Source: Alistipes senegalensis (GTDB taxonomy: Bacteria; Cyanobacteriota; Vampirovibrionia; Gastranaerophilales; Gastranaerophilaceae). From it: DNA of 50,849 nucleotides. Both the position numbers and the translations under genes were made by a program. Positions within the stretch are counted from its first letter, which is position 1; each line of letters opens with the position of its first letter. This document shows, one piece after another, positions 1-50,849 of the stretch. The notes below the pieces were generated by a model. It made no database searches. It saw only the letters and a program-made list of their open reading frames with translations, and was not told where the DNA came from. Location of the stretch: contig CAVFCO010000113.1 of the NCBI GenBank assembly GCA_963620955.1, positions 1 through 50,849 of the forward strand, given 5' to 3'.

Positions 1-1
1 A

Positions 2-127
2 CCAACTGCAATTATTGCTCACACTACAAAAGGTAAAGGCGTTTCATTTATGGAAAACCAAGCAGGCTGGCATGGTAAAGCACCTAACGATGAAGAAATG
101 GAAAAAGCCTTAGCAGAATTAGCATAA
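2..127 (+). CDS. Transketolase N-terminal subunit, C-terminal fragment (gene begins upstream of window)
   Basis: Frame 2 reads [41 protein letters not shown] then TAA at 125..127. The [14 protein letters not shown] segment is typical of the end of split transketolase N-terminal subunits. No start codon lies within the window. Confidence 0.6.
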
Positions 128-139
128 GAGGATAAAACG

Positions 140-640
140 ATGACAGTTACTCAATTAGATAAAGACAGAATTTTAGAAGTACACAAACAAACAGCAGAAG
201 TTATTAAAAAAGGAAACGGTCCTTTCTTCGCTAGAGTTTATGACAAAGACGGAAACATTGTTGCTGAAGCAGGTAATTCAGTTGTAAAAGACAATTGCCC
301 AGTATATCACGCAGAAGTTAATGCAATCAGATGTGCTTGTGCAAACTTAAAAACTTACGACTTAGCACCTTACGATTTGTCATTGTACGTAAACGCTGAA
401 CCTTGCATAATGTGCGTTGGTGCAATTATGTGGTCTGGTATTAAAAAAGTTTACTACGGTGTTCCATCTAAAGATGTTGAAAGAATTACAGGTTTCGATG
501 AAGGCTTCAAACCAAACTGGCATGAAGAATTTGCTAAACGTGGTATTGAAGTTGAAGGCAATATTGAAGTTGAAGCAGGTAAAAAAGTTCTTGAAGACTA
601 TGTAAATAGTGGTAAAGAAGTTTACATGCCATCAAGATAA
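140..640 (+). CDS. CMP/dCMP-type zinc nucleoside/nucleotide deaminase family protein
   Basis: HAEVNAI and PCIMCVGAI zinc-binding motifs (H-A-E ... P-C-x-x-C). AAGAGGA RBS lies upstream of the ATG. Confidence 0.85.
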   Translation: MTVTQLDKDRILEVHKQTAEVIKKGNGPFFARVYDKDGNIVAEAGNSVVKDNCPVYHAEVNAIRCACANLKTYDLAPYDLSLYVNAEPCIMCVGAIMWSGIKKVYYGVPSKDVERITGFDEGFKPNWHEEFAKRGIEVEGNIEVEAGKKVLEDYVNSGKEVYMPSR

Positions 641-664
641 GATGTAATTCTTAGTTTAAACTTA

Positions 665-716
665 AATCGGCACGGATTTTGAAAAAATCCGTGCCGATTG
701 TTTTACTTTGTTTTTG
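665..716 (+). terminator. Rho-independent terminator after the deaminase gene
   Basis: Perfect 16-bp stem aatcggcacggatttt / aaaatccgtgccgatt with a 3-nt loop, followed by a T-rich tract. Confidence 0.7.
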
Positions 717-743
717 TCATACCCCTCTGTCAAATTTTGTGTC

Positions 744-775
744 ATACCGCAATAAAGTGCGGTATCTATTTTTGA
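744..775 (+). terminator. Second small hairpin with T-run in the convergent intergenic region
   Basis: 7-bp stem ataccgc / gcggtat followed by ctattttt. A 9-nt direct repeat tgtcatacc occurs at 715..723 and 740..748. Confidence 0.35.
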
Positions 776-802
776 CGAGAGGTTGTGGAATTACGTGTTT
801 TA

Positions 803-1348
803 TTATTTAATAAGTGCTTGAACTTCTTTGAAGTGAGGGTGTCTAGAAGTTTTCAATAATTCAAATAAAACTGCTTCTGTTGCAGAAATTTTTGCACCGT
901 TTTGTTCCATTAATCTAATTCCAGATTTGAAATCGTCTTTTTTACGGCTTGCACAAGCATCTTTTACAACGTAAACTTCAAAGCCGTTTTCGATTAAGTC
1001 TGCAACTGTTTGGTGAACGCAAATATGTGCTTCAATACCACCAATAATGATTTGTTTTTTACCGAAAGATTTTAATTTATCCAAAAATCCTTCATCTTTT
1101 AATGCTGAAAATGCTGTTTTTTCAAACATTGTAGTATTTTCACCGATGTGAGTTGAAACAAAATCAACAGTTTTTCCCAAACCTTTTGGATATTGTTCTG
1201 TAATGATTGTTGGAATACCTAAAATATTTGCAGTTTGCAAAAGAATATTACTTTTTTTTACTACAGTATTTTTTTCAAGCATTGCTACTAATTTTTCTTG
1301 AATATCAATCAATAAAAGTAGGCAATTTTTTTCGTCTAAAGTGTTCAT
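803..1348 (-). CDS. Isochorismatase-family (cysteine) hydrolase
   Basis: LLLIDIQ N-terminal motif, IIGGIEAHICVHQT and a VVKDACASR catalytic-Cys region. AAGGAG RBS. Confidence 0.85.
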   Translation of the reverse strand: MNTLDEKNCLLLLIDIQEKLVAMLEKNTVVKKSNILLQTANILGIPTIITEQYPKGLGKTVDFVSTHIGENTTMFEKTAFSALKDEGFLDKLKSFGKKQIIIGGIEAHICVHQTVADLIENGFEVYVVKDACASRKKDDFKSGIRLMEQNGAKISATEAVLFELLKTSRHPHFKEVQALIK

Positions 1349-1357
1349 ATTTTCTCC

Positions 1358-2632
1358 TTATTTCTGTGAAATTTTTAAGGCGTTGTCTAAATCTGCGATG
1401 ATATCATCAACATCTTCTAGTCCAACTGAAAGTCGCATAAAATCTCGTCCAATACCACATTCTTCCATTTGCTCATCTGTCAATTGACGGTGAGTTGTAA
1501 GTGCTGGATATGTAATAATTGTACGAGAATCACCGATATTTGTTGCGTGAATTGGAAGTTTTAAATTTTCGATAAACTTAACTCCACTTTCTCCGCCGTT
1601 TTTAATTCCAAAACTTACGATAGATGACGCACCTTTTGGCATATATTTTTTTGCTAATTCGTGGTAAGGACTGTCTTCTAGCATTGGATAATTTACCCAA
1701 GTAACGGCTTCGTGATTTTTCAAGAAGTTTGCAACCTTAAGTGCAGTGTTAGAAAGTCTTTCCATTCTCAACGAAAGTGTTTCTAAGCCTTGAATAATCA
1801 AGAATGAATTCATTGGGCTAATGCAAGTACCTAAATCTCTTATCAATTGTGCTCTTGCTTTTACAATGTAAGCCATTTTTCCAAAGCATTCTACGTATTT
1901 TGTTCCGTGATAACTTTCATCAGGTTCTGTTAATTGAGGGAATTTGCCTGATTTTGCCCAATCAAAATTACCGCTATCAACGATTATTCCACCCATTGAG
2001 TTTCCGTGTCCACCGATATATTTTGTTAGTGAGTGAACCACAATATCTGCACCCCATTCAAACGGTCTGCAAAGATATGGTGTTGTGATTGTATTATCAA
2101 CGATTAGTGGAATATTGTGTGCGTGTGCAACTTTTGCAATATTTTCGATGTCTGCAATCTTTAAAGATGGATTATTTAACATTTCAACAAAAATGCATCT
2201 TGTTTTATCTGTAATCTTTGCTTCGTAATCTTTTGCATCATCAGAGGTTACAAAATTAGTTTTGATACCCATTTTGCCTAGAGTTACGTTTAAAAGGTTA
2301 ACTGTACCGCCATACATATTTGTTGAGGCAACTACTTCATCTCCTGAATCAGCAATGTTTAAAATTGCAATAAGTGAGGCAGATTGACCAGAAGACACTG
2401 CTAATGCACCAACACCACCCTCAAGTGCTGTGATACGTTCTTCAAGAGTGTTAGTTGTTGGGTTTGAAAGTCTTGTGTAAATATCTCCGCTTTGTTTCAA
2501 ATCAAATAAATCTGCTGCGTATTGAACTGAGTCAAAACTGTACGCAGTTGTTAAGTACACAGGCACAGTCGGAGATTTTCTATTTTCTGAGGCTTTGTGT
2601 GCACCTTGTACGCAAATTGTGTCAAATTTCAT
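1358..2632 (-). CDS. metY: PLP-dependent O-acetylhomoserine/O-acetylserine sulfhydrylase (Cys/Met metabolism family)
   Basis: 424 aa. SLTKYIGGHG PLP-lysine motif, YTRLSNPT and GLEDVDDIIADL family signatures. Confidence 0.85.
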   Translation of the reverse strand: MKFDTICVQGAHKASENRKSPTVPVYLTTAYSFDSVQYAADLFDLKQSGDIYTRLSNPTTNTLEERITALEGGVGALAVSSGQSASLIAILNIADSGDEVVASTNMYGGTVNLLNVTLGKMGIKTNFVTSDDAKDYEAKITDKTRCIFVEMLNNPSLKIADIENIAKVAHAHNIPLIVDNTITTPYLCRPFEWGADIVVHSLTKYIGGHGNSMGGIIVDSGNFDWAKSGKFPQLTEPDESYHGTKYVECFGKMAYIVKARAQLIRDLGTCISPMNSFLIIQGLETLSLRMERLSNTALKVANFLKNHEAVTWVNYPMLEDSPYHELAKKYMPKGASSIVSFGIKNGGESGVKFIENLKLPIHATNIGDSRTIITYPALTTHRQLTDEQMEECGIGRDFMRLSVGLEDVDDIIADLDNALKISQK

Positions 2633-3051
2633 TAGTTTCTCACATTCATTTTAATAATATCTGAAATCCAAGGAATATAACTGTATCTTCCCATAAAAGA
2701 TGTTGCAACCAAGTAGAAAATAAATGTATAAATTAATATTTGCAAAATCGAAAATCCAAAAATTAGTGGCATCATTATTGGGAAAATTACCATTGAAAGA
2801 ATGTTTCTAACAATTGGAATAAAATTTATCACTGAAGCAAGCATTCCTAAAATTTGGCATGCTAAAAAGTAAGCAATTGCAAGAAAAATTGATTGAAAAA
2901 TATGATATTTCAAAAAAGGTCTTACGCTTGATTTTGTAAAAATACCTAGTAAAAGCCAAATAAAACCAATAAAACCTGAAGTTAGATAACTTAATGCAGA
3001 TACGATTCTTTCAATCATATAAGGTTTTTCGTATCTATTATGCATTTTCAA
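2632..3051 (-). CDS. Small polytopic membrane protein, function unknown
   Basis: 139 aa with about four hydrophobic helices. Its stop overlaps the metY ATG (TAATG), so it belongs to the same operon. Confidence 0.6.
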   Translation of the reverse strand: MKMHNRYEKPYMIERIVSALSYLTSGFIGFIWLLLGIFTKSSVRPFLKYHIFQSIFLAIAYFLACQILGMLASVINFIPIVRNILSMVIFPIMMPLIFGFSILQILIYTFIFYLVATSFMGRYSYIPWISDIIKMNVRN

Positions 3052-4135
3052 GCAATTCTCCTCGTCTTAAATCTTCAATATAATCTTCTAACAACTGAAT
3101 ATAAACAAGTTTGTATTCGTCGTTTTCAGGTACTAAGTTTACTGCAACTCTGTATGATTTTAAAGAATCTTCAATTCTATTGTTCATATAGTATGTGTTT
3201 GCAATCAAAACGTGAATGCTTGCATCTTCTGGACTTAATTCCAATGCTTTGTTGTAGTATTCAAGAGCCTTGTCGTAATCTTTTGCATTTGAATACATAT
3301 TTCCAACTAAGATATAAGCATTCATTTGTTCAGGATTTTCTTCAATTGCTTTTTTGTATAATTCTAAAGCACCTTCATTGTCTTTGAAGTCTGCTTTTGA
3401 AATTGCGTAGCAAATATAAGTTTTATAATTATCACCCTCAATACCTAATGAAATATCAAAGAATTTGTAAGCATTTTCTTGGTCTTTCATTAAAGAATAT
3501 GTGTTTGCAATACAGATTGTAACTGTTTTGTTTGTTGGGTTTAATTCATAAACTTTTAAATAATGCTCTAAAGCATTTTTGTAATCAAACAATTTGAAAT
3601 ATATGTTACCCAAATCAACGTGAGAAGTTAAGTTGTCAGGGTCTAGTGATAACGCTTTTTCATAGTATGCTTTTGATTCAATAAAATCATCATAATCGTG
3701 GTATAACAAAGCGATTGCGTTATAAATTTCAGGATTTAATGAATAGAAATCAATTGCACGATTGTAGTAATGAAGTGCTTTTGAGAAGTTCTTCATTTCT
3801 GCATAAGTGTTACCTAAATTGAAGTAAACAAGATAGTTTTCTGGGTCGTATTCCATTGCCTTTGTATAGTATTTCAAGGCTTTTTTGTATTCTTTGTCAA
3901 AATAATAAATACTACCAAGATTTAACAACGCTTGAGAATCTTTTGGGTATAGGTTCAAAAGACTTTCGTAAACAGAGATAACTTTATCAAATTTGTTATC
4001 CATTGCGTACAATTTAGCCAATGTATGGTAATTATCCGCATTACTAGGGTCTTGAGCCATTGCCAAGATTGTTGCGTTCAATTCTTGTTGAACTTCTTTT
4101 TGTATTTGTTCGTTTTTATCCATTTCGTTACTCAT
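3038..4135 (-). CDS. TPR-repeat protein
   Basis: Repeated 34-aa units with the pattern A..YY.KAL.L.P.N (for example ALKYYTKAMEYDPEN, ALEYYNKALELSPED). Confidence 0.8.
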   Translation of the reverse strand: MSNEMDKNEQIQKEVQQELNATILAMAQDPSNADNYHTLAKLYAMDNKFDKVISVYESLLNLYPKDSQALLNLGSIYYFDKEYKKALKYYTKAMEYDPENYLVYFNLGNTYAEMKNFSKALHYYNRAIDFYSLNPEIYNAIALLYHDYDDFIESKAYYEKALSLDPDNLTSHVDLGNIYFKLFDYKNALEHYLKVYELNPTNKTVTICIANTYSLMKDQENAYKFFDISLGIEGDNYKTYICYAISKADFKDNEGALELYKKAIEENPEQMNAYILVGNMYSNAKDYDKALEYYNKALELSPEDASIHVLIANTYYMNNRIEDSLKSYRVAVNLVPENDEYKLVYIQLLEDYIEDLRRGELLENA

Positions 4136-4183
4136 ATATCTATTTTACTGCATAATTTTAATTTGGCAAAATTTTTGTCAAAA

Positions 4184-4585
4184 TTAGTCTTCGTATTCTG
4201 CGTATTCTTTAGATTCTTCTTTCCATTTTTCTTCGCTTACACTGAAAGCATGACTCCAGAATTTTTCGATAGCATAAGTTTCTCGTTCATCTCTTTGTAG
4301 AATATGAACAACTACATCGCCGTAATCAAGTAAGTTCCAACGATTTTTTAAATCGTTTTCTTCTCCGTTTGGAAATCTTTGGAATAAATTTTTGATTTTT
4401 TCTTTTACGTTTCCAGTTAAGGCTTTTACTTGAGTTGTAGAATCAGCAGAACAGATTACGAAATAATCTGCCAAAGATGAAACTTGGCTTATGTTTAATA
4501 CAGAGATATTTTTTGCTAATTTATCGTCCAAAATTCTTGCAACGATGCAGGCAAATTTATCTGATGTCATTGTTTGTTCTGGCAT
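4184..4585 (-). CDS. rsfS: Ribosome silencing factor RsfS (iojap family)
   Basis: ADYFVICS, LLDYGDVVVHIL and RE.Y.IEKFW motifs. Start moved to ATG 4585, because the longer ORF (to 4651) would overlap rpiB, whose stop is at 4588..4590. Confidence 0.8.
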   Translation of the reverse strand: MPEQTMTSDKFACIVARILDDKLAKNISVLNISQVSSLADYFVICSADSTTQVKALTGNVKEKIKNLFQRFPNGEENDLKNRWNLLDYGDVVVHILQRDERETYAIEKFWSHAFSVSEEKWKEESKEYAEYED

Positions 4586-4587
4586 AA

Positions 4588-5019
4588 TTATGACTCCATC
4601 ATGTCGATTCTTTTTTGGTGTCGTCCGCCTTCGTATTCGCTTGCTAACCAAGTGTCAACGATATCGAATGCTAATGCTTCACCAGTGATTCTTTCGCCTA
4701 AGCAAAGAACATTTGAATCATTGTGATTTCTTGAAAGTTTTGCAGTAAGGCTTTCACGTGCTAGAACTGCTCTGATGCCTTTTACTTTATTTGCAACGAT
4801 AGAAACACCAACGCCTGAACCACAGCAAAGGATGCCTTTTTCATATTCGCCACTTGCAACACTGTTTGCAACTGCTTTTGCGTAAACTGGGTAGTCGCAA
4901 GAGTCAGCAGAATATGTGCCGTAGTCTTTTACTTCGTATCCTTTTTCTTCTAAATATTTTTTAAGTGTATTTTTTAGGTTGAAACCTGCGTGGTCTGAAC
5001 CTATCGCAATTTTTGTCAT
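4588..5019 (-). CDS. rpiB: Ribose-5-phosphate isomerase B
   Basis: MTKIAIGSDHAGF..., CGSGVGVSI and RNHNDSNVLCLG motifs. ATG at 5019 is preceded by a GGAGG RBS; the longer track ORF is an upstream extension. Confidence 0.85.
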   Translation of the reverse strand: MTKIAIGSDHAGFNLKNTLKKYLEEKGYEVKDYGTYSADSCDYPVYAKAVANSVASGEYEKGILCCGSGVGVSIVANKVKGIRAVLARESLTAKLSRNHNDSNVLCLGERITGEALAFDIVDTWLASEYEGGRHQKRIDMMES

Positions 5020-5113
5020 TACATAATCCTCCATTTTATTTTTATTATACAAAATCACTTGCCTCAACGCAAAACTGTTAAATTTTTATTTAAAAAACTT
5101 AATAAAAATTTTA

Positions 5114-5142
5114 TTGCAATTTGCCTGTTTATTAGGTAAAAT
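5114..5142 (+). promoter_or_regulatory. Putative sigma70-type promoter for lysA-cdaA-yitT
   Basis: TTGCAA, 17-nt spacer, TAAAAT, about 20 nt upstream of the lysA RBS. Confidence 0.35.
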
Positions 5143-5161
5143 AAACAAACAGAGGTATTAA

Positions 5162-6493
5162 ATGACGACGAGTTTAAATCAATTTATAAAACCTGTTACA
5201 ACAAAAGTCAATGGAAAGGGTAATCTTGAAATTGGCGGTTGTGATTTAGTTGATTTGGCAAATGAATATAAAACTCCGTTGTATGTTATTGACGAAGAAA
5301 CATTAAGAGGAATTTGCAAGAATTACAAAGATGCTTTTTCAAGTTATGAAAAAGTTAATTTTATGTATGCCTCAAAAGCCCTATGTACAAGTGCGATTAC
5401 AAAAATTGTAGAAAGCGAAGGCTTTGGTTTTGACGTTGTTTCTGGTGGCGAAATTTACACTGTATATAAAGCCGGTGTAGATATGAAAAAAGTTCTTTTT
5501 AATGGAAATAATAAAACGTTAGAAGAACTTGAACTTGCCATAGAATGCAAGGTTGGTCATATTTCTGTTGATAATTTCTTAGAATTATCAATGCTTGATA
5601 AGGTTTCAAAAGAAAAAAATATAAAAACAGATATATTTTTAAGAGTTACTCCAGGGATTGAATGCCATACGCATGAATACATTCAAACAGGCAATTTGGA
5701 TTCAAAATTTGGATTTGATTTATCTCAAGTTGATGAGGCTGTAAATTTAATTTTAAACAAGTATAAAAACTTGAATTTAAGAGGTTTGCACGCACATATT
5801 GGCTCTCAAATCTTTGAAACACAAGTTTATTATGATGAAATTGATATTTTGATAAAAGAACTTGTTAGAATTGAAAAAGAACATGGTATTTCACTTGATG
5901 AAATCAATATTGGCGGTGGATTGGGTGTAAAATACGTTGATAGTGATGTTCCGCCATCAACTCATACAATTGCAGAAGTGATAATTAACTCTGTTAAAAA
6001 AAGTTGTGAAGCATTAAATGTTGATTATCCGACAATTTATTTAGAACCAGGGCGAAGCATAATTTCAACTGCAGGTGTAACTTTATACACAATTGGAAGT
6101 GAAAAATATGTTCCAAATGTGCATAAAACTTATGTTTCTGTAGATGGAGGAATGGCTGATAATCCTCGTCCAAGTATGTATCAAGCAGAATATGTTGCTC
6201 AAATTGCAAATAAACCTGAAGAAGAATGTTTACGAAAAGTAACAATTGCGGGTAGATTTTGCGAATCAGGTGATGTGTTGATTAAAGACATTGATTTGCC
6301 TGAACCAAAGGCTGGCGACGTTCTTTGCGTGTATAACACAGGTGCTTACAACTACTCAATGGCAAGTAATTACAACAGAGTACAAAAACCTGCAATGGTA
6401 CTTGTAAATTCAGGACATTCTGCTATTATAGTAAAGAGAGAAACTCGTGATGACTTATTGCGTTATGATGTAATTCCAGATAGGCTAAAATAA
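5162..6493 (+). CDS. lysA: Diaminopimelate decarboxylase
   Basis: 443 aa, alanine racemase-fold decarboxylase. YASKA PLP-lysine region, HIGSQ, GGGLG, EPGRS and CESGD motifs. Confidence 0.9.
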   Translation: MTTSLNQFIKPVTTKVNGKGNLEIGGCDLVDLANEYKTPLYVIDEETLRGICKNYKDAFSSYEKVNFMYASKALCTSAITKIVESEGFGFDVVSGGEIYTVYKAGVDMKKVLFNGNNKTLEELELAIECKVGHISVDNFLELSMLDKVSKEKNIKTDIFLRVTPGIECHTHEYIQTGNLDSKFGFDLSQVDEAVNLILNKYKNLNLRGLHAHIGSQIFETQVYYDEIDILIKELVRIEKEHGISLDEINIGGGLGVKYVDSDVPPSTHTIAEVIINSVKKSCEALNVDYPTIYLEPGRSIISTAGVTLYTIGSEKYVPNVHKTYVSVDGGMADNPRPSMYQAEYVAQIANKPEEECLRKVTIAGRFCESGDVLIKDIDLPEPKAGDVLCVYNTGAYNYSMASNYNRVQKPAMVLVNSGHSAIIVKRETRDDLLRYDVIPDRLK

Positions 6494-7401
6494 TGTTAAA
6501 TGAAATAATACAAACTTTTCAAACTCAACTTGGAGCAATGCATTTATCGATTAAATTCGGTTGGTTAGATATTGCAGAAATACTTATTATAGTTGCGTTT
6601 TTGTATGCTGTTTATCGTAAATTTATCAAAAATACGCAAGCAGAAAAGTTGGTTAAGGGTATATTATTCTTAGCGTTGATGTGGTTTTTCTCAGAACTTT
6701 TAATTAGAATTGATTTAAACATTTTGGGTATGTTCTTGAGAACTACTGTTTTAATGATTGCATTGAGTTTAATCGTTATTTTCCAACCAGAACTTAGAAG
6801 ATTTTTAGGATATTTGGGTCAAGGTGGATTTTTCAACGAATTGATTACAAGTAATCATGCAAAAAAAGATTTAGAAGTTGATGTTATAAAAGAAATTATT
6901 GAATCTGTAAAATATCTTTCAAAAAACAAAGTAGGGGCATTGGTTGTGTTCCAAAATGCAATTGATACTTCTTTATTTTTTGATGTTGGAACAAAAATTG
7001 ATGCTTTGATTTCAACAGAGTTGATTTTGACAATATTCCACCCAAACACTCCGTTGCATGATGGTGCAATGGTTATCAAAGATTTCAGAATTCATTCAGC
7101 AGGGGTATTATTGCCGTTGACAGAAGATCCAAAATTAAGTTGGAAATATGGTACAAGACATCGTGCAGCAATTGGTGTTACTGAAGTTAGCGATTGTGCT
7201 TGCCTTGTTGTTTCTGAAGAAACTGGTGATGTTTCTGTTTGTATGGACGGAACATTGAAAAGATATGAAGATTTGGCAACCTTGAAAGCCGATTTAGAAA
7301 ATATTCTTGGGCTAAAGAAAGATGTTGAAATCACAAACCAAAAAACAATTTTTAAAATAGATAATTTAATTACAATAAAGAAAAACGAACACGAGAAATA
7401 A
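6493..7401 (+). CDS. cdaA: Diadenylate cyclase (c-di-AMP synthase), membrane-anchored CdaA type
   Basis: Three N-terminal hydrophobic helices, then a DAC domain with TPLHDGAMVI, GTRHRAA and SEETG motifs. The ATG overlaps the lysA stop (TAATG). Confidence 0.85.
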   Translation: MLNEIIQTFQTQLGAMHLSIKFGWLDIAEILIIVAFLYAVYRKFIKNTQAEKLVKGILFLALMWFFSELLIRIDLNILGMFLRTTVLMIALSLIVIFQPELRRFLGYLGQGGFFNELITSNHAKKDLEVDVIKEIIESVKYLSKNKVGALVVFQNAIDTSLFFDVGTKIDALISTELILTIFHPNTPLHDGAMVIKDFRIHSAGVLLPLTEDPKLSWKYGTRHRAAIGVTEVSDCACLVVSEETGDVSVCMDGTLKRYEDLATLKADLENILGLKKDVEITNQKTIFKIDNLITIKKNEHEK

Positions 7402-7402
7402 A

Positions 7403-8287
7403 ATGGGACTTTTAAAAAAACAAAAACCGGTTATTGAAGCAAAAACAAAAGGACAAATATTTAGAGAATATTTATCTTCATGTTTTGTAATTGCTTTAGG
7501 TGCAATGATTGCGGCTTTTGCTCTAGAATGCTTTTTATTACCAAACGATATCATTGACGGTGGTGTAATCGGTATTTCAATGATGATAAGTTACATTACA
7601 AAATGGAACTTAGGTATTTTGGTTGTTGCAATAAACTTACCGTTCATATATTTGGCACTGCAAAAAATGGGTAAACGCTTTGTTTTCAACGTTTTGTACG
7701 GTGTAAGTATGTTGGCGATTTTCATCAACTTGTTTGCTCATTACAAAGCAACAGAAGCACCATTATTGGCAACAGTTTTTGGTGGTGTAATTTTAGGTGT
7801 TGGTGTTGGTTTGATTTTAAGAAGCGACGGTGCATTAGACGGTACTGAAATTTTATCAATCAGACTTGCAAAAAAACTAGGTTTTTCTGTTGGTGAAATA
7901 ATTATGTTCTTCAACATCTTTATTTACACGGCAGCAGGCTTTTTGTATGGCTGGGACAGTGCAATGTATTCGATTTTGACATACTTTATCGTATACAGAG
8001 TTATTGATATCGTTTTAGAGGGGTTAAACAGTTCAAAATCAGCATTAATAATTTCTCAATATCCAAAAGAAATTGGGAACGCAATCATCAAAGAATTAGA
8101 CATAAGTGTTACTTACCAAAAGGGTAAGGGCGGTTATTCTGGTCAAGAAAAAACAATTATTTATTGCGTTGTAAACCGTTTAGAAGTATCAAAAATGAAA
8201 AAATTAATCAGAGAAATTGACCCAGAGGCATTTTTGGTAATTCAAGATGTTTACGAAGTTGAAGGTGTCAGAGTTAAAAAGAAATAA
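7403..8287 (+). CDS. YitT-family membrane protein (DUF2179 C-terminal domain)
   Basis: Polytopic N-terminal region with a GGVIGIS motif. Soluble C-terminal region of about 80 aa is typical of YitT/DUF2179. Starts 2 nt after the cdaA stop. Confidence 0.75.
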   Translation: MGLLKKQKPVIEAKTKGQIFREYLSSCFVIALGAMIAAFALECFLLPNDIIDGGVIGISMMISYITKWNLGILVVAINLPFIYLALQKMGKRFVFNVLYGVSMLAIFINLFAHYKATEAPLLATVFGGVILGVGVGLILRSDGALDGTEILSIRLAKKLGFSVGEIIMFFNIFIYTAAGFLYGWDSAMYSILTYFIVYRVIDIVLEGLNSSKSALIISQYPKEIGNAIIKELDISVTYQKGKGGYSGQEKTIIYCVVNRLEVSKMKKLIREIDPEAFLVIQDVYEVEGVRVKKK

Positions 8288-8343
8288 AACTAGACAATCT
8301 TGATAAATTGTTATAATATAAAATTAACAAGGAGAAGTAGAAT

Positions 8344-8697
8344 ATGGCAGGAAAACATTCAGATACAATTCCAATAGAGGTAAGCATTTTAACTGCAGAC
8401 CACGATATCAAAGGAACTGTACACGTTTCAAAATATACTAATACAAACCGTGAGTTAACAGATTTGTTGAACGATAAAGAACGTCGTTTCCTTGCTGTTA
8501 CAAATGCAGAAATTTATTCAAGAAATTCTACTCAACCACCAAGAAGATATAATTTCTTGGAAATTCACATGGACTATGTTTTAATGGTTCACCCATCTGC
8601 TCAAGCAGTGTTTAAAGAATCTGCAAAGGCTCAAGAAGATATCGCAAGATTTAGAGATTTAAGATTAAAATTAAATCAAACAAAACCTTTTAAATAG
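8344..8697 (+). CDS. Hypothetical protein (117 aa)
   Basis: Clean ORF with an AAGGAG RBS. I recognise no motif. Confidence 0.5.
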   Translation: MAGKHSDTIPIEVSILTADHDIKGTVHVSKYTNTNRELTDLLNDKERRFLAVTNAEIYSRNSTQPPRRYNFLEIHMDYVLMVHPSAQAVFKESAKAQEDIARFRDLRLKLNQTKPFK

Positions 8698-8727
8698 GAT
8701 TTAGAAAAAATTTATTGTTAGAATAAT

Positions 8728-8752
8728 ATGCCCGATTTTTAAAATCGGGCAT
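8728..8752 (+). terminator. Perfect palindromic hairpin between the hypothetical gene and serA
   Basis: atgcccgatttt / aaaatcgggcat, 12-bp stem. No clear downstream T-run, so it could be a weak terminator or a binding site. Confidence 0.4.
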
Positions 8753-8772
8753 TAAATTACAAAGGTAGGGAT

Positions 8773-10359
8773 ATGAAAGTTTTAGTTACTGATAAATGTA
8801 ATGATATGGCACGTGAAATTGTTGCTCAAGTTGCAGATGTTGACGTTCTTCCAACAATGACAGAGGACGAATATGTAGAAAATATTGGCAAATATGATGC
8901 TTTAATTATCAGAAGTGCTTCAAAAATTACAAAAAGAATTATTGATGCTGCAGATAATTTGAAAATTATTGGCAGAGCCGGTGTTGGTGTTGATAATATT
9001 GACATTGATGCGGCAACTCAAAAAGGTATTATTGTTGTAAATTCACCTGACGGTAATACAAATGCGGCAGCAGAACACACTATCGCAATGATGCTTTCAA
9101 TGGCAAGAAATATTCCATGTGCTTGTCAGTCAACAAAAGAGGGAAAATGGGATAGAGCAAAATACACAGGTGTTGAAGTTTTCGGTAAAACTCTTGGTAT
9201 TATCGGACTTGGTAAAATTGGTTCTCACGTTGCAAAAGTTGCACTTGCTTTGGGTATGAAGGTTGTTGTTTACGACCCATATACAACAGAAAGCACTGTT
9301 AAGGCAATGGGTGGCGAGTATGTTTCAGATTTAAACGATTTTTGGGGTGTTTGTGATTTTATCACTGTTCATGTTCCAAAAACAAAAGAAACAGTTGACT
9401 TAATCAACAAAAACACAATTGCAAAAATGAAAGACGGAGTAAGACTTATTAACTGTGCAAGAGGTGGTATTATCAATGAAACTGACCTTAGAGAAGCACT
9501 TGATAAAGGCAAAGTTGCAGGTGCAGCAATTGACGTATACTGCGATGAGCCTGATATTCAATCTTGTCCGTTGTTTGGTTGCGAAAAAAATCTATTAATG
9601 ACTCCTCACTTAGGTGCAAGTACTTCTGAAGCACAAATTAACGTTGCTCTAGATGTAGCAAATCAAATCAAAGAGGTTCTTTCAGGCGGTTCTGCAACAA
9701 GTGCAGTAAATATTCCAAGTTTGAAACCTGCGATTTTAGAACCTGTAAAAGACTATATGCTATTGGCTCAAAATGTTGGTGAATTTGCTGACCAAATGGC
9801 AAATGGCAACTTGAAATCAATTGAAATTACATTCAAAGGAAATCTCGCATCATTAGATGTTTCACCTTTGGAAACTTCTATTTTGAAAGGTGTATTCTCA
9901 TCTTCAATGCAAGGGGTTAACTTTGTAAACGCACCAATAATCGCAAAAAATAAAGGTATTGAGGTTTCAACAGTGAAATCTGCAACTTCTGGCGATTATA
10001 TCGGTTCAATTACCGTAAAATTATCAACAGACAAAGAACAAGTGAAAGTTTCAGGTGCGTTGATTTCAGAAGATGTTAAACGTATTGTAAAAGTAAACAA
10101 CTTTAATACAAGTATTGAACCTGAAGAACACATGTTGCTTGTTCCTCACGAAAACAAACCTTGTATGATTGCAAAAGTTGCAACAGTAATCGGTGAGGCA
10201 GGAATTAACATCAACCACATGAGCGTTTCACCTGAAAGTCAAAAACATCTTTCAATGATGATTATTTCAACTGGTTCAGAGGTTGAAGAAAACGTATTGA
10301 ATGAAATAAACAAAATTGACGGTGTAACTGATGCAAAATACGTTCATTTAGGTAGATAA
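8773..10359 (+). CDS. serA: D-3-phosphoglycerate dehydrogenase with C-terminal ACT domain
   Basis: 528 aa. [10 protein letters not shown] Rossmann motif, NCARGG, PHLGAST, and a C-terminal ACT-like segment. Confidence 0.9.
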
Positions 10360-10390
10360 TAATTCTTTTTTAAAAGAATTAAAAGATATT

Positions 10391-10429
10391 AAAAGGGCGG
10401 ACAAATCTTCGATTTGTCCGCCCTTTTTT
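10391..10429. terminator. Bidirectional rho-independent terminator between the convergent serA and acyl-CoA ligase genes
   Basis: 17-bp stem aaaagggcggacaaatc / gatttgtccgccctttt, flanked by A-run and T-run. Confidence 0.75.
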
Positions 10430-10441
10430 ATGATGGTTTTG

Positions 10442-12106
10442 TTATGCTCTTTTTTTATCGTATTCTTGTTTAATTTCTTTTCTTTTAACTTTTTTAGTAG
10501 CAGTTCTTGGAAGTGCTTCTCTTGAAACGATAATTGTTGTTGGACGTTTGAAGTTAGAAAGTCTTTTTGAGTATTCTTTTACTTCTTTAATGATTTCCTT
10601 TTCTAAGTCAACATCGTTAGGGAAGTTATTTTGCATTTCTTCTGTTGGTACAATTTTGATAACGATATCTTCGCTACCGTCTTTTTGTCCACCTTGACGA
10701 ACCCCACCGAATACGCAAAGTTCAGCGAATTTTGGTGATTTTTCCATAACTGCTTCAACTTCTTCAGGGAATACTTTTTTACCACCTGAAAGAACAATCA
10801 TGTTTTTAATTCTACCTGTAATCCAGATAAATCCATCTCTGTCAATTCTTGCGATATCACCAGTTCTTAACCAACCGTCCTCAGTCATAACTTCTGCCGT
10901 TAAGTCATCACGCTTGAAATAACCTTTCATTACGTTAGGACCTTTTACTTGCAATTCGCCAGTTTCAGCATCAATTCTTACGTCCATATCTGGTAATGGT
11001 CTACCTACAGAACCCAATTTGTTGTGTCCTTTTGTGTTTACAGAAACAATAGGGCTTGCTTCTGAAAGACCATAACCTTCAAATACTTGGATACCAATTG
11101 TATTGAAGAATTTACCGATATTAATATCTAATGGAGCACCACCTGATAGAACACCTTTGAATTTTCCGCCTAAACGTTTATGTAAAGTTCTGAATAATAA
11201 TTTTCTCACAGTGAAAGATGGAATTAATTCTGCAATTCTAAATTTTACGTGGAATAAGAATTTTCTAACTGGGTTGTATTTGTTAACTGTTGATTCCAAA
11301 CTTGTTTTTAAAAGTTTTAAGAATGCTGGAACAACAACCATAAATGTAATCTTTTTCTTTTGAATAACTTCAAATAGGTCGTTTGGTTTTAAACTCTTAG
11401 AGTAGTAAAGGTTTGCACCCAAACTTAAGAATGATAAGAAACCAACTGTCAATTCAAACAAGTGATTCATAGGAAGAATTGAAAGTAATCTATCATTTTG
11501 AGTTAGAGGGAAGCATTTCACAACGTTGTTAACTTGTGAGATAACGTTTTTGTAAGTGATTTGAACCCCTTTTGGCATACCAGTTGTACCTGATGTGTAG
11601 ATGATAAGAGCAGTTTGGTTTTGGCTTCTGTGTCTCCATCTTTTTACTGGGTAATCTGGAATTGTATAAAGACTTTCGTAATCTCTATTTGAACCTTTGT
11701 CATCCATCAAGATAACTTGTTCAATTGATGGAATTTGTTCTTTCATTTTTAGACCCATTTCAAAGTGAGCACTTGAAACAAGTAAAATTCTTGGCAAGCA
11801 GTCGCTTAAAATTGAGTTTAATTCATATTGAGTTAATTTGATATCCAATGGAACTACTGTACCACCGGCAATAATGATAGAGAAGAATGCTGCACTCCAT
11901 TCTGGTGTTGATTCTGATAAAATTGCGATTTTATCACCTTTTTGAATTCCGCTATGGATTAAGTATCCGCCAAGTCTTTTTGCAAGGATATTAATACCTT
12001 TGTAAGTCAATTCTGACCAACCTAAATTTGTACGAATACCTAATGCTGTATTTTCTCCGAATTTTTTTGTTTTTTCTTCAAGGAATAATAGTAAATTATT
12101 AATCAT
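10442..12106 (-). CDS. AMP-dependent long-chain acyl-CoA synthetase/ligase
   Basis: YTSGTTGMPKG, GYGLSE and TGDIA motifs. I prefer ATG 12106 (MINNLL...) to the TTG at 12124 used by the track. Confidence 0.85.
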   Translation of the reverse strand: MINNLLLFLEEKTKKFGENTALGIRTNLGWSELTYKGINILAKRLGGYLIHSGIQKGDKIAILSESTPEWSAAFFSIIIAGGTVVPLDIKLTQYELNSILSDCLPRILLVSSAHFEMGLKMKEQIPSIEQVILMDDKGSNRDYESLYTIPDYPVKRWRHRSQNQTALIIYTSGTTGMPKGVQITYKNVISQVNNVVKCFPLTQNDRLLSILPMNHLFELTVGFLSFLSLGANLYYSKSLKPNDLFEVIQKKKITFMVVVPAFLKLLKTSLESTVNKYNPVRKFLFHVKFRIAELIPSFTVRKLLFRTLHKRLGGKFKGVLSGGAPLDINIGKFFNTIGIQVFEGYGLSEASPIVSVNTKGHNKLGSVGRPLPDMDVRIDAETGELQVKGPNVMKGYFKRDDLTAEVMTEDGWLRTGDIARIDRDGFIWITGRIKNMIVLSGGKKVFPEEVEAVMEKSPKFAELCVFGGVRQGGQKDGSEDIVIKIVPTEEMQNNFPNDVDLEKEIIKEVKEYSKRLSNFKRPTTIIVSREALPRTATKKVKRKEIKQEYDKKRA

Positions 12107-12250
12107 AAATATTTCCCTTTCCAACTTTTAATAAGTCTTTTTGCTTCAAAATCTTTGGTATCAATTTATTTCAGCCCAAAATAAATTATACCAAAAAAAG
12201 ATTCTAATGCAACTCTCTGAAAATAGTTCTATCAGTTGAAAGTACGGTAA

Positions 12251-12278
12251 TTGTTTTAATCATGGAAGTTGTTATAAT
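12251..12278 (+). promoter_or_regulatory. Putative promoter for rubrerythrin
   Basis: TTGTTT, 16-nt spacer, TATAAT, upstream of the AGGAAAGGAG RBS. Confidence 0.3.
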
Positions 12279-12305
12279 TTTAAATATTCTAGGAAAGGAG
12301 TTTTT

Positions 12306-12845
12306 ATGAAATTTGAAGGTAGTCAAACAGAGAAAAATTTACAAGAGGCTTTCAGTGGTGAATCGAAAGCAAGAAATATGTATACTTTTTATGCTTCACA
12401 AGCAAGAAAAGACGGTTATGAACATATTGCAAAAACCTTTGAAGATACGGCAATTAACGAAATGGCACATGCAAAAATCTGGTTTAAATACTTAAATGGT
12501 GGCGAAATTCAAGATACTTTAAAAAATCTTGAAACTTCGATTAAAAGTGAACATTACGAATGGACAGAAATGTATAAAAATTTTGCAAAAACAGCAAAAG
12601 AAGAGGGATTTGAGGATATTGCAAGACATTTTGAAATGGTTGCAACTGTTGAAAAATTCCATAACGAACGATACGACAAAATTATCGAAGAACTAAAAGA
12701 GGAGAAAGTTTTCAGTTCGCCAGAACCCGTAAAATGGGAGTGTGCAAACTGTGGATTTCACGTTTTGAGCAAAACAGCACCAAAAGTTTGCCCATTGTGC
12801 GACCACCCTCAGTCATTCTTTTTCAAAGACAGTGATGAAGAATAA
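12306..12845 (+). CDS. rbr: Rubrerythrin
   Basis: Ferritin-like diiron region (E..E..H patterns) plus a C-terminal rubredoxin-like CANCG...CPLCDHP. Confidence 0.9.
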
Positions 12846-12852
12846 TTTTGTT

Positions 12853-12890
12853 TCGGTATTTGCAGTTTAATGCTGCGAATACCGATTTTT
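12853..12890 (+). terminator. Rho-independent terminator after rubrerythrin
   Basis: 13-bp stem tcggtatttgcag / ctgcgaataccga (one G-U pair), 7-nt loop, then TTTTT. Confidence 0.7.
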
Positions 12891-12893
12891 GCA

Positions 12894-14396
12894 TTATTTT
12901 TTTACGGTGCAACCAGAATCTTCTGAATCGATTTTTCCGTCAAAATCGTTGTCAATTCCGTCGTAACAAGAGCCAAGTGAGTCATGAGATTCGCTTGAAA
13001 CATTTTTCTTCAACCAAATTTCTGGAATTTTGTTCCAAACATACATGAAAAAGTTTTTATAATATTTTGCCATTCTTGGATTTTCTATCAACAATACATT
13101 TTCATCGTTTCTTGAATTACCGCTTTTTGACAAATTCATAGAGCCTAAAATAACGTATCTATCGTCGACAATGATACTTTTTGAATGCATTTTGCCTGCA
13201 TAGTTTTCGGTTTTAACTTCGACACCTTGTTTCCTCAAAGTACCGTGTGTTGAATGTTTGTTGTTTGCATTTGTTGCATCAAGAATGATTTTTACATCAA
13301 CATTTCTCGCTTTTGCATTTGCAAGTGCTTGTGAAAGTTTTTTGTGTGTAACTACAAATGTTGGTATGTAAATATAACTTTTTGCGTTGTTTACTAATGG
13401 GATTATAACCGTGTCGATAACGCTATCTTGAGGTGAAAAATATACTGAAACTAAAGAATCTCCAAGCAAAATGTTTTCTTTGTTTTCAATTTTTGCTTTT
13501 TTGTTGTGGAATTTGTTATCATACATTTGCTCAAATTCTTTTTCATAAATTTCTGCAATTTCAGGTGATTTTATTTGTACAATTGCATTTGAATTAAACC
13601 CTGAAATATCTGTCGTACTTATATTTGCAGAACCTGTTATAACAACTTTTTTATCAAAAATAAAGAATTTGTTGTGCATAATTGAACCTTGATATGTTGC
13701 ATCGCCGTAATCTGCTTTGCTTTCGGCTAATGTTCTTGCAAGGTTGAATGTGTCAGGGTAGAAGTTAGAACCTTGTGCGTTAACGTCATAAACCATACGG
13801 ATTGTAACCCCTCTACGAATTGCGTTTTGCAAAGCAGTTGTGATATCCGGAATATCAGTGTAACCATAAAGAGCCATATCAATTGTTTTGTTTGCATTAT
13901 TAATTTGGTCTACAAGTGTAAGGCAATAATCAGTGGTACACTTGTTGCTAGGCAAAAATACTGTTGTTAAATCGGTCAAAAATAGTTTTATTTGCTCTTG
14001 AGAAATTTCAAATTTTTGAGGATGAATTTTCTTCAAAAGTTCTTGTTCTTTGATATTTTTGTCATCTTTTGCGTCTTTTTTTATGTTGCTTGCAATATTT
14101 TGGCAAAATTTACAAGCCTGAGCATCTTTTGGTAACTGACTTGTAGGTAAAATTACCGAATCGTGTGCCATTTGACCGTATTTGCAGTTCAAACGGTGGT
14201 ATTTGTTGCTTTTGTTGTTGTAAATTCTTAATTTGTATGTTTTTGCAAGTTGAATTTGCTTTTCAAAAGCCTTTTTGTTTACGGGTTCTCTATCTTTCAG
14301 TGCAAATGGCGAATTTTGTATAATTTTATTATAATTTAAGCAAACTTTGAGCATATTTTTCTGCAAAATATCCGATAGAAAGAGCGGTTTCTTCAT
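12894..14396 (-). CDS. Phospholipase D superfamily protein with two HKD motifs
   Basis: HNKFFIFD..GSANIS and HSKSIIVDD..GSMNLS. N-terminal YHRLNC...CKFC Cys motif. C-terminal CYDGIDNDFDGKIDSEDSGC acidic, Ca-binding-like motif. Start uncertain because it overlaps the upstream ORF by 68 nt. Confidence 0.75.
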   Translation of the reverse strand: MKKPLFLSDILQKNMLKVCLNYNKIIQNSPFALKDREPVNKKAFEKQIQLAKTYKLRIYNNKSNKYHRLNCKYGQMAHDSVILPTSQLPKDAQACKFCQNIASNIKKDAKDDKNIKEQELLKKIHPQKFEISQEQIKLFLTDLTTVFLPSNKCTTDYCLTLVDQINNANKTIDMALYGYTDIPDITTALQNAIRRGVTIRMVYDVNAQGSNFYPDTFNLARTLAESKADYGDATYQGSIMHNKFFIFDKKVVITGSANISTTDISGFNSNAIVQIKSPEIAEIYEKEFEQMYDNKFHNKKAKIENKENILLGDSLVSVYFSPQDSVIDTVIIPLVNNAKSYIYIPTFVVTHKKLSQALANAKARNVDVKIILDATNANNKHSTHGTLRKQGVEVKTENYAGKMHSKSIIVDDRYVILGSMNLSKSGNSRNDENVLLIENPRMAKYYKNFFMYVWNKIPEIWLKKNVSSESHDSLGSCYDGIDNDFDGKIDSEDSGCTVKK

Positions 14397-14634
14397 CGAT
14401 ATTCATACTTTCAGCATAATTTTTTTGATAATCACTGACTTTAGATGAAAAAGTTTCAACTCCGTCTACGGTAAATTTTTCATTTCCCTCAACTTTACCG
14501 TTTTTGTTCAAATCCAGTGCAATTTCCGACGGCGAATAAACCTTGACAACTTTTACAGAATTTTTTGTATAAAGTATGCAAGATACAAAAACAACAAGCA
14601 TACAAACAATTAATGCGATACTAAACTTTTTCAT
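14329..14634 (-). CDS. Small signal-peptide protein; possibly the detached N-terminus of the PLD gene
   Basis: MKKFSIALIVCMLVVFVSC signal or lipoprotein-like N-terminus. Ends inside the PLD ORF in a different frame. Confidence 0.45.
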   Translation of the reverse strand: MKKFSIALIVCMLVVFVSCILYTKNSVKVVKVYSPSEIALDLNKNGKVEGNEKFTVDGVETFSSKVSDYQKNYAESMNIDEETALSIGYFAEKYAQSLLKL

Positions 14635-15484
14635 ATTCTTGTTCTACTAATTTTGTGTATGTTGTGAATTCAAATCCAAAATTTTCTATTCTGAATTTCA
14701 TATCTTTGTTTATTGTAATCAAGTATTCGTCTTGTTTTTCAGAGTAATATGGGTGAATTAAGCATTCTACAAGAATGTTTTCATCATTTTTAAATACTCT
14801 CAAGCCGTTTTCAACAGTGTTGTTGTCCATCATTCCTGTATAACTTACACCAACAAGATATTTGTTTGTTTTTAAATCTGGATAATTTTTTAAAGTTTCT
14901 CTGTTTTTTAAAGTAAAACTGTTTAATAACGCCACTTTTATTTGATTTATCGGATATTTTAAATTCAAATGTTTGTTCAAAAGTGGAGTTATGTAAGGTC
15001 TTTCAAATTGAGTTCTAACGTAAGGAATTTTGTATTCGTGAGCAAGTTTGCAAGTTAATTCAAAAATGTTTGGAATACCGTGTGTGTGTACGTGAGAATC
15101 AATATGAGCAGGAATAAAATGTGGCAAAATCTTTTCGATTTGTGCTCTAAATTCAATTTCTAATTGGCGGATAAATTCTTTATCGTAAGATTTGATAAGG
15201 ATTTGCGACCAACTATTATTAAAAACACCGTCCTTGTTTACAAGCATAGGAATTTTGTTTGGGGCTGTTAATGCTTTACCCTCAATGATGTTTAAATGCA
15301 CACCAATACATAATTCTGGACATTCAGGTATAATTTCATTTACAACAGCATTAAAAGCCTCTCCGTTTGCACAAAGACTTGCAGATTTAAGCACTCCACT
15401 GTTATAACCGTCAATTACCCCATGGTTAATGTTTTTTGAGATACCTAAATCGTCTGCGTTTAATATAAATTTCTTATTACTCAT
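14621..15484 (-). CDS. YdjC/ChbG-family carbohydrate deacetylase
   Basis: FILNADDLG N-terminal motif and a HIDSHVHTH metal-site region. Start set at ATG 15484 (MSNKKF...), because the track extension runs across the divergent promoter. Confidence 0.8.
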   Translation of the reverse strand: MSNKKFILNADDLGISKNINHGVIDGYNSGVLKSASLCANGEAFNAVVNEIIPECPELCIGVHLNIIEGKALTAPNKIPMLVNKDGVFNNSWSQILIKSYDKEFIRQLEIEFRAQIEKILPHFIPAHIDSHVHTHGIPNIFELTCKLAHEYKIPYVRTQFERPYITPLLNKHLNLKYPINQIKVALLNSFTLKNRETLKNYPDLKTNKYLVGVSYTGMMDNNTVENGLRVFKNDENILVECLIHPYYSEKQDEYLITINKDMKFRIENFGFEFTTYTKLVEQEYEKV

Positions 15485-15553
15485 AAATTTTTCTTGCCCT
15501 TTGCTATAAATTATTATAATATAAAAACAAGCATAAAACAAAAAGGATATAAC

Positions 15554-16507
15554 ATGAAGAAACCCACTTTAGCAATTACAGTACCTTGTTACAACGAAGA
15601 ATTGTGTATTGAAAGCACTACAAACACATTGATAGAGGTCATAACAGATTTGATTGCTAAAGATAAAATAAACGATGACAGTTTTATTTACTTTGTTGAT
15701 GACGGTTCAAAGGATAAAACTTGGGAACTTATTTCTCAAATGCACGAAAAACATTCGCTTGTAAAAGGTGCAAAATTTGTTAGAAATTACGGCAACCAAA
15801 AGGCTCATATTGCAGGTTTGATGGGTGCTAGAGATTTTGGTTGTGATTGTGTTGTATCAATCGATGCGGACTTGCAACAAGACCCTTGGGCAATTGAAAA
15901 ATTTGTTGATAAATATATGGAAGGCTACGAAATCGTTGCTGGTATTAGAAACAGTCGTGATACAGATACTTTCTTGAAGAAAACAACTGCGATTTGTTTC
16001 TATAAAACAATGAATTTGTTGGGTGTAAAAATTCCGATGAATCATTCAGACTTCCGTCTTGTAAGCAAAAAAGCCCTTGACGTATTGGCTGAATATCCTG
16101 AAAAACAAATCTTTTTGAGAGGATTTTTCAACGAAATTGGTTTAAAAGAAGCATTTGTTAATTTTGATGTAAAACCAAGAATGAAAGGCGAATCAAAGTT
16201 CAACTATATGATTTTGTTCGGCTTGGCATTAAACGGTATAACTTCATTCAGCATTATGCCACTTAGAATTATCGCTGTTATAGGATTTTTAATGGCAGTA
16301 TTCTCTTTCGGTTTGGGTGTTGAAGTTTGCTATGAAAAATTTGTTCTAGATTCAACTCCAAGCGGTTGGGCAACAATTGTTGTATTAATGTCATTCTTTG
16401 GCGGGCTTCAATTGTTCTGTATGGGCATTATTGGCGAATACCTAGGTCAAGTTTATAGAGAAGTTAAAGCAAGGCCAAGATATATTGTTGATACAATTTT
16501 GAAATAA
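15554..16507 (+). CDS. Family 2 glycosyltransferase, polyprenyl-phosphate sugar transferase type (ArnC/GtrB/DPM1-like)
   Basis: VPCYNEE, VDDGSKD and SIDADLQQD motifs plus two C-terminal TM helices. Start set at ATG 15554 (MKKPTL...) with an AAAAGGA RBS. Confidence 0.85.
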   Translation: MKKPTLAITVPCYNEELCIESTTNTLIEVITDLIAKDKINDDSFIYFVDDGSKDKTWELISQMHEKHSLVKGAKFVRNYGNQKAHIAGLMGARDFGCDCVVSIDADLQQDPWAIEKFVDKYMEGYEIVAGIRNSRDTDTFLKKTTAICFYKTMNLLGVKIPMNHSDFRLVSKKALDVLAEYPEKQIFLRGFFNEIGLKEAFVNFDVKPRMKGESKFNYMILFGLALNGITSFSIMPLRIIAVIGFLMAVFSFGLGVEVCYEKFVLDSTPSGWATIVVLMSFFGGLQLFCMGIIGEYLGQVYREVKARPRYIVDTILK

Positions 16508-16523
16508 AAGTTTTTTAAGGTTT

Positions 16524-16566
16524 AAGGCGGAGCCGAGATGAAATCTCGGCTCCGCCTTTCCATTTC
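16524..16566 (+). terminator. Rho-independent terminator after the GT2 gene
   Basis: 16-bp GC-rich stem aaggcggagccgagat / atctcggctccgcctt, followed by a T-rich tail. Confidence 0.75.
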
Positions 16567-16589
16567 TATTATAAAATTTTCCAAAATAA

Positions 16590-16611
16590 AAAGCGGTCAT
16601 TTGACCGCTTT
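16590..16611 (-). terminator. Terminator-like hairpin for the ftsH / RHH-gene transcript
   Basis: Stem aaagcggtca / tgaccgcttt. On the minus strand it is followed by ttttatttt. Confidence 0.5.
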
Positions 16612-16732
16612 GAAAATTTTTACCTAATTAAATTTACTTACTTACCTTTTTTCCCTATATGTTTTACCAAGCATCTGTGCTTGTTCAAAAAACTTGCTTG
16701 TTAATTTAACGGAACAGAAATGTTCCATTAAA

Positions 16733-16921
16733 TTAGTCTAACAATGCTTCAAGAATTGCTGCGTTTTTGCTTGCTACTTTTGCGTTGAAGTTGTTGTTTC
16801 TGTGAATATATGTTCTCAAGGCTTCACGAATTAATTCTGAACGTGTGCGGTTTTCATTTCCTGCAACTGCATCGATTTGATCCAAAAATTGTTCTGGCAT
16901 TGAAATTAAAACTTTAGCCAT
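16733..16921 (-). CDS. Ribbon-helix-helix (CopG/MetJ-like) DNA-binding protein
   Basis: 62 aa. MAKVLISMPEQFLDQID....RTRSELIREALRTYI matches a beta-strand, helix, helix RHH pattern. Confidence 0.7.
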   Translation of the reverse strand: MAKVLISMPEQFLDQIDAVAGNENRTRSELIREALRTYIHRNNNFNAKVASKNAAILEALLD

Positions 16922-17024
16922 TGTTAAATATCTCCTATTGTGTAATATACCTCGTACTCATGTAAAGTTTTTTTTGAGAAAAAAATTGCGTTTTTTGTAA
17001 ATTATGTGTTTACAAAAGTTTACA

Positions 17025-18911
17025 TTAGAACTCAGAGCGAGATTTTTTAACTTGTTCCATTAATTCAACGAATTCTTTTTCGTCTAGAGTTTCCATTTCA
17101 AGAAGTTTGTGGGAGATTGTGTCAAGCATATCTCTGTTATCTTCTAGTAATGTTTTTGCAAGTTCATATTGCTCATTAACGATTCTTTGAACTTCGTTAT
17201 CAATTTCTGCTGCAACTTCTTCTGAGTAATCTCTTTGGTGTCCGAAATCACGTCCCATAAATACGTGGTCTTCGCTCTTACCGTAAGCAAGATTGCCTAA
17301 CTTTTCACTCATGCCGTATTTTGTAACCATTGCTCGAGCCATTTGAGAAACTTTTTCAAGGTCGTTAGAAGCACCAGTTGTAATGAATTCTTTACCGTAG
17401 ATGATTTCTTCTGCAACTCTACCGCCAAGAGTCATGGCGATTTTATCCAATAATTGAACTTTTTTCATTGTTAAGTGGTCTTTTTCCGGAAGTACCATTG
17501 TAACCCCAAGAGCCATACCACGAGGGATAATTGACACTTTGTGTAATGGGTCGCAGTTTTTAAGAAGTTTTGCAAGTAAAGCATGTCCAACTTCGTGATA
17601 AGCAGTATTTTCTTTTTCTTCGTCTGAGATAATACGGCTTTTCTTTTCAGGGCCTGCCATAACTTTGTCGATTGCTTCTTCCAAATCGTCCATATAAATT
17701 CTAGTTTTGTTATGACGAGCAGCAAGTAAAGCGGCTTCGTTCAAAAGGTTTTGTAAATCAGCACCAGTGAACCCTGGAGTTCTTTTTGCTAAAGTTTTCA
17801 AATCAACTTCTTCTGCAAGAGGTTTGTTTTTAGCATGAACTTTAAGGATTTGTTCTCTGCCTAAGATGTCAGGTCTGTTGATAACGATTTGTCTGTCAAA
17901 TCTACCTGGTCTTAGAAGTGCATTGTCTAAGATGTCAGGTCTGTTTGTTGCTGCGATAACAATGATGTTCATTGTTTCGTCGAAACCGTCCATTTCAACA
18001 AGTAATTGGTTAAGAGTTTGTTCTCTTTCGTCGTGTCCGCCACCAAGACCTGCACCACGTTGACGACCTACAGCATCAATTTCGTCGATGAAAATAATAC
18101 ATGGTTGATGTTTTTTTGCTTGTTCAAACAAATCACGAACACGGCTTGCACCAACACCAACGAACATTTCAACGAAGTCAGAACCAGAGATTGAGAAGAA
18201 AGGAACTCCTGCTTCTCCGGCAACGGCTTTAGCCATTAATGTTTTACCAGTCCCTGGAGGTCCTACAAGTAGAACACCTTTTGGAATTTTCGCACCTAAT
18301 TTGATATATTTTTCGCCATTTTTAAGAAAATCAACGATTTCTTCAAGTTCTTTCTTTTCCTCGTCAATCCCTGCAACATCGCTGAATAGAACTTTTACTT
18401 TGCTATCTAAAAGCATTTTTGCTCTGCTTTTGCCAAAAGACATTGCTTGAGAACCGCCTGCTGAAAGTCCTTTAGCCATAAGGATTAAGAAGATAATCAC
18501 AAAGATTGGTAGAGCAAGTGAGCCGATTAAATTCATCAATTTAGAAGATTCACTTGGCTTGCTAACTGAGATTTCAACGTTTGCTTCTTCAAGTTTTTTG
18601 ATAAGACTAGCATCATTTGGAGTTAGTACTTTGTATTGTAAAACAGGAGTAGATTGATTCATGCTGTAAAGTAGAGGAAGTTCTTTTCCTGATTTTTTTG
18701 CTTGTTTTTCAGGTTGTTTTTTAGGAGTTGCGATTAAAAAAGTTTTGTCCATTTCGACAGACTTAATTTCATCGTTCGCAAGTTTTTGTAGGAAGTTTGT
18801 GTAAGTAAGTTCTTCAGTTGTAGTAACAGGACCTGAGAATAGCATAGACACAAATGCCAAAACCATTATGCCTAAAATTATGTACATTCCTAACGATTGA
18901 CTTTTATTCAT
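17025..18911 (-). CDS. ftsH: ATP-dependent zinc metalloprotease FtsH
   Basis: GPPGTGKT Walker [10 protein letters not shown] Walker [19 protein letters not shown] second region of homology, HEVGHAL zinc site, and two N-terminal TM helices. Confidence 0.95.
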
Positions 18912-19028
18912 TTAATTTACCTTTCGTATATATAATCAATAATTATAATATATCATAAATAATATAAGGCAAGGTATGACAAGAGTATAAAAACTATTAA
19001 TATAAATTTATAAAAGTTATTTCAACAC

Positions 19029-19057
19029 TTGTGCAAAATTTGAAAATAGTGCATAAT
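19029..19057 (+). promoter_or_regulatory. Putative promoter of the three-gene fibre operon
   Basis: TTGTGC, 17-nt spacer, CATAAT. GGAG RBS lies 5 nt before the GTG start at 19081. Confidence 0.3.
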
Positions 19058-19080
19058 GAATAATATAAACTGGAGATACT

Positions 19081-21141
19081 GTGAACCGATTTTTCAATAA
19101 GAAAATTTTAGCCTTCACTCTCGCTGAAATGATGGTCGTATTGGCACTTTTCAGTGTAATTTCTGCTGCGACAATGCCAGTTATAACAGCAAGACAAAAA
19201 ATGGAGGGTGCTGCTTCAACTTCAGGTGGTATTGAGGGTGATGTAGACGACCCATGGACTCATTTTGAAACCTTTAAGGGCTTGGCTTATTATAACGCAA
19301 GCCAACCTGATACTTCTGCAGTAATGGTTGGTGATGAAGTTACAGACTCATCTTCAAGTTTGGGTAAACCAAGTTTGATTGTTGTGGATAAATATGGTAC
19401 AGGTACAAGCGGTAATGAAGATGCCAGCCAAATAGGACTTTTTAAAGACGTAAGTGGTGTTCCATATTATGGCGGTAGAATTATGATGAGTAATAGTAGC
19501 AATCAATCTACAGGTAGTATTGCTATTGGTGCAAGTGCTTTATCTTACAATTCAAATACTACAGTAAGAACATATAACACGGCTATCGGTTCAAATGCTT
19601 TAGCAGATAATAGTTCAAATACTTCAAAAATTGGCAGTGTTGGTATTGGAGCAAGCACACTATTTGGCTGTAGAAGTGCTTATTCGGTTGCAATTGGTAA
19701 TCAAGCAGGTTATAAAACTACTTCTGAACGTTCTGTAATGATTGGTAACCATGCGGGATATAGTTCTTCAGGTACAGGGAGTTTACAATATTCCGTTGCG
19801 ATTGGTGATAGTGCATTTATGTCATCAAATGCTACAGTCTCAACAAAATTTTCTACTGCGATTGGTACGTATGCCGGAGGTAGTGGAAATGCTGATAATA
19901 GTACGTATATTGGTTATTATGCAGGTGTAAACAATAATTCAACGGACTTAGCGGGTGCTGTTGGTATTGGTACAAGAGCAATGTCTTTAGCACAAGATGG
20001 TGCAGAGGGTGTTGGTATTGGATATTATGCCAGTTATGATGGTTCAGGTAATGCAATTTCTATTGGCAGATATGCAGGTGCTTGGGCTGATAACGGTGGC
20101 GGAACACCAATGTCTTCTGTTTATATTGGTTATCGAGCAGGATACTATCAAGGTGAGTCAGAAAATGCTGTAATGATTGGTCATGATGCAGGGTATGCTA
20201 GTGCCATTACAACAGGTGATGATTATTCAAAAGGTCCTGTATTTATAGGATATAATGCCGGATATAGAAGTTCTGATGAGGCAGATGGAAATAATAACTT
20301 TGCTCCTGCGGTAATTGTTGGTCATGGTGCTGGTTCTGACGGTAATTTTGGTGATGCTGCATATTCTATTTATATGGGAAATCATAGCGGTTATTTGACA
20401 CAAGCCTACGATGCTGTGTGTCTTGGACCTTATACTTGTTCGGATTATCAAAATAGCAACTGGAATGGTGGCTTTGTTGGTATTGCAGGAAAACATGGTT
20501 CTTGGGGAGATATGACCTTAGTTTCAAGTGAAAAAATGAGTGTTATCGGTGATTTACCAAGTACATTAAGAACATCGTCATTGAATACTGGTAACGATTT
20601 GATGTTAATATCACCATTGTATGCTGATCAAACTCCATCAACAAATATACTTTCATCAATCATTTTGTTTGGAGAAGTTTTTAGTTCAAAAAGTTCTATG
20701 ACAATTTTTTCTGATAAGAGATTGAAAGAAAATATCAGACCTGCAAAATACGGTTTGAATGAAGTTAGAAAAATTAACGTATACAACTACAACTGGAAAG
20801 AGGGCGATACAAAAACACCTCAAGTTGGTGTAATTGCTCAAGAGGTTCAAAAAATCATTCCAGAAAGTGTTCACGTAGACAAAGACAAAGAGTTTGGCGG
20901 ATACCTGACGGTTGACGGTTCTTGGTTCCTATACTCAATGGTTAATGCGATAAAAGATTTGGATAAACAAGTTCTAACAATCCAAAAGAAACTTGTTGCG
21001 TATACAAAAGAATATGTTTCTTTGGTACAACGAGTTAATAAATTAGAAAAAGAAGTTAAAGTTTTGGAAAAAGAAAACAAAACTTTGACGCATGAAGTAA
21101 AAGTGGCTTACACAAAAGTCAAAAAGGCAGAAAAAAGATAA
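19081..21141 (+). CDS. Prepilin-leader / Gly-Ala-Tyr repeat fibre / S74 chaperone-domain protein, paralog 1 of 3
   Basis: GTG start. N-terminus is MNRFFNKKILA|FTLAEMMVVLALFSVISAATMPVIT. About 17 degenerate repeats such as SVAIGNQAGY, SVMIGNHAGY, STYIGYYAG. SDKRLKENI starts at Ser544. C-terminal heptad-like KLEKEVKVLEKENK. Confidence 0.8.
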   Translation: MNRFFNKKILAFTLAEMMVVLALFSVISAATMPVITARQKMEGAASTSGGIEGDVDDPWTHFETFKGLAYYNASQPDTSAVMVGDEVTDSSSSLGKPSLIVVDKYGTGTSGNEDASQIGLFKDVSGVPYYGGRIMMSNSSNQSTGSIAIGASALSYNSNTTVRTYNTAIGSNALADNSSNTSKIGSVGIGASTLFGCRSAYSVAIGNQAGYKTTSERSVMIGNHAGYSSSGTGSLQYSVAIGDSAFMSSNATVSTKFSTAIGTYAGGSGNADNSTYIGYYAGVNNNSTDLAGAVGIGTRAMSLAQDGAEGVGIGYYASYDGSGNAISIGRYAGAWADNGGGTPMSSVYIGYRAGYYQGESENAVMIGHDAGYASAITTGDDYSKGPVFIGYNAGYRSSDEADGNNNFAPAVIVGHGAGSDGNFGDAAYSIYMGNHSGYLTQAYDAVCLGPYTCSDYQNSNWNGGFVGIAGKHGSWGDMTLVSSEKMSVIGDLPSTLRTSSLNTGNDLMLISPLYADQTPSTNILSSIILFGEVFSSKSSMTIFSDKRLKENIRPAKYGLNEVRKINVYNYNWKEGDTKTPQVGVIAQEVQKIIPESVHVDKDKEFGGYLTVDGSWFLYSMVNAIKDLDKQVLTIQKKLVAYTKEYVSLVQRVNKLEKEVKVLEKENKTLTHEVKVAYTKVKKAEKR
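20710..20967 (+). other. Peptidase S74-like intramolecular chaperone (tail-fibre autoprocessing) domain, paralog 1
   Basis: FSDKRLKENIRPAKYGLNEVRKINVYNYNWK...PQVGVIAQEVQKIIPESV...YSMVNAIKDL matches the Ser/Lys dyad domain of endosialidase and tail-fibre C-termini as I recall it. Confidence 0.7.
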
Positions 21142-21151
21142 CGGAGAATAG

Positions 21152-23299
21152 ATGAAAAATTTCCCTAAAAATTTCATAGCATTCACCTTGTCAGAAATGA
21201 TGATTGTATTGTTAATCATCAGTGTAATTTCTGCTGCAACTTTGCCTGCAATTACTTCTCGTAATGAATCAAATGCAAGCCAAATTTCAGCATCTACTGG
21301 TGGTACAGTAAATGTATCTTCAAACTGGATGTACGATACAACTTACACAAGAGGGTATTACTACAAAAAAGATAGTGATTACAAATTTGTGATAGGTTCT
21401 CCAAGATATCTTTTTAATGACAGTTCAAATAATAGTGAAGCTGGTTTTAACATCAACCGTAATAACAATGGTAGAGCAGTATTAGAAATTACAAGGTCAA
21501 CTAATAGAGGCTCTAGAATAAAAGACCGCTCTGACATTATTTTGTACGATAAAAATAAATTAAATGTCGGCAGAATTTCTATGGACGACTATAACTCTGT
21601 TGCTATCGGTAAAAATGCAGGATATACTTCATATTCAGCAACAAATATCGATAATTCATTAGTTGTCGGACATCTTGCAGGTGATAATTTTGGTTCAAGA
21701 AATACCATAATTGGTGCTTATGCTAATTACGGCGGTGGTATTGCTTATACAGACAGTGTTTTAGTCGGTTCTAATATAAGAAATCAAGACAATATGTATT
21801 CAAGTGTTGTTATTGGTTCTTATGCTTCTGCTGATAGTTATAAAAACGGCAAAAATTATTCAAATTTGTATAACTACGTTGGTATTGGTACTTATGCCGG
21901 ACACGGCAACCCATCTAACAATATGTATGGTGTAAATGTTGGTTATTACGCCGGTGCAAGAGGTGAAAACAAAGTTAATAACATAAGCCATTCACATATC
22001 AATATCGGTGCCTATGCCGGTTATGATTCATCACCAAATGGATATATCCCTGGACTTAATAGAACTGACCCAAAAATCAACTACCAATCAAGTGTTATCA
22101 ATGTTGGATATTGGGCTGGTTCAGAACAATATGAAGCAAAAAATGTAAGCAACAAGCCAAGTGGTGATGGTTTTGGTGCTGTTAATATTGGTTATTATGC
22201 CGGAAATAGTTCTGTAAGAGGTGGTAATATCAATATTGGTCAATATACTGACTACAATAACTCTGGACAAGATAATAAATCAGGCGATTTTAAAATTAAT
22301 ATTGGTGAATTTGCAGGTGAAAACGCAAAAGGATTGTCTGAAAAGGTTGTAAATATCGGTCGTAATGCCGGTAGAAATAGTACTGCTCCATATTCTATAA
22401 ATATTGGTGTTTATGCTGGTGGTAATTCTACTCAAAATAGAAATATCAATATCGGTGCTTATGCCGGTTTTAGTAACAATGCAACGGATTCTATCTTTAT
22501 TGGGCATTACGCAGGTGCGTATGTTCAAGGTAGCCAAAATATTGTAATTTCATCACTTACTACACCTCAAACGGTAACATCATCGTTTAATGGTAATCAA
22601 AATGTCTTTATTGGTTGTTTAAAAGATTTATCTAAAGTAAGTTACAACTTCTCTTACAGATATTGTATTGGTGGTCAATTGCCAAGAGATACTGTAGAAT
22701 ATGGTTCAAGTAAAATATGGTCTACATCAGATTCATCAGGTACTTACAAATATCAAATGTTATTTGTCCCTGGGGGTATAAAAGCATCATCTGCTGTCGG
22801 TTTCCCTTATACATCAATCGTGCTTTATGCAAGATATGTTGTTGCTCCAAATGCTACAATGAAAGCATTTTCTGACAAACGATTAAAAGAAAATATTAAA
22901 CCAACAAAATACGGTATCGACAAATTAAGAAATGTTATAGTTTATCAATACAATATGATTGGCAAACCTGAACCTTGTATCGGTGTTGTTGCTCAACAAT
23001 TGATGAAATTCTATCCGTATGCGGTTAACAAAGCACCTGAAGCAGTTAAAAAAGGTGGATATCTTTCTGTAGATACAGATTGGATTATATATTCTCTTGC
23101 TCAATCAATAAAAGATGTTGACAAAGTTGCAACAGAATTGAGCGAGGATTTGTCTTTGAAAGTTAAAAATTTGATTAGTTTAACTCAAAGAGTAAACAAT
23201 ATTGAAGTTAGACTTGATAGAATTGCAAAATCTAATCAAGAAACAAAAAAACAACTAAAAGAAATGGAAAGTATTACAAAAAAATGGAGTAGCAAGTAA
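21152..23299 (+). CDS. Prepilin-leader / repeat fibre / S74 chaperone-domain protein, paralog 2 of 3
   Basis: MKNFPKNFIA|FTLSEMMIVLLIISVISAATLPAIT. Repeats such as NSVAIGKNAGY, VNVGYYAGA, INIGAYAGY, VNIGYYAGN, INIGVYAGG. SDKRLKENI starts at Ser574. C-terminal coiled-coil-like tail. Starts 10 nt after paralog 1. Confidence 0.8.
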   Translation: MKNFPKNFIAFTLSEMMIVLLIISVISAATLPAITSRNESNASQISASTGGTVNVSSNWMYDTTYTRGYYYKKDSDYKFVIGSPRYLFNDSSNNSEAGFNINRNNNGRAVLEITRSTNRGSRIKDRSDIILYDKNKLNVGRISMDDYNSVAIGKNAGYTSYSATNIDNSLVVGHLAGDNFGSRNTIIGAYANYGGGIAYTDSVLVGSNIRNQDNMYSSVVIGSYASADSYKNGKNYSNLYNYVGIGTYAGHGNPSNNMYGVNVGYYAGARGENKVNNISHSHINIGAYAGYDSSPNGYIPGLNRTDPKINYQSSVINVGYWAGSEQYEAKNVSNKPSGDGFGAVNIGYYAGNSSVRGGNINIGQYTDYNNSGQDNKSGDFKINIGEFAGENAKGLSEKVVNIGRNAGRNSTAPYSINIGVYAGGNSTQNRNINIGAYAGFSNNATDSIFIGHYAGAYVQGSQNIVISSLTTPQTVTSSFNGNQNVFIGCLKDLSKVSYNFSYRYCIGGQLPRDTVEYGSSKIWSTSDSSGTYKYQMLFVPGGIKASSAVGFPYTSIVLYARYVVAPNATMKAFSDKRLKENIKPTKYGIDKLRNVIVYQYNMIGKPEPCIGVVAQQLMKFYPYAVNKAPEAVKKGGYLSVDTDWIIYSLAQSIKDVDKVATELSEDLSLKVKNLISLTQRVNNIEVRLDRIAKSNQETKKQLKEMESITKKWSSK
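22871..23122 (+). other. Peptidase S74-like intramolecular chaperone domain, paralog 2
   Basis: FSDKRLKENIKPTKYGIDKLRNVIVYQYNM...CIGVVAQQLMKFYPYAV...YSLAQSIKDV. Confidence 0.7.
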
Positions 23300-23304
23300 T
23301 CGTT

Positions 23305-25455
23305 ATGAAAAAATTTAAACAAAAAAATTGCATAGCCTTTACCTTAATGGAAATGACACTTGTTTTGCTTATTACAAGTATCATTGCTGCTGCATCTACT
23401 CCTATTGTAACATCTGCTGTTTCAGACTACGCAGACCAAAACTACAAGGCTACAGGTGGTGAAGCACAAGATGTTCCATGGCGTGTATCATCAGGTTATG
23501 ACGGCGGAGGTATTTATAACTCTAAAAAAGAAATAACATCTCCTGTTGGTATGAACGTAAAATTTGGTTCAAACGCATCTAACTACGGATACCCAACACT
23601 TGCGATTGAATCTTTAGGACAATATAACCTTTTCAATGCTCCGCAAATTGCTATGATAAATGCCGCTACAACAGGATATTCTACTATTGGAATGGACGAA
23701 TTTGAAAATGTTGCAATAGTCAATGGTGCAGACTCTTTCATTTCAAGTAAGAGCAGTTCTTCAAAAAATACATATATTGGCGAAAAAAGTGTATTTTTAG
23801 GTGCAGACATTCAAACAACTGCTCCGTATGCTAGTACCGCATTGGATGATATGTATTATGACAATTCTGTTTTAGTCGGTCAATATATTAATACTCGTAT
23901 GACTGAAAACGGCATTTACATGGGTTATGGGATTACTCGTGGAGTTAACGAAAGAAACGTAATCGCAATCGGTAACAACCTAAACTCAGAAGAAGCTTAC
24001 AGTGCAACTTACCAAGGTAACATTCAAATTGGTAATTATGGTAACCAAGCAAAAATTGCAAATTGTATCGCAATCGGTAACTATGCGGCTTATTCTAGCG
24101 GTTTTAAACATGATATCGCAATAGGTCATTTTGCGGGCATGAATTCTGCATTTTATACTTCCTTTATATATACTGTAGGTGATTCTGCAAATATTTCTAT
24201 GGGGCAATATGCAGGTGCAATTAAAAGTCTGTATAACGGAAATATTATTGCCCTCGGAAATTTTAATACAATAAGTATCGGTGGTTATGCCGGCTATATT
24301 GATGTAGATTCTGGACGTTCAAATAGTAATAACATAAATATTGGAGATTTTGCCGGACTTTTCCAAAAAACTACTGCTGCTGCTATCGATTCACTTTATC
24401 AAAATATTAGTATCGGTTATTATGCCGGAGCAAGACCGTTTTCGGCGAATTCAGGTGTAACTTTGGCAAATAACAATGTTGTCCTTGGATACTATGCAGG
24501 TTACAATGCTCCATATAGTAATAGAAACGTTATCATTGGGCCATACGTAGGTAACCAAGTCCAAACTACGAGTTCCATTATAATCGGTAGTGGTTATAAA
24601 GAACGAGAAGTTGACCAAACGGGCTCTGCGTTGGGTAAAGACAATAGTCAAATATCTTATGGTGCTTTAATTTTAGGTACCGGTGCTGGTGCGTATAGTA
24701 ATGCAACTTACGGAAACGTGAATATCGGCTACTATGCCGGAAACCTCTCATCTCGATTCTCTAAACTATATGGTAATGTTGCTATTGGTCCAAATACTTG
24801 CAGAGCGGTTAGTGGGCAAAACAAGTGGTGTCTTGGCTGGGGAAGCCAAGTTGTATGGAATGCAATCTCCCTTGTCGATAATACAACAGTTTGGGATCAT
24901 ACATCAGATGCTCCTCAAATGTTTATTGGTTATGCCGGTACTAGTACTTTAAATTACGATTCATCTGACTGGAATCAAACAGCGATTACTCTATATGCCT
25001 CAAATGTATTTAGACCATCATCGACAAGTTTTAATACTTTGCGTTGGTCAGATAAAAGACTTAAAACAAACATATCAAGAGTAGTTGGCTCTTTAGACAA
25101 AATTAGAAAAGTAAACATCTACGATTATACACTTAAAAAAGACGAACACCACACTCCAAGAATCGGTGTTTTGGCTCAAGAGTTCAAAAAAATCTTCCCA
25201 ACAGAAGTTAAACAAGAACCAAATAGCAAAATGTATGCAGTTGGTGTAGATTCGCTTATCTACACAATGCTTGATGCGATAAAAGATTTGGATATAAATA
25301 TCCAAAATCTACAAAAATATTTTGATGCATACGTTAACGACTTTATGGGCTTGAAATCAAAAGTTGCTAAACTAGAAGCACAATCTAAAAAACTCCAAAC
25401 TGAAAATGCAGAAATGAAATCAAGACTTGCAAAAATTAATGCAAAATTGAAATAG
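23305..25455 (+). CDS. Prepilin-leader / repeat fibre / S74 chaperone-domain protein, paralog 3 of 3
   Basis: MKKFKQKNCIA|FTLMEMTLVLLITSIIAAASTPIVT. Repeats such as CIAIGNYAAY, DIAIGHFAGM, ISIGGYAGY, ISIGYYAGA, VNIGYYAGN. SDKRLKTNI starts at Ser582. C-terminal coiled coil KVAKLEAQSKKLQTENAEMKSRLAKI. Starts 5 nt after paralog 2. Confidence 0.8.
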   Translation: MKKFKQKNCIAFTLMEMTLVLLITSIIAAASTPIVTSAVSDYADQNYKATGGEAQDVPWRVSSGYDGGGIYNSKKEITSPVGMNVKFGSNASNYGYPTLAIESLGQYNLFNAPQIAMINAATTGYSTIGMDEFENVAIVNGADSFISSKSSSSKNTYIGEKSVFLGADIQTTAPYASTALDDMYYDNSVLVGQYINTRMTENGIYMGYGITRGVNERNVIAIGNNLNSEEAYSATYQGNIQIGNYGNQAKIANCIAIGNYAAYSSGFKHDIAIGHFAGMNSAFYTSFIYTVGDSANISMGQYAGAIKSLYNGNIIALGNFNTISIGGYAGYIDVDSGRSNSNNINIGDFAGLFQKTTAAAIDSLYQNISIGYYAGARPFSANSGVTLANNNVVLGYYAGYNAPYSNRNVIIGPYVGNQVQTTSSIIIGSGYKEREVDQTGSALGKDNSQISYGALILGTGAGAYSNATYGNVNIGYYAGNLSSRFSKLYGNVAIGPNTCRAVSGQNKWCLGWGSQVVWNAISLVDNTTVWDHTSDAPQMFIGYAGTSTLNYDSSDWNQTAITLYASNVFRPSSTSFNTLRWSDKRLKTNISRVVGSLDKIRKVNIYDYTLKKDEHHTPRIGVLAQEFKKIFPTEVKQEPNSKMYAVGVDSLIYTMLDAIKDLDINIQNLQKYFDAYVNDFMGLKSKVAKLEAQSKKLQTENAEMKSRLAKINAKLK
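25048..25293 (+). other. Peptidase S74-like intramolecular chaperone domain, paralog 3
   Basis: WSDKRLKTNISRVVGSLDKIRKVNIYDYTLK...PRIGVLAQEFKKIFPTEV...YTMLDAIKDL. Confidence 0.7.
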
Positions 25456-25546
25456 GTTTGAAAATTTGAGTTTTTAAGTAAAAGTTTTAGTTTTTTCTGA
25501 TGTTTTTTACGGTCGGTTTTGATTTTTGATAGTTATTTTGTTTTTA

Positions 25547-25574
25547 ACGGCGGTTTGCATTCGCAAACCGCCGT
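25547..25574 (+). terminator. GC-rich hairpin downstream of the fibre operon
   Basis: 12-bp stem acggcggtttgc / gcaaaccgccgt, 4-nt loop. Preceded by a T-rich tract but lacks a clean 3' U-tail. Confidence 0.5.
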
Positions 25575-25619
25575 AAATCTTATAAAATCTTTCGATTTTA
25601 AAAATCTTCCCACCCCGCC

Positions 25620-25650
25620 ACTTGATTTTTGGGACAAAATCAAGTATAAT
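25620..25650 (+). promoter_or_regulatory. Near-consensus promoter overlapped by a perfect inverted repeat (likely TA operator)
   Basis: TTGATT (25622..25627), 17-nt spacer, TATAAT (25645..25650). The inverted repeat ACTTGATTTT (25620..25629) / AAAATCAAGT (25636..25645) spans the -35 element and the spacer. Confidence 0.6.
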
Positions 25651-25671
25651 GAATATACAAGGAATTAAAAT

Positions 25672-26001
25672 ATGTGTCAACTTTTTACAGCCGAATATAC
25701 AAATGAAGCCTTGAAACAGTTAGAAGAACTTGAAGAAAAGGAGTTTAAAAAAATATTAAAAGCGATTTATATTTTTGAACATGTTGGTACAAAGTATAAA
25801 TATATAAATGATTTAGGTAATGGTTTATTTGAATTAAAGCCAGACAACGTCAGAGCATATTTTAAATATGCAAAAAATAAAATAATAATCATTGGTTTGG
25901 TTGTTTTAAAAAAGACACAAAAAGCACCAAAACGATATATCGAACAAGCATTAAAAAATATTGAACGATATTTACAAGAACATAAGGAGTTAGACTTATG
26001 A
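25672..26001 (+). CDS. Type II toxin, RelE/ParE superfamily (phage Gp49 / HigB-like)
   Basis: 109 aa. The LGNGLFELKPDNVRAYFKY..NKIIIIGLVVLKKTQKAPKRYIEQA pattern is typical of Gp49-like toxins. The toxin gene comes first, as in higBA. Confidence 0.75.
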   Translation: MCQLFTAEYTNEALKQLEELEEKEFKKILKAIYIFEHVGTKYKYINDLGNGLFELKPDNVRAYFKYAKNKIIIIGLVVLKKTQKAPKRYIEQALKNIERYLQEHKELDL

Positions 26002-26249
26002 GAAACAAAATTACAACAAAAGAATTAATTCAAAATCGTCTTTCTGAAGAAGATGCAAAAATGTTGATTCAAGAAGCAGAAGACGAAATTCAAGAAATAA
26101 AATGGGGCGGAAAACGTGAAGGTGCAGGACGTAAGCCAAAAACTGGTGAAGTCCTTGAGTTCCGTGTTAGATTGTCAAAAAAAGAAAAACAATTCATTGA
26201 TTATGCAAGAAAACACAAACTTAATTACGATGAACTAATGCAAGGATAA
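25998..26249 (+). CDS. Putative antitoxin with a C-terminal ribbon-helix-helix-like segment
   Basis: ATGA start/stop overlap with the toxin gene and an AAGGAG RBS. GGKREGAGRKPK basic linker, followed by LEFRVRLSKKEKQFIDYARKHKLNYDELM (strand, helix, helix pattern). Confidence 0.55.
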   Translation: MRNKITTKELIQNRLSEEDAKMLIQEAEDEIQEIKWGGKREGAGRKPKTGEVLEFRVRLSKKEKQFIDYARKHKLNYDELMQG

Positions 26250-26502
26250 TTTTAAATTTTTAACATGCCCCACTTGACAAGCAAAGCAAGATTTACAATG
26301 CGTTAGGGCGATTGTTTTTTTAATTGTAAAATTTTGTAACAATTTTTTTAGTGTGATTTTTACTATTTAATTGACTATGATTTTTGATGTAGTACCATAG
26401 AATAGCATGCTTTTTGATTATCAAATATACATTTTGTAAAGAAATATTAAAAAGATTAAAACGTACGTACACAATAGAATATAAAAGAATGAGGTTATTT
26501 TA

Positions 26503-29500
26503 ATGTCGACTAAATTTGCAAAAAGGGTAACTCCAATGGGTATTCCAGCAACTAATTTGGATTATTTACCTGATTTAATTGAAGTGCAAAAAAAATCTTT
26601 TGAATGGTTTTTAAAAGAGGGTTTGAAAGAAGAATTACTTGCTTTTTCACCTATTAAAGACTATACAGGAAGATTAGAATTACACTTCCTACCAAACTAT
26701 ACTTTCGATAATGCTAAATACACTATCGAAGAAGCAAGAATTCACGATGCTACTTACGCAAAACAATTACGTGTTATGGTAAGACTTGTAAACCGTGATT
26801 CTGGTGAAATCAAAGAACAAGAAGTTTATATCGGTGATATTCCGACTATGACTGACAAAGGTACTTTCATTGTTAACGGTGCAGAACGTGTTATCGTTTC
26901 TCAAATCGTTCGTTCTCCAGGGGTTTACTACAAACGTGAAATCTCTCCAACTGGTAAACGTTTATACAATGCTACAATTATTCCAAACCGTGGTGCTTGG
27001 ATTAAAATTGAAACAGATTCTAACGATTTAATCTACGTTAAAATCGATAAAAACAGAAAAATCTTAGCAACTACATTATTAAAGGCAATGGGCTTATCAG
27101 TTGCTGAAATGGAAGCATCTTTCACTCACTTTGAATTCTTAAAGAAAACTTTAGAAAAAGATACAGCAGAAACTACAGATGATGCTTTAATCGATGTATA
27201 CAAAAAATTAAGACCTGGTGACCCTGCATCTGCTCAAGGTGGACGTCAAATTATCGAAGCACGTTTCTTTGATGAAAAGAAATATGATATCGGTCGTGTT
27301 GGTCGTTACAAAATGAACAAAAAATTGAACTTGAATATCCCTGCTTCTCAAAGAACATTGACTATTCAAGATATCGTTGCATCTATCGAATACTTAATCA
27401 ACTTAACTTATGATGAAGGTTCTGTAGATGATATCGACCACTTAGGTAACAGACGTGTTCGTTCAGTTGGTGAATTGTTACAAAACCAATTCAGAGTTGG
27501 TTTAAGCCGTATTGAACGTATCGTTAAAGAAAGAATGACACTACAAGATAGTGAAACTCTTACTCCATTGAACTTATTGAACACTAAACCATTAGTTGCT
27601 TCACTAAAAGAATTCTTTGGAAGTTCTCAATTATCACAATTTATGGACCAAATCAACCCATTGGCTGAATTGACTCACAAAAGACGTATTTCAGCATTAG
27701 GACCTGGCGGTTTACAAAGAGAACGTGCAGGTTTTGCGGTTCGTGATATTCACCCTTCACACTATGGACGTATTTGTCCGATTGAAACTCCTGAAGGTCC
27801 GAACGCAGGTTTGATTGGTTCTTTAGCAACTCACGCTAAAATCAACAATTACGGTTTCATCGAATCTCCATTCTTCGTTGTAAAAGACGGTGTGGTTACA
27901 GATGAAGTAGTTTATATGACAGCAGACGAAGACGAAAACTTACACTGTGCTCCTGCAGACGTACAATTGAACGAAGACGGCACTTTTAAAGATGCAAACG
28001 TTCCAGTTCGTTACAGATCAGAGTTCGTAATGTGTGAATCTTCAAAAGTTGACTTCGTTGGTGTTTGCCCAATTCAAATCATCTCAGTTGCGACATCAGT
28101 AATTCCATTTATCGAACACGATGACGCTAACCGTGCATTGATGGGTTCAAACATGCAACGTCAATCAGTACCTCTTTTAATCACTGAAAGACCAAGAGTT
28201 GCAACTGGTATGGAAGCCAGAGCAGCAAGAGATTCAGGTATGTTAATCATTTCTGAATACGACGGTGTTGTTGAAAGAGTAGTTGGTGAAGAAATTACAA
28301 TCAGAGACACTCAAGGTGTTCCTCACGTATATCAATTAATGAAATATGTAAGAAGCAACCAAGACACTTGTATCAACCAAAAACCTATCGTAAAAGAAGG
28401 TGATAAGGTTAAAGCAGGTGATGTAATCGCAGACGGTGCTTCAACATGTGGTGGTGAACTTTCATTAGGTAAAAATGTTTTAATTGCATATATGCCTTGG
28501 GAAGGATATAACTTCGAAGATGCTATCTTGTTATCAGAAAGATGCGTTCACGATGATATCTTTACTTCAGTTCACATCGAAAAATTAGAAATTGACGCAA
28601 GACAAACAAAACTAGGACCAGAAGAAATTACTCGTGAAATTCCAAATGTTTCAGAAGAATCTTTGAGACACTTAGATGAACGTGGTATTGTTCGTATCGG
28701 TGCTAGAGTGTATGCAGATGATATCCTTGTTGGTAAAGTAACTCCAAAAGGTGAATCTGAACACCCACCAGAAGAAAAATTGTTAAGAGCAATCTTCGCT
28801 GAAAAAGCACGTGATGTAAAAGACAACTCATTAAGAGTTCCTCACGGTGAAGGTGGTAGAGTACTTGACGTTAAAGTATTTGATAGAGAAAAAGGTGATG
28901 AATTACCACCTGGAGCAAATACAGTAATCAGAGTTTACATCGCTCAAAAACGTAAAGTTTCTGTAGGTGATAAACTTTCAGGTCGTCACGGTAACAAAGG
29001 TATCGTATCAAGAATTCTTGCAAAAGAAGATATGCCATTCTTACCAGACGGTACTCCAGTAGACGTAGTATTGAACCCTCTAGGTGTTCCTTCTCGTATG
29101 AACGTAGGTCAAACTTATGAACACTTATTAGGTTTAGCATCATACTTAACAAAAGAATATTATGCAGCACCTTCATTTGACGAACGTTTCGGCAAAAACA
29201 TGTCTGAAAAAGTTACAAAAGAAGAATTGTTACGTGGTATCAGAGAAACTGGTTGCGATTGGGTTGGCGAAGATGGTAAAGTTCGCTTAATCGACGGTCG
29301 TACTGGTGAACCATTTGATGAACCGGTTGCAGTAGGTTTAACTTACTTCTTGAAACTTGTTCACTTGGTAGATGATAAAATCCACGCTCGTTCAACAGGT
29401 CCTTACTCATTAGTAACACAACAACCATTGGGTGGTAAAGCACAATTCGGTGGTCAAAGATTTGGTGAAATGGAAGTTTGGGCTCTTGAAGCATACGGTG

Positions 29501-29817
29501 CTGCATACACACTTCAAGAAATGCTTACAATCAAATCAGATGATGTTAACGGACGTAATAGAGCGTACGAAGCAATTGTTAAAGGTGATAACATTCCAAG
29601 ACCTGGTATCCCTGAATCATTCAAAGTACTTGTAAGAGAATTACAAAGTATCGGTTTGGATATCACAGTTGCTAAAAAAGACGGTGTTGAAGTTGACTTA
29701 ATGAGCGATATGGACGACTTGAGAAAGGCTGCTCCAAAACGCACATTATCAGACATTGATTCAGAGTTGTTAAACATTAACTTCTTTGAAACACCAACAA
29801 CATTCGGTGATCTATAA
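26503..29817 (+). CDS. rpoB: DNA-directed RNA polymerase subunit beta
   Basis: 1104 aa with canonical blocks [35 protein letters not shown] and [15 protein letters not shown]. Confidence 0.97.
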
Positions 29818-29866
29818 TCCGAAAGATAAGATTAGACAACAAACTCAACAAAGGAGAAAATTATAA

Positions 29867-31576
<1,710 letters not shown>

Positions 31577-31591
31577 TATAAAGGTAAAAAA

Positions 31592-34500
31592 ATGACAAAT
31601 ATGTATACAACACAGAAGAAAACAGTAGATTTCATTAATAAACAAATGGATAAAGGTGCATTGAAAAACTTACTTGCACAAATCTATCTTGAATTTGGTG
31701 GTGCAAAAACAGCAACCCTTGCTAACACTTTGAAAAACTTGGGTTACCATTACGCAACAAAATCAGGCGTAACAATTTCAATTTCAGATTTGTCTGTACC
31801 TCCTATCAAGCAACAATTGTTGAAAGAAGCAGATGAAGAAATTCAAAAATCAACAAACAGATACTTAAAAGGTGAAATTACCGAAGTAGAAAGATATACA
31901 AAAGTTATCGACACTTGGTCAGAAACAACAGCAAAATTAACTGAACAAGTAGTTAAAAACTTCGATAGATTGAACCCAGTATATATGATGGCGTTCTCTG
32001 GTGCCAGAGGTAACTTATCACAAGTATCACAATTGGTTGGTATGCGTGGTTTGATGGCTGATGCACAAGGTCAAATCATCGACTTGCCGATTAGAGCAAA
32101 CTTTAAAGAAGGATTGTCAGTAACTGAATACATCATTTCTTCATACGGTGCTCGTAAAGGTCTTGTAGATACAGCGTTGAAAACAGCCGACTCTGGTTAC
32201 TTAACAAGACGTTTGGTTGACGTTGCTCAAGACGTTATCATTCGTGATACAGATTGCCACGGTAAAAAACACATTATGTTGAAAGGTATCTACGACGGAG
32301 ATACTTGTATTGTTCCATTAATCGACAGATTATTGGGTAGAACAATTGCTCAAGATATCGTTGATGCTGACGGCAATGTTTTAATCGAAGCAAACACAAC
32401 TTTAGATAGAAAAGATATCAAGAAAATTGAACGTTCTGGTATTGAATTAACAGAACTTGCAGTTCGTTCAGGCTTAACTTGTGAACTTGAATATGGTATT
32501 TGCCAAAAATGTTACGGTTGGGCAATGACAACTCAAAAATTAGTTGATGTTGGTGAATCAATTGGTATTATCGCAGCACAATCAATCGGTGAACCTGGTA
32601 CACAGTTAACAATGAGAACATTCCACACTGGTGGTGTATTTAAAGGTTCTGGTGCTATGAAACACATCATCGCTGAAGAAGCAGGTGAAATTGTTTCAGA
32701 CGTTAAAACTCGTGAAGTTAGAACACGTCACGGGGATATCGTACAAATCCTTATTCTTGAATCTGATGTCGAAGTTAAAGGCGAAAAGAAATCAAGAAAA
32801 TACCACATTCCTGCAGGTGCTAAAATCTTATTCAAAAAAGGTCAAAAAATTGAAAAAGGCTTTGAACTTGCTGAATACGAACCAGTATCACAAGGGGACG
32901 GTTCTCGTTTAACAGAAAAAGCAACAAAAGATATTACTTCTGATTTGTCAGGTGAAGTTGTTTACCAAGACTTTACTGCAGATGAAAAGAAAGACAGACA
33001 AGGTAACGTATCAAGAACTGCTAACAAGAGCGGTGTTGTTTGGGTTCTAGGTGGCGATGTTTACAACTTACCTGGTGGTTCAAAAATTCTTGTTAAAGAT
33101 GAACAAAAAATTAAACAAGGCGAAAAATTGGCTGAAACACTTACAATCTGCGAACACGGTGGTGAAGTAAGAGTTGGCGAAGACCTTGAAATTGAAGAAA
33201 CTAAATTTGAAGGTAAAAAAATCAAGAAAATTGTTTCTGGTAAAGAATTAACAATCGTTATCGCTTCAATTATGCCTTCAAATGCTTCATTTGAACAAAC
33301 TAAAAAAGAACAAATTTGGACAGTTGAAGATTCAGGCGAAAAATATATCGTTAAATCTCCAGTTGATACAACAGTTGAAAACGGTATGATTATTGCCGAA
33401 TTAATCAGTGATGATTGCTCAGTTTCATCTTCTGGTGAAATCAAATACATCGACGTAGAAGTTGATGAAAACCAAATCATTACAAAATCTGGTGATATCG
33501 TATTTATTCCAGAAGAAGTTCACCAATTGAACAAAGAATCTTCTTTGAAAATGGTTGAATCTGGTACAAAAGTTACTGCTGGTACAGAAATTGTAAAAGA
33601 CGTATACTGCCACTTAGACGGTATCGTTGAAATCAAAGAATACAATGATGTAATTCACGAAGTAACAATCAGACCTGGTGAAATTCACCAACTTGCAAAC
33701 GTTTCAGAATTGAAAGTTGAAGAAGGTGAAGTAATCAAAAAAGGTACTTTAATCGCTGACGGTATCAAAGCAAAAGAAACTTCAATCGTTACAATTATGG
33801 ATTCAGATATGGAAGATTTGGACATCGAAGATTTAGATGAAGAAAAAGAATCTTTGAGTCTTGATGAAGATAGTATCGCAAATCAACCAATTCAAATCTT
33901 AGTAAGACCAGTTCAAGTTATCAAAATTAATCAAAAAGACGTATCAATCAAATTTGATACAACTGATGAATTAATTGATATTATTCCTGTAACTCAATTA
34001 CAATACAAAGACGGTGCAAGAGTAAGAAATCTTGACGGTGCTACATTAATCAGAACAAGTTTAGTACTTCAAATGCAAGGCTACTTATCTCACTTAAAAG
34101 GTATGGTAGAACTTGATGAAAAAGGTGCTTTGAAAATTGTTGTACTTGATAAATTAATCGTACGTCGTGAAATTGAAGGTAATTCAAAATTAAACGATTC
34201 ACTTCAAACTGAACTTTTAGTTAAAAACGGTGAAACAATTGCTCCAAAAACACCAGTAGCAAAAACTTGTGTATTAGCAATGAATGACGGTGTTGCTTCA
34301 ATCAAAAACGAAGAAGAAGAAGCAAGAAGATTACTTTTAATTTGTGAAAACTACGAAGAAAAAGTTGCAATCAAATCAAAAGCAGTTGTAAAAGCCGGTC
34401 AATTTATAAAACAAGACGATTTATTAACAGAAGGTGAAGACAGATCTCCAGTTTCTGGTCAAATCGTAAGTGTTACAAAATCAGAAATCGTAATTCGTGC

Positions 34501-35455
34501 TGGTAGACCATACTTAATCAGCCCTGGTACAATGTTACAAGTATCAGCAGGTTCATTGGTACTACGTGGTGATATGCTTGTTACATTGGTATACGAAAGA
34601 CAAAAAACAGGTGATATCGTACAAGGTCTTCCAAGAGTAGAAGAATTACTTGAAGGTAGAAAACCAAAAGACTGTGCTATTTTGGCTGAAGAAGACGGTA
34701 CTGCTATCATTGAAACAGATGATGATATGCCAAGATTGTATGTAGAAAATGAAGAAGGTGCTAGAACTGAAATCAAATTTGCAATCGATGCAAATATCGT
34801 TGTTCAAAATGGTCAAAAAATCAAAAAAGGTCAACCATTAACAAGTGGTCCTTTGAACCCACACGATGTTATCAGATTATGTGGTCCAGAAGTAGCACAA
34901 CAATACTTGGTAGACGAAGTACAACGTGTATACCGTTCTCAAGGTGTAGAAATCGCTGATAAACACGTTGAAATCATCGTAAGACAAATGACTAAGAAAG
35001 TTAAAGTAGTTGATGCTGGTGATACAAACTTACTTCCGGGTGAATTGGTTGAAGTTCAATTATTCGAAAAAGAAAATGCAGCAGTTCAAGCAAATGGCGG
35101 TCAAGTTGCAACTTGTGAGTACATGTTATTAGGTATCACAAAAGCATCATTGAATACTGAATCATTTATTTCTGCAGCATCATTCCAAGAAACAACAAGA
35201 ATCTTGACAGAAGCAGCAGTTGACGGTAAAAAAGACTTGTTGAGAGGTTTGAAAGAAAACGTTATCATCGGTCGTCTAATCCCTGCTGGTACTGGTTTCT
35301 ATCACTTAACTCATGCAAATGAAGAAAAGGATAAAGAAGCACAACGTCGTGCAGCACAAAGAAACCAAGCAAGAAAACCATCTGCAATTCTTGAAGAAAT
35401 CGAAGGAATGTTCGGTGCTCCTGAATTTTCAATTGATGATGAAACAATCGGTTAG
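31592..35455 (+). CDS. rpoC2: DNA-directed RNA polymerase subunit beta-prime (C-terminal part, split rpoC) with a large trigger-loop insertion
   Basis: 1287 aa. SGARGN and bridge-helix [21 protein letters not shown]. Trigger-loop halves [10 protein letters not shown] and [15 protein letters not shown] are separated by about 650 aa. Confidence 0.95.
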
Positions 35456-35470
35456 ATTGAAATAAATAGA

Positions 35471-35507
35471 AAAAGGCGAGATGTCAAACATCTCGCCTTT
35501 TTTTTAT
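35471..35507. terminator. Bidirectional rho-independent terminator between rpoC2 and the convergent acyltransferase gene
   Basis: Stem aaaaaggcgagatgt / acatctcgccttttt with a 3-nt loop and a long T-run. Confidence 0.8.
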
Positions 35508-35518
35508 TAAAAATTTTT

Positions 35519-36328
35519 TTAAACTCCAGAACCTTTGATTTCGATTTTTTTCAAACGTTGTTCAATTTTTCTGTACCATTTTAGTGGTTGTTGGAATAGA
35601 GTTTTGTATTCGTCTAATTTACCTTCTGAAAGTTCTTTGAACTGTTTATCGCAAGATTCTGTCATTACATTTTCTAAGTAATGAGTATATTCTTTTCTAT
35701 CGATTTTGCTATCATCTAAAACGATTGGGTCGTGGAATTCAACCAAAACTTCCGGTCTATCCGCACGTAAGAACATATAATTTACCGCAACCGGAATTAG
35801 ATTAACTTTGCCATATTTTTCCACTGCATTTTGTGCAATGTATGCAAGACCTGTTTGGAAATTTATAGGTCTGTAGTTAGGTGGCATGATAATTCCTTGT
35901 GGGAAAATATACAAGAAATTATTCAAATCACCAATTGCTTCAACTGAATATTTAAGTGCTGCCATAGAGGCTTGTGGAGATTTTTTGTTAACTGAAAATG
36001 CTCCTGCACGACGTAATAATGGGAAGCGGTTTAATTCTTCAACCATAATACGAATTTCTTTTTTGAAAATTCTTCTGCAGATGTTATAGCCAACAATACC
36101 GTCCCACCAGTTTGAATGAGGTGCAAAAAGTATTGTAGGGATAGAATCATCTCTTTCTAAAACTTTTTCAGCATTCTTATGACGGAGAGCGAAAAATCTA
36201 TTTTCAAGCATTCCGTAGAAAAACTGATTGCCTACCCACAACCAAAATTTAGAGGTTTTTGCGGGTGCGAATTTTTCATTTTTATTCCTCAATTTTGTTG
36301 GAGGAACTTTTGAATATAAATTTTCCAT
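35519..36328 (-). CDS. PlsC-family lysophospholipid/glycerolipid acyltransferase
   Basis: HSNWWDG (HX4D acyltransferase motif) and IFPQG (motif III-like). 269 aa. Confidence 0.7.
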   Translation of the reverse strand: MENLYSKVPPTKLRNKNEKFAPAKTSKFWLWVGNQFFYGMLENRFFALRHKNAEKVLERDDSIPTILFAPHSNWWDGIVGYNICRRIFKKEIRIMVEELNRFPLLRRAGAFSVNKKSPQASMAALKYSVEAIGDLNNFLYIFPQGIIMPPNYRPINFQTGLAYIAQNAVEKYGKVNLIPVAVNYMFLRADRPEVLVEFHDPIVLDDSKIDRKEYTHYLENVMTESCDKQFKELSEGKLDEYKTLFQQPLKWYRKIEQRLKKIEIKGSGV

Positions 36329-36427
36329 ATTGTCATTTTATAACAGCCATACTTTTTTAAACCCTTTAAAAAGTGTAATTTTTAAAAAACTTAACATATC
36401 CGTTGACGGCAAAAATGGTTTATTATA

Positions 36428-36600
36428 GCATGGGCTCAGAGGAAATGAAGTGAATATCTTCAACTGTGCCGCAGCCGTAAAAGTCGGAATGCTCCGGAAA
36501 GATTGGAAGGTCTTTCATGTAACTTATCGCCGAACTTCGGATACAAAGTTAAGGCTTAATTATTAAAACTGAATAATTACCCAACCCCTTTAGATAAGTT
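36428..36600 (+). promoter_or_regulatory. Candidate cobalamin (B12) riboswitch-like leader
   Basis: Plus-strand AGGAAA, then hairpin GAAG-UGAAUAU-CUUC (36448..36462), then ACUGUGCCGCAGCCGUAA (36464..36481). This parallels the conserved core GGGAA..GGUGAAA..CC..GCUG.C.CGCAGC.GUAA of cobalamin riboswitches (E. coli btuB leader, from memory). Followed by GGAAUGCUCCGG (36487..36498) and UUGGAAGGUC (36504..36513), resembling the GAAUGCCAC / GGGAAGGC elements. I did not find a clear B12 box or P1 stem. Confidence 0.5.
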
Positions 36601-36640
36601 TCTCAGCACCCTAAGGAAGTATAAGGATAAGTGTAACGTA

Positions 36641-37381
36641 ATGCCTGTTGCAGGTGTACAAACGAATAACGTAAGTAATGGAACATGTCCTCACGGATTG
36701 CCACACGGAGCGTGTCCAATTTGTTCTGGTGGAATGGGAAGTGCTTCTCAAAAGAAAGCAGATTTCTCAGCAAAACCAGGGGAAATGAGTTGGAACGAAT
36801 GTGCCGCAATTGGTGCAATGATGCGTGCTGCAAAACTTCGAAAACAAATGAATGCTCAGGCTCATGAGAATAGGCTTATGCAGATTGCAAATTTTGAGCG
36901 AACAATGATGAATACATCTCAAAAATTGGCTCAATTGGTTGCAATGGTATCAAATAATATGCCAAGTGCTATTGCAAAGCCTGTTTCTGTAATGATTAAC
37001 AAAGTTTTAATTCCAGTTCTCAATACAATGAAGAATATTCCAACAAATATAATGAAATCTTTTGATGCTATACGGCAAAAGGTTTTTGATATTCAAGATA
37101 AACTGAATGCGATGTTTGGTGAAATGAAAAATTCTATTGAAAAGAAAGTCTCCGAAACTCTCGCTAATTTTAGAAAAAAAGTCCGATTACTTTTCCAAGT
37201 AGACGAAACAACCGAAACCACGGACGAAGAAAAGGAAATTGAGGAAGAAAAACGAACATTTGAGGTTAAAACTTTTATAAACGATTTGTACAACAAAATT
37301 ACTCAAATGACCCAAACTTACGGACAATATAAAAAAGAAGAATTTGAAAATAAAAACAAAGACAAAAACAAAACAGGATAA
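36641..37381 (+). CDS. Hypothetical protein with N-terminal Cys/His knuckle and Lys/Glu-rich helical tail
   Basis: 246 aa. CPHGLPHGACPICSGG near the N-terminus; the rest looks helical or coiled-coil, with a TTETTDEEKEIEEEK and KNKDKNK tail. No signal peptide. Confidence 0.6.
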   Translation: MPVAGVQTNNVSNGTCPHGLPHGACPICSGGMGSASQKKADFSAKPGEMSWNECAAIGAMMRAAKLRKQMNAQAHENRLMQIANFERTMMNTSQKLAQLVAMVSNNMPSAIAKPVSVMINKVLIPVLNTMKNIPTNIMKSFDAIRQKVFDIQDKLNAMFGEMKNSIEKKVSETLANFRKKVRLLFQVDETTETTDEEKEIEEEKRTFEVKTFINDLYNKITQMTQTYGQYKKEEFENKNKDKNKTG

Positions 37382-37383
37382 AA

Positions 37384-37884
37384 ATGCAAGTTAATAAAAT
37401 AACAAACAATTTAGCAAAACTAATGTTAGTAGACGATTTAGGCTTTAAAAAAGCCCAAATGCCAACTGCAAACAGACCTTATTGCATTTTTGATATGGAT
37501 AAGGTTGATGTTTTTGTTAAAAATAAAGAAAAAGCACTTCCAAAATTGTCCAATATGCTTCAAACTGCAAAAACAGAAGATGAAATTGTAGAGGGGCTAT
37601 ATATTGCAGATAGAATGATTGACGGTGGAACAAAAGGTATTGGAAATCTTTACTATTCAGTATTCTCACGTTTTAATGAGTCAAGAAGTGCAAATGTTCA
37701 AACTTTTTTGTCTGGAATTTATAGAAAAACTCTAAATCCAGATGCGTTTGGACCTTTGGTAAAAATGATGTGTAACAATATCATTGACCCTCCAAAATCA
37801 AACTTTGACCCGAATGAAGAAGTCGGTGGGGCAGTAATTGAGTATATCAGAGATGCAGTAAAGCAAAGTAAATCTAAAAAGTAA
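37384..37884 (+). CDS. Hypothetical protein, paralog A of a duplicated pair
   Basis: 166 aa. Starts 2 nt after the previous stop. Shares a long conserved core with the next gene (PYC.FD..KVD.FV..KEKA.P.L..ML..AKTEDEI.EGLYIADRMI..GTKG). Confidence 0.6.
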   Translation: MQVNKITNNLAKLMLVDDLGFKKAQMPTANRPYCIFDMDKVDVFVKNKEKALPKLSNMLQTAKTEDEIVEGLYIADRMIDGGTKGIGNLYYSVFSRFNESRSANVQTFLSGIYRKTLNPDAFGPLVKMMCNNIIDPPKSNFDPNEEVGGAVIEYIRDAVKQSKSKK

Positions 37885-37916
37885 TATAAAATTAGAATAA
37901 AGGAAAAGGAAAGAAA

Positions 37917-38537
37917 ATGAGATTACAAGCAATCACAAATCCAATTAGCAGAGTATTTTTCAAAAGTTCAGAAGTCGAAAAAACTCCAGTTCAAGCAGTT
38001 CAACCAATTGCGAGTGGTTTAAATCAACCAGAAAAAGATGAATTCGTAAAAAATACTCCAGCAGAAGATGACAAACCTTTTGAATTACCAAAAGATGTTG
38101 AATTCAAAAAGCCAAGAATGGCTACAAAAGAAAAACCTTATTGCGAATTTGACCAAAACAAAGTAGATTTGTTCGTAAATGCAAAAGAAAAAGCAATTCC
38201 AACATTGACAAAAATGTTAGGCGAAGCAAAAACAGAAGATGAAATTTGCGAAGGTTTATACATCGCAGACAGAATGATTGCAAACGGTACAAAAGGCATG
38301 GATAAAATGTATTACGGTTCATTCTCACGTTTTAACGAAGACCGTTCACCAAACGTTCAATCATTGTTGTCAGGTGTTTATAGAAGAATATTAGTTCCAG
38401 ATGCTTTTGGACCTTTGATGAAAATGTTGGTTACAAACATTTTAGTTCCTCAAAAAGACGCACCATTTGACCCAAATGAAGCAATTGGCGGTTCAATTTT
38501 AGAACACATTAAAACGAAGGAGATTCACCCTCTGTAG
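37917..38537 (+). CDS. Hypothetical protein, paralog B of the duplicated pair, with about 70 extra N-terminal residues
   Basis: 206 aa with a strong AAGGAAAAGGAAAG RBS. About 60 percent identity to paralog A over about 135 aa, by manual alignment. Confidence 0.6.
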   Translation: MRLQAITNPISRVFFKSSEVEKTPVQAVQPIASGLNQPEKDEFVKNTPAEDDKPFELPKDVEFKKPRMATKEKPYCEFDQNKVDLFVNAKEKAIPTLTKMLGEAKTEDEICEGLYIADRMIANGTKGMDKMYYGSFSRFNEDRSPNVQSLLSGVYRRILVPDAFGPLMKMLVTNILVPQKDAPFDPNEAIGGSILEHIKTKEIHPL

Positions 38538-40164
38538 TAAGCATTTGAATGTTTTCACGAATATTTTTATAATTAAAGTCGATGCTCTCAATTTCTTTAT
38601 ATAATTTGAGGGCTTCTTCTTTGTTTCCTTGACGTTCTAATAACAATGCAAGTTGATATTTTGCATCAATGTGGCTAGGTTCAAGTTCAAGAATTTTTTC
38701 AAGAGTGCTTCTTTCACTTGTTTTATCGTGTTGATTTTCATATAACAAAGCAAGTTTATACAAAACGTCAGTATTTTCAGGTGAAACATCTGAAGCAACC
38801 AATAGGGCATCTTTTTGTTCGTAAGTGTTACCGATAGACTCATAAGCATCTGCAATTGCCATATAATATTTTGCTGCTTTTGGATTGATTTGAATTGCTT
38901 TTTTATAATGCAAAATCGCTTCGTTGTAGTTTTTAATGAACGAATTTACTTGACCTAATTCGTAATAAACTTCAGGATTTGTATTATCATATTGCATTGC
39001 AAGTGTGATAATTTTAAAACATTCGTTGATGTCTTGTTTTTCAAACAAATATTTAGCCCAATTTACGAATACGTTACTCATTTCTGTGTGAATATCTTTT
39101 ACTTCAAGAGGGTTTACAAGGTCAAGAATTTCTTTGTATAACTCAATTGCAGGCATGAAATCATTATTCTTTTCGTAATTTTGAATCATCAAACGTTTAA
39201 TGTCGATGTTTTCTTTATTCTTTTCTGAAAGTTCGCTTAATAAAGCCATACCCTCTTCTTCTTTACCACTTGCAAGAAGAATTTTAGCGATATATGTTTT
39301 TGTCTTGATTTTGTCTGAGAATGGGTGTTCTAACAATTTTTTAGCATAAGCCATTGTTTTATCTACATCTTTTTCAAGGTAGCATAAATTAATCAAATTG
39401 TTTAATAACCATAGGCTCAAACTGTTGTTTTCATTTGTTTCTAACAATTTTTCGCAATTTTCAATTGCACTTTCGTAGTTTTGAACTTTTATGTATAACT
39501 CAATAAGTTTCTTGTTTGTGTCTGTATCTTCTGGGTAAATTTCCAAAATTTCGTTTAATTCATCAAATGCTTCTAGATAATTTTCTAATTCAATGTTTAA
39601 TTCTGCAAGTTTTGTTTTAATTTGCATTAATTCTAAGTTATTTTCAGTCAATGATTCAAGTTTTTTAAGCACTTTAAGTGCAGAAGTTTTTTGCTTAGTT
39701 TCTAAATAAATATCGCTCAAATCTTTTACTGCAACGATATTTTCAGGGTCTTGCTTAATGATTTCTTGAAGTTCTGTGATTGCTTTTGCGTATTGATTAA
39801 TTTTCTTGTAGCATTTTGCAAGCAATAAACGAACATCAACATTGCCATCATCTGAGTTCAAAACTGTTATGCATTCTTTGATTGCATCGTACATATTGTC
39901 TGTTGTGTAATATGTTTTTGCTAATAATGCTCTAAGTTTATGATGCTCTGGTTTTACATTTAGGTATGTTGTTGCTAATTTTTCAACAAGTTTATATTTC
40001 TTTTGTTTAAACAACAAATTTGCTTGTTCTAAAATATCTTTCTTTGAAATTTGTAATTCTCTATGACTTGAAGATGAACCAGTAGAAAGAATCATAATTA
40101 TTAAATAAATCAAAGCGATTATTGAAATTAATGCAATTAATAGAACAAATAATGAAGTTGACAT
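38509..40164 (-). CDS. Membrane-anchored TPR-repeat protein
   Basis: N-terminal TM helix LFVLLIALISIIALIYLIIMIL, followed by many TPR-like units (AILHYKKAIQINPKAAKYY and similar). Confidence 0.8.
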   Translation of the reverse strand: MSTSLFVLLIALISIIALIYLIIMILSTGSSSSHRELQISKKDILEQANLLFKQKKYKLVEKLATTYLNVKPEHHKLRALLAKTYYTTDNMYDAIKECITVLNSDDGNVDVRLLLAKCYKKINQYAKAITELQEIIKQDPENIVAVKDLSDIYLETKQKTSALKVLKKLESLTENNLELMQIKTKLAELNIELENYLEAFDELNEILEIYPEDTDTNKKLIELYIKVQNYESAIENCEKLLETNENNSLSLWLLNNLINLCYLEKDVDKTMAYAKKLLEHPFSDKIKTKTYIAKILLASGKEEEGMALLSELSEKNKENIDIKRLMIQNYEKNNDFMPAIELYKEILDLVNPLEVKDIHTEMSNVFVNWAKYLFEKQDINECFKIITLAMQYDNTNPEVYYELGQVNSFIKNYNEAILHYKKAIQINPKAAKYYMAIADAYESIGNTYEQKDALLVASDVSPENTDVLYKLALLYENQHDKTSERSTLEKILELEPSHIDAKYQLALLLERQGNKEEALKLYKEIESIDFNYKNIRENIQMLTTEGESPSF

Positions 40165-40249
40165 AAAAACCTTTTTCTAAATCCTATCCTTGGTGTATTT
40201 TTTTTGTTTCGTGTTTACTTTTAATAAAAAATAATTATAGTGATAGTAT

Positions 40250-40810
40250 ATGCTAAAGAAATTAACTTGTCTATTCTCCATTTTGATGATTTTTTCATCT
40301 GCGGTACTTGCAGATGAACTTAGTAGTGGGCAAGATTGGGCATCGCTATCTCAAATGGAAAACGCTTGGGACGGACAAAAAATGATTAAAAATTCAGAAT
40401 ACGATGCCATTGTGAATGAATTAGAAAAAAGAAAAAATGCAAAAAAAATAAGAGCCGAAAAAAGAGCAGGCGAAATGTTGATGAAAAATACTGAAATCAC
40501 AGAATCTGACATGCTTGCTAAATTCGACGAACAATATCCGTTATTAAATCTTACAGTGCCATTAAAAATTGGTGATAAAGAAATCCCTATCGGACATTAC
40601 AAAGTCGTAGGAGTTAAAGCAAACGGAAAAGTATATTTGAACTTATGCCAAGCATATAACGTCGTTGGTAGACTTACTGCGGTTGAAACAGAGGACGATT
40701 TTGACGAAAACGAAATTAATTTCGTAAAAGTTGAAGATGTTGGCAATAATTTTCTAATGGTAAAATACGGTTCAATGAAATTTAATGCTTATGCTTATGC
40801 ACAATATTAA
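40250..40810 (+). CDS. Secreted hypothetical protein
   Basis: 186 aa with signal peptide MLKKLTCLFSILMIFSSAVLA. I recognise no domain. Confidence 0.55.
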   Translation: MLKKLTCLFSILMIFSSAVLADELSSGQDWASLSQMENAWDGQKMIKNSEYDAIVNELEKRKNAKKIRAEKRAGEMLMKNTEITESDMLAKFDEQYPLLNLTVPLKIGDKEIPIGHYKVVGVKANGKVYLNLCQAYNVVGRLTAVETEDDFDENEINFVKVEDVGNNFLMVKYGSMKFNAYAYAQY

Positions 40811-40864
40811 AAATAAACAAATTGGGTTATAAAAATTTCTTTGATTTTGTGTTAATTTATTATC

Positions 40865-42706
40865 ATGAAACGAATTTTTTATGTAATTTTTATAATAATT
40901 ATTTTGCTTTTACTCTGCAAAGCGTGTATCAGAAAGGATATATCTGATGAACGAGAGTTTAAGCATGATATTGTAAGAACAGAATCTACTTTCACTTTTC
41001 CTGCAGACCCTAAAAATATAAACATTTTGGGTAAAGACTTGTTGCAATCTCAAGCACCAGTTGGAAAATTTGGCGGAGAGATGATTTTGTCTACTATTGG
41101 TGAAGGTCCAAAAACTTTTAATCCTTTTACCTCAAAGGATTCGACTTCTTCAACAATGTCAGCAATGATGTTTGACGGATTGTTTTCAACCTCGCCAAAA
41201 GACGGAAAAATTATTCCTCGTTTGGCAAAATCTTATGAAACAAAAGACGGAATGACATATATTGTTTACATGCGTCATGGGATAAATTGGTCTGACGGTG
41301 AGCCAATAACCGCTAATGATGTTGTGTTTACGTGGAATAAAATTATCCTTGCCGGATTAGGAAATACTTCAATTCGAGATATGGTAACAATTGACGGAAA
41401 ACTTCCAAAGGTTTATAAAGTCGACGATTACACAGTAAAATTTGTTATTCCAAAACCATTTTCACCTTTTGTAAGAATTTTGGCAACTCAAATTGCACCA
41501 AAACACATTTTTGAATCTGTTGTAATGCAAGGTGCAAAAGAGTTTGATAGTTTCTATTCAACAAACACAGCACCTAAATTGTTTGTTACAAGTGGACCTT
41601 ACCGTTTGAAAGAATACCTTGCGGCTCAAAGAGTGGTGTTTGAACGAAATCCTCAATATTACATGGTAAATAAAGAAAATAAAAAACTGCCTTATTTAGA
41701 TAAGGTTATTTACTTAATTGTAGGTGATTTGAACAATGAAATTTTAAAATTTGAGGGACACGAAATCGATGTGATTTCTCTAAGAGGTTCAAATGTTGCC
41801 CCTTACAAATTAAAAGAGGGTAAATCAGATTATAAAATCTACAATTTAGGCCCTGATACCGGAACAATGTTTGTTGTTTTGAATTTAAACAGACGTAAAA
41901 ATTCTGAGGGTAATTATTACGTAAATCCGCAAAAGCAATTTTGGTTTACAAATAAAGACTTTAGAACTGCAATTGACTATTCTCTAGATAGAAAAAATAT
42001 GGTTCAAAATATTGCAAATGGACTTGCAAAACCGTTGTTTACACCAGAAAGTTTAAATTCAATCTTTTTGAATAAATCGATAAAAGGTCATGAAAGAAAT
42101 GTTGCAAAAGCAAAACAAATTTTGACCCAAAGCGGATTTAAAATAGGTAAAAATAACAAATTATACGATAAATTTAACAATCGTGTTGAATTTGATTTGT
42201 ATACAAATGCCGGAAACACTGAACGTGAAGCAATCGGTGTTATGGTAAAACAAGATTTGGAAGATTTAGGTATGCATGTAAATTACAAACCTATTGAATT
42301 CAATACTCTTGTTAACAAAATGACAACAACGCTTGATTGGGATATGATTATTATGGGGCTTACAGGTTCTCCACTAGAGCCTTATGACGGTAAAAATGTT
42401 TGGTCATCAATGGGGTCGTTGCATTTGTTTAATCAACGAACAGAACCTAGCCAAATTGAAGATAGATATCCATTTGAAATTCGTTTAGATGAAATTTTTG
42501 AGTCTGCTCCTTTAAAATTAGATTTTGCAGAACAGAAAAAACTTTATGACGAATATCAACAAATAATTTATGACGAAAAACCTATAATTTATTTGTATTC
42601 GCCAATTAGAATTGTTGCTTTGAGAAAGAAATTCAAAAACATATATCCATCGCAACTTTCAGGTATAACTTATAATATTGAAGAAATTTATGAGGATAAG
42701 AATTAA
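40865..42706 (+). CDS. ABC transporter substrate-binding protein, family 5 (peptide/nickel, OppA/DppA-like)
   Basis: 613 aa. N-terminal hydrophobic anchor ending in LLLLCKAC. Family-5 features such as WSDGEPITANDVVFTW. Confidence 0.85.
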   Translation: MKRIFYVIFIIIILLLLCKACIRKDISDEREFKHDIVRTESTFTFPADPKNINILGKDLLQSQAPVGKFGGEMILSTIGEGPKTFNPFTSKDSTSSTMSAMMFDGLFSTSPKDGKIIPRLAKSYETKDGMTYIVYMRHGINWSDGEPITANDVVFTWNKIILAGLGNTSIRDMVTIDGKLPKVYKVDDYTVKFVIPKPFSPFVRILATQIAPKHIFESVVMQGAKEFDSFYSTNTAPKLFVTSGPYRLKEYLAAQRVVFERNPQYYMVNKENKKLPYLDKVIYLIVGDLNNEILKFEGHEIDVISLRGSNVAPYKLKEGKSDYKIYNLGPDTGTMFVVLNLNRRKNSEGNYYVNPQKQFWFTNKDFRTAIDYSLDRKNMVQNIANGLAKPLFTPESLNSIFLNKSIKGHERNVAKAKQILTQSGFKIGKNNKLYDKFNNRVEFDLYTNAGNTEREAIGVMVKQDLEDLGMHVNYKPIEFNTLVNKMTTTLDWDMIIMGLTGSPLEPYDGKNVWSSMGSLHLFNQRTEPSQIEDRYPFEIRLDEIFESAPLKLDFAEQKKLYDEYQQIIYDEKPIIYLYSPIRIVALRKKFKNIYPSQLSGITYNIEEIYEDKN

Positions 42707-43677
42707 TGCAAATTTTGTTTTACATCTTAAAAAGAATATTGCAAACTATTCCGTTATTGATTTTGGTATCAATAATCAGTTTCTTCATAATAAGATTAAG
42801 CCCTGTAGACCCACTTGCAGAACTTAAATTAAATCCGTCGATTTCAAAAGAAACATTAAAATCTGAAGAAATTCGCCTTGGACTTGATAAACCTTTGCCT
42901 GTTCAATATTTAAAATGGGCAAAAGGCTTTGTGCAAGGTGATTTGGGTGTAACAACTACTGGTGAAGAAGTATCTGTAAAATTGGGTGAAAGAATTCCAA
43001 ATACATTGCTTTTGACTCTGGTTGTAATCTTTTTGACTTGGTCTGTCGGTGTTCCACTTGGAATTTTGGCGGCGGTAAATTGGAAAACCCCTTTTGATAG
43101 AGTTTTGACGGTCATAACGAGTATCGGAATGGCAATTCCGTCATTCTTCTTTGCAATTTTATTGTTGATTTTTGCTGTTAAATCGGGTTGGTTTCCTGTC
43201 GGAGGTTTAACTTCGTACAATTTTAAAGAAATGAATATGTTGCAACAGATTTTTGACGTTGCTCATCACTTGTTCTTGCCTGTAGTTGTACTGTTTACAA
43301 TATCTTTGGCTGGTTTGCAACGTCAAATGAGAGCAAATTTGCTAGATGTATTGGACAGTGATTATGTAAAATTTGCAAGAGCAAAGGGTTTAAGTGAATT
43401 TAAAGTAATTTTTAAACATGCCTTGAGAAATGCTGTTAATCCGATGATTACTCTTTTAGGATTTGAATTTTCAGGACTTTTATCAGGTGCTGCTCTTACA
43501 GAATATGTATTCCAGTACCCTGGGCTTGGAAGATTAATTCTTGAAGCAGTAATGAAATCTGATATCAATTTGGTTATGGCATCATTAATGATTGGTGCGA
43601 TTATGTTAGTTGTCGGTAACTTAATCGCTGATATACTGTTGATTATTACAGACCCTCGAATTAGGGCAAAGGCTTAG
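42706..43677 (+). CDS. ABC transporter permease (OppB/DppB-like)
   Basis: 323 aa, six TM helices. The DYVKFARAKGLSE..V..KHALRNA EAA-loop motif is typical of OppB/DppB. The ATG overlaps the upstream stop. Confidence 0.9.
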   Translation: MQILFYILKRILQTIPLLILVSIISFFIIRLSPVDPLAELKLNPSISKETLKSEEIRLGLDKPLPVQYLKWAKGFVQGDLGVTTTGEEVSVKLGERIPNTLLLTLVVIFLTWSVGVPLGILAAVNWKTPFDRVLTVITSIGMAIPSFFFAILLLIFAVKSGWFPVGGLTSYNFKEMNMLQQIFDVAHHLFLPVVVLFTISLAGLQRQMRANLLDVLDSDYVKFARAKGLSEFKVIFKHALRNAVNPMITLLGFEFSGLLSGAALTEYVFQYPGLGRLILEAVMKSDINLVMASLMIGAIMLVVGNLIADILLIITDPRIRAKA

Positions 43678-43687
43678 GGGGACTGGC

Positions 43688-44755
43688 ATGATTAAAGATA
43701 TTTTTAACGGAATATTTAAAGATAAATTCGCAACAATTGCATTTTTTGTTTTGGTGTTTATTTATGTATGCCTATTTTTGGCAGAATTTATTGCACCTTA
43801 TTCAAAAGATTATAGCGATAGAGAGTTGTCTTATGCTCCGCCATCACAAGTATTTACAATTGATGAAAACGGAAAATTCTCAAAACCGTATACCTATAAT
43901 TACAAAAGAACTTACGATGCCGATTTAATGCAAACAATTTTTAAATTGGATAGAAGTAAAAAATATTATATAAAATTCTTTGCAAGAGGTGAAGAATACG
44001 TATTTTTAGGCTGTTTGAGAATGGATAGACATTTGATTTCAGTTGAAAATGGCGGAAAACTTTACCTTTTAGGTGCTGATATAAACGGTCGTGATGTATT
44101 TTCAAGACTTTTATACGGCGGTAGAATTTCTATGACAATAGGATTTTTAGCCCTAATTGTTTTGTTCCCAATAGGGTTAATTTATGGCGGAATTTCGGGA
44201 TATTTCGGCGGGGTTGTCGATGTTTTGATGATGAGATTTGCTGAGGCGATAATGTCTATTCCAAGTTTTTATCTGTTGATTATTCTTGCCGCAATTCTTC
44301 CGTCGAATATGACAAGCACACAAAGGCTTATTTTAATCGTTGTAATTCTTGCAATGATTGGTTGGGCTGGATTTGCAAGGGTTGTAAGAGGTATGGTTTT
44401 ATCCGTTAAAAATCAGGATTTTGTTCAATCTGCAAAAATGGTTGGTTCTTCTGATTGGCGAATTATTATCAAAGAAATTTTGCCTCAAACAACAAGTTAC
44501 GTTATCGTTGCAATGACTTTATCTGTTCCAAGTTATATTCTTTCAGAAAGTGGATTGAGTTTCTTGGGATTAGGAATTCAACAGCCTGATGCAAGTTGGG
44601 GTAATATGTTAAAAGAAGCACAAGAGTACATAAATATTTTGTACAGACCTTGGCTTTTGACCCCTGGATTTTTAATTTTTGTTGCAGTCTTATCATTTAA
44701 CCTAATAGGTGATACAATAAGAGATGTGTTAGACCCAAAAAGTAAAGTAAGATAG
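43688..44755 (+). CDS. ABC transporter permease (OppC/DppC-like)
   Basis: 355 aa. LGADINGRDVFSRLLYGGRISM and QDFVQSAKMVGSSDWRII motifs are typical of OppC/DppC. Confidence 0.9.
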   Translation: MIKDIFNGIFKDKFATIAFFVLVFIYVCLFLAEFIAPYSKDYSDRELSYAPPSQVFTIDENGKFSKPYTYNYKRTYDADLMQTIFKLDRSKKYYIKFFARGEEYVFLGCLRMDRHLISVENGGKLYLLGADINGRDVFSRLLYGGRISMTIGFLALIVLFPIGLIYGGISGYFGGVVDVLMMRFAEAIMSIPSFYLLIILAAILPSNMTSTQRLILIVVILAMIGWAGFARVVRGMVLSVKNQDFVQSAKMVGSSDWRIIIKEILPQTTSYVIVAMTLSVPSYILSESGLSFLGLGIQQPDASWGNMLKEAQEYINILYRPWLLTPGFLIFVAVLSFNLIGDTIRDVLDPKSKVR

Positions 44756-44763
44756 GTGAAAGT

Positions 44764-45465
44764 ATGATACAATATACCATAAGTTTAGTGACCGCAATAG
44801 TTTTAGGCTTTGCGTTAGGTCTTGAAAGAGAATTGACAAACAAACAAGCAGGATTAAGAACTCATATTTTTGTTTGTTTAGGCTCATGTATTTTTACTTT
44901 GCTTTCAATTCACGGTTTTCCAACTTTTGCTTATGGTGATAACGTAGTTGTCGCAAATGCAACAGGTGTCAGAGATACAGCACGTATTGCGGCTCAAATT
45001 GTAACTGGTATCGGTTTTATCGGTGCTGGTACAGTAATGAGAAATGGTTCAACAGTTCATGGACTTACTACGGCGGCTACTTTATGGCTTGCTGCCGGTA
45101 TTGGTATGGCATGTGGTTGCGGACATTATGATATTGCAATAATTTCAACTGTTTTATGCGTTCTTGTTTTAATCTGCGTAAAATGGATTGAAAGAAATAT
45201 TTTGGCAAGAAGAAAAGTTGTTAATAAACGTTTAAGACTATCTTTGAAATGTGAAAAATGTAGTGTAAACGAAATTCAAAACTATATTATCAATGAATTC
45301 CCATACTTAAACGAAATCAAAAAAGTTGATTCTGACGGCGAAAACGATGCTAAAATCGTTGCTGTTATTAGTGTAAAAGACAATAATCCGCTTCAATGTT
45401 TATATAAAGAAGTTGAAAAAGTAGATGGTATTAAAACTATTTCTATAAGAGAGGCAGATGAGTAA
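44764..45465 (+). CDS. mgtC: MgtC/SapB-family membrane protein with a soluble C-terminal domain
   Basis: GLERE...GLRTHI and TGIGFIGAGTV motifs, then a C-terminal soluble domain of about 90 aa. Confidence 0.85.
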   Translation: MIQYTISLVTAIVLGFALGLERELTNKQAGLRTHIFVCLGSCIFTLLSIHGFPTFAYGDNVVVANATGVRDTARIAAQIVTGIGFIGAGTVMRNGSTVHGLTTAATLWLAAGIGMACGCGHYDIAIISTVLCVLVLICVKWIERNILARRKVVNKRLRLSLKCEKCSVNEIQNYIINEFPYLNEIKKVDSDGENDAKIVAVISVKDNNPLQCLYKEVEKVDGIKTISIREADE

Positions 45466-46768
45466 AAATAGAGCCATAATTCGTTTCGACGGAAATGCAA
45501 GAGATTACTGGAAGACTTTTTTTACAACACTTTTTATTGTTGTAATGTTTGTTGTGTTGAATATTTTTTATATGATTCATACAATTCTTAACGGCGATGC
45601 AAATCCTAGAAAAACTAATGTAGACGCAGTTTTTGAGTCTTACCTTGTAGATATTTTAATCGATAAAAATAATCAATTTGCAAAAACTTATCCAAAAAAT
45701 TATGCAGTAAATATGCGTTTGGGTATTTTGTACAGTTATAAAAAAGACTATATTTCTGCCGAAAAAGAATTTAAAAACTCTATAGAAAAATCTTTATCTT
45801 ACGATTATGCCCCAAGTTATCAACTTGCAAAACTTTATGTAAAAATGGACAGATTGCAAGAAGCACAAGAAATTATGGATAAAATTGGTGAAAAGCCAAA
45901 CAAAAAATTGATAAGATTTAAAGGTGATATCTATACTTTATTAGGAGATTCATACTTTAACCAAGGTTATTACGCACTTGCAGCGATAAAATATGATAAA
46001 GCGATGTCTTATTACGATGTGATTAAATTCAAAGATGAAAAAGTCGTAAAAGAAAGATTTGTAAATTCTTGTATTGCACTTGCAGACAAGTTTGTAGAAA
46101 TTGGAAAAATTGATGAAGCGATAATGACTTTGGAAAAAGCCTATGAACTAAAACCAAATTTAATTTCAATAAATTATAAATTAGGGCTTTTGTACATTGA
46201 TAACGACCCTTACAAGGCTTATGATTTGCTATCTTTTGTGCATAAAAAATCTCCTCAATCAATGAACTATGATGTTTATTTTGATTTGATAAACAAATTG
46301 GCAAATATTGAAGATTCTAAGGGTAATCCGACAGAGGCAGAACTTTACAGAAAAAGAGCAAAATATTATCAAACTTTTGTTAAAAACAATTTGTTGTACG
46401 ATAAAGACCTATTTATCTCAGTTAATAAAATTGACGTAAACACTGATATTGCGGCACAAGAGTACATTATGAACGTGCAATTTACTCTGCAAAACAATTC
46501 TAGTTTAGATATCGAAAATTTATCAATCAAAGCGGTATTTAAAGACGGTGATAAGGTTATCCAAACTCTAACTCAAAAAATCTTTGATGAAACAAGAGTT
46601 TTTGAGGCCGGAACTGTAACTCCGCCAATTTCAATCAGTGCTTCTGAATCTTACAATGGAACAAACAAAAATGATAACTTGTCAGTAGATATTTATGCTT
46701 ACAAATATCCAAAATATCAAGTGAAACTGTTCTCAGATTCGGTTAAAAAGCCTGAAATTATTGAATAA
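45458..46768 (+). CDS. Membrane-anchored TPR-like protein
   Basis: One TM helix (FFTTLFIVVMFVVLNIFYMI), followed by TPR-like helices and a C-terminal beta-rich region. The ATG overlaps the end of mgtC. Confidence 0.65.
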   Translation: MSKNRAIIRFDGNARDYWKTFFTTLFIVVMFVVLNIFYMIHTILNGDANPRKTNVDAVFESYLVDILIDKNNQFAKTYPKNYAVNMRLGILYSYKKDYISAEKEFKNSIEKSLSYDYAPSYQLAKLYVKMDRLQEAQEIMDKIGEKPNKKLIRFKGDIYTLLGDSYFNQGYYALAAIKYDKAMSYYDVIKFKDEKVVKERFVNSCIALADKFVEIGKIDEAIMTLEKAYELKPNLISINYKLGLLYIDNDPYKAYDLLSFVHKKSPQSMNYDVYFDLINKLANIEDSKGNPTEAELYRKRAKYYQTFVKNNLLYDKDLFISVNKIDVNTDIAAQEYIMNVQFTLQNNSSLDIENLSIKAVFKDGDKVIQTLTQKIFDETRVFEAGTVTPPISISASESYNGTNKNDNLSVDIYAYKYPKYQVKLFSDSVKKPEIIE

Positions 46769-48509
46769 AAATTTGCATTTGACAGTTTTTGCAATCAAAT
46801 TTTAATTTGTATTTTTGATTTTTTTCATCAATTAAATACAAATTTATAGGCTTTTTGCACATATTAAACGCATATTTTAAGCAATGCTTTGTTGTCATTA
46901 AAGGCTTATCCTTTATAGATGCACCGCTTTCGATAGTTTTTTCTGTAATTTTGCAACCACATTTTTCGTAAAATGCTTTTGCAAATTTGTTATGAACATT
47001 TGCTCTAAAATCCATTTCTGAGTACGGAAATTTCGCATAACGCAAAGGTTCTTGTTTTTGTAATTTGTAATTTTTTAACCTTTCGTCCATTAGTTTTTGG
47101 AACAAATTTCTGCGTAACTCATTTATTTGCGAAATTGGTAAAAATGGTAATTTTGATGCGTTTATTGAAATTTTTTCGCAATAAAAATCACTTTCATTTG
47201 ATTTTTTTAATTGTTTTTCAAAATTTTGAGCCATTTTTTCTTGATTATTCGCAAGTTCTGATGAATTCATCTCAACAAATGCGGTGTTATTATTCTCATC
47301 TGTTGCGATAATTCTGTCATCTTGAACTTCAATGTTGGCTTGAATTTGTCTTTTTGTTTTTGAAATTTTTAATTGTTTTTCAAATTCTGAATCGAAATTT
47401 CTGAAAATAGTCATACCAACTTTTATTCCAGCCATTTTGTTTGGATAAATTTTATCGCCGTCAACTCTGTTTACCAAACAACCGGAATTATTGAAATACA
47501 AACCGTCTTGGGCATGAAGATTATTGTTTTTTATTATGAAATAATTTTCTCCAACTTTTTCGACTTTGCCTATTTTTTCGCCGATGGATTTTGGTGTGTC
47601 AAAATTGAAAATTTTACCACGTTTTTCTAAGAAATAATCCGTAAAACCTCGGTTAAAGGATTTTTTTACATCAGGCTCAAAATCCAAAAATACTTTGCCT
47701 GAAGAACTTTTTTTGCTTAGTTCATCTAATTTTTGTCTATAGTATGCAACGACATTTTTTATGTATGAAATATCTTTTAGTCTGCCCTCAATTTTGAAAG
47801 ACGTAACTCCTGATTTAACAAGTTTTTCAAGATGTTTTTCGGCATTAAAATCTTTTAGAGATAGCAAATGTTTGTTTTCCGCTATTATTTTACCGTTTTC
47901 ATCAACTAGAGTATATAATTTTCTGCAAGGTTGAGCACATTCGCCTCTGTTTGCTGAACGTCCACCAATTGCTTGGCTCAAATAACATTGTCCACTATAA
48001 CTTACACATAATGCACCATGGATAAATGTTTCTATCTCTGTTTTTACGTTTTTGCAAATGTTATCAATTTCGTCTAAAGAGGTTTCTCTAGCGATAACAA
48101 CTCGATTTAATCCGATTTCATCGAAGAATTTCACTTTTTCAAGATTTCTGTTATCACATTGAGTGCTTGCGTGTAGCGGAATTGGAGGTAATTCATTATT
48201 CATCGCTAATTCAATAAGCCCTAAATCTTGGATAATGATACCGTCAACTCCGATTTCGTAGAGTTTTTTTATCAATTCTTTTGCTTGTAAAATCTCGTTA
48301 TCATCAAGAATAGTATTTATTGTGCAGTAAATTTTTACATAAAATTTATGTGCATAATCAACAATTTCTTTGATGTCGTCAAGTGAATTTGAAGCATTTT
48401 GTCTTGCCCCAAACATATTTGCACCAATATATACAGCATCTGCACCGTAATCAATGGCAGAAATAGCACATTCTTTATTTTTTGCTGGTGCAAGAAGTTC
48501 TGTTTTCAT
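46758..48509 (-). CDS. Peptidase U32 family protein (long form with C-terminal extension)
   Basis: ELLAPA...AI.YGADAVYIG N-terminal signature. Conserved Cys cluster (GALCVSYSGQCYLS...CAQPCR). Confidence 0.85.
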   Translation of the reverse strand: MKTELLAPAKNKECAISAIDYGADAVYIGANMFGARQNASNSLDDIKEIVDYAHKFYVKIYCTINTILDDNEILQAKELIKKLYEIGVDGIIIQDLGLIELAMNNELPPIPLHASTQCDNRNLEKVKFFDEIGLNRVVIARETSLDEIDNICKNVKTEIETFIHGALCVSYSGQCYLSQAIGGRSANRGECAQPCRKLYTLVDENGKIIAENKHLLSLKDFNAEKHLEKLVKSGVTSFKIEGRLKDISYIKNVVAYYRQKLDELSKKSSSGKVFLDFEPDVKKSFNRGFTDYFLEKRGKIFNFDTPKSIGEKIGKVEKVGENYFIIKNNNLHAQDGLYFNNSGCLVNRVDGDKIYPNKMAGIKVGMTIFRNFDSEFEKQLKISKTKRQIQANIEVQDDRIIATDENNNTAFVEMNSSELANNQEKMAQNFEKQLKKSNESDFYCEKISINASKLPFLPISQINELRRNLFQKLMDERLKNYKLQKQEPLRYAKFPYSEMDFRANVHNKFAKAFYEKCGCKITEKTIESGASIKDKPLMTTKHCLKYAFNMCKKPINLYLIDEKNQKYKLKFDCKNCQMQIFIQ

Positions 48510-49441
48510 TATTTTATGCTCGCAAAATATTCAATAGTTTTTTTCAAACCGTCTTCAAGTTTTACTTTTGGCTCATAACCTAAAATAGTTCTCGCTCTTG
48601 TTAAATCAGGCTTACGTTTGATAGGGTCGTCTGACGGTAAAGGTTTGTGGATTATTTTTGAATTAGAATTTGTCAATTTGATAACAAGTTCTGCAAGTTC
48701 TAAAATTGTGAATTCGCCGTCATTACCAACGTTTACAGGTTCAAAATAGTTGTCTTTGTTCATCAATGCAACCATACCATTAAGTAAATCGTCAACATAA
48801 CAGAACGAACGGGTTTGTGAACCGTCGCCGTAAATAGTTATATCGTTATTTTTTAAGGCTTGAACGATGAAATTTGAAACGACTCTGCCGTCGTGTTCCG
48901 CCATATTTGGACCATAAGTGTTAAATATTCTGATAATTCTTGTATCAACATTGTTTTGACGGTGATAGTCCATCATCAATGTTTCTGCTACACGTTTTCC
49001 CTCATCGTAACAACTTCTAATACCGATAGGGTTTACGTTTCCCCAGTATTCTTCTTTTTGAGGGTGCATAAGAGGGTCGCCGTAAACTTCACTAGTTGAG
49101 GCTTGTAAAATTCTTGCCTTTACACGTTTTGCAAGACCTAACATGTTTGTAACCCCAATAACACTAGTTTTGATTGTTTTGATAGGGTTGTGTTGGTAGT
49201 GAATAGGGCTTGCTGGACAAGCAAGGTTATAAATTTGGTCTGCTTCAACAAGAATTGGCTCTGTGATATCGTGTCGAATAAGTTCAAAATGTTTGTTATC
49301 TAGCAAATGTTCAATATTTTTTTTAGAGCCGGTAAAAAAGTTGTCCAAACAAATAACGTAATCGCCCTGATTTAAAAGTTTTTCGCATAAATGAGAGCCA
49401 ATAAAACCTGCTCCGCCTGTTACTAGAATTGTTTTGGTCAT
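48509..49441 (-). CDS. UDP-glucuronate decarboxylase (UDP-xylose synthase-type SDR)
   Basis: [14 protein letters not shown] Rossmann motif, STSEVYG, YDEGKR catalytic YxxxK, and a RIFNTYGP block typical of UXS enzymes. Confidence 0.85.
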
Positions 49442-49899
49442 AAAATCCTCTTTCGTTTATATTTTAGCATAAAATTTTTTTAATTATAATTTTTGAAATG
49501 AGGTTTGTCTTGGTAAAAATGTTTCAAATCTACTATGTTATTAAATTTTAGTAAAAATTCCGAAAAATACCATGCCTACATGGTTGCAATAGATTTTCAC
49601 AATTTCTTAACAAAACTTATGTAAAATTTTTAGGAATAAGTGTAGAATTTTGCAAAATGGGTGATAGTAATGCAAATGGGAATTTTAACAAAAATAAATG
49701 TAAAAAGATTGTCATGTTTCAATAAAATTAAGACTTTTTTGATTTTTACCGTTTTATAATATAGGTATAAATAATCTTGGGAGCGGGGTTAGTTCCTCGC
49801 ATTGATATGATAGTTGTAAATCACTCGCTTTTGGCTTAAATCGAAATTTTTCGATTTGCCGAAAGGTCGAAGTGGTTATTATTTTTTATTTGAGAGTTT

Positions 49900-50814
49900 A
49901 TGAACAGAGTTTGTATTTACGCACATTTTGACGAAAAAAATATTATTGACGATTATGTCTTGTTTGCAATTGAAGAAATGAAAAAGGTTTGCAATGAGAT
50001 TGTTTTTGTTTCTTGTTGTGATTTGCCATCAGAAGAATTAAACAAACTAGATTGTCATAAAATCGCCGAACATCACAAAGAATACGATTTTGGCTCGTAT
50101 AAAAGAGGTTTTGTTTTTGCTAAAAAACACAAACTTCTTGAAAATTGTGATGAGTTAGTTTTTGTGAATGACAGTTGTTATGGACCTTTTAAACCTTTGG
50201 ATAAAATTTTCAATTCAATGAAAGAAAATCCTTGTGATTTTTGGGGTTTAACAAAAAATAAATATGCGTTCAAAATTGTTAAAAACAGAACAAAAGATTG
50301 TTATATCCCGCATATTCAATCATATTTCTTTGTTTTAAGATCACAAGTGTTTAATTCAAAATGTTTTGAGGATTTTATAACTTCTGTAAAAGAAGAAGAA
50401 AGCAAAAATGCAGTTATTGAAAAGTATGAAATTGGTTTAACGACAGAACTTGAGGTTGGCGGATTTGAGTGTGATTATGCAATAAAAGATTTTTACAAAT
50501 ACAACAATCCGACCGTTTACAAATGGAGAAAATTATATGAAAAATCAGATTTTCCATATATAAAATGCTCTCTTTTGAGGTTAAAAAACTCTTTGCACAC
50601 GACAGTTGAGGGTTGGCAGGAACTTTTGACTGCAGAACAAATTGATATGATTGAAAAAAATCTTTCGTATACTCGTAGAGTTAAACCTATGCAACATTTT
50701 GCACCAAGATTTTTAAAAGAATTTGTGTTTAATCATTTGCCAAACAAAAAAATGAAATCAAGAATTATTACAAGGTTTTTACTAAAGACTATTTTTGCAT
50801 TTTTGACTGATTAA
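49900..50814 (+). CDS. Putative polysaccharide biosynthesis glycosyltransferase (rhamnan synthesis protein F-like)
   Basis: 304 aa. The pattern VFVNDSCYGPF ... DFWG ... IQSYFFVL resembles RgpF-family proteins as I recall them. Not verified. Confidence 0.5.
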   Translation: MNRVCIYAHFDEKNIIDDYVLFAIEEMKKVCNEIVFVSCCDLPSEELNKLDCHKIAEHHKEYDFGSYKRGFVFAKKHKLLENCDELVFVNDSCYGPFKPLDKIFNSMKENPCDFWGLTKNKYAFKIVKNRTKDCYIPHIQSYFFVLRSQVFNSKCFEDFITSVKEEESKNAVIEKYEIGLTTELEVGGFECDYAIKDFYKYNNPTVYKWRKLYEKSDFPYIKCSLLRLKNSLHTTVEGWQELLTAEQIDMIEKNLSYTRRVKPMQHFAPRFLKEFVFNHLPNKKMKSRIITRFLLKTIFAFLTD

Positions 50815-50849
50815 TTTTATTTTTTAGTCAAAAAGTGGTGATTTTTTTG

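Follow-up and report, generated by a model that had tools for sequence, protein, structure and literature searches.

The closest described relatives of the fibre genes analysed here are found among the modular pilins surveyed by Raynaud et al. 2021 (PMC8179133), in which the same domain string, namely an N-terminal methylation motif, YadA-head repeats and Peptidase S74, is one of the more frequent architectures. Dataset S1 of that survey contains 29 proteins with IPR012902-IPR030392, four with IPR012902-IPR008640-IPR030392 and a further three with two YadA-head matches. The architecture is treated there as table counts without structural, phyletic or functional analysis, and a check for an earlier functional description revealed only these counts and a one-line reading of the N_methyl-S74 modular pilins as 'peptidase activity'. 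In PilB and PilC of S. sanguinis, the modular pilins that have been studied, the grafted module follows an entire pilin head, whereas in the fibre proteins here only the α1N helix is detectable. The T4b minor pilins CofB (ETEC CFA/III) and TcpB (V. cholerae TCP) are similar in that a pilin N-terminal helix is placed on an obligately trimeric protein with a flexible linker and trimerising β-rich C-terminal domains (PMC8179133). Located at the pilus tip, they function in binding and in capping the pilus or starting its assembly, a role that we propose by analogy for the fibres here. In contrast, they contain a full pilin domain and are encoded in pilus operons, outside which the fibre genes lie, and they have neither YadA-like repeats nor a self-cleaving chaperone. 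The fibre family profile had 17 matches in the PDB (E 0.01 or better), with neither CofB nor TcpB among them, and sequence similarity to these two proteins was undetectable.

The mosaic adhesive trimer (MAT) fibres of Bdellovibrio bacteriovorus, an S74 subfamily (Caulton et al. 2024, PMC10769870), are likewise chromosomal, multi-copy, phage-like β-helical trimers with a C-terminal autoproteolytic SDxxxK S74 chaperone and variable tips; their self-cleavage was shown experimentally, and that of the fibres here is predicted. Instead of a prepilin-type signal, MAT fibres carry a Sec signal peptide together with a conserved β-rich anchoring domain of ~130 aa, and their host is a predator, while the fibre host is a gut fermenter of another phylum, related to the cyanobacteria. 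Phage tail fibres, tailspikes and endosialidase (K1F endoNF 3gw6, T5 pb1, phi29 gp12 3gud) share the S74 domain, the Ser/Lys dyad, the upstream β-solenoid and the polarity, with attachment at the N-terminus and the tip at the C-terminus; however, their N-terminus docks to the virion, and the pilin leader was not found in the viral sequences searched. The trimeric autotransporter adhesins YadA, EibD and CbpF share the xxAIGxxA head repeat and a left-handed β-roll-type solenoid, but their polarity is opposite to that of the N-terminally anchored fibres here and their repeat period is 14 rather than 15-24. They also have a C-terminal YadA_anchor β-barrel and a Sec signal, both absent here (no YadA_anchor match in Pfam). 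Because of the survey listing and the CofB, TcpB and MAT precedents, the pilin-S74 fibre is considered real and uncharacterised but not a new class, contrary to the original prediction of a possible new class without precedent. We see about an even chance that the products of the three genes are modular minor type IV pilins carrying a phage-style, self-chaperoned trimeric fibre.

Genomic context of the fibre genes

The window, which is the whole 50,849-nucleotide (50.8 kb) stretch analysed, contains fibre genes 1 (19081..21141, 686 aa, GTG start), 2 (21152..23299, 715 aa) and 3 (23305..25455, 716 aa), all on the + strand and separated by 10 and 5 nt in the ORF list. Each was defined from its ORF, Pfam and TIGR02532, together with an AF2 model for gene 1 and with positional orthologue clades 2 and 3 for genes 2 and 3. 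The parts of gene 1 are, in order, a leader, the α1N helix, an N-domain, β-solenoid repeats, a variable tip, the S74 chaperone and a coiled coil. The triplet is flanked by ftsH (17025-18911, - strand) on one side and by a Gp49/HigB-like toxin with a small ORF (25672-26249) and rpoB (26503-29817) on the other; rpoC occurs as separate rpoC1 and rpoC2 genes. This ftsH-fibre triplet-rpoB synteny recurs in related Gastranaerophilales (Melainabacteria) genomes, and the loci related to the triplet come from Gastranaerophilales MAGs. Neither phage structural or injection-system genes nor pil/gsp genes were found in the whole window. The original prediction of a co-directional trio with these lengths and gaps was matched exactly by the ORFs, its flanks were recovered, and its Melainabacteria-like host agrees with the MAG relatives and the split rpoC. 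Its view that this is no obvious prophage and no pilus operon was borne out by the stable synteny, by the gene content of the window and by the absence of the leader from viral matches.

The fibre locus is chromosomal and not a prophage. The reading of its genes as chromosomal cargo, that is, the tail fibre of a prophage, tailocin or contractile injection system, draws on matches to PHROGs tail-fibre families (E down to 6e-21), on the NCBI label of relatives ('tail fiber domain-containing protein') and on a BFVD Foldseek comparison that returned proteins from phages and giant viruses in which a solenoid is combined with S74 (E down to 2e-13). This reading is highly improbable, as the window has no phage or injection-system gene, the GC content of the fibre genes resembles that of the flanks, the genes keep their place between ftsH and rpoB even though the fibres have diverged to ~30% identity, and viral matches never extend to the leader, covering just the S74 end or S74 together with the shaft. 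In IMG/VR, 0/111 S74 ORFs (80 best loci) carried the leader and the leader DNA pattern had no match, while matches in GenBank phages were confined to the S74 region; the IMG/VR contigs and GenBank phages searched contain no viral example of the leader-S74 fusion.

Prepilin-type leader and N-terminal domain

The class III (prepilin-type) signal of gene 1 (19081..19191, + strand) was assigned from invariant columns, the comparison of the family profile with pilins and the AF2 model. It consists of a basic leader (aa 1-11), a predicted cleavage site at A11|F12 and a hydrophobic α1N helix extending to ~aa 37, with E16, S25 and P33 at pilin positions +5, +14 and +22. The leader and α1N of genes 2 (21152-21259) and 3 (23305-23415), both on the + strand, have predicted cleavage sites at A10|F11 and A11|F12, respectively. 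A prepilin-type leader had been proposed for all three proteins, and this was supported at the family level, where [A/S/G]-F-T-L-x-E, F+1, E+5, P+22 and S/T+14 were each present in 120/120 best homologues; it was only partly reproduced by the prepilin models. Gene 1 exceeded both cutoffs (22.6 bits for Pfam N_methyl, cutoff 21.2; 17.6 bits for TIGR02532, cutoff 16.3), gene 2 exceeded only that of TIGR02532 (16.7 bits, with N_methyl at 19.8) and gene 3 neither (N_methyl 16.9, TIGR02532 11 bits). The invariant N-terminal columns in a 60-sequence alignment were F12, T13, L14, E16, A29 and P33, and judged from these alignments, the prepilin signature is unambiguous for the family as a whole. Ordinary short pilin-like genes from this lineage have Ala at -1 in nine cases, Gly in eight and Ser in one; since Ala is also used there, this residue is no argument against processing.

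The family profile matched the α1N of the solved type IV pilins 9laa, 8pfb, 2hi2 and 1ay2, and the pilin matches in the PDB ended at ~residue 44. In the AF2 model of gene 1, the N-terminal helix spans only aa 14-31 and is followed by a disordered linker that is Gly/Ser/Ala-rich at aa 38-58 (pLDDT <50). The conserved β-rich N-domain (19255..19488, + strand; aa 59-136), whose strands were modelled with pLDDT 50-70, starts at the invariant W59 and is a module restricted to the fibre family. No recognisable globular pilin head followed the hydrophobic helix, either in the comparison of the family profile with the PDB or in the AF2 model. The fibre proteins are 'α1N-only' pilins, unlike PilB, CofB or TcpB.

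Repeat shaft and variable tip

The YadA-head-like region of gene 1 (19516..20475, + strand) contains ~20 degenerate S-V-A-I-G-x-x-A-G-Y repeats with a period of 15-24, which AF2 modelled as a confident single-chain β-solenoid (pLDDT >90 at aa 180-280). At the usual β-solenoid rise of 4.8 Å per turn, ~20 turns would give a shaft of ~10 nm. The pattern [IVLMF]G..[AST] occurred 21, 17 and 17 times in genes 1, 2 and 3, mostly at spacings of 15-24 residues, compared with shuffled means of 5.5, 3.9 and 4.3 (1000 shuffles, maximum 13). The family profile matched the YadA collagen-binding head 1p9h (E 8e-8), and Foldseek gave weak matches of the fibre model to 9u93 and 2xqh. The least conserved segment of gene 1 (20476..20709, + strand; aa 466-543) lies immediately before the predicted cleavage site; its identity among positional orthologues was 0.21-0.26, compared with 0.61 for the leader and 0.47-0.65 for S74 and the coiled coil, and it would become the distal tip after processing.

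S74 chaperone and C-terminal helix

The Peptidase_S74 core of gene 1 (20710..20871, + strand; Pfam aa 544-597, E 8e-18) contains Ser544 and Lys549, and the domains of genes 2 (22871-23026) and 3 (25048-25212), also on the + strand, start at Ser574 and Ser582. All three scored well above the Pfam cutoff of 22 bits (64.9, 37.7 and 54.4 bits for genes 1, 2 and 3). The motif was SDKRLKENI in genes 1 and 2 and SDKRLKTNI in gene 3, and S544, D545 and K549 were invariant in the 60-sequence alignment; autocleavage of gene 1 is predicted N-terminal to Ser544. In the S74 region, the family profile matched the MyRF ICA 7dc3, which was also the top Foldseek match of the domain, the tail fibre 8jov, the phi29 gp12 chaperone 3gud and 6f45, all solved homologues with experimental autocleavage. 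In every full-length protein with the N-terminal module, SDxxxK sits 106-143 residues from the C-terminus. A long C-terminal helix in gene 1 (20920..21135, + strand; aa 614-685) lies within the chaperone fragment to be released; AlphaFold2 modelled it as one helix, and Pfam coiled-coil family matches were weak. The YadA-like repeats, the S74 domain with its Ser/Lys dyad at exactly these serines, the SDKRLK(E/T)NI motif and the C-terminal coiled coil had all been anticipated from the sequence and were recovered, the solenoid in a monomer model and the helix in gene 1.

MEROPS S74 is a peptidase family, and the 'peptidase activity' proposed by Raynaud et al. 2021 (PMC8179133) would make these proteins pilus-presented proteases with S74 as an effector peptidase on external substrates. 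We consider this very unlikely, because characterised S74 domains all act once, in cis, as self-removing folding chaperones (PMC10769870; solved homologues), S74 here occupies the C-terminal region ahead of a trimerising helix, just as in fibres, and the conserved motif coincides with the scissile Ser.

Proposed assembly and display

If the three genes encode modular minor pilins, the basic leader and α1N helix would insert each chain into the inner membrane with the remainder in the periplasm, and the prepilin peptidase of the lineage would cut after Ala-1 and methylate Phe+1. The S74 domain and long helix would align three chains in register, and from this C-terminal end they would start the folding of the YadA-head-like β-solenoid. 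Ser544 (or Ser574, Ser582) with Lys+5 would then remove the chaperone fragment of ~135-143 residues, exposing the hypervariable upstream segment as the distal tip. The mature trimer would carry three pilin α1N helices on flexible linkers and could be taken up and displayed on the surface by the type IV filament machinery (ATPase, platform and secretin), most likely as a cap that initiates or tips the pilus, like the homotrimeric CofB and TcpB. The fibres would be hypervariable adhesins, probably displayed at the pilus tip.

Machinery is present in the lineage. In locus L085, a fibre gene is followed after 550 bp, in the same orientation, by genes for a secretin, a T2SSE/MshEN ATPase and a T2SSF platform, locus L051 contains a PilT-like ATPase, and pilA, pilB, pilC, pilT and pilD were reported in Ca. 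Gastranaerophilus termiticola (PMC5877343). Across ~1.56 Mb of related loci, machinery genes lay next to fibre genes once or twice, which is about the chance expectation. This machinery, the invariant S74 and pilin residues, the coupling of the N-terminal module to SDxxxK, the non-viral nature of the locus, the fibre-like evolution (tip least conserved, fibres diverged relative to FtsH and RpoB), the AF2 single-chain solenoid as in YadA-type trimers and the precedents of modular pilins and trimeric CofB and TcpB (PMC8179133) are in favour of minor pilins. The missing pilin head, the prepilin scores of genes 2 and 3 at or below cutoff, the window without a pil or gsp gene and the chance-level adjacency are against them, as is the C3 symmetry of a trimer compared with the staggered one-start helix of the pilus core, a mismatch that the 20-residue linker would need to absorb.

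Some of these observations would suit envelope-anchored, non-pilus fibres, in which the prepilin-like N-terminus is only an anchor or export signal, as in archaeal surface proteins that use class III signals in this way. The mature trimer would be tethered by three helices or passed to another surface element, and would be an adhesin or coat fibre comparable to the Bdellovibrio MAT fibres. The undetectable pilin head, the housekeeping gene contexts without enrichment of machinery neighbours and the several copies per genome, like the MAT family (PMC10769870), point this way. However, E+5 and P+22, which matter for filament assembly and not for anchoring, are invariant among the 120 homologues, a shaft of ~10 nm, as estimated above, is too short to reach from the inner membrane to a diderm surface, and the lineage has a secretin. 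Since identity among positional orthologues is highest in the leader region (0.61-0.82, compared with ~0.3 for the shaft), a constraint that anchoring alone would not need, we take the leader to be more than a plain membrane anchor and regard the anchored fibre as possible but rather unlikely.

Divergence and arrangement of the three paralogues

The fibre genes were positional orthologues whose order 1-2-3 was kept across 10 genomes; best matches followed gene position in 89/90, 77/90 and 84/90 cases, with three position clades in the tree. Fibre identity in related genomes was 27-38%, compared with 90-93% for FtsH and 97-99% for RpoB, and by this sequence comparison, the fibre genes evolve very fast. 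The kept order and clades, the recurrence of threes elsewhere as 1+2 and 2+1 and the 10 and 5 nt gaps, which suggest co-translation, would fit a single heterotrimeric fibre with one chain per paralogue, much like the tip that GspI-J-K forms in type II secretion pseudopili. To our knowledge, all S74-chaperoned fibres characterised to date are homotrimers. Many loci have a single fibre gene, so homotrimers must be viable. The shafts also differ in length, as the cleavage sites of the three proteins lie up to ~80 residues apart and do not shift together from genome to genome (for example 544/574/582, 568/563/508 and 562/610/645), which an in-register heterotrimer would not readily tolerate. Together with the homotrimeric state of the characterised S74-chaperoned fibres (PMC10769870), these observations leave the heterotrimer improbable. 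For minor pilins, a separate homotrimer per paralogue is most likely, and the three paralogues would then be fast-evolving, alternative sticky pilus tips.

Domain organization of the fibre proteins

Three co-directional genes encoding paralogous fibre proteins were confirmed on the + strand: gene 1 (19081-21141, 686 aa, GTG start), gene 2 (21152-23299, 715 aa) and gene 3 (23305-25455, 716 aa), which are separated by gaps of only 10 and 5 nt. The Peptidase_S74 domain (PF13884) that the original prediction assigned to all three proteins was matched by Pfam above its cutoff of 22 bits in each of them (64.9, 37.7 and 54.4 bits for genes 1, 2 and 3, respectively), and the domain starts at Ser544, Ser574 and Ser582, the very serines that had been named. 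In an alignment of 60 family sequences, S544, D545 and K549 (gene 1 numbering) were invariant. Upon comparison of the family profile with all PDB sequences, each module of the proteins was matched separately. The S74 matches included the MyRF ICA structure 7dc3 (E 6e-10), the tail fibre 8jov (1e-9), 6f45 and phi29 gp12 (3gud), and the alignments placed Ser544 at the catalytic-site position and Lys549 at the conserved Lys. A Foldseek search with the AlphaFold2 model of gene 1 also revealed 7dc3 as the top PDB match, and a Foldseek search of BFVD returned many solenoid-plus-S74 proteins from phages and giant viruses. Judging from the sequence, trimer-dependent S74 autocleavage that would free a C-terminal fragment is a putative property of the fibre proteins.

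The repeat shaft was also evident from the sequences, as the motif [IVLMF]G..[AST] occurred 21, 17 and 17 times in genes 1, 2 and 3, compared with 4-5.5 times in shuffles (maximum 13), mostly at a spacing of 15-24 residues. The proposed relationship to YadA heads held at the level of the family, whose profile matched the YadA collagen-binding head 1p9h (E 8e-8, query residues 130-268), and precomputed PF05658 (YadA head) matches are recorded for some homologues, whereas the three window proteins alone gave no PF05658 match at E <= 1. In the AlphaFold2 monomer of gene 1 (mean pLDDT 72.8), a helix at residues 14-31 and a disordered Gly/Ser-rich linker at 28-55 precede a beta-rich N-domain modelled at low confidence; then come a long beta-solenoid, whose pLDDT exceeds 90 at residues 180-280, the S74 core and a single helix at 614-685. 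Foldseek matches of the shaft in the PDB were weak, since only one chain of a probable trimer was modelled. A promoter and terminator scan of 18700-26600 gave results no better than shuffles.

The prepilin-type N-terminus

A prepilin-type signal had been claimed for all three proteins. With cutoffs of 21.2 bits for Pfam N_methyl (PF07963) and 16.3 bits for TIGR02532, gene 1 scored above both (22.6 and 17.6 bits), gene 2 above the TIGR02532 cutoff only (19.8 and 16.7 bits) and gene 3 below both (16.9 and 11 bits), so that the models recognized the signal fully in gene 1, partly in gene 2 and not in gene 3. The motif is short, the scores of the window proteins lie near the thresholds, and the comparative sequence data settle them in favour of a predicted prepilin signature throughout the family. 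Among the relatives, the fibre gene of locus L085 scored 30.8 bits for N_methyl and 56 bits for S74. The pattern [A/S/G]-F-T-L-x-E (more loosely, F-T/S-L-x-E) was present in 120/120 of the best homologues, as were Glu+5, Pro+22 and Ser/Thr+14 (each 120/120). The short basic leader had a median length of 11 residues and precedes a hydrophobic segment of ~20 residues. Columns F12, T13, L14, E16, A29 and P33 were invariant in the 60-sequence alignment, in which the mean column identity was 21%. Pro+22 is a feature of T4a pilins. The family profile additionally matched the N-terminal helices of type IV pilins (9laa, 8pfb, 2hi2, 1ay2 and the Geobacter PilA-N 9egp), with E-values of 6e-4 to 9e-3 that were weaker than those of the S74 and YadA matches.

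A globular pilin head (amphipathic alpha1C on a beta-sheet) was not detectable; PDB pilin similarity ended at approximately residue 44, and helix 14-31 of the gene 1 model was followed by the disordered linker and the low-confidence beta domain rather than by a pilin head. As the similarity stops there and the helix gives way to a flexible linker, the pilin part of the fibre proteins is predicted to be 'alpha1N only'.

Gly at position -1 was not the rule among the 120 best homologues, in which Ala occurred 110 times, Ser 6 times and Gly 4 times. Ala at -1 is unusual for pilins. Nevertheless, we rejected this residue as a mark separating the fibres from true pilins, since Ala was found in 9/18 ordinary short pilin-like genes (~240 aa) of the same lineage, as frequently as Gly. 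Because these genes use Ala too, the prepilin peptidase of the lineage probably accepts it at -1. We also found four tandem pilin-like genes (229-251 aa) at 11539-14465 of the related locus L056, which share a leader ending in G before FTLAEVLITL and a common C-terminal motif, GCxGRIAxxGWKxDY. A fibre gene with almost canonical YadA-head repeats (STAIGxxAxA) is located ~1.1 kb upstream of these four, and ~240-aa proteins resembling the four pilin-like products recur in many other loci.

Genomic context of the fibre genes

The window is ordinary chromosome, with ftsH, rpoB, rpoC1/rpoC2, an Opp transporter, TPR proteins and genes of serine, polyamine and c-di-AMP metabolism. As had been stated from the sequence alone, neither phage genes nor pil/gsp genes were present anywhere in its 50.8 kb. 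The GC content of the fibre genes matched that of the flanks, and the order ftsH, three fibre genes, rpoB recurred in metagenomic contigs and MAGs. A prophage origin, in which the proteins would be phage tail fibres, was rejected, since the window and the syntenic loci hold housekeeping genes only. GenBank phages matched the S74 end alone, with 0/305 records covering >= 80% of the query; the leader was found in none of the 111 S74-type ORFs from the best 80 IMG/VR loci, and a degenerate DNA pattern for FTLAEMMV had no match in IMG/VR. The leader-S74 fusion was found in neither collection.

The rpoC gene was split at 29867-35455 into rpoC1 (569 aa) and rpoC2 (1287 aa), which is a cyanobacterial trait. 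The Melainabacteria-like host that had been suggested fits this split, which is in line with a Melainabacteria/Vampirovibrionia origin, and the best 80 relatives, which are almost all labelled Gastranaerophilales or Melainabacteria.

The interval 25672-26249, which separates the fibre operon from rpoB, holds a Gp49/HigB-like toxin gene (PF05973, E 2e-9) and an 83-aa ORF with no Pfam match; the two overlap by 4 nt and are a probable toxin-antitoxin pair. The absence of this pair in the syntenic loci L001 and L003, in which no more than about 300-400 bp lie between the fibre genes and rpoB, points to a recent insertion. An AdoCbl-II (B12) riboswitch (36424-36502; 40 bits, cutoff 36.5) was located upstream of three co-directional ORFs at 36641-38537 (246, 166 and 206 aa, with no Pfam match for any), which are predicted to be B12-regulated. 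A phospholipase-D-like gene on the - strand (12894-14634), which forms one ORF of 601-606 aa in both L001 and L003, is broken here into two overlapping ORFs (500 and 101 aa) through a frameshift, by decay to a pseudogene or by an assembly error.

Distribution of the family

In a scan that covered one genome for each GTDB species, at least 356 relatives were found. Almost all of the best 80 were labelled Gastranaerophilales or Melainabacteria, including the complete MEL.A1 chromosome; several of the genomes held several fibre loci, and 118 ORFs across these loci carried both leader and S74, either alone or, in many cases, as groups of three. When 1.84 billion representatives were searched exhaustively with residues 1-140, no more than 55 clusters were recovered, and the N-domain retrieved the fibre family only. 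Every full-length relative in this set contained the SDxxxK motif, located 106-143 residues from the protein end in each full-length cluster, and for this reason the N-terminal module and the S74 end are strictly coupled.

Some carriers of fibre genes were MAGs labelled Anaerovoracaceae, Muribaculaceae, Heliobacteriaceae or Clostridium sp. CAG:967 (L010, L023, L027, L031, L035, L048, L058, L061, L064, L082, L084 and L085). Despite its label, L010 showed the Gastranaerophilales ftsH-fibre-rpoB synteny with a 93% identical FtsH, and such labels probably reflect mis-binning or outdated names. A second conserved arrangement consisted of two tandem fibre genes and one on the opposite strand (L008, 8129-15425; L059, L069, L074 and L083). 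An S-adenosylmethionine synthetase gene lies between the pair and the opposite-strand gene in L008, the one locus in which the intervening gene was identified. This arrangement often adjoins a 463-aa ORF that was also flagged by the leader regex and that is an MFS-transporter gene in L008.

Divergence of the three paralogues

Comparison of 10 triplet loci revealed that best hits followed gene position in 89/90, 77/90 and 84/90 cases for genes 1, 2 and 3, respectively, and an NJ tree contained three position clades, each repeating the genome order. Since the proteins cluster by position and the clades repeat this order, the triplication is older than these 10 genomes, with all three copies kept.

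The fibres diverged far faster than their neighbours FtsH and RpoB. In L001, FtsH was 98.7% and RpoB 99.5% identical, while the fibres were 77-81% identical; the values were 93%, 97-99% and 31-38% in L009, L010 and L014 (with no RpoB match in L009), and 90%, 97% and 27-32% in L003, L015 and L042. The most conserved parts were the leader (identity 0.61-0.82) and the S74 domain with its helix (0.4-0.65), compared with ~0.3 in the shaft, and the lowest identity in gene 1 was found in the segment just before the predicted cleavage site (0.21-0.26). Constant modules for presumed attachment and folding, combined with a variable tip, resemble the classic pattern of receptor-binding fibres. The contrast between near-identical flanks and ~30%-identical fibres makes it likely that hosts, immunity or phages exert a strong diversifying pressure on the fibre genes, and these could serve as strain markers.

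Comparison with known systems

The observation itself was confirmed, and the interpretation first placed on it was supported in part. The claim that the combination had no precedent did not stand, as Raynaud et al. 2021 (PMC8179133) already lists pilin-motif plus S74 architectures: Dataset S1 of that paper contains IPR012902-IPR030392 (29 proteins), IPR012902-IPR008640-IPR030392 (4 proteins) and the latter with two IPR008640 matches (3 proteins). The text of the same paper reads the S74 module as 'peptidase activity', which would make the proteins pilus-borne peptidases. A literature search for S74 with pilin or prepilin found nothing relevant beyond this paper. In our view, the N_methyl-(YadA-head)-S74 architecture was catalogued, not characterised, and was misread, and the fibre reading corrects the only published one.

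Cellular S74 fibres are known from the Bdellovibrio MAT family, in which 13/21 members have a proven autocleaving S74 domain (PMC10769870). MAT fibres are described as having a Sec signal, a conserved beta-rich N-terminal domain of ~130 aa and another anchor (PMC10769870), whereas the fibres found here have a prepilin-type signal instead. A trimeric autotransporter adhesin was rejected, because the YadA_anchor C-terminal beta-barrel had no Pfam match in the three proteins, which end in S74 plus helix. Trimeric tip pilins exist in CofB and TcpB (PMC8179133); their likeness to the fibres is in mechanism only, and neither came up when the family profile was compared with the PDB (E <= 0.01) or among the Foldseek matches.

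What is new here is a pilin helix that lacks a head, the combination of all three modules in what is read as a fibre, the Gastranaerophilales restriction among the best 80 of at least 356 relatives, the conservation of the triplet beside rpoB and the extreme divergence rate.

Proposed assembly and filament machinery

There is, in our estimation, an even chance that the fibre proteins are pilus-displayed trimeric adhesins. The class III signal would insert the chain in the membrane, and prepilin peptidase would cut the leader and methylate the N-terminus. In the periplasm, the S74 domain and its helix would drive trimerisation and C-to-N folding of the beta-roll shaft, after which Ser/Lys autocleavage would discard the last 135-143 residues and expose the variable tip. 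The three-helix N-terminus could then be taken up by the type IV filament machinery for display through the secretin, and by analogy with homotrimeric CofB and TcpB the pilus cap would be its most likely place. The main rival, an envelope fibre outside any pilus, seems unlikely.

Homotrimers appear more likely than one heterotrimeric fibre built from the three paralogues, because single-gene loci are common and the shaft lengths of the paralogues differ by up to ~80 residues without co-varying. The linker from P+22 to W59 also spans 48-49 residues in all three paralogues, hence a heterotrimer would have no built-in stagger.

Pilus-displayed trimers would show how a virus-type self-cleaving trimerisation module was joined to a type IV pilin assembly signal, and would connect phage receptor-binding fibres with type IV filaments, two large toolkits that have been studied apart. 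Gastranaerophilales are uncultured but widespread in the guts of humans and animals, and the fibres are candidates for their main adhesins. More tentatively, and well short of an even chance, the proteins may represent a new kind of type IV filament subunit, in which a headless alpha1N is fused to a self-chaperoned, phage-derived trimeric beta-roll, the three helices of one fibre form a nucleating pilus cap, and gut Melainabacteria have pili with 'tail-fibre' tips that are interchangeable and diversify rapidly. If true, cells would have re-used viral receptor-binding technology on a retractable filament.

The window contained no genes for a prepilin peptidase or filament machinery. A search for GspE/PilB/PilT Walker motifs in 88 related loci and the window (1.56 Mb) gave two matches only: in L085, genes for a secretin, a T2SSE/MshEN ATPase and a T2SSF platform follow a fibre gene on the same strand at a distance of 550 bp, and in L051, a PilT-like ATPase lies near a fibre gene. 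We do not claim genetic linkage of the fibres to pilus machinery, as one or two cases in 1.56 Mb are close to chance; these genes indicate that the lineage owns type IV filament machinery, and adjacency is no proof of linkage. Pili are not mentioned in Di Rienzi et al. 2013, and Ca. Gastranaerophilus termiticola was reported to encode pilA, pilB, pilC, pilT and pilD (PMC5877343). The secretin-T2SSE(MshEN)-T2SSF cluster of L085 is compact (12086-17903) and is preceded by an unannotated 221-aa ORF; the fibre gene directly upstream of it is short (519 aa), and this is the sole such adjacency among the 88 related loci.

What the first reader, a model, noticed from the sequence alone, without database searches (positions are those of the whole stretch)
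36428..36640. Cobalamin-riboswitch-like leader in front of genes with no known B12 connection
Seen:
- In the 312-nt divergent intergenic region, the plus strand contains AGGAAA.
- This is followed by a GAAG-UGAAUAU-CUUC hairpin, ACUGUGCCGCAGCCGUAA, GGAAUGCUCCGG and UUGGAAGGUC, in that order.
- Downstream there is an AT-only hairpin (36558..36580).
- An 8-nt long-range complement, AACTTATC (36522..36529) / GATAAGTT (36594..36601), lies close to the AAGGA ribosome-binding sites.

Established: this order of elements parallels the conserved core of cobalamin riboswitches (GGGAA, GGUGAAA hairpin, GCUG.C.CGCAGC.GUAA, GAAUGCCAC, GGGAAGGC). These riboswitches normally control B12 transport, B12 biosynthesis or B12-independent isozymes.

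Inference: if genuine, the riboswitch places three uncharacterised proteins under B12 control, pointing to a new B12-related function.

Caveat: I could not identify a convincing P1 stem or a canonical B12 box by eye.
Basis: partly seen in the sequence, partly recalled or inferred. Interest (0 to 1): 0.65.

Follow-up and report, generated by a model that had tools for sequence, protein, structure and literature searches.

The report
B12 riboswitch controlling unknown Melainabacteria operon
This is a real vitamin-B12-sensing RNA switch of a known class, from a non-photosynthetic gut relative of cyanobacteria, and it sits in front of the same uncharacterised genes in every relative examined, so those genes very probably have a B12-related job that nobody has yet described.

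Summary
Rfam places a full-length AdoCbl-II (RF01689, class-II cobalamin) aptamer at 36424-36502 (+): 40.0 bits against a gathering score of 36.5, the only Rfam hit in the window. The organism belongs to the Gastranaerophilales (Melainabacteria).

The same aptamer lies upstream of the orthologous gene in 80 of 80 reference-genome loci and in 69 of 76 informative metagenome loci. A cobalamin-clan aptamer also precedes five of the six most distant family members, one of them of another class (RF00174).

P4 and the 3-bp closing helix covary. L5 covaries with the loop of a downstream hairpin, L13 (77 of 79 loci; 0 of 5000 permutations match). This is the cobalamin-stabilised kissing loop of class II.

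The "missing P1" has an explanation: a conserved promoter overlaps it, so the transcript should start at the closing helix.

Sister copies in the same genomes control nrdDG, a classic B12 target. In relatives the platform reads as a B12-OFF terminator/sequestrator. In the window the last step, from kissing loop to ribosome site, is only partly resolved.

The regulated proteins match no known family: a Cys4/His helical protein and two HEAT-like paralogs, with a ~500-aa membrane protein in relatives. The RNA class is known; the regulon is new.

The parts
36403..36431 (+). Promoter-like TTGACG (36403-08), 17-nt spacer, TAGCAT (36426-31). Predicted transcription start about 36438.
   Evidence: for the window. 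TTGA[CT]N-N17/18-TAnnnT ends 9-14 nt before GGAAA in 75 of 81 loci. The start site is inferred, not measured.
36424..36502 (+). Rfam RF01689 (AdoCbl-II) match, full model 1-81. The outer 'P1' part (36424-29 with 36497-502) is probably not a real helix.
   Evidence: 40.0 bits, gathering score 36.5, E = 3.7e-6. Three of six P1 pairs are non-standard, and the 5' strand coincides with the -10 box.
36439..36494 (+). Aptamer as probably transcribed. Closing helix GAG 36439-41 / CUC 36492-94; J GGAAA 36441-45; P4 36446-62; P5 36465-73 with L5 UGCCG 36467-71; P6 36475-87; J6/3 AAUG 36488-91.
   Evidence: covariation on 88 distinct sequences. P4: 4 of 5 pairs change on both sides. Closing helix: the inner 3 pairs are kept (one with 14 double changes). 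P5 and P6 are invariant. Score 0.188 against 0.082 shuffled (0 of 500).
36497..36516 (+). Hairpin 'PX': GAAAGA / UCUUUC with loop UUGGAAGG, inside the linker between the aptamer and P13.
   Evidence: RNAalifold on 18 clade-A leaders; 3 of its 6 pairs show compensatory changes (4 cases in all, for example GAAUAA/UUAUUC in L008).
36521..36528 (+). Switch strand AACUUAUC (a1). It can pair with AAGUU of P13 (alt-P13), with GAUAAGUU 36593-600, or with GAUAAGU 36626-32.
36529..36555 (+). P13 hairpin GCC-G-AACUU[CGGAUACA]AAGUU-AA-GGC. L13 = 36538-45, which kisses L5 (CCG/CGG plus UG/CA, 5 Watson-Crick pairs with 3 unpaired nt).
   Evidence: 77 of 79 loci have 5 Watson-Crick L5-L13 pairs; six L5 variants each have a cognate L13; 27 of 29 distinct combinations are fully paired against a permutation mean of 9.6 (0 of 5000).
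36520..36551 (+). Alternative hairpin (alt-P13): UAACUU/AAGUUA plus CCGA/UCGG, which buries the L13 kissing nucleotides.
   Evidence: isoenergetic with P13 (-7.0 vs -7.0 kcal/mol) in the window and 11 of 17 clade relatives. Thermodynamic prediction only.
36557..36579 (+). AT-only hairpin UAAUUAUU-AAAACUG-AAUAAUUA, the third arm of a three-way junction.
   Evidence: conserved in clade A, with two compensatory changes. It is not followed by a U-run, so it is not an intrinsic terminator.
36580..36600 (+). C-rich single strand CCCAACCCC (36580-88) and GAUAAGUU (36593-600), which closes the three-way junction with 36521-28.
   Evidence: the stem is conserved in 16-18 of 18 leaders but shows no compensatory changes; the C-rich stretch has an unpaired probability of 0.81-0.85.
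36613..36643 (+). Translation initiation region: AAGGA 36613-17; SD AAGGA 36623-27; SD-adjacent box GAUAAGU 36626-32; AUG 36641-43.
   Evidence: for coordinates; the box is 0.66 unpaired in the unbound proxy and 0.07 in the bound proxy; the AUG goes from 0.44 to 0.18.
36641..37381 (+). Gene 1, 246 aa. N-terminal invariant C16-P-H-G-L-P..A-C25-P-I-C28..KADFSAKPGEMSWNEC54AAIG, followed by long helices.
   Evidence: 1589 relatives; 257 clusters at 50% identity; no known family. The AF2 model has low confidence (pLDDT 49.5) and is all-helical.
37384..37884 (+). Gene 2, 166 aa, a HEAT/ARM-like alpha-solenoid.
   Evidence: AF2 pLDDT 90.6. The best Foldseek matches are karyopherin and alphaRep repeats, none significant (E >= 0.07).
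37917..38537 (+). Gene 3, 206 aa, a paralog of gene 2 with an N-terminal extension.
   Evidence: 56% identity to gene 2.

Best explanation
The element is a genuine class-II cobalamin riboswitch (Rfam AdoCbl-II, RF01689) in the 5' leader of a three-gene operon of a Gastranaerophilales (Melainabacteria) bacterium.

Shown:
- The four-way-junction aptamer (closing helix, P4, P5, P6) is present, conserved and covarying.
- Its L5 loop (UGCCG, 36467-71) covaries with the loop L13 (CGGAUACA, 36538-45) of a downstream hairpin P13. Together they form the interrupted kissing loop that bound cobalamin is known to contact in this class.

Inferred:
- Transcription starts about 36438, right at a 3-bp closing helix, because a conserved promoter overlaps what Rfam aligns as P1.
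- When B12 is scarce, P13 competes with an isoenergetic alternative hairpin (36520-51) that hides L13 and occupies the switch strand AACUUAUC. The initiation region stays open and the operon is expressed.
- When B12 binds, the L5-L13 kissing loop locks P13. This releases AACUUAUC to pair with GAUAAGUU (36593-600, closing a three-way junction) or with GAUAAGU (36626-32, abutting the SD). Access to the SD/AUG falls and the operon is repressed.
- The OFF direction rests mainly on relatives. In clade C an anti-SD CCUC(U) toggles between the aptamer's own 5' GAGG strand and the SD, and that SD hairpin is followed by a U-run.

The regulated proteins are a Cys4/His helical protein and two HEAT-like paralogs, plus a ~500-aa membrane protein in relatives. 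They are therefore made under B12 limitation. They most likely act in corrinoid acquisition or trafficking, or as a B12-sparing bypass. Which of these it is, is not known.
For: - Rfam hit above the gathering score, full length, and the only hit in the window.
- RF01689 above the gathering score in 16 of 17 diverse orthologous loci. My own covariance model finds it in 80 of 80 loci plus the window at 47-100 bits.
- Covariation in P4 and the closing helix.
- L5-L13 covariation, with unpaired nucleotides in L13 as required by Polaski et al. 2016, PMC5028336.
- Ten extra copies in the same genomes, each directly upstream of nrdD-nrdG.
- Five of the six most distant gene-1 homologs keep a cobalamin-clan aptamer, including an RF00174-type one.
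- 69 of 76 informative metagenome loci with this aptamer core precede the operon, and 5 precede nrdD.
- Clade-C switch model: 50 of 54 nascent leaders pair the anti-SD with the aptamer 5' strand; 34 of 54 full-length leaders pair it with the SD; all 54 have a U/C-run.
- P13 and alt-P13 are isoenergetic.
- In the window, the SD-adjacent box is 0.66 unpaired (unbound proxy) against 0.07 (bound proxy).
- The promoter is conserved in 75 of 81 loci.
Against: - No ligand-binding or expression data exist, and no usable RNA-seq was found.
- The score is only 3.5 bits above the gathering score in the window itself.
- P1, normally part of the family model, is absent.
- L13 does not contain the RBS, unlike env8.
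- In the window clade no single anti-SD segment is shared by all 18 leaders.
- The SD core itself shows no accessibility change in modelling (0.47 vs 0.57).
- The junction stem 36521-28/36593-600 is conserved but has no compensatory changes.
- One distant homolog (L084) has no detectable riboswitch.
- The transcription start is inferred from a promoter consensus only.
Confidence: 0.82

Rival explanations
1. It is a genuine cobalamin riboswitch, but in the window clade it activates expression on B12 binding (an ON switch), as in the Alkalihalobacillus halodurans cobT corrinoid riboswitch, where P13 stabilised by the kissing loop prevents a repressive structure.
For: The output step in clade A is unresolved. 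If the released strand AACUUAUC pairs with the conserved upstream copy GAUAAGUU (36593-600) and not with the SD-adjacent box, the SD stays open in the bound state (box 0.61 unpaired when that pairing is forced). Activating corrinoid riboswitches exist (PMC10327014).
Against: The orthologous gene in clade C has a clear OFF architecture. Sister aptamers control nrdDG, which is repressed by B12 in all known cases (established knowledge). In the window, the SD-adjacent pairing is favoured by about 1.5 kcal/mol over the upstream pairing in the bound ensemble.
Confidence: 0.1
2. The aptamer fold is retained but the ligand is no longer B12: either a variant specificity, or a relic that now acts as a constitutive structured leader.
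For: No binding data exist. The window score is close to threshold. P1 is missing. Other riboswitch classes are known to contain specificity-changed variants (established knowledge).
Against: The core nucleotides of RF01689 (P5, P6, J6/3, GGAAA) are invariant across 88 distinct sequences. The kissing loop that contacts cobalamin is maintained by compensatory change. Identical aptamers control nrdDG. A classical RF00174 aptamer replaces it in a distant homolog, which argues that the gene family needs B12 sensing specifically.
Confidence: 0.05
3. The RNA acts on something other than the downstream operon: the divergent acyltransferase gene (35519-36328, minus strand), or a target in trans as a small RNA.
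For: The element lies in a divergent intergenic region. B12 riboswitches acting as part of trans-acting RNAs are known for eut regulation in Enterococcus and Listeria (established knowledge).
Against: The aptamer is on the + strand, downstream of a +-oriented conserved promoter, and it stays attached to gene 1 in every locus while the upstream neighbour changes: acyltransferase, nrdD, radical SAM gene and others. There is no terminator between the aptamer and gene 1 in the window.
Confidence: 0.02
4. It is a chance resemblance to the cobalamin consensus in AT-rich intergenic DNA.
For: The hit is only 3.5 bits above the gathering score, and the P1 pairs are poor.
Against: E = 3.7e-6. The element is present in 80 of 80 orthologous loci with covariation. 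The segment is 46% G+C in a 34% G+C genome.
Confidence: 0.01

Closest known systems
env8HyCbl and the AdoCbl-variant / class-II cobalamin riboswitches (Rfam RF01689; Johnson et al. 2012; Polaski et al. 2016, PMC5028336)
   Same: A compact four-way-junction aptamer without the P7-P11 peripheral extension. The conserved GGAAA, P4 T-loop-like GUGAA hairpin, P5/L5, P6 and J6/3. A regulatory L5-L13 kissing loop interrupted by unpaired nucleotides in L13, presented on a stem-loop.
   Different: No P1: the transcript seems to begin at a 3-bp closing helix. L13 does not contain the RBS and lies 95 nt upstream of the AUG. The linker to P13 is about 34 nt and contains a hairpin, against 7 nt single-stranded in env8. 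The unpaired L13 nucleotides number 1-3 and their position varies, whereas the marine AdoCbl-variant set has two strictly conserved ones. The host is a gut Melainabacteria lineage, not marine bacteria.
Priestia megaterium metE repressing corrinoid riboswitch (PMC10327014)
   Same: The kissing loop stabilises a marginally stable P13 that has an internal loop. P13 competes with an alternative helix, and the outcome decides whether a downstream repressive hairpin forms.
   Different: That one is a class-I aptamer with a transcription terminator. Here, in the window clade, the competitor uses the 5' flank of P13 (a duplicated AACUU), and the repressive element is an SD-adjacent pairing, not a terminator. 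In clade C relatives the anti-SD pairs with the aptamer's own 5' strand.
Cobalamin riboswitches upstream of nrdDG / B12-independent isozymes (cobalamin regulon categories of Sun et al. 2013, PMC3766115)
   Same: In the same genomes the same aptamer type precedes nrdD-nrdG, often back-to-back with this operon. The logic is presumably the same: expression when B12 is lacking.
   Different: The operon studied here encodes none of the four known regulon categories (biosynthesis, B12/precursor transport, cobalt transport, isozymes). Its proteins have no recognisable family.

Membership tests
Rfam RF01689 AdoCbl-II (class-II cobalamin riboswitch aptamer) | Covariance-model score at or above the curated gathering score | tested here: met
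   40.0 bits against 36.5 in the window. 36.6-49.2 bits in 16 of 17 orthologous loci. 42-51 bits in two distant loci.
Rfam RF01689 AdoCbl-II (class-II cobalamin riboswitch aptamer) | Four-way junction with P4, P5 and P6 hairpins closed by a helix, supported by covariation | tested here: met
   P4: 4 of 5 pairs have double changes and 96.6% of cells are paired. The inner 3 bp of the closing helix are kept (GC:68, AU:10, UA:4). P5 and P6 are invariant, which is uninformative.
Rfam RF01689 AdoCbl-II (class-II cobalamin riboswitch aptamer) | Outer P1 helix with a 5' internal loop, as in the family model | tested here: not met
   Three of six P1 pairs are non-standard in the window. The outer two pairs of the modelled closing helix are unpaired in 52 and 72 of 88 sequences. 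The 5' strand coincides with the conserved -10 box. This is a peripheral element, not a ligand-contacting one.
Rfam RF01689 AdoCbl-II (class-II cobalamin riboswitch aptamer) | Absence of the P6 peripheral extension (P7-P11) that marks class I | tested here: met
   P6 is a 3-bp stem with a 7-nt loop. The exceptions L068 and L070 carry an insertion of about 55 nt in P6.
Class-II cobalamin riboswitch regulatory mechanism | L5-L13 kissing loop with at least one unpaired nucleotide, L13 presented on a stem-loop | tested here: met
   77 of 79 loci have 5 Watson-Crick pairs with a 1-3-nt bulge. Six L5 variants have cognate L13 loops. 0 of 5000 permutations reach the observed value. The criterion is from PMC5028336.
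Class-II cobalamin riboswitch regulatory mechanism | RBS located in L13/P13, so that the kissing loop occludes it directly (env8 type) | tested here: not met
   L13 (36538-45) is 95 nt upstream of the AUG, and the SD is at 36623-27. In clade C the SD sits in a separate hairpin.
Cobalamin riboswitch (any class) | Binds a cobalamin and changes expression in response | not testable with these tools
   This needs in-line probing or ITC and a reporter assay. No usable RNA-seq was found.
Cobalamin riboswitch (any class) | Controls genes of B12 biosynthesis, B12 or cobalt transport, or B12-independent isozymes | tested here: inconclusive
   Sister copies control nrdDG. The operon here matches no known family.

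The most novel reading that the evidence does not exclude
The CPHG-protein / HEAT-like / ~500-aa membrane-protein operon is a previously unrecognised B12-linked system specific to Melainabacteria. It is the main B12-responsive operon of the Gastranaerophilales. It encodes either a new kind of corrinoid capture or trafficking machinery, or a B12-sparing function outside the four known regulon categories. The Cys4/His N-terminal module of gene 1 would be the metal- or corrinoid-handling part.
Probability: 0.55. Interest if true: 0.72.

Novelty: new member of a known kind. Interest (0 to 1): 0.56.

Why it matters
Riboswitches are among the most reliable pointers to the function of unknown genes, because the ligand is known. 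Here a B12 sensor is attached to one uncharacterised operon across a whole order of gut bacteria, and even across a change of aptamer class. That operon and nrdDG make up almost all of what this aptamer type controls. This turns "hypothetical proteins" into a testable question: what do non-photosynthetic relatives of cyanobacteria in the animal gut do when B12 runs out? B12 competition shapes gut communities, so the answer could reveal a new corrinoid acquisition or sparing strategy. On the RNA side, the element shows a class-II aptamer working without P1, starting at the transcription start, and using three different expression platforms for the same gene.

Tried and rejected
- **RNA-seq evidence for the start site or attenuation.** Only two low-depth contig runs hold the sequence, and they are fragmentary. 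Uninformative.
- **AlphaFold2 of gene 1.** pLDDT 49.5, so unusable for fold search.
- **Foldseek of gene 2 against the PDB.** Only generic HEAT/ARM solenoids, none significant.
- **Sequence searches of both families against the PDB.** Nothing.
- **Pfam, NCBIfam, PADLOC and PHROGs on all operon proteins.** Nothing beyond weak coiled-coil noise. PF28028, listed for two homologs of the ~500-aa protein, is not in the local Pfam copy.
- **A shared anti-SD segment in the window clade.** None is common to all 18 leaders.
- **Pairing of the aptamer 5' strand GAGGA with UUCUC 36600-04**, the analogue of the clade-C mechanism. Predicted for the window but not conserved in the closest relatives, so rejected as the general mechanism.
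- **AT hairpin 36557-79 as an intrinsic terminator.** Rejected: no U-run follows it.
- **SD-like GGAAGG plus AUG-UAA 'start-stop' at 36505-22.** The AUG is missing in 7 of 18 relatives, so rejected as a conserved feature.
- **The C-rich stretch as anti-SD.** Complementarity is not conserved.
- **Literature search for Melainabacteria or Gastranaerophilales cobalamin riboswitches.** Nothing relevant.

Full report
**1. What is there**

The region 36329-36640 is a 312-nt divergent intergenic spacer. On one side is an acyltransferase gene (35519-36328, minus strand, PF01553). On the other is a 246-aa ORF starting at 36641.

A scan of the whole window against Rfam 15 at gathering thresholds gives exactly one hit. 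It is RF01689, AdoCbl-II, at 36424-36502 on the + strand: 40.0 bits against a gathering score of 36.5, E = 3.7e-6, model positions 1-81 of 81.

The alignment shows the following:
- The core matches well: GGAAA, the GUGAA hairpin, P5, P6 and J6/3.
- Three of the six outer 'P1' pairs are non-standard.

**2. Organism and context**

The window is ordinary chromosome at about 34% G+C. It carries rpoB, a split rpoC1/rpoC2 as in cyanobacteria, ftsH, cdaA, an Opp-type ABC transporter and other housekeeping genes. It holds no B12-related gene. Relatives of the 36641 gene in GTDB species genomes are nearly all labelled Gastranaerophilales or Melainabacteria, including the complete genome MEL.A1, CP017245.

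**3. Conservation of the RNA**

- In 17 diverse orthologous loci, Rfam finds RF01689 above the gathering score in 16. Each hit is on the gene's strand, 80-220 nt upstream.
- A covariance model built from these sequences finds the aptamer upstream of the ortholog in all 80 loci and in the window, at 47-100 bits.
- On the resulting alignment (88 distinct sequences), four of the five P4 pairs change on both sides.
- The inner three pairs of the closing helix are maintained (GC 68, AU 10, UA 4 at one pair).
- P5 and P6 never vary.
- The covariation score is 0.188 against 0.082 in shuffles (0 of 500 reach it) and at most 0.079 when the partners are slid.
- The two outermost modelled pairs are unpaired in most sequences.

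**4. Why there is no P1**

A sigma-70-like promoter, TTGACG-17 nt-TAGCAT, sits at 36403-36431. The same arrangement, TTGA[CT]N-N17/18-TAnnnT, ends 9-14 nt before GGAAA in 75 of 81 loci. Transcription should therefore start about 36438, one to three bases before the GAG of the closing helix. What Rfam aligns as the P1 5' strand and its internal loop would then be the -10 box and spacer, which are DNA signal and not RNA. This start site is an inference and was not measured. The two sequencing runs that hold this sequence are too thin to help.

**5. The kissing loop**

In class-II cobalamin riboswitches the ligand is sandwiched between the junction and a kissing loop formed by L5 and L13 of a downstream hairpin. 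That loop always retains unpaired nucleotides (Polaski et al. 2016, PMC5028336).

In all three platform clades of this lineage, the first hairpin after the aptamer has a loop beginning with CG that is complementary to L5.
- Window: L5 UGCCG (36467-71) with L13 CGG-AUA-CA (36538-45).
- 77 of 79 loci can form five Watson-Crick pairs interrupted by a 1-3-nt bulge.
- Six L5 variants (UGCCG, UACCG, UGUCG, UGACG, AGCCG, UGGCG) each occur with cognate L13 sequences.
- Of 29 distinct L5/L13 combinations, 27 are fully complementary, against a mean of 9.6 when partners are permuted (0 of 5000).

The permutation test ignores phylogeny, but the number of different compensated states makes independent events likely.

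**6. Expression platforms**

*Clade C (L023-L080, including MEL.A1).* After P13 comes a segment complementary to the 3' strand of the aptamer closing helix. Then comes UCCUCU, then AGAGGA (the SD), a U-run and the AUG. In thermodynamic folds:
- The nascent leader pairs CCUC with the aptamer's own 5' GAGG in 50 of 54 cases.
- The full-length leader pairs CCUC with the SD in 34 of 54 cases.
- All 54 have at least five U/C after that hairpin.

This reads as a B12-OFF terminator/sequestrator. A locked aptamer frees the anti-SD.

*Clade A (the window plus 17 loci).* The platform is different. It contains:
- a covarying hairpin, 36497-36516;
- a three-way junction closed by AACUUAUC (36521-28) and GAUAAGUU (36593-600), which is conserved but has no compensatory changes, and which holds P13 (36529-55) and the AT hairpin (36557-79);
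- a C-rich single strand;
- the SD, AAGGA, at 36623-27.

The pentamer AACUU occurs at 36521-25 and 36533-37, and AAGUU at 36546-50 and 36596-600. An alternative hairpin, 36520-51, is therefore possible. It buries the L13 CGG in a CCGA/UCGG stem and is isoenergetic with P13 (-7.0 vs -7.0 kcal/mol) in the window and 11 of 17 relatives. This bistability is what the published kissing-loop models require (PMC10327014).

A second GAUAAGU (36626-32) overlaps the 3' end of the SD. Modelling of the window leader gives:

| Segment | Unpaired, alternative hairpin forced | Unpaired, aptamer + P13 forced |
|---|---|---|
| SD-adjacent box 36626-32 | 0.66 | 0.07 |
| AUG 36641-43 | 0.44 | 0.18 |
| SD core 36623-27 | 0.47 | 0.57 |

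The effect is modest. The SD-adjacent box is perfectly complementary only in the window and its two closest relatives, and no anti-SD segment is shared by all 18 leaders. I therefore regard the sensing step and the kissing loop as well supported. The OFF direction is probable, by analogy with clade C and nrdDG. The final coupling in the window is only partly resolved.

**7. What the riboswitch controls**

*Gene 1 (246 aa).*
- It has an invariant N-terminal module, C-P-H-G-L-P-x2-A-C-P-I-C ... KADFSAKPGEMSWNEC, giving four invariant Cys and one His. Long helices follow.
- It has 1589 relatives in the 90% clusters and 257 clusters at 50% identity. All are about 230-250 aa and none is named.

*Genes 2 and 3.*
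- They are paralogs.
- The gene 2 model is confident (pLDDT 90.6) and is a small HEAT/ARM-type solenoid with no significant specific match.

*Operon architecture.*
- In clade C and in all distant members, gene 1 is followed by an overlapping gene of 450-530 aa. Its product has at least two strong transmembrane segments. Usually one HEAT-like gene follows.
- The window clade lacks the ~500-aa gene in the operon and has two HEAT-like genes instead.

None of these proteins matches Pfam, NCBIfam, PADLOC, PHROGs or PDB sequences.

**8. Depth of the association**

- Ten additional aptamer copies in the fetched loci all lie directly upstream of nrdD-nrdG, the B12-independent anaerobic ribonucleotide reductase. 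They are often back-to-back with the operon.
- For the six most distant gene-1 homologs whose contigs could be read, five have a cobalamin-clan aptamer just upstream:
  - RF00174 at 53.6 bits in L081;
  - RF01689 at 51.3 bits (L087) and 42.0 bits (L085);
  - two below Rfam's threshold but at 45-50 bits with my model;
  - L084 has none.
- A metagenome scan with the lineage's aptamer core returned 80 loci. Of the 76 informative ones, 69 precede the gene-1 operon, 5 precede nrdD and 2 precede a 78-aa protein. None precedes a known B12 transporter, a cob gene or metE. The pattern was derived from these leaders, so it is biased towards them.

**9. Comparison and novelty**

The RNA is a member of a known family. 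The features that distinguish it are:
- no P1;
- a start at the transcription start site;
- L13 without the RBS;
- a long structured linker;
- three platform designs for one gene.

These are variations of the expression platform, not a new class. What is new is the regulon. It is a lineage-specific operon that fits none of the four established categories of cobalamin-controlled genes (Sun et al. 2013, PMC3766115), and I found no report of it. The most likely roles are corrinoid acquisition or trafficking, or a B12-sparing function. I cannot decide between them with the tools at hand.

Noticed in passing
window 36641-36670, 37384-37410, 37917-37943: The three operon proteins begin with a similar motif: MPVAGVQTNN, MQVNKITNN and MRLQAITNP. 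Orthologs have MSLGAVQTNS, MQLAAMQTTT and similar. A shared N-terminal signal on otherwise unrelated proteins could be a targeting or export tag.
   Followed up: partly
window 19081-25455: Three tandem paralogous genes (686, 715 and 716 aa), each with a C-terminal Peptidase_S74 domain (the intramolecular chaperone of endosialidases and tail fibres). This is an unusual array for a chromosome segment with no other phage genes nearby.
   Followed up: no
window 36644-36654; A4 columns about 268-280: A small hairpin directly after the start codon (CCUG-UUG-CAGG) is kept by compensatory changes in relatives (GCAG-UAA-CUGC in L009, GCA...UGC in L014 and L015), although the encoded residues differ (PVAG vs AVTA). 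It may be part of the translational control.
   Followed up: partly
window 36505-36522: An SD-like GGAAGG, six nt, then AUG-UAA: a minimal 'start-stop' ORF inside and after the linker hairpin. The AUG is absent in 7 of 18 clade relatives, so it is probably incidental.
   Followed up: yes
L068 3782-3928 and L070 1315-1460: Two relatives carry an insertion of about 55 nt in the P6 loop of the otherwise class-II aptamer. It resembles the start of a class-I-like peripheral extension.
   Followed up: no
L087 288-428 (-) and 563-643 (+); L055 3685-3776 (-) and 3847-3918 (+): Back-to-back divergent cobalamin riboswitches share one intergenic region. In L087 the two are of different Rfam families (RF01482 and RF01689). 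In L055 and nine other loci the minus-strand copy controls nrdDG.
   Followed up: partly
L115 890-913 with ORF 1039-1275; L131: The same aptamer type precedes a 78-aa protein of unknown function (MISRIMPVSFKGN...GSLLTGILGLMEMVNTLLSMSTKK) in one organism. It is a third, rare member of this lineage's B12 regulon.
   Followed up: no
L078 6900-8381; L055 6777-7925 and most clade-C loci: Downstream of the operon in clade C lies a 380-490-aa protein with conserved N- and C-termini (MGMAASQARFLGLTARKTNVEFEGQQINQQ... / ...LELRLKQLDTEQDAISTE...) and a variable middle. It is present in several diverged copies per locus. The architecture recalls filament subunits, and no family matches.
   Followed up: partly
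window 29867-35455: rpoC is split into rpoC1 (569 aa) and rpoC2 (1287 aa), the cyanobacterial arrangement. This independently agrees with the Melainabacteria assignment.
   Followed up: yes
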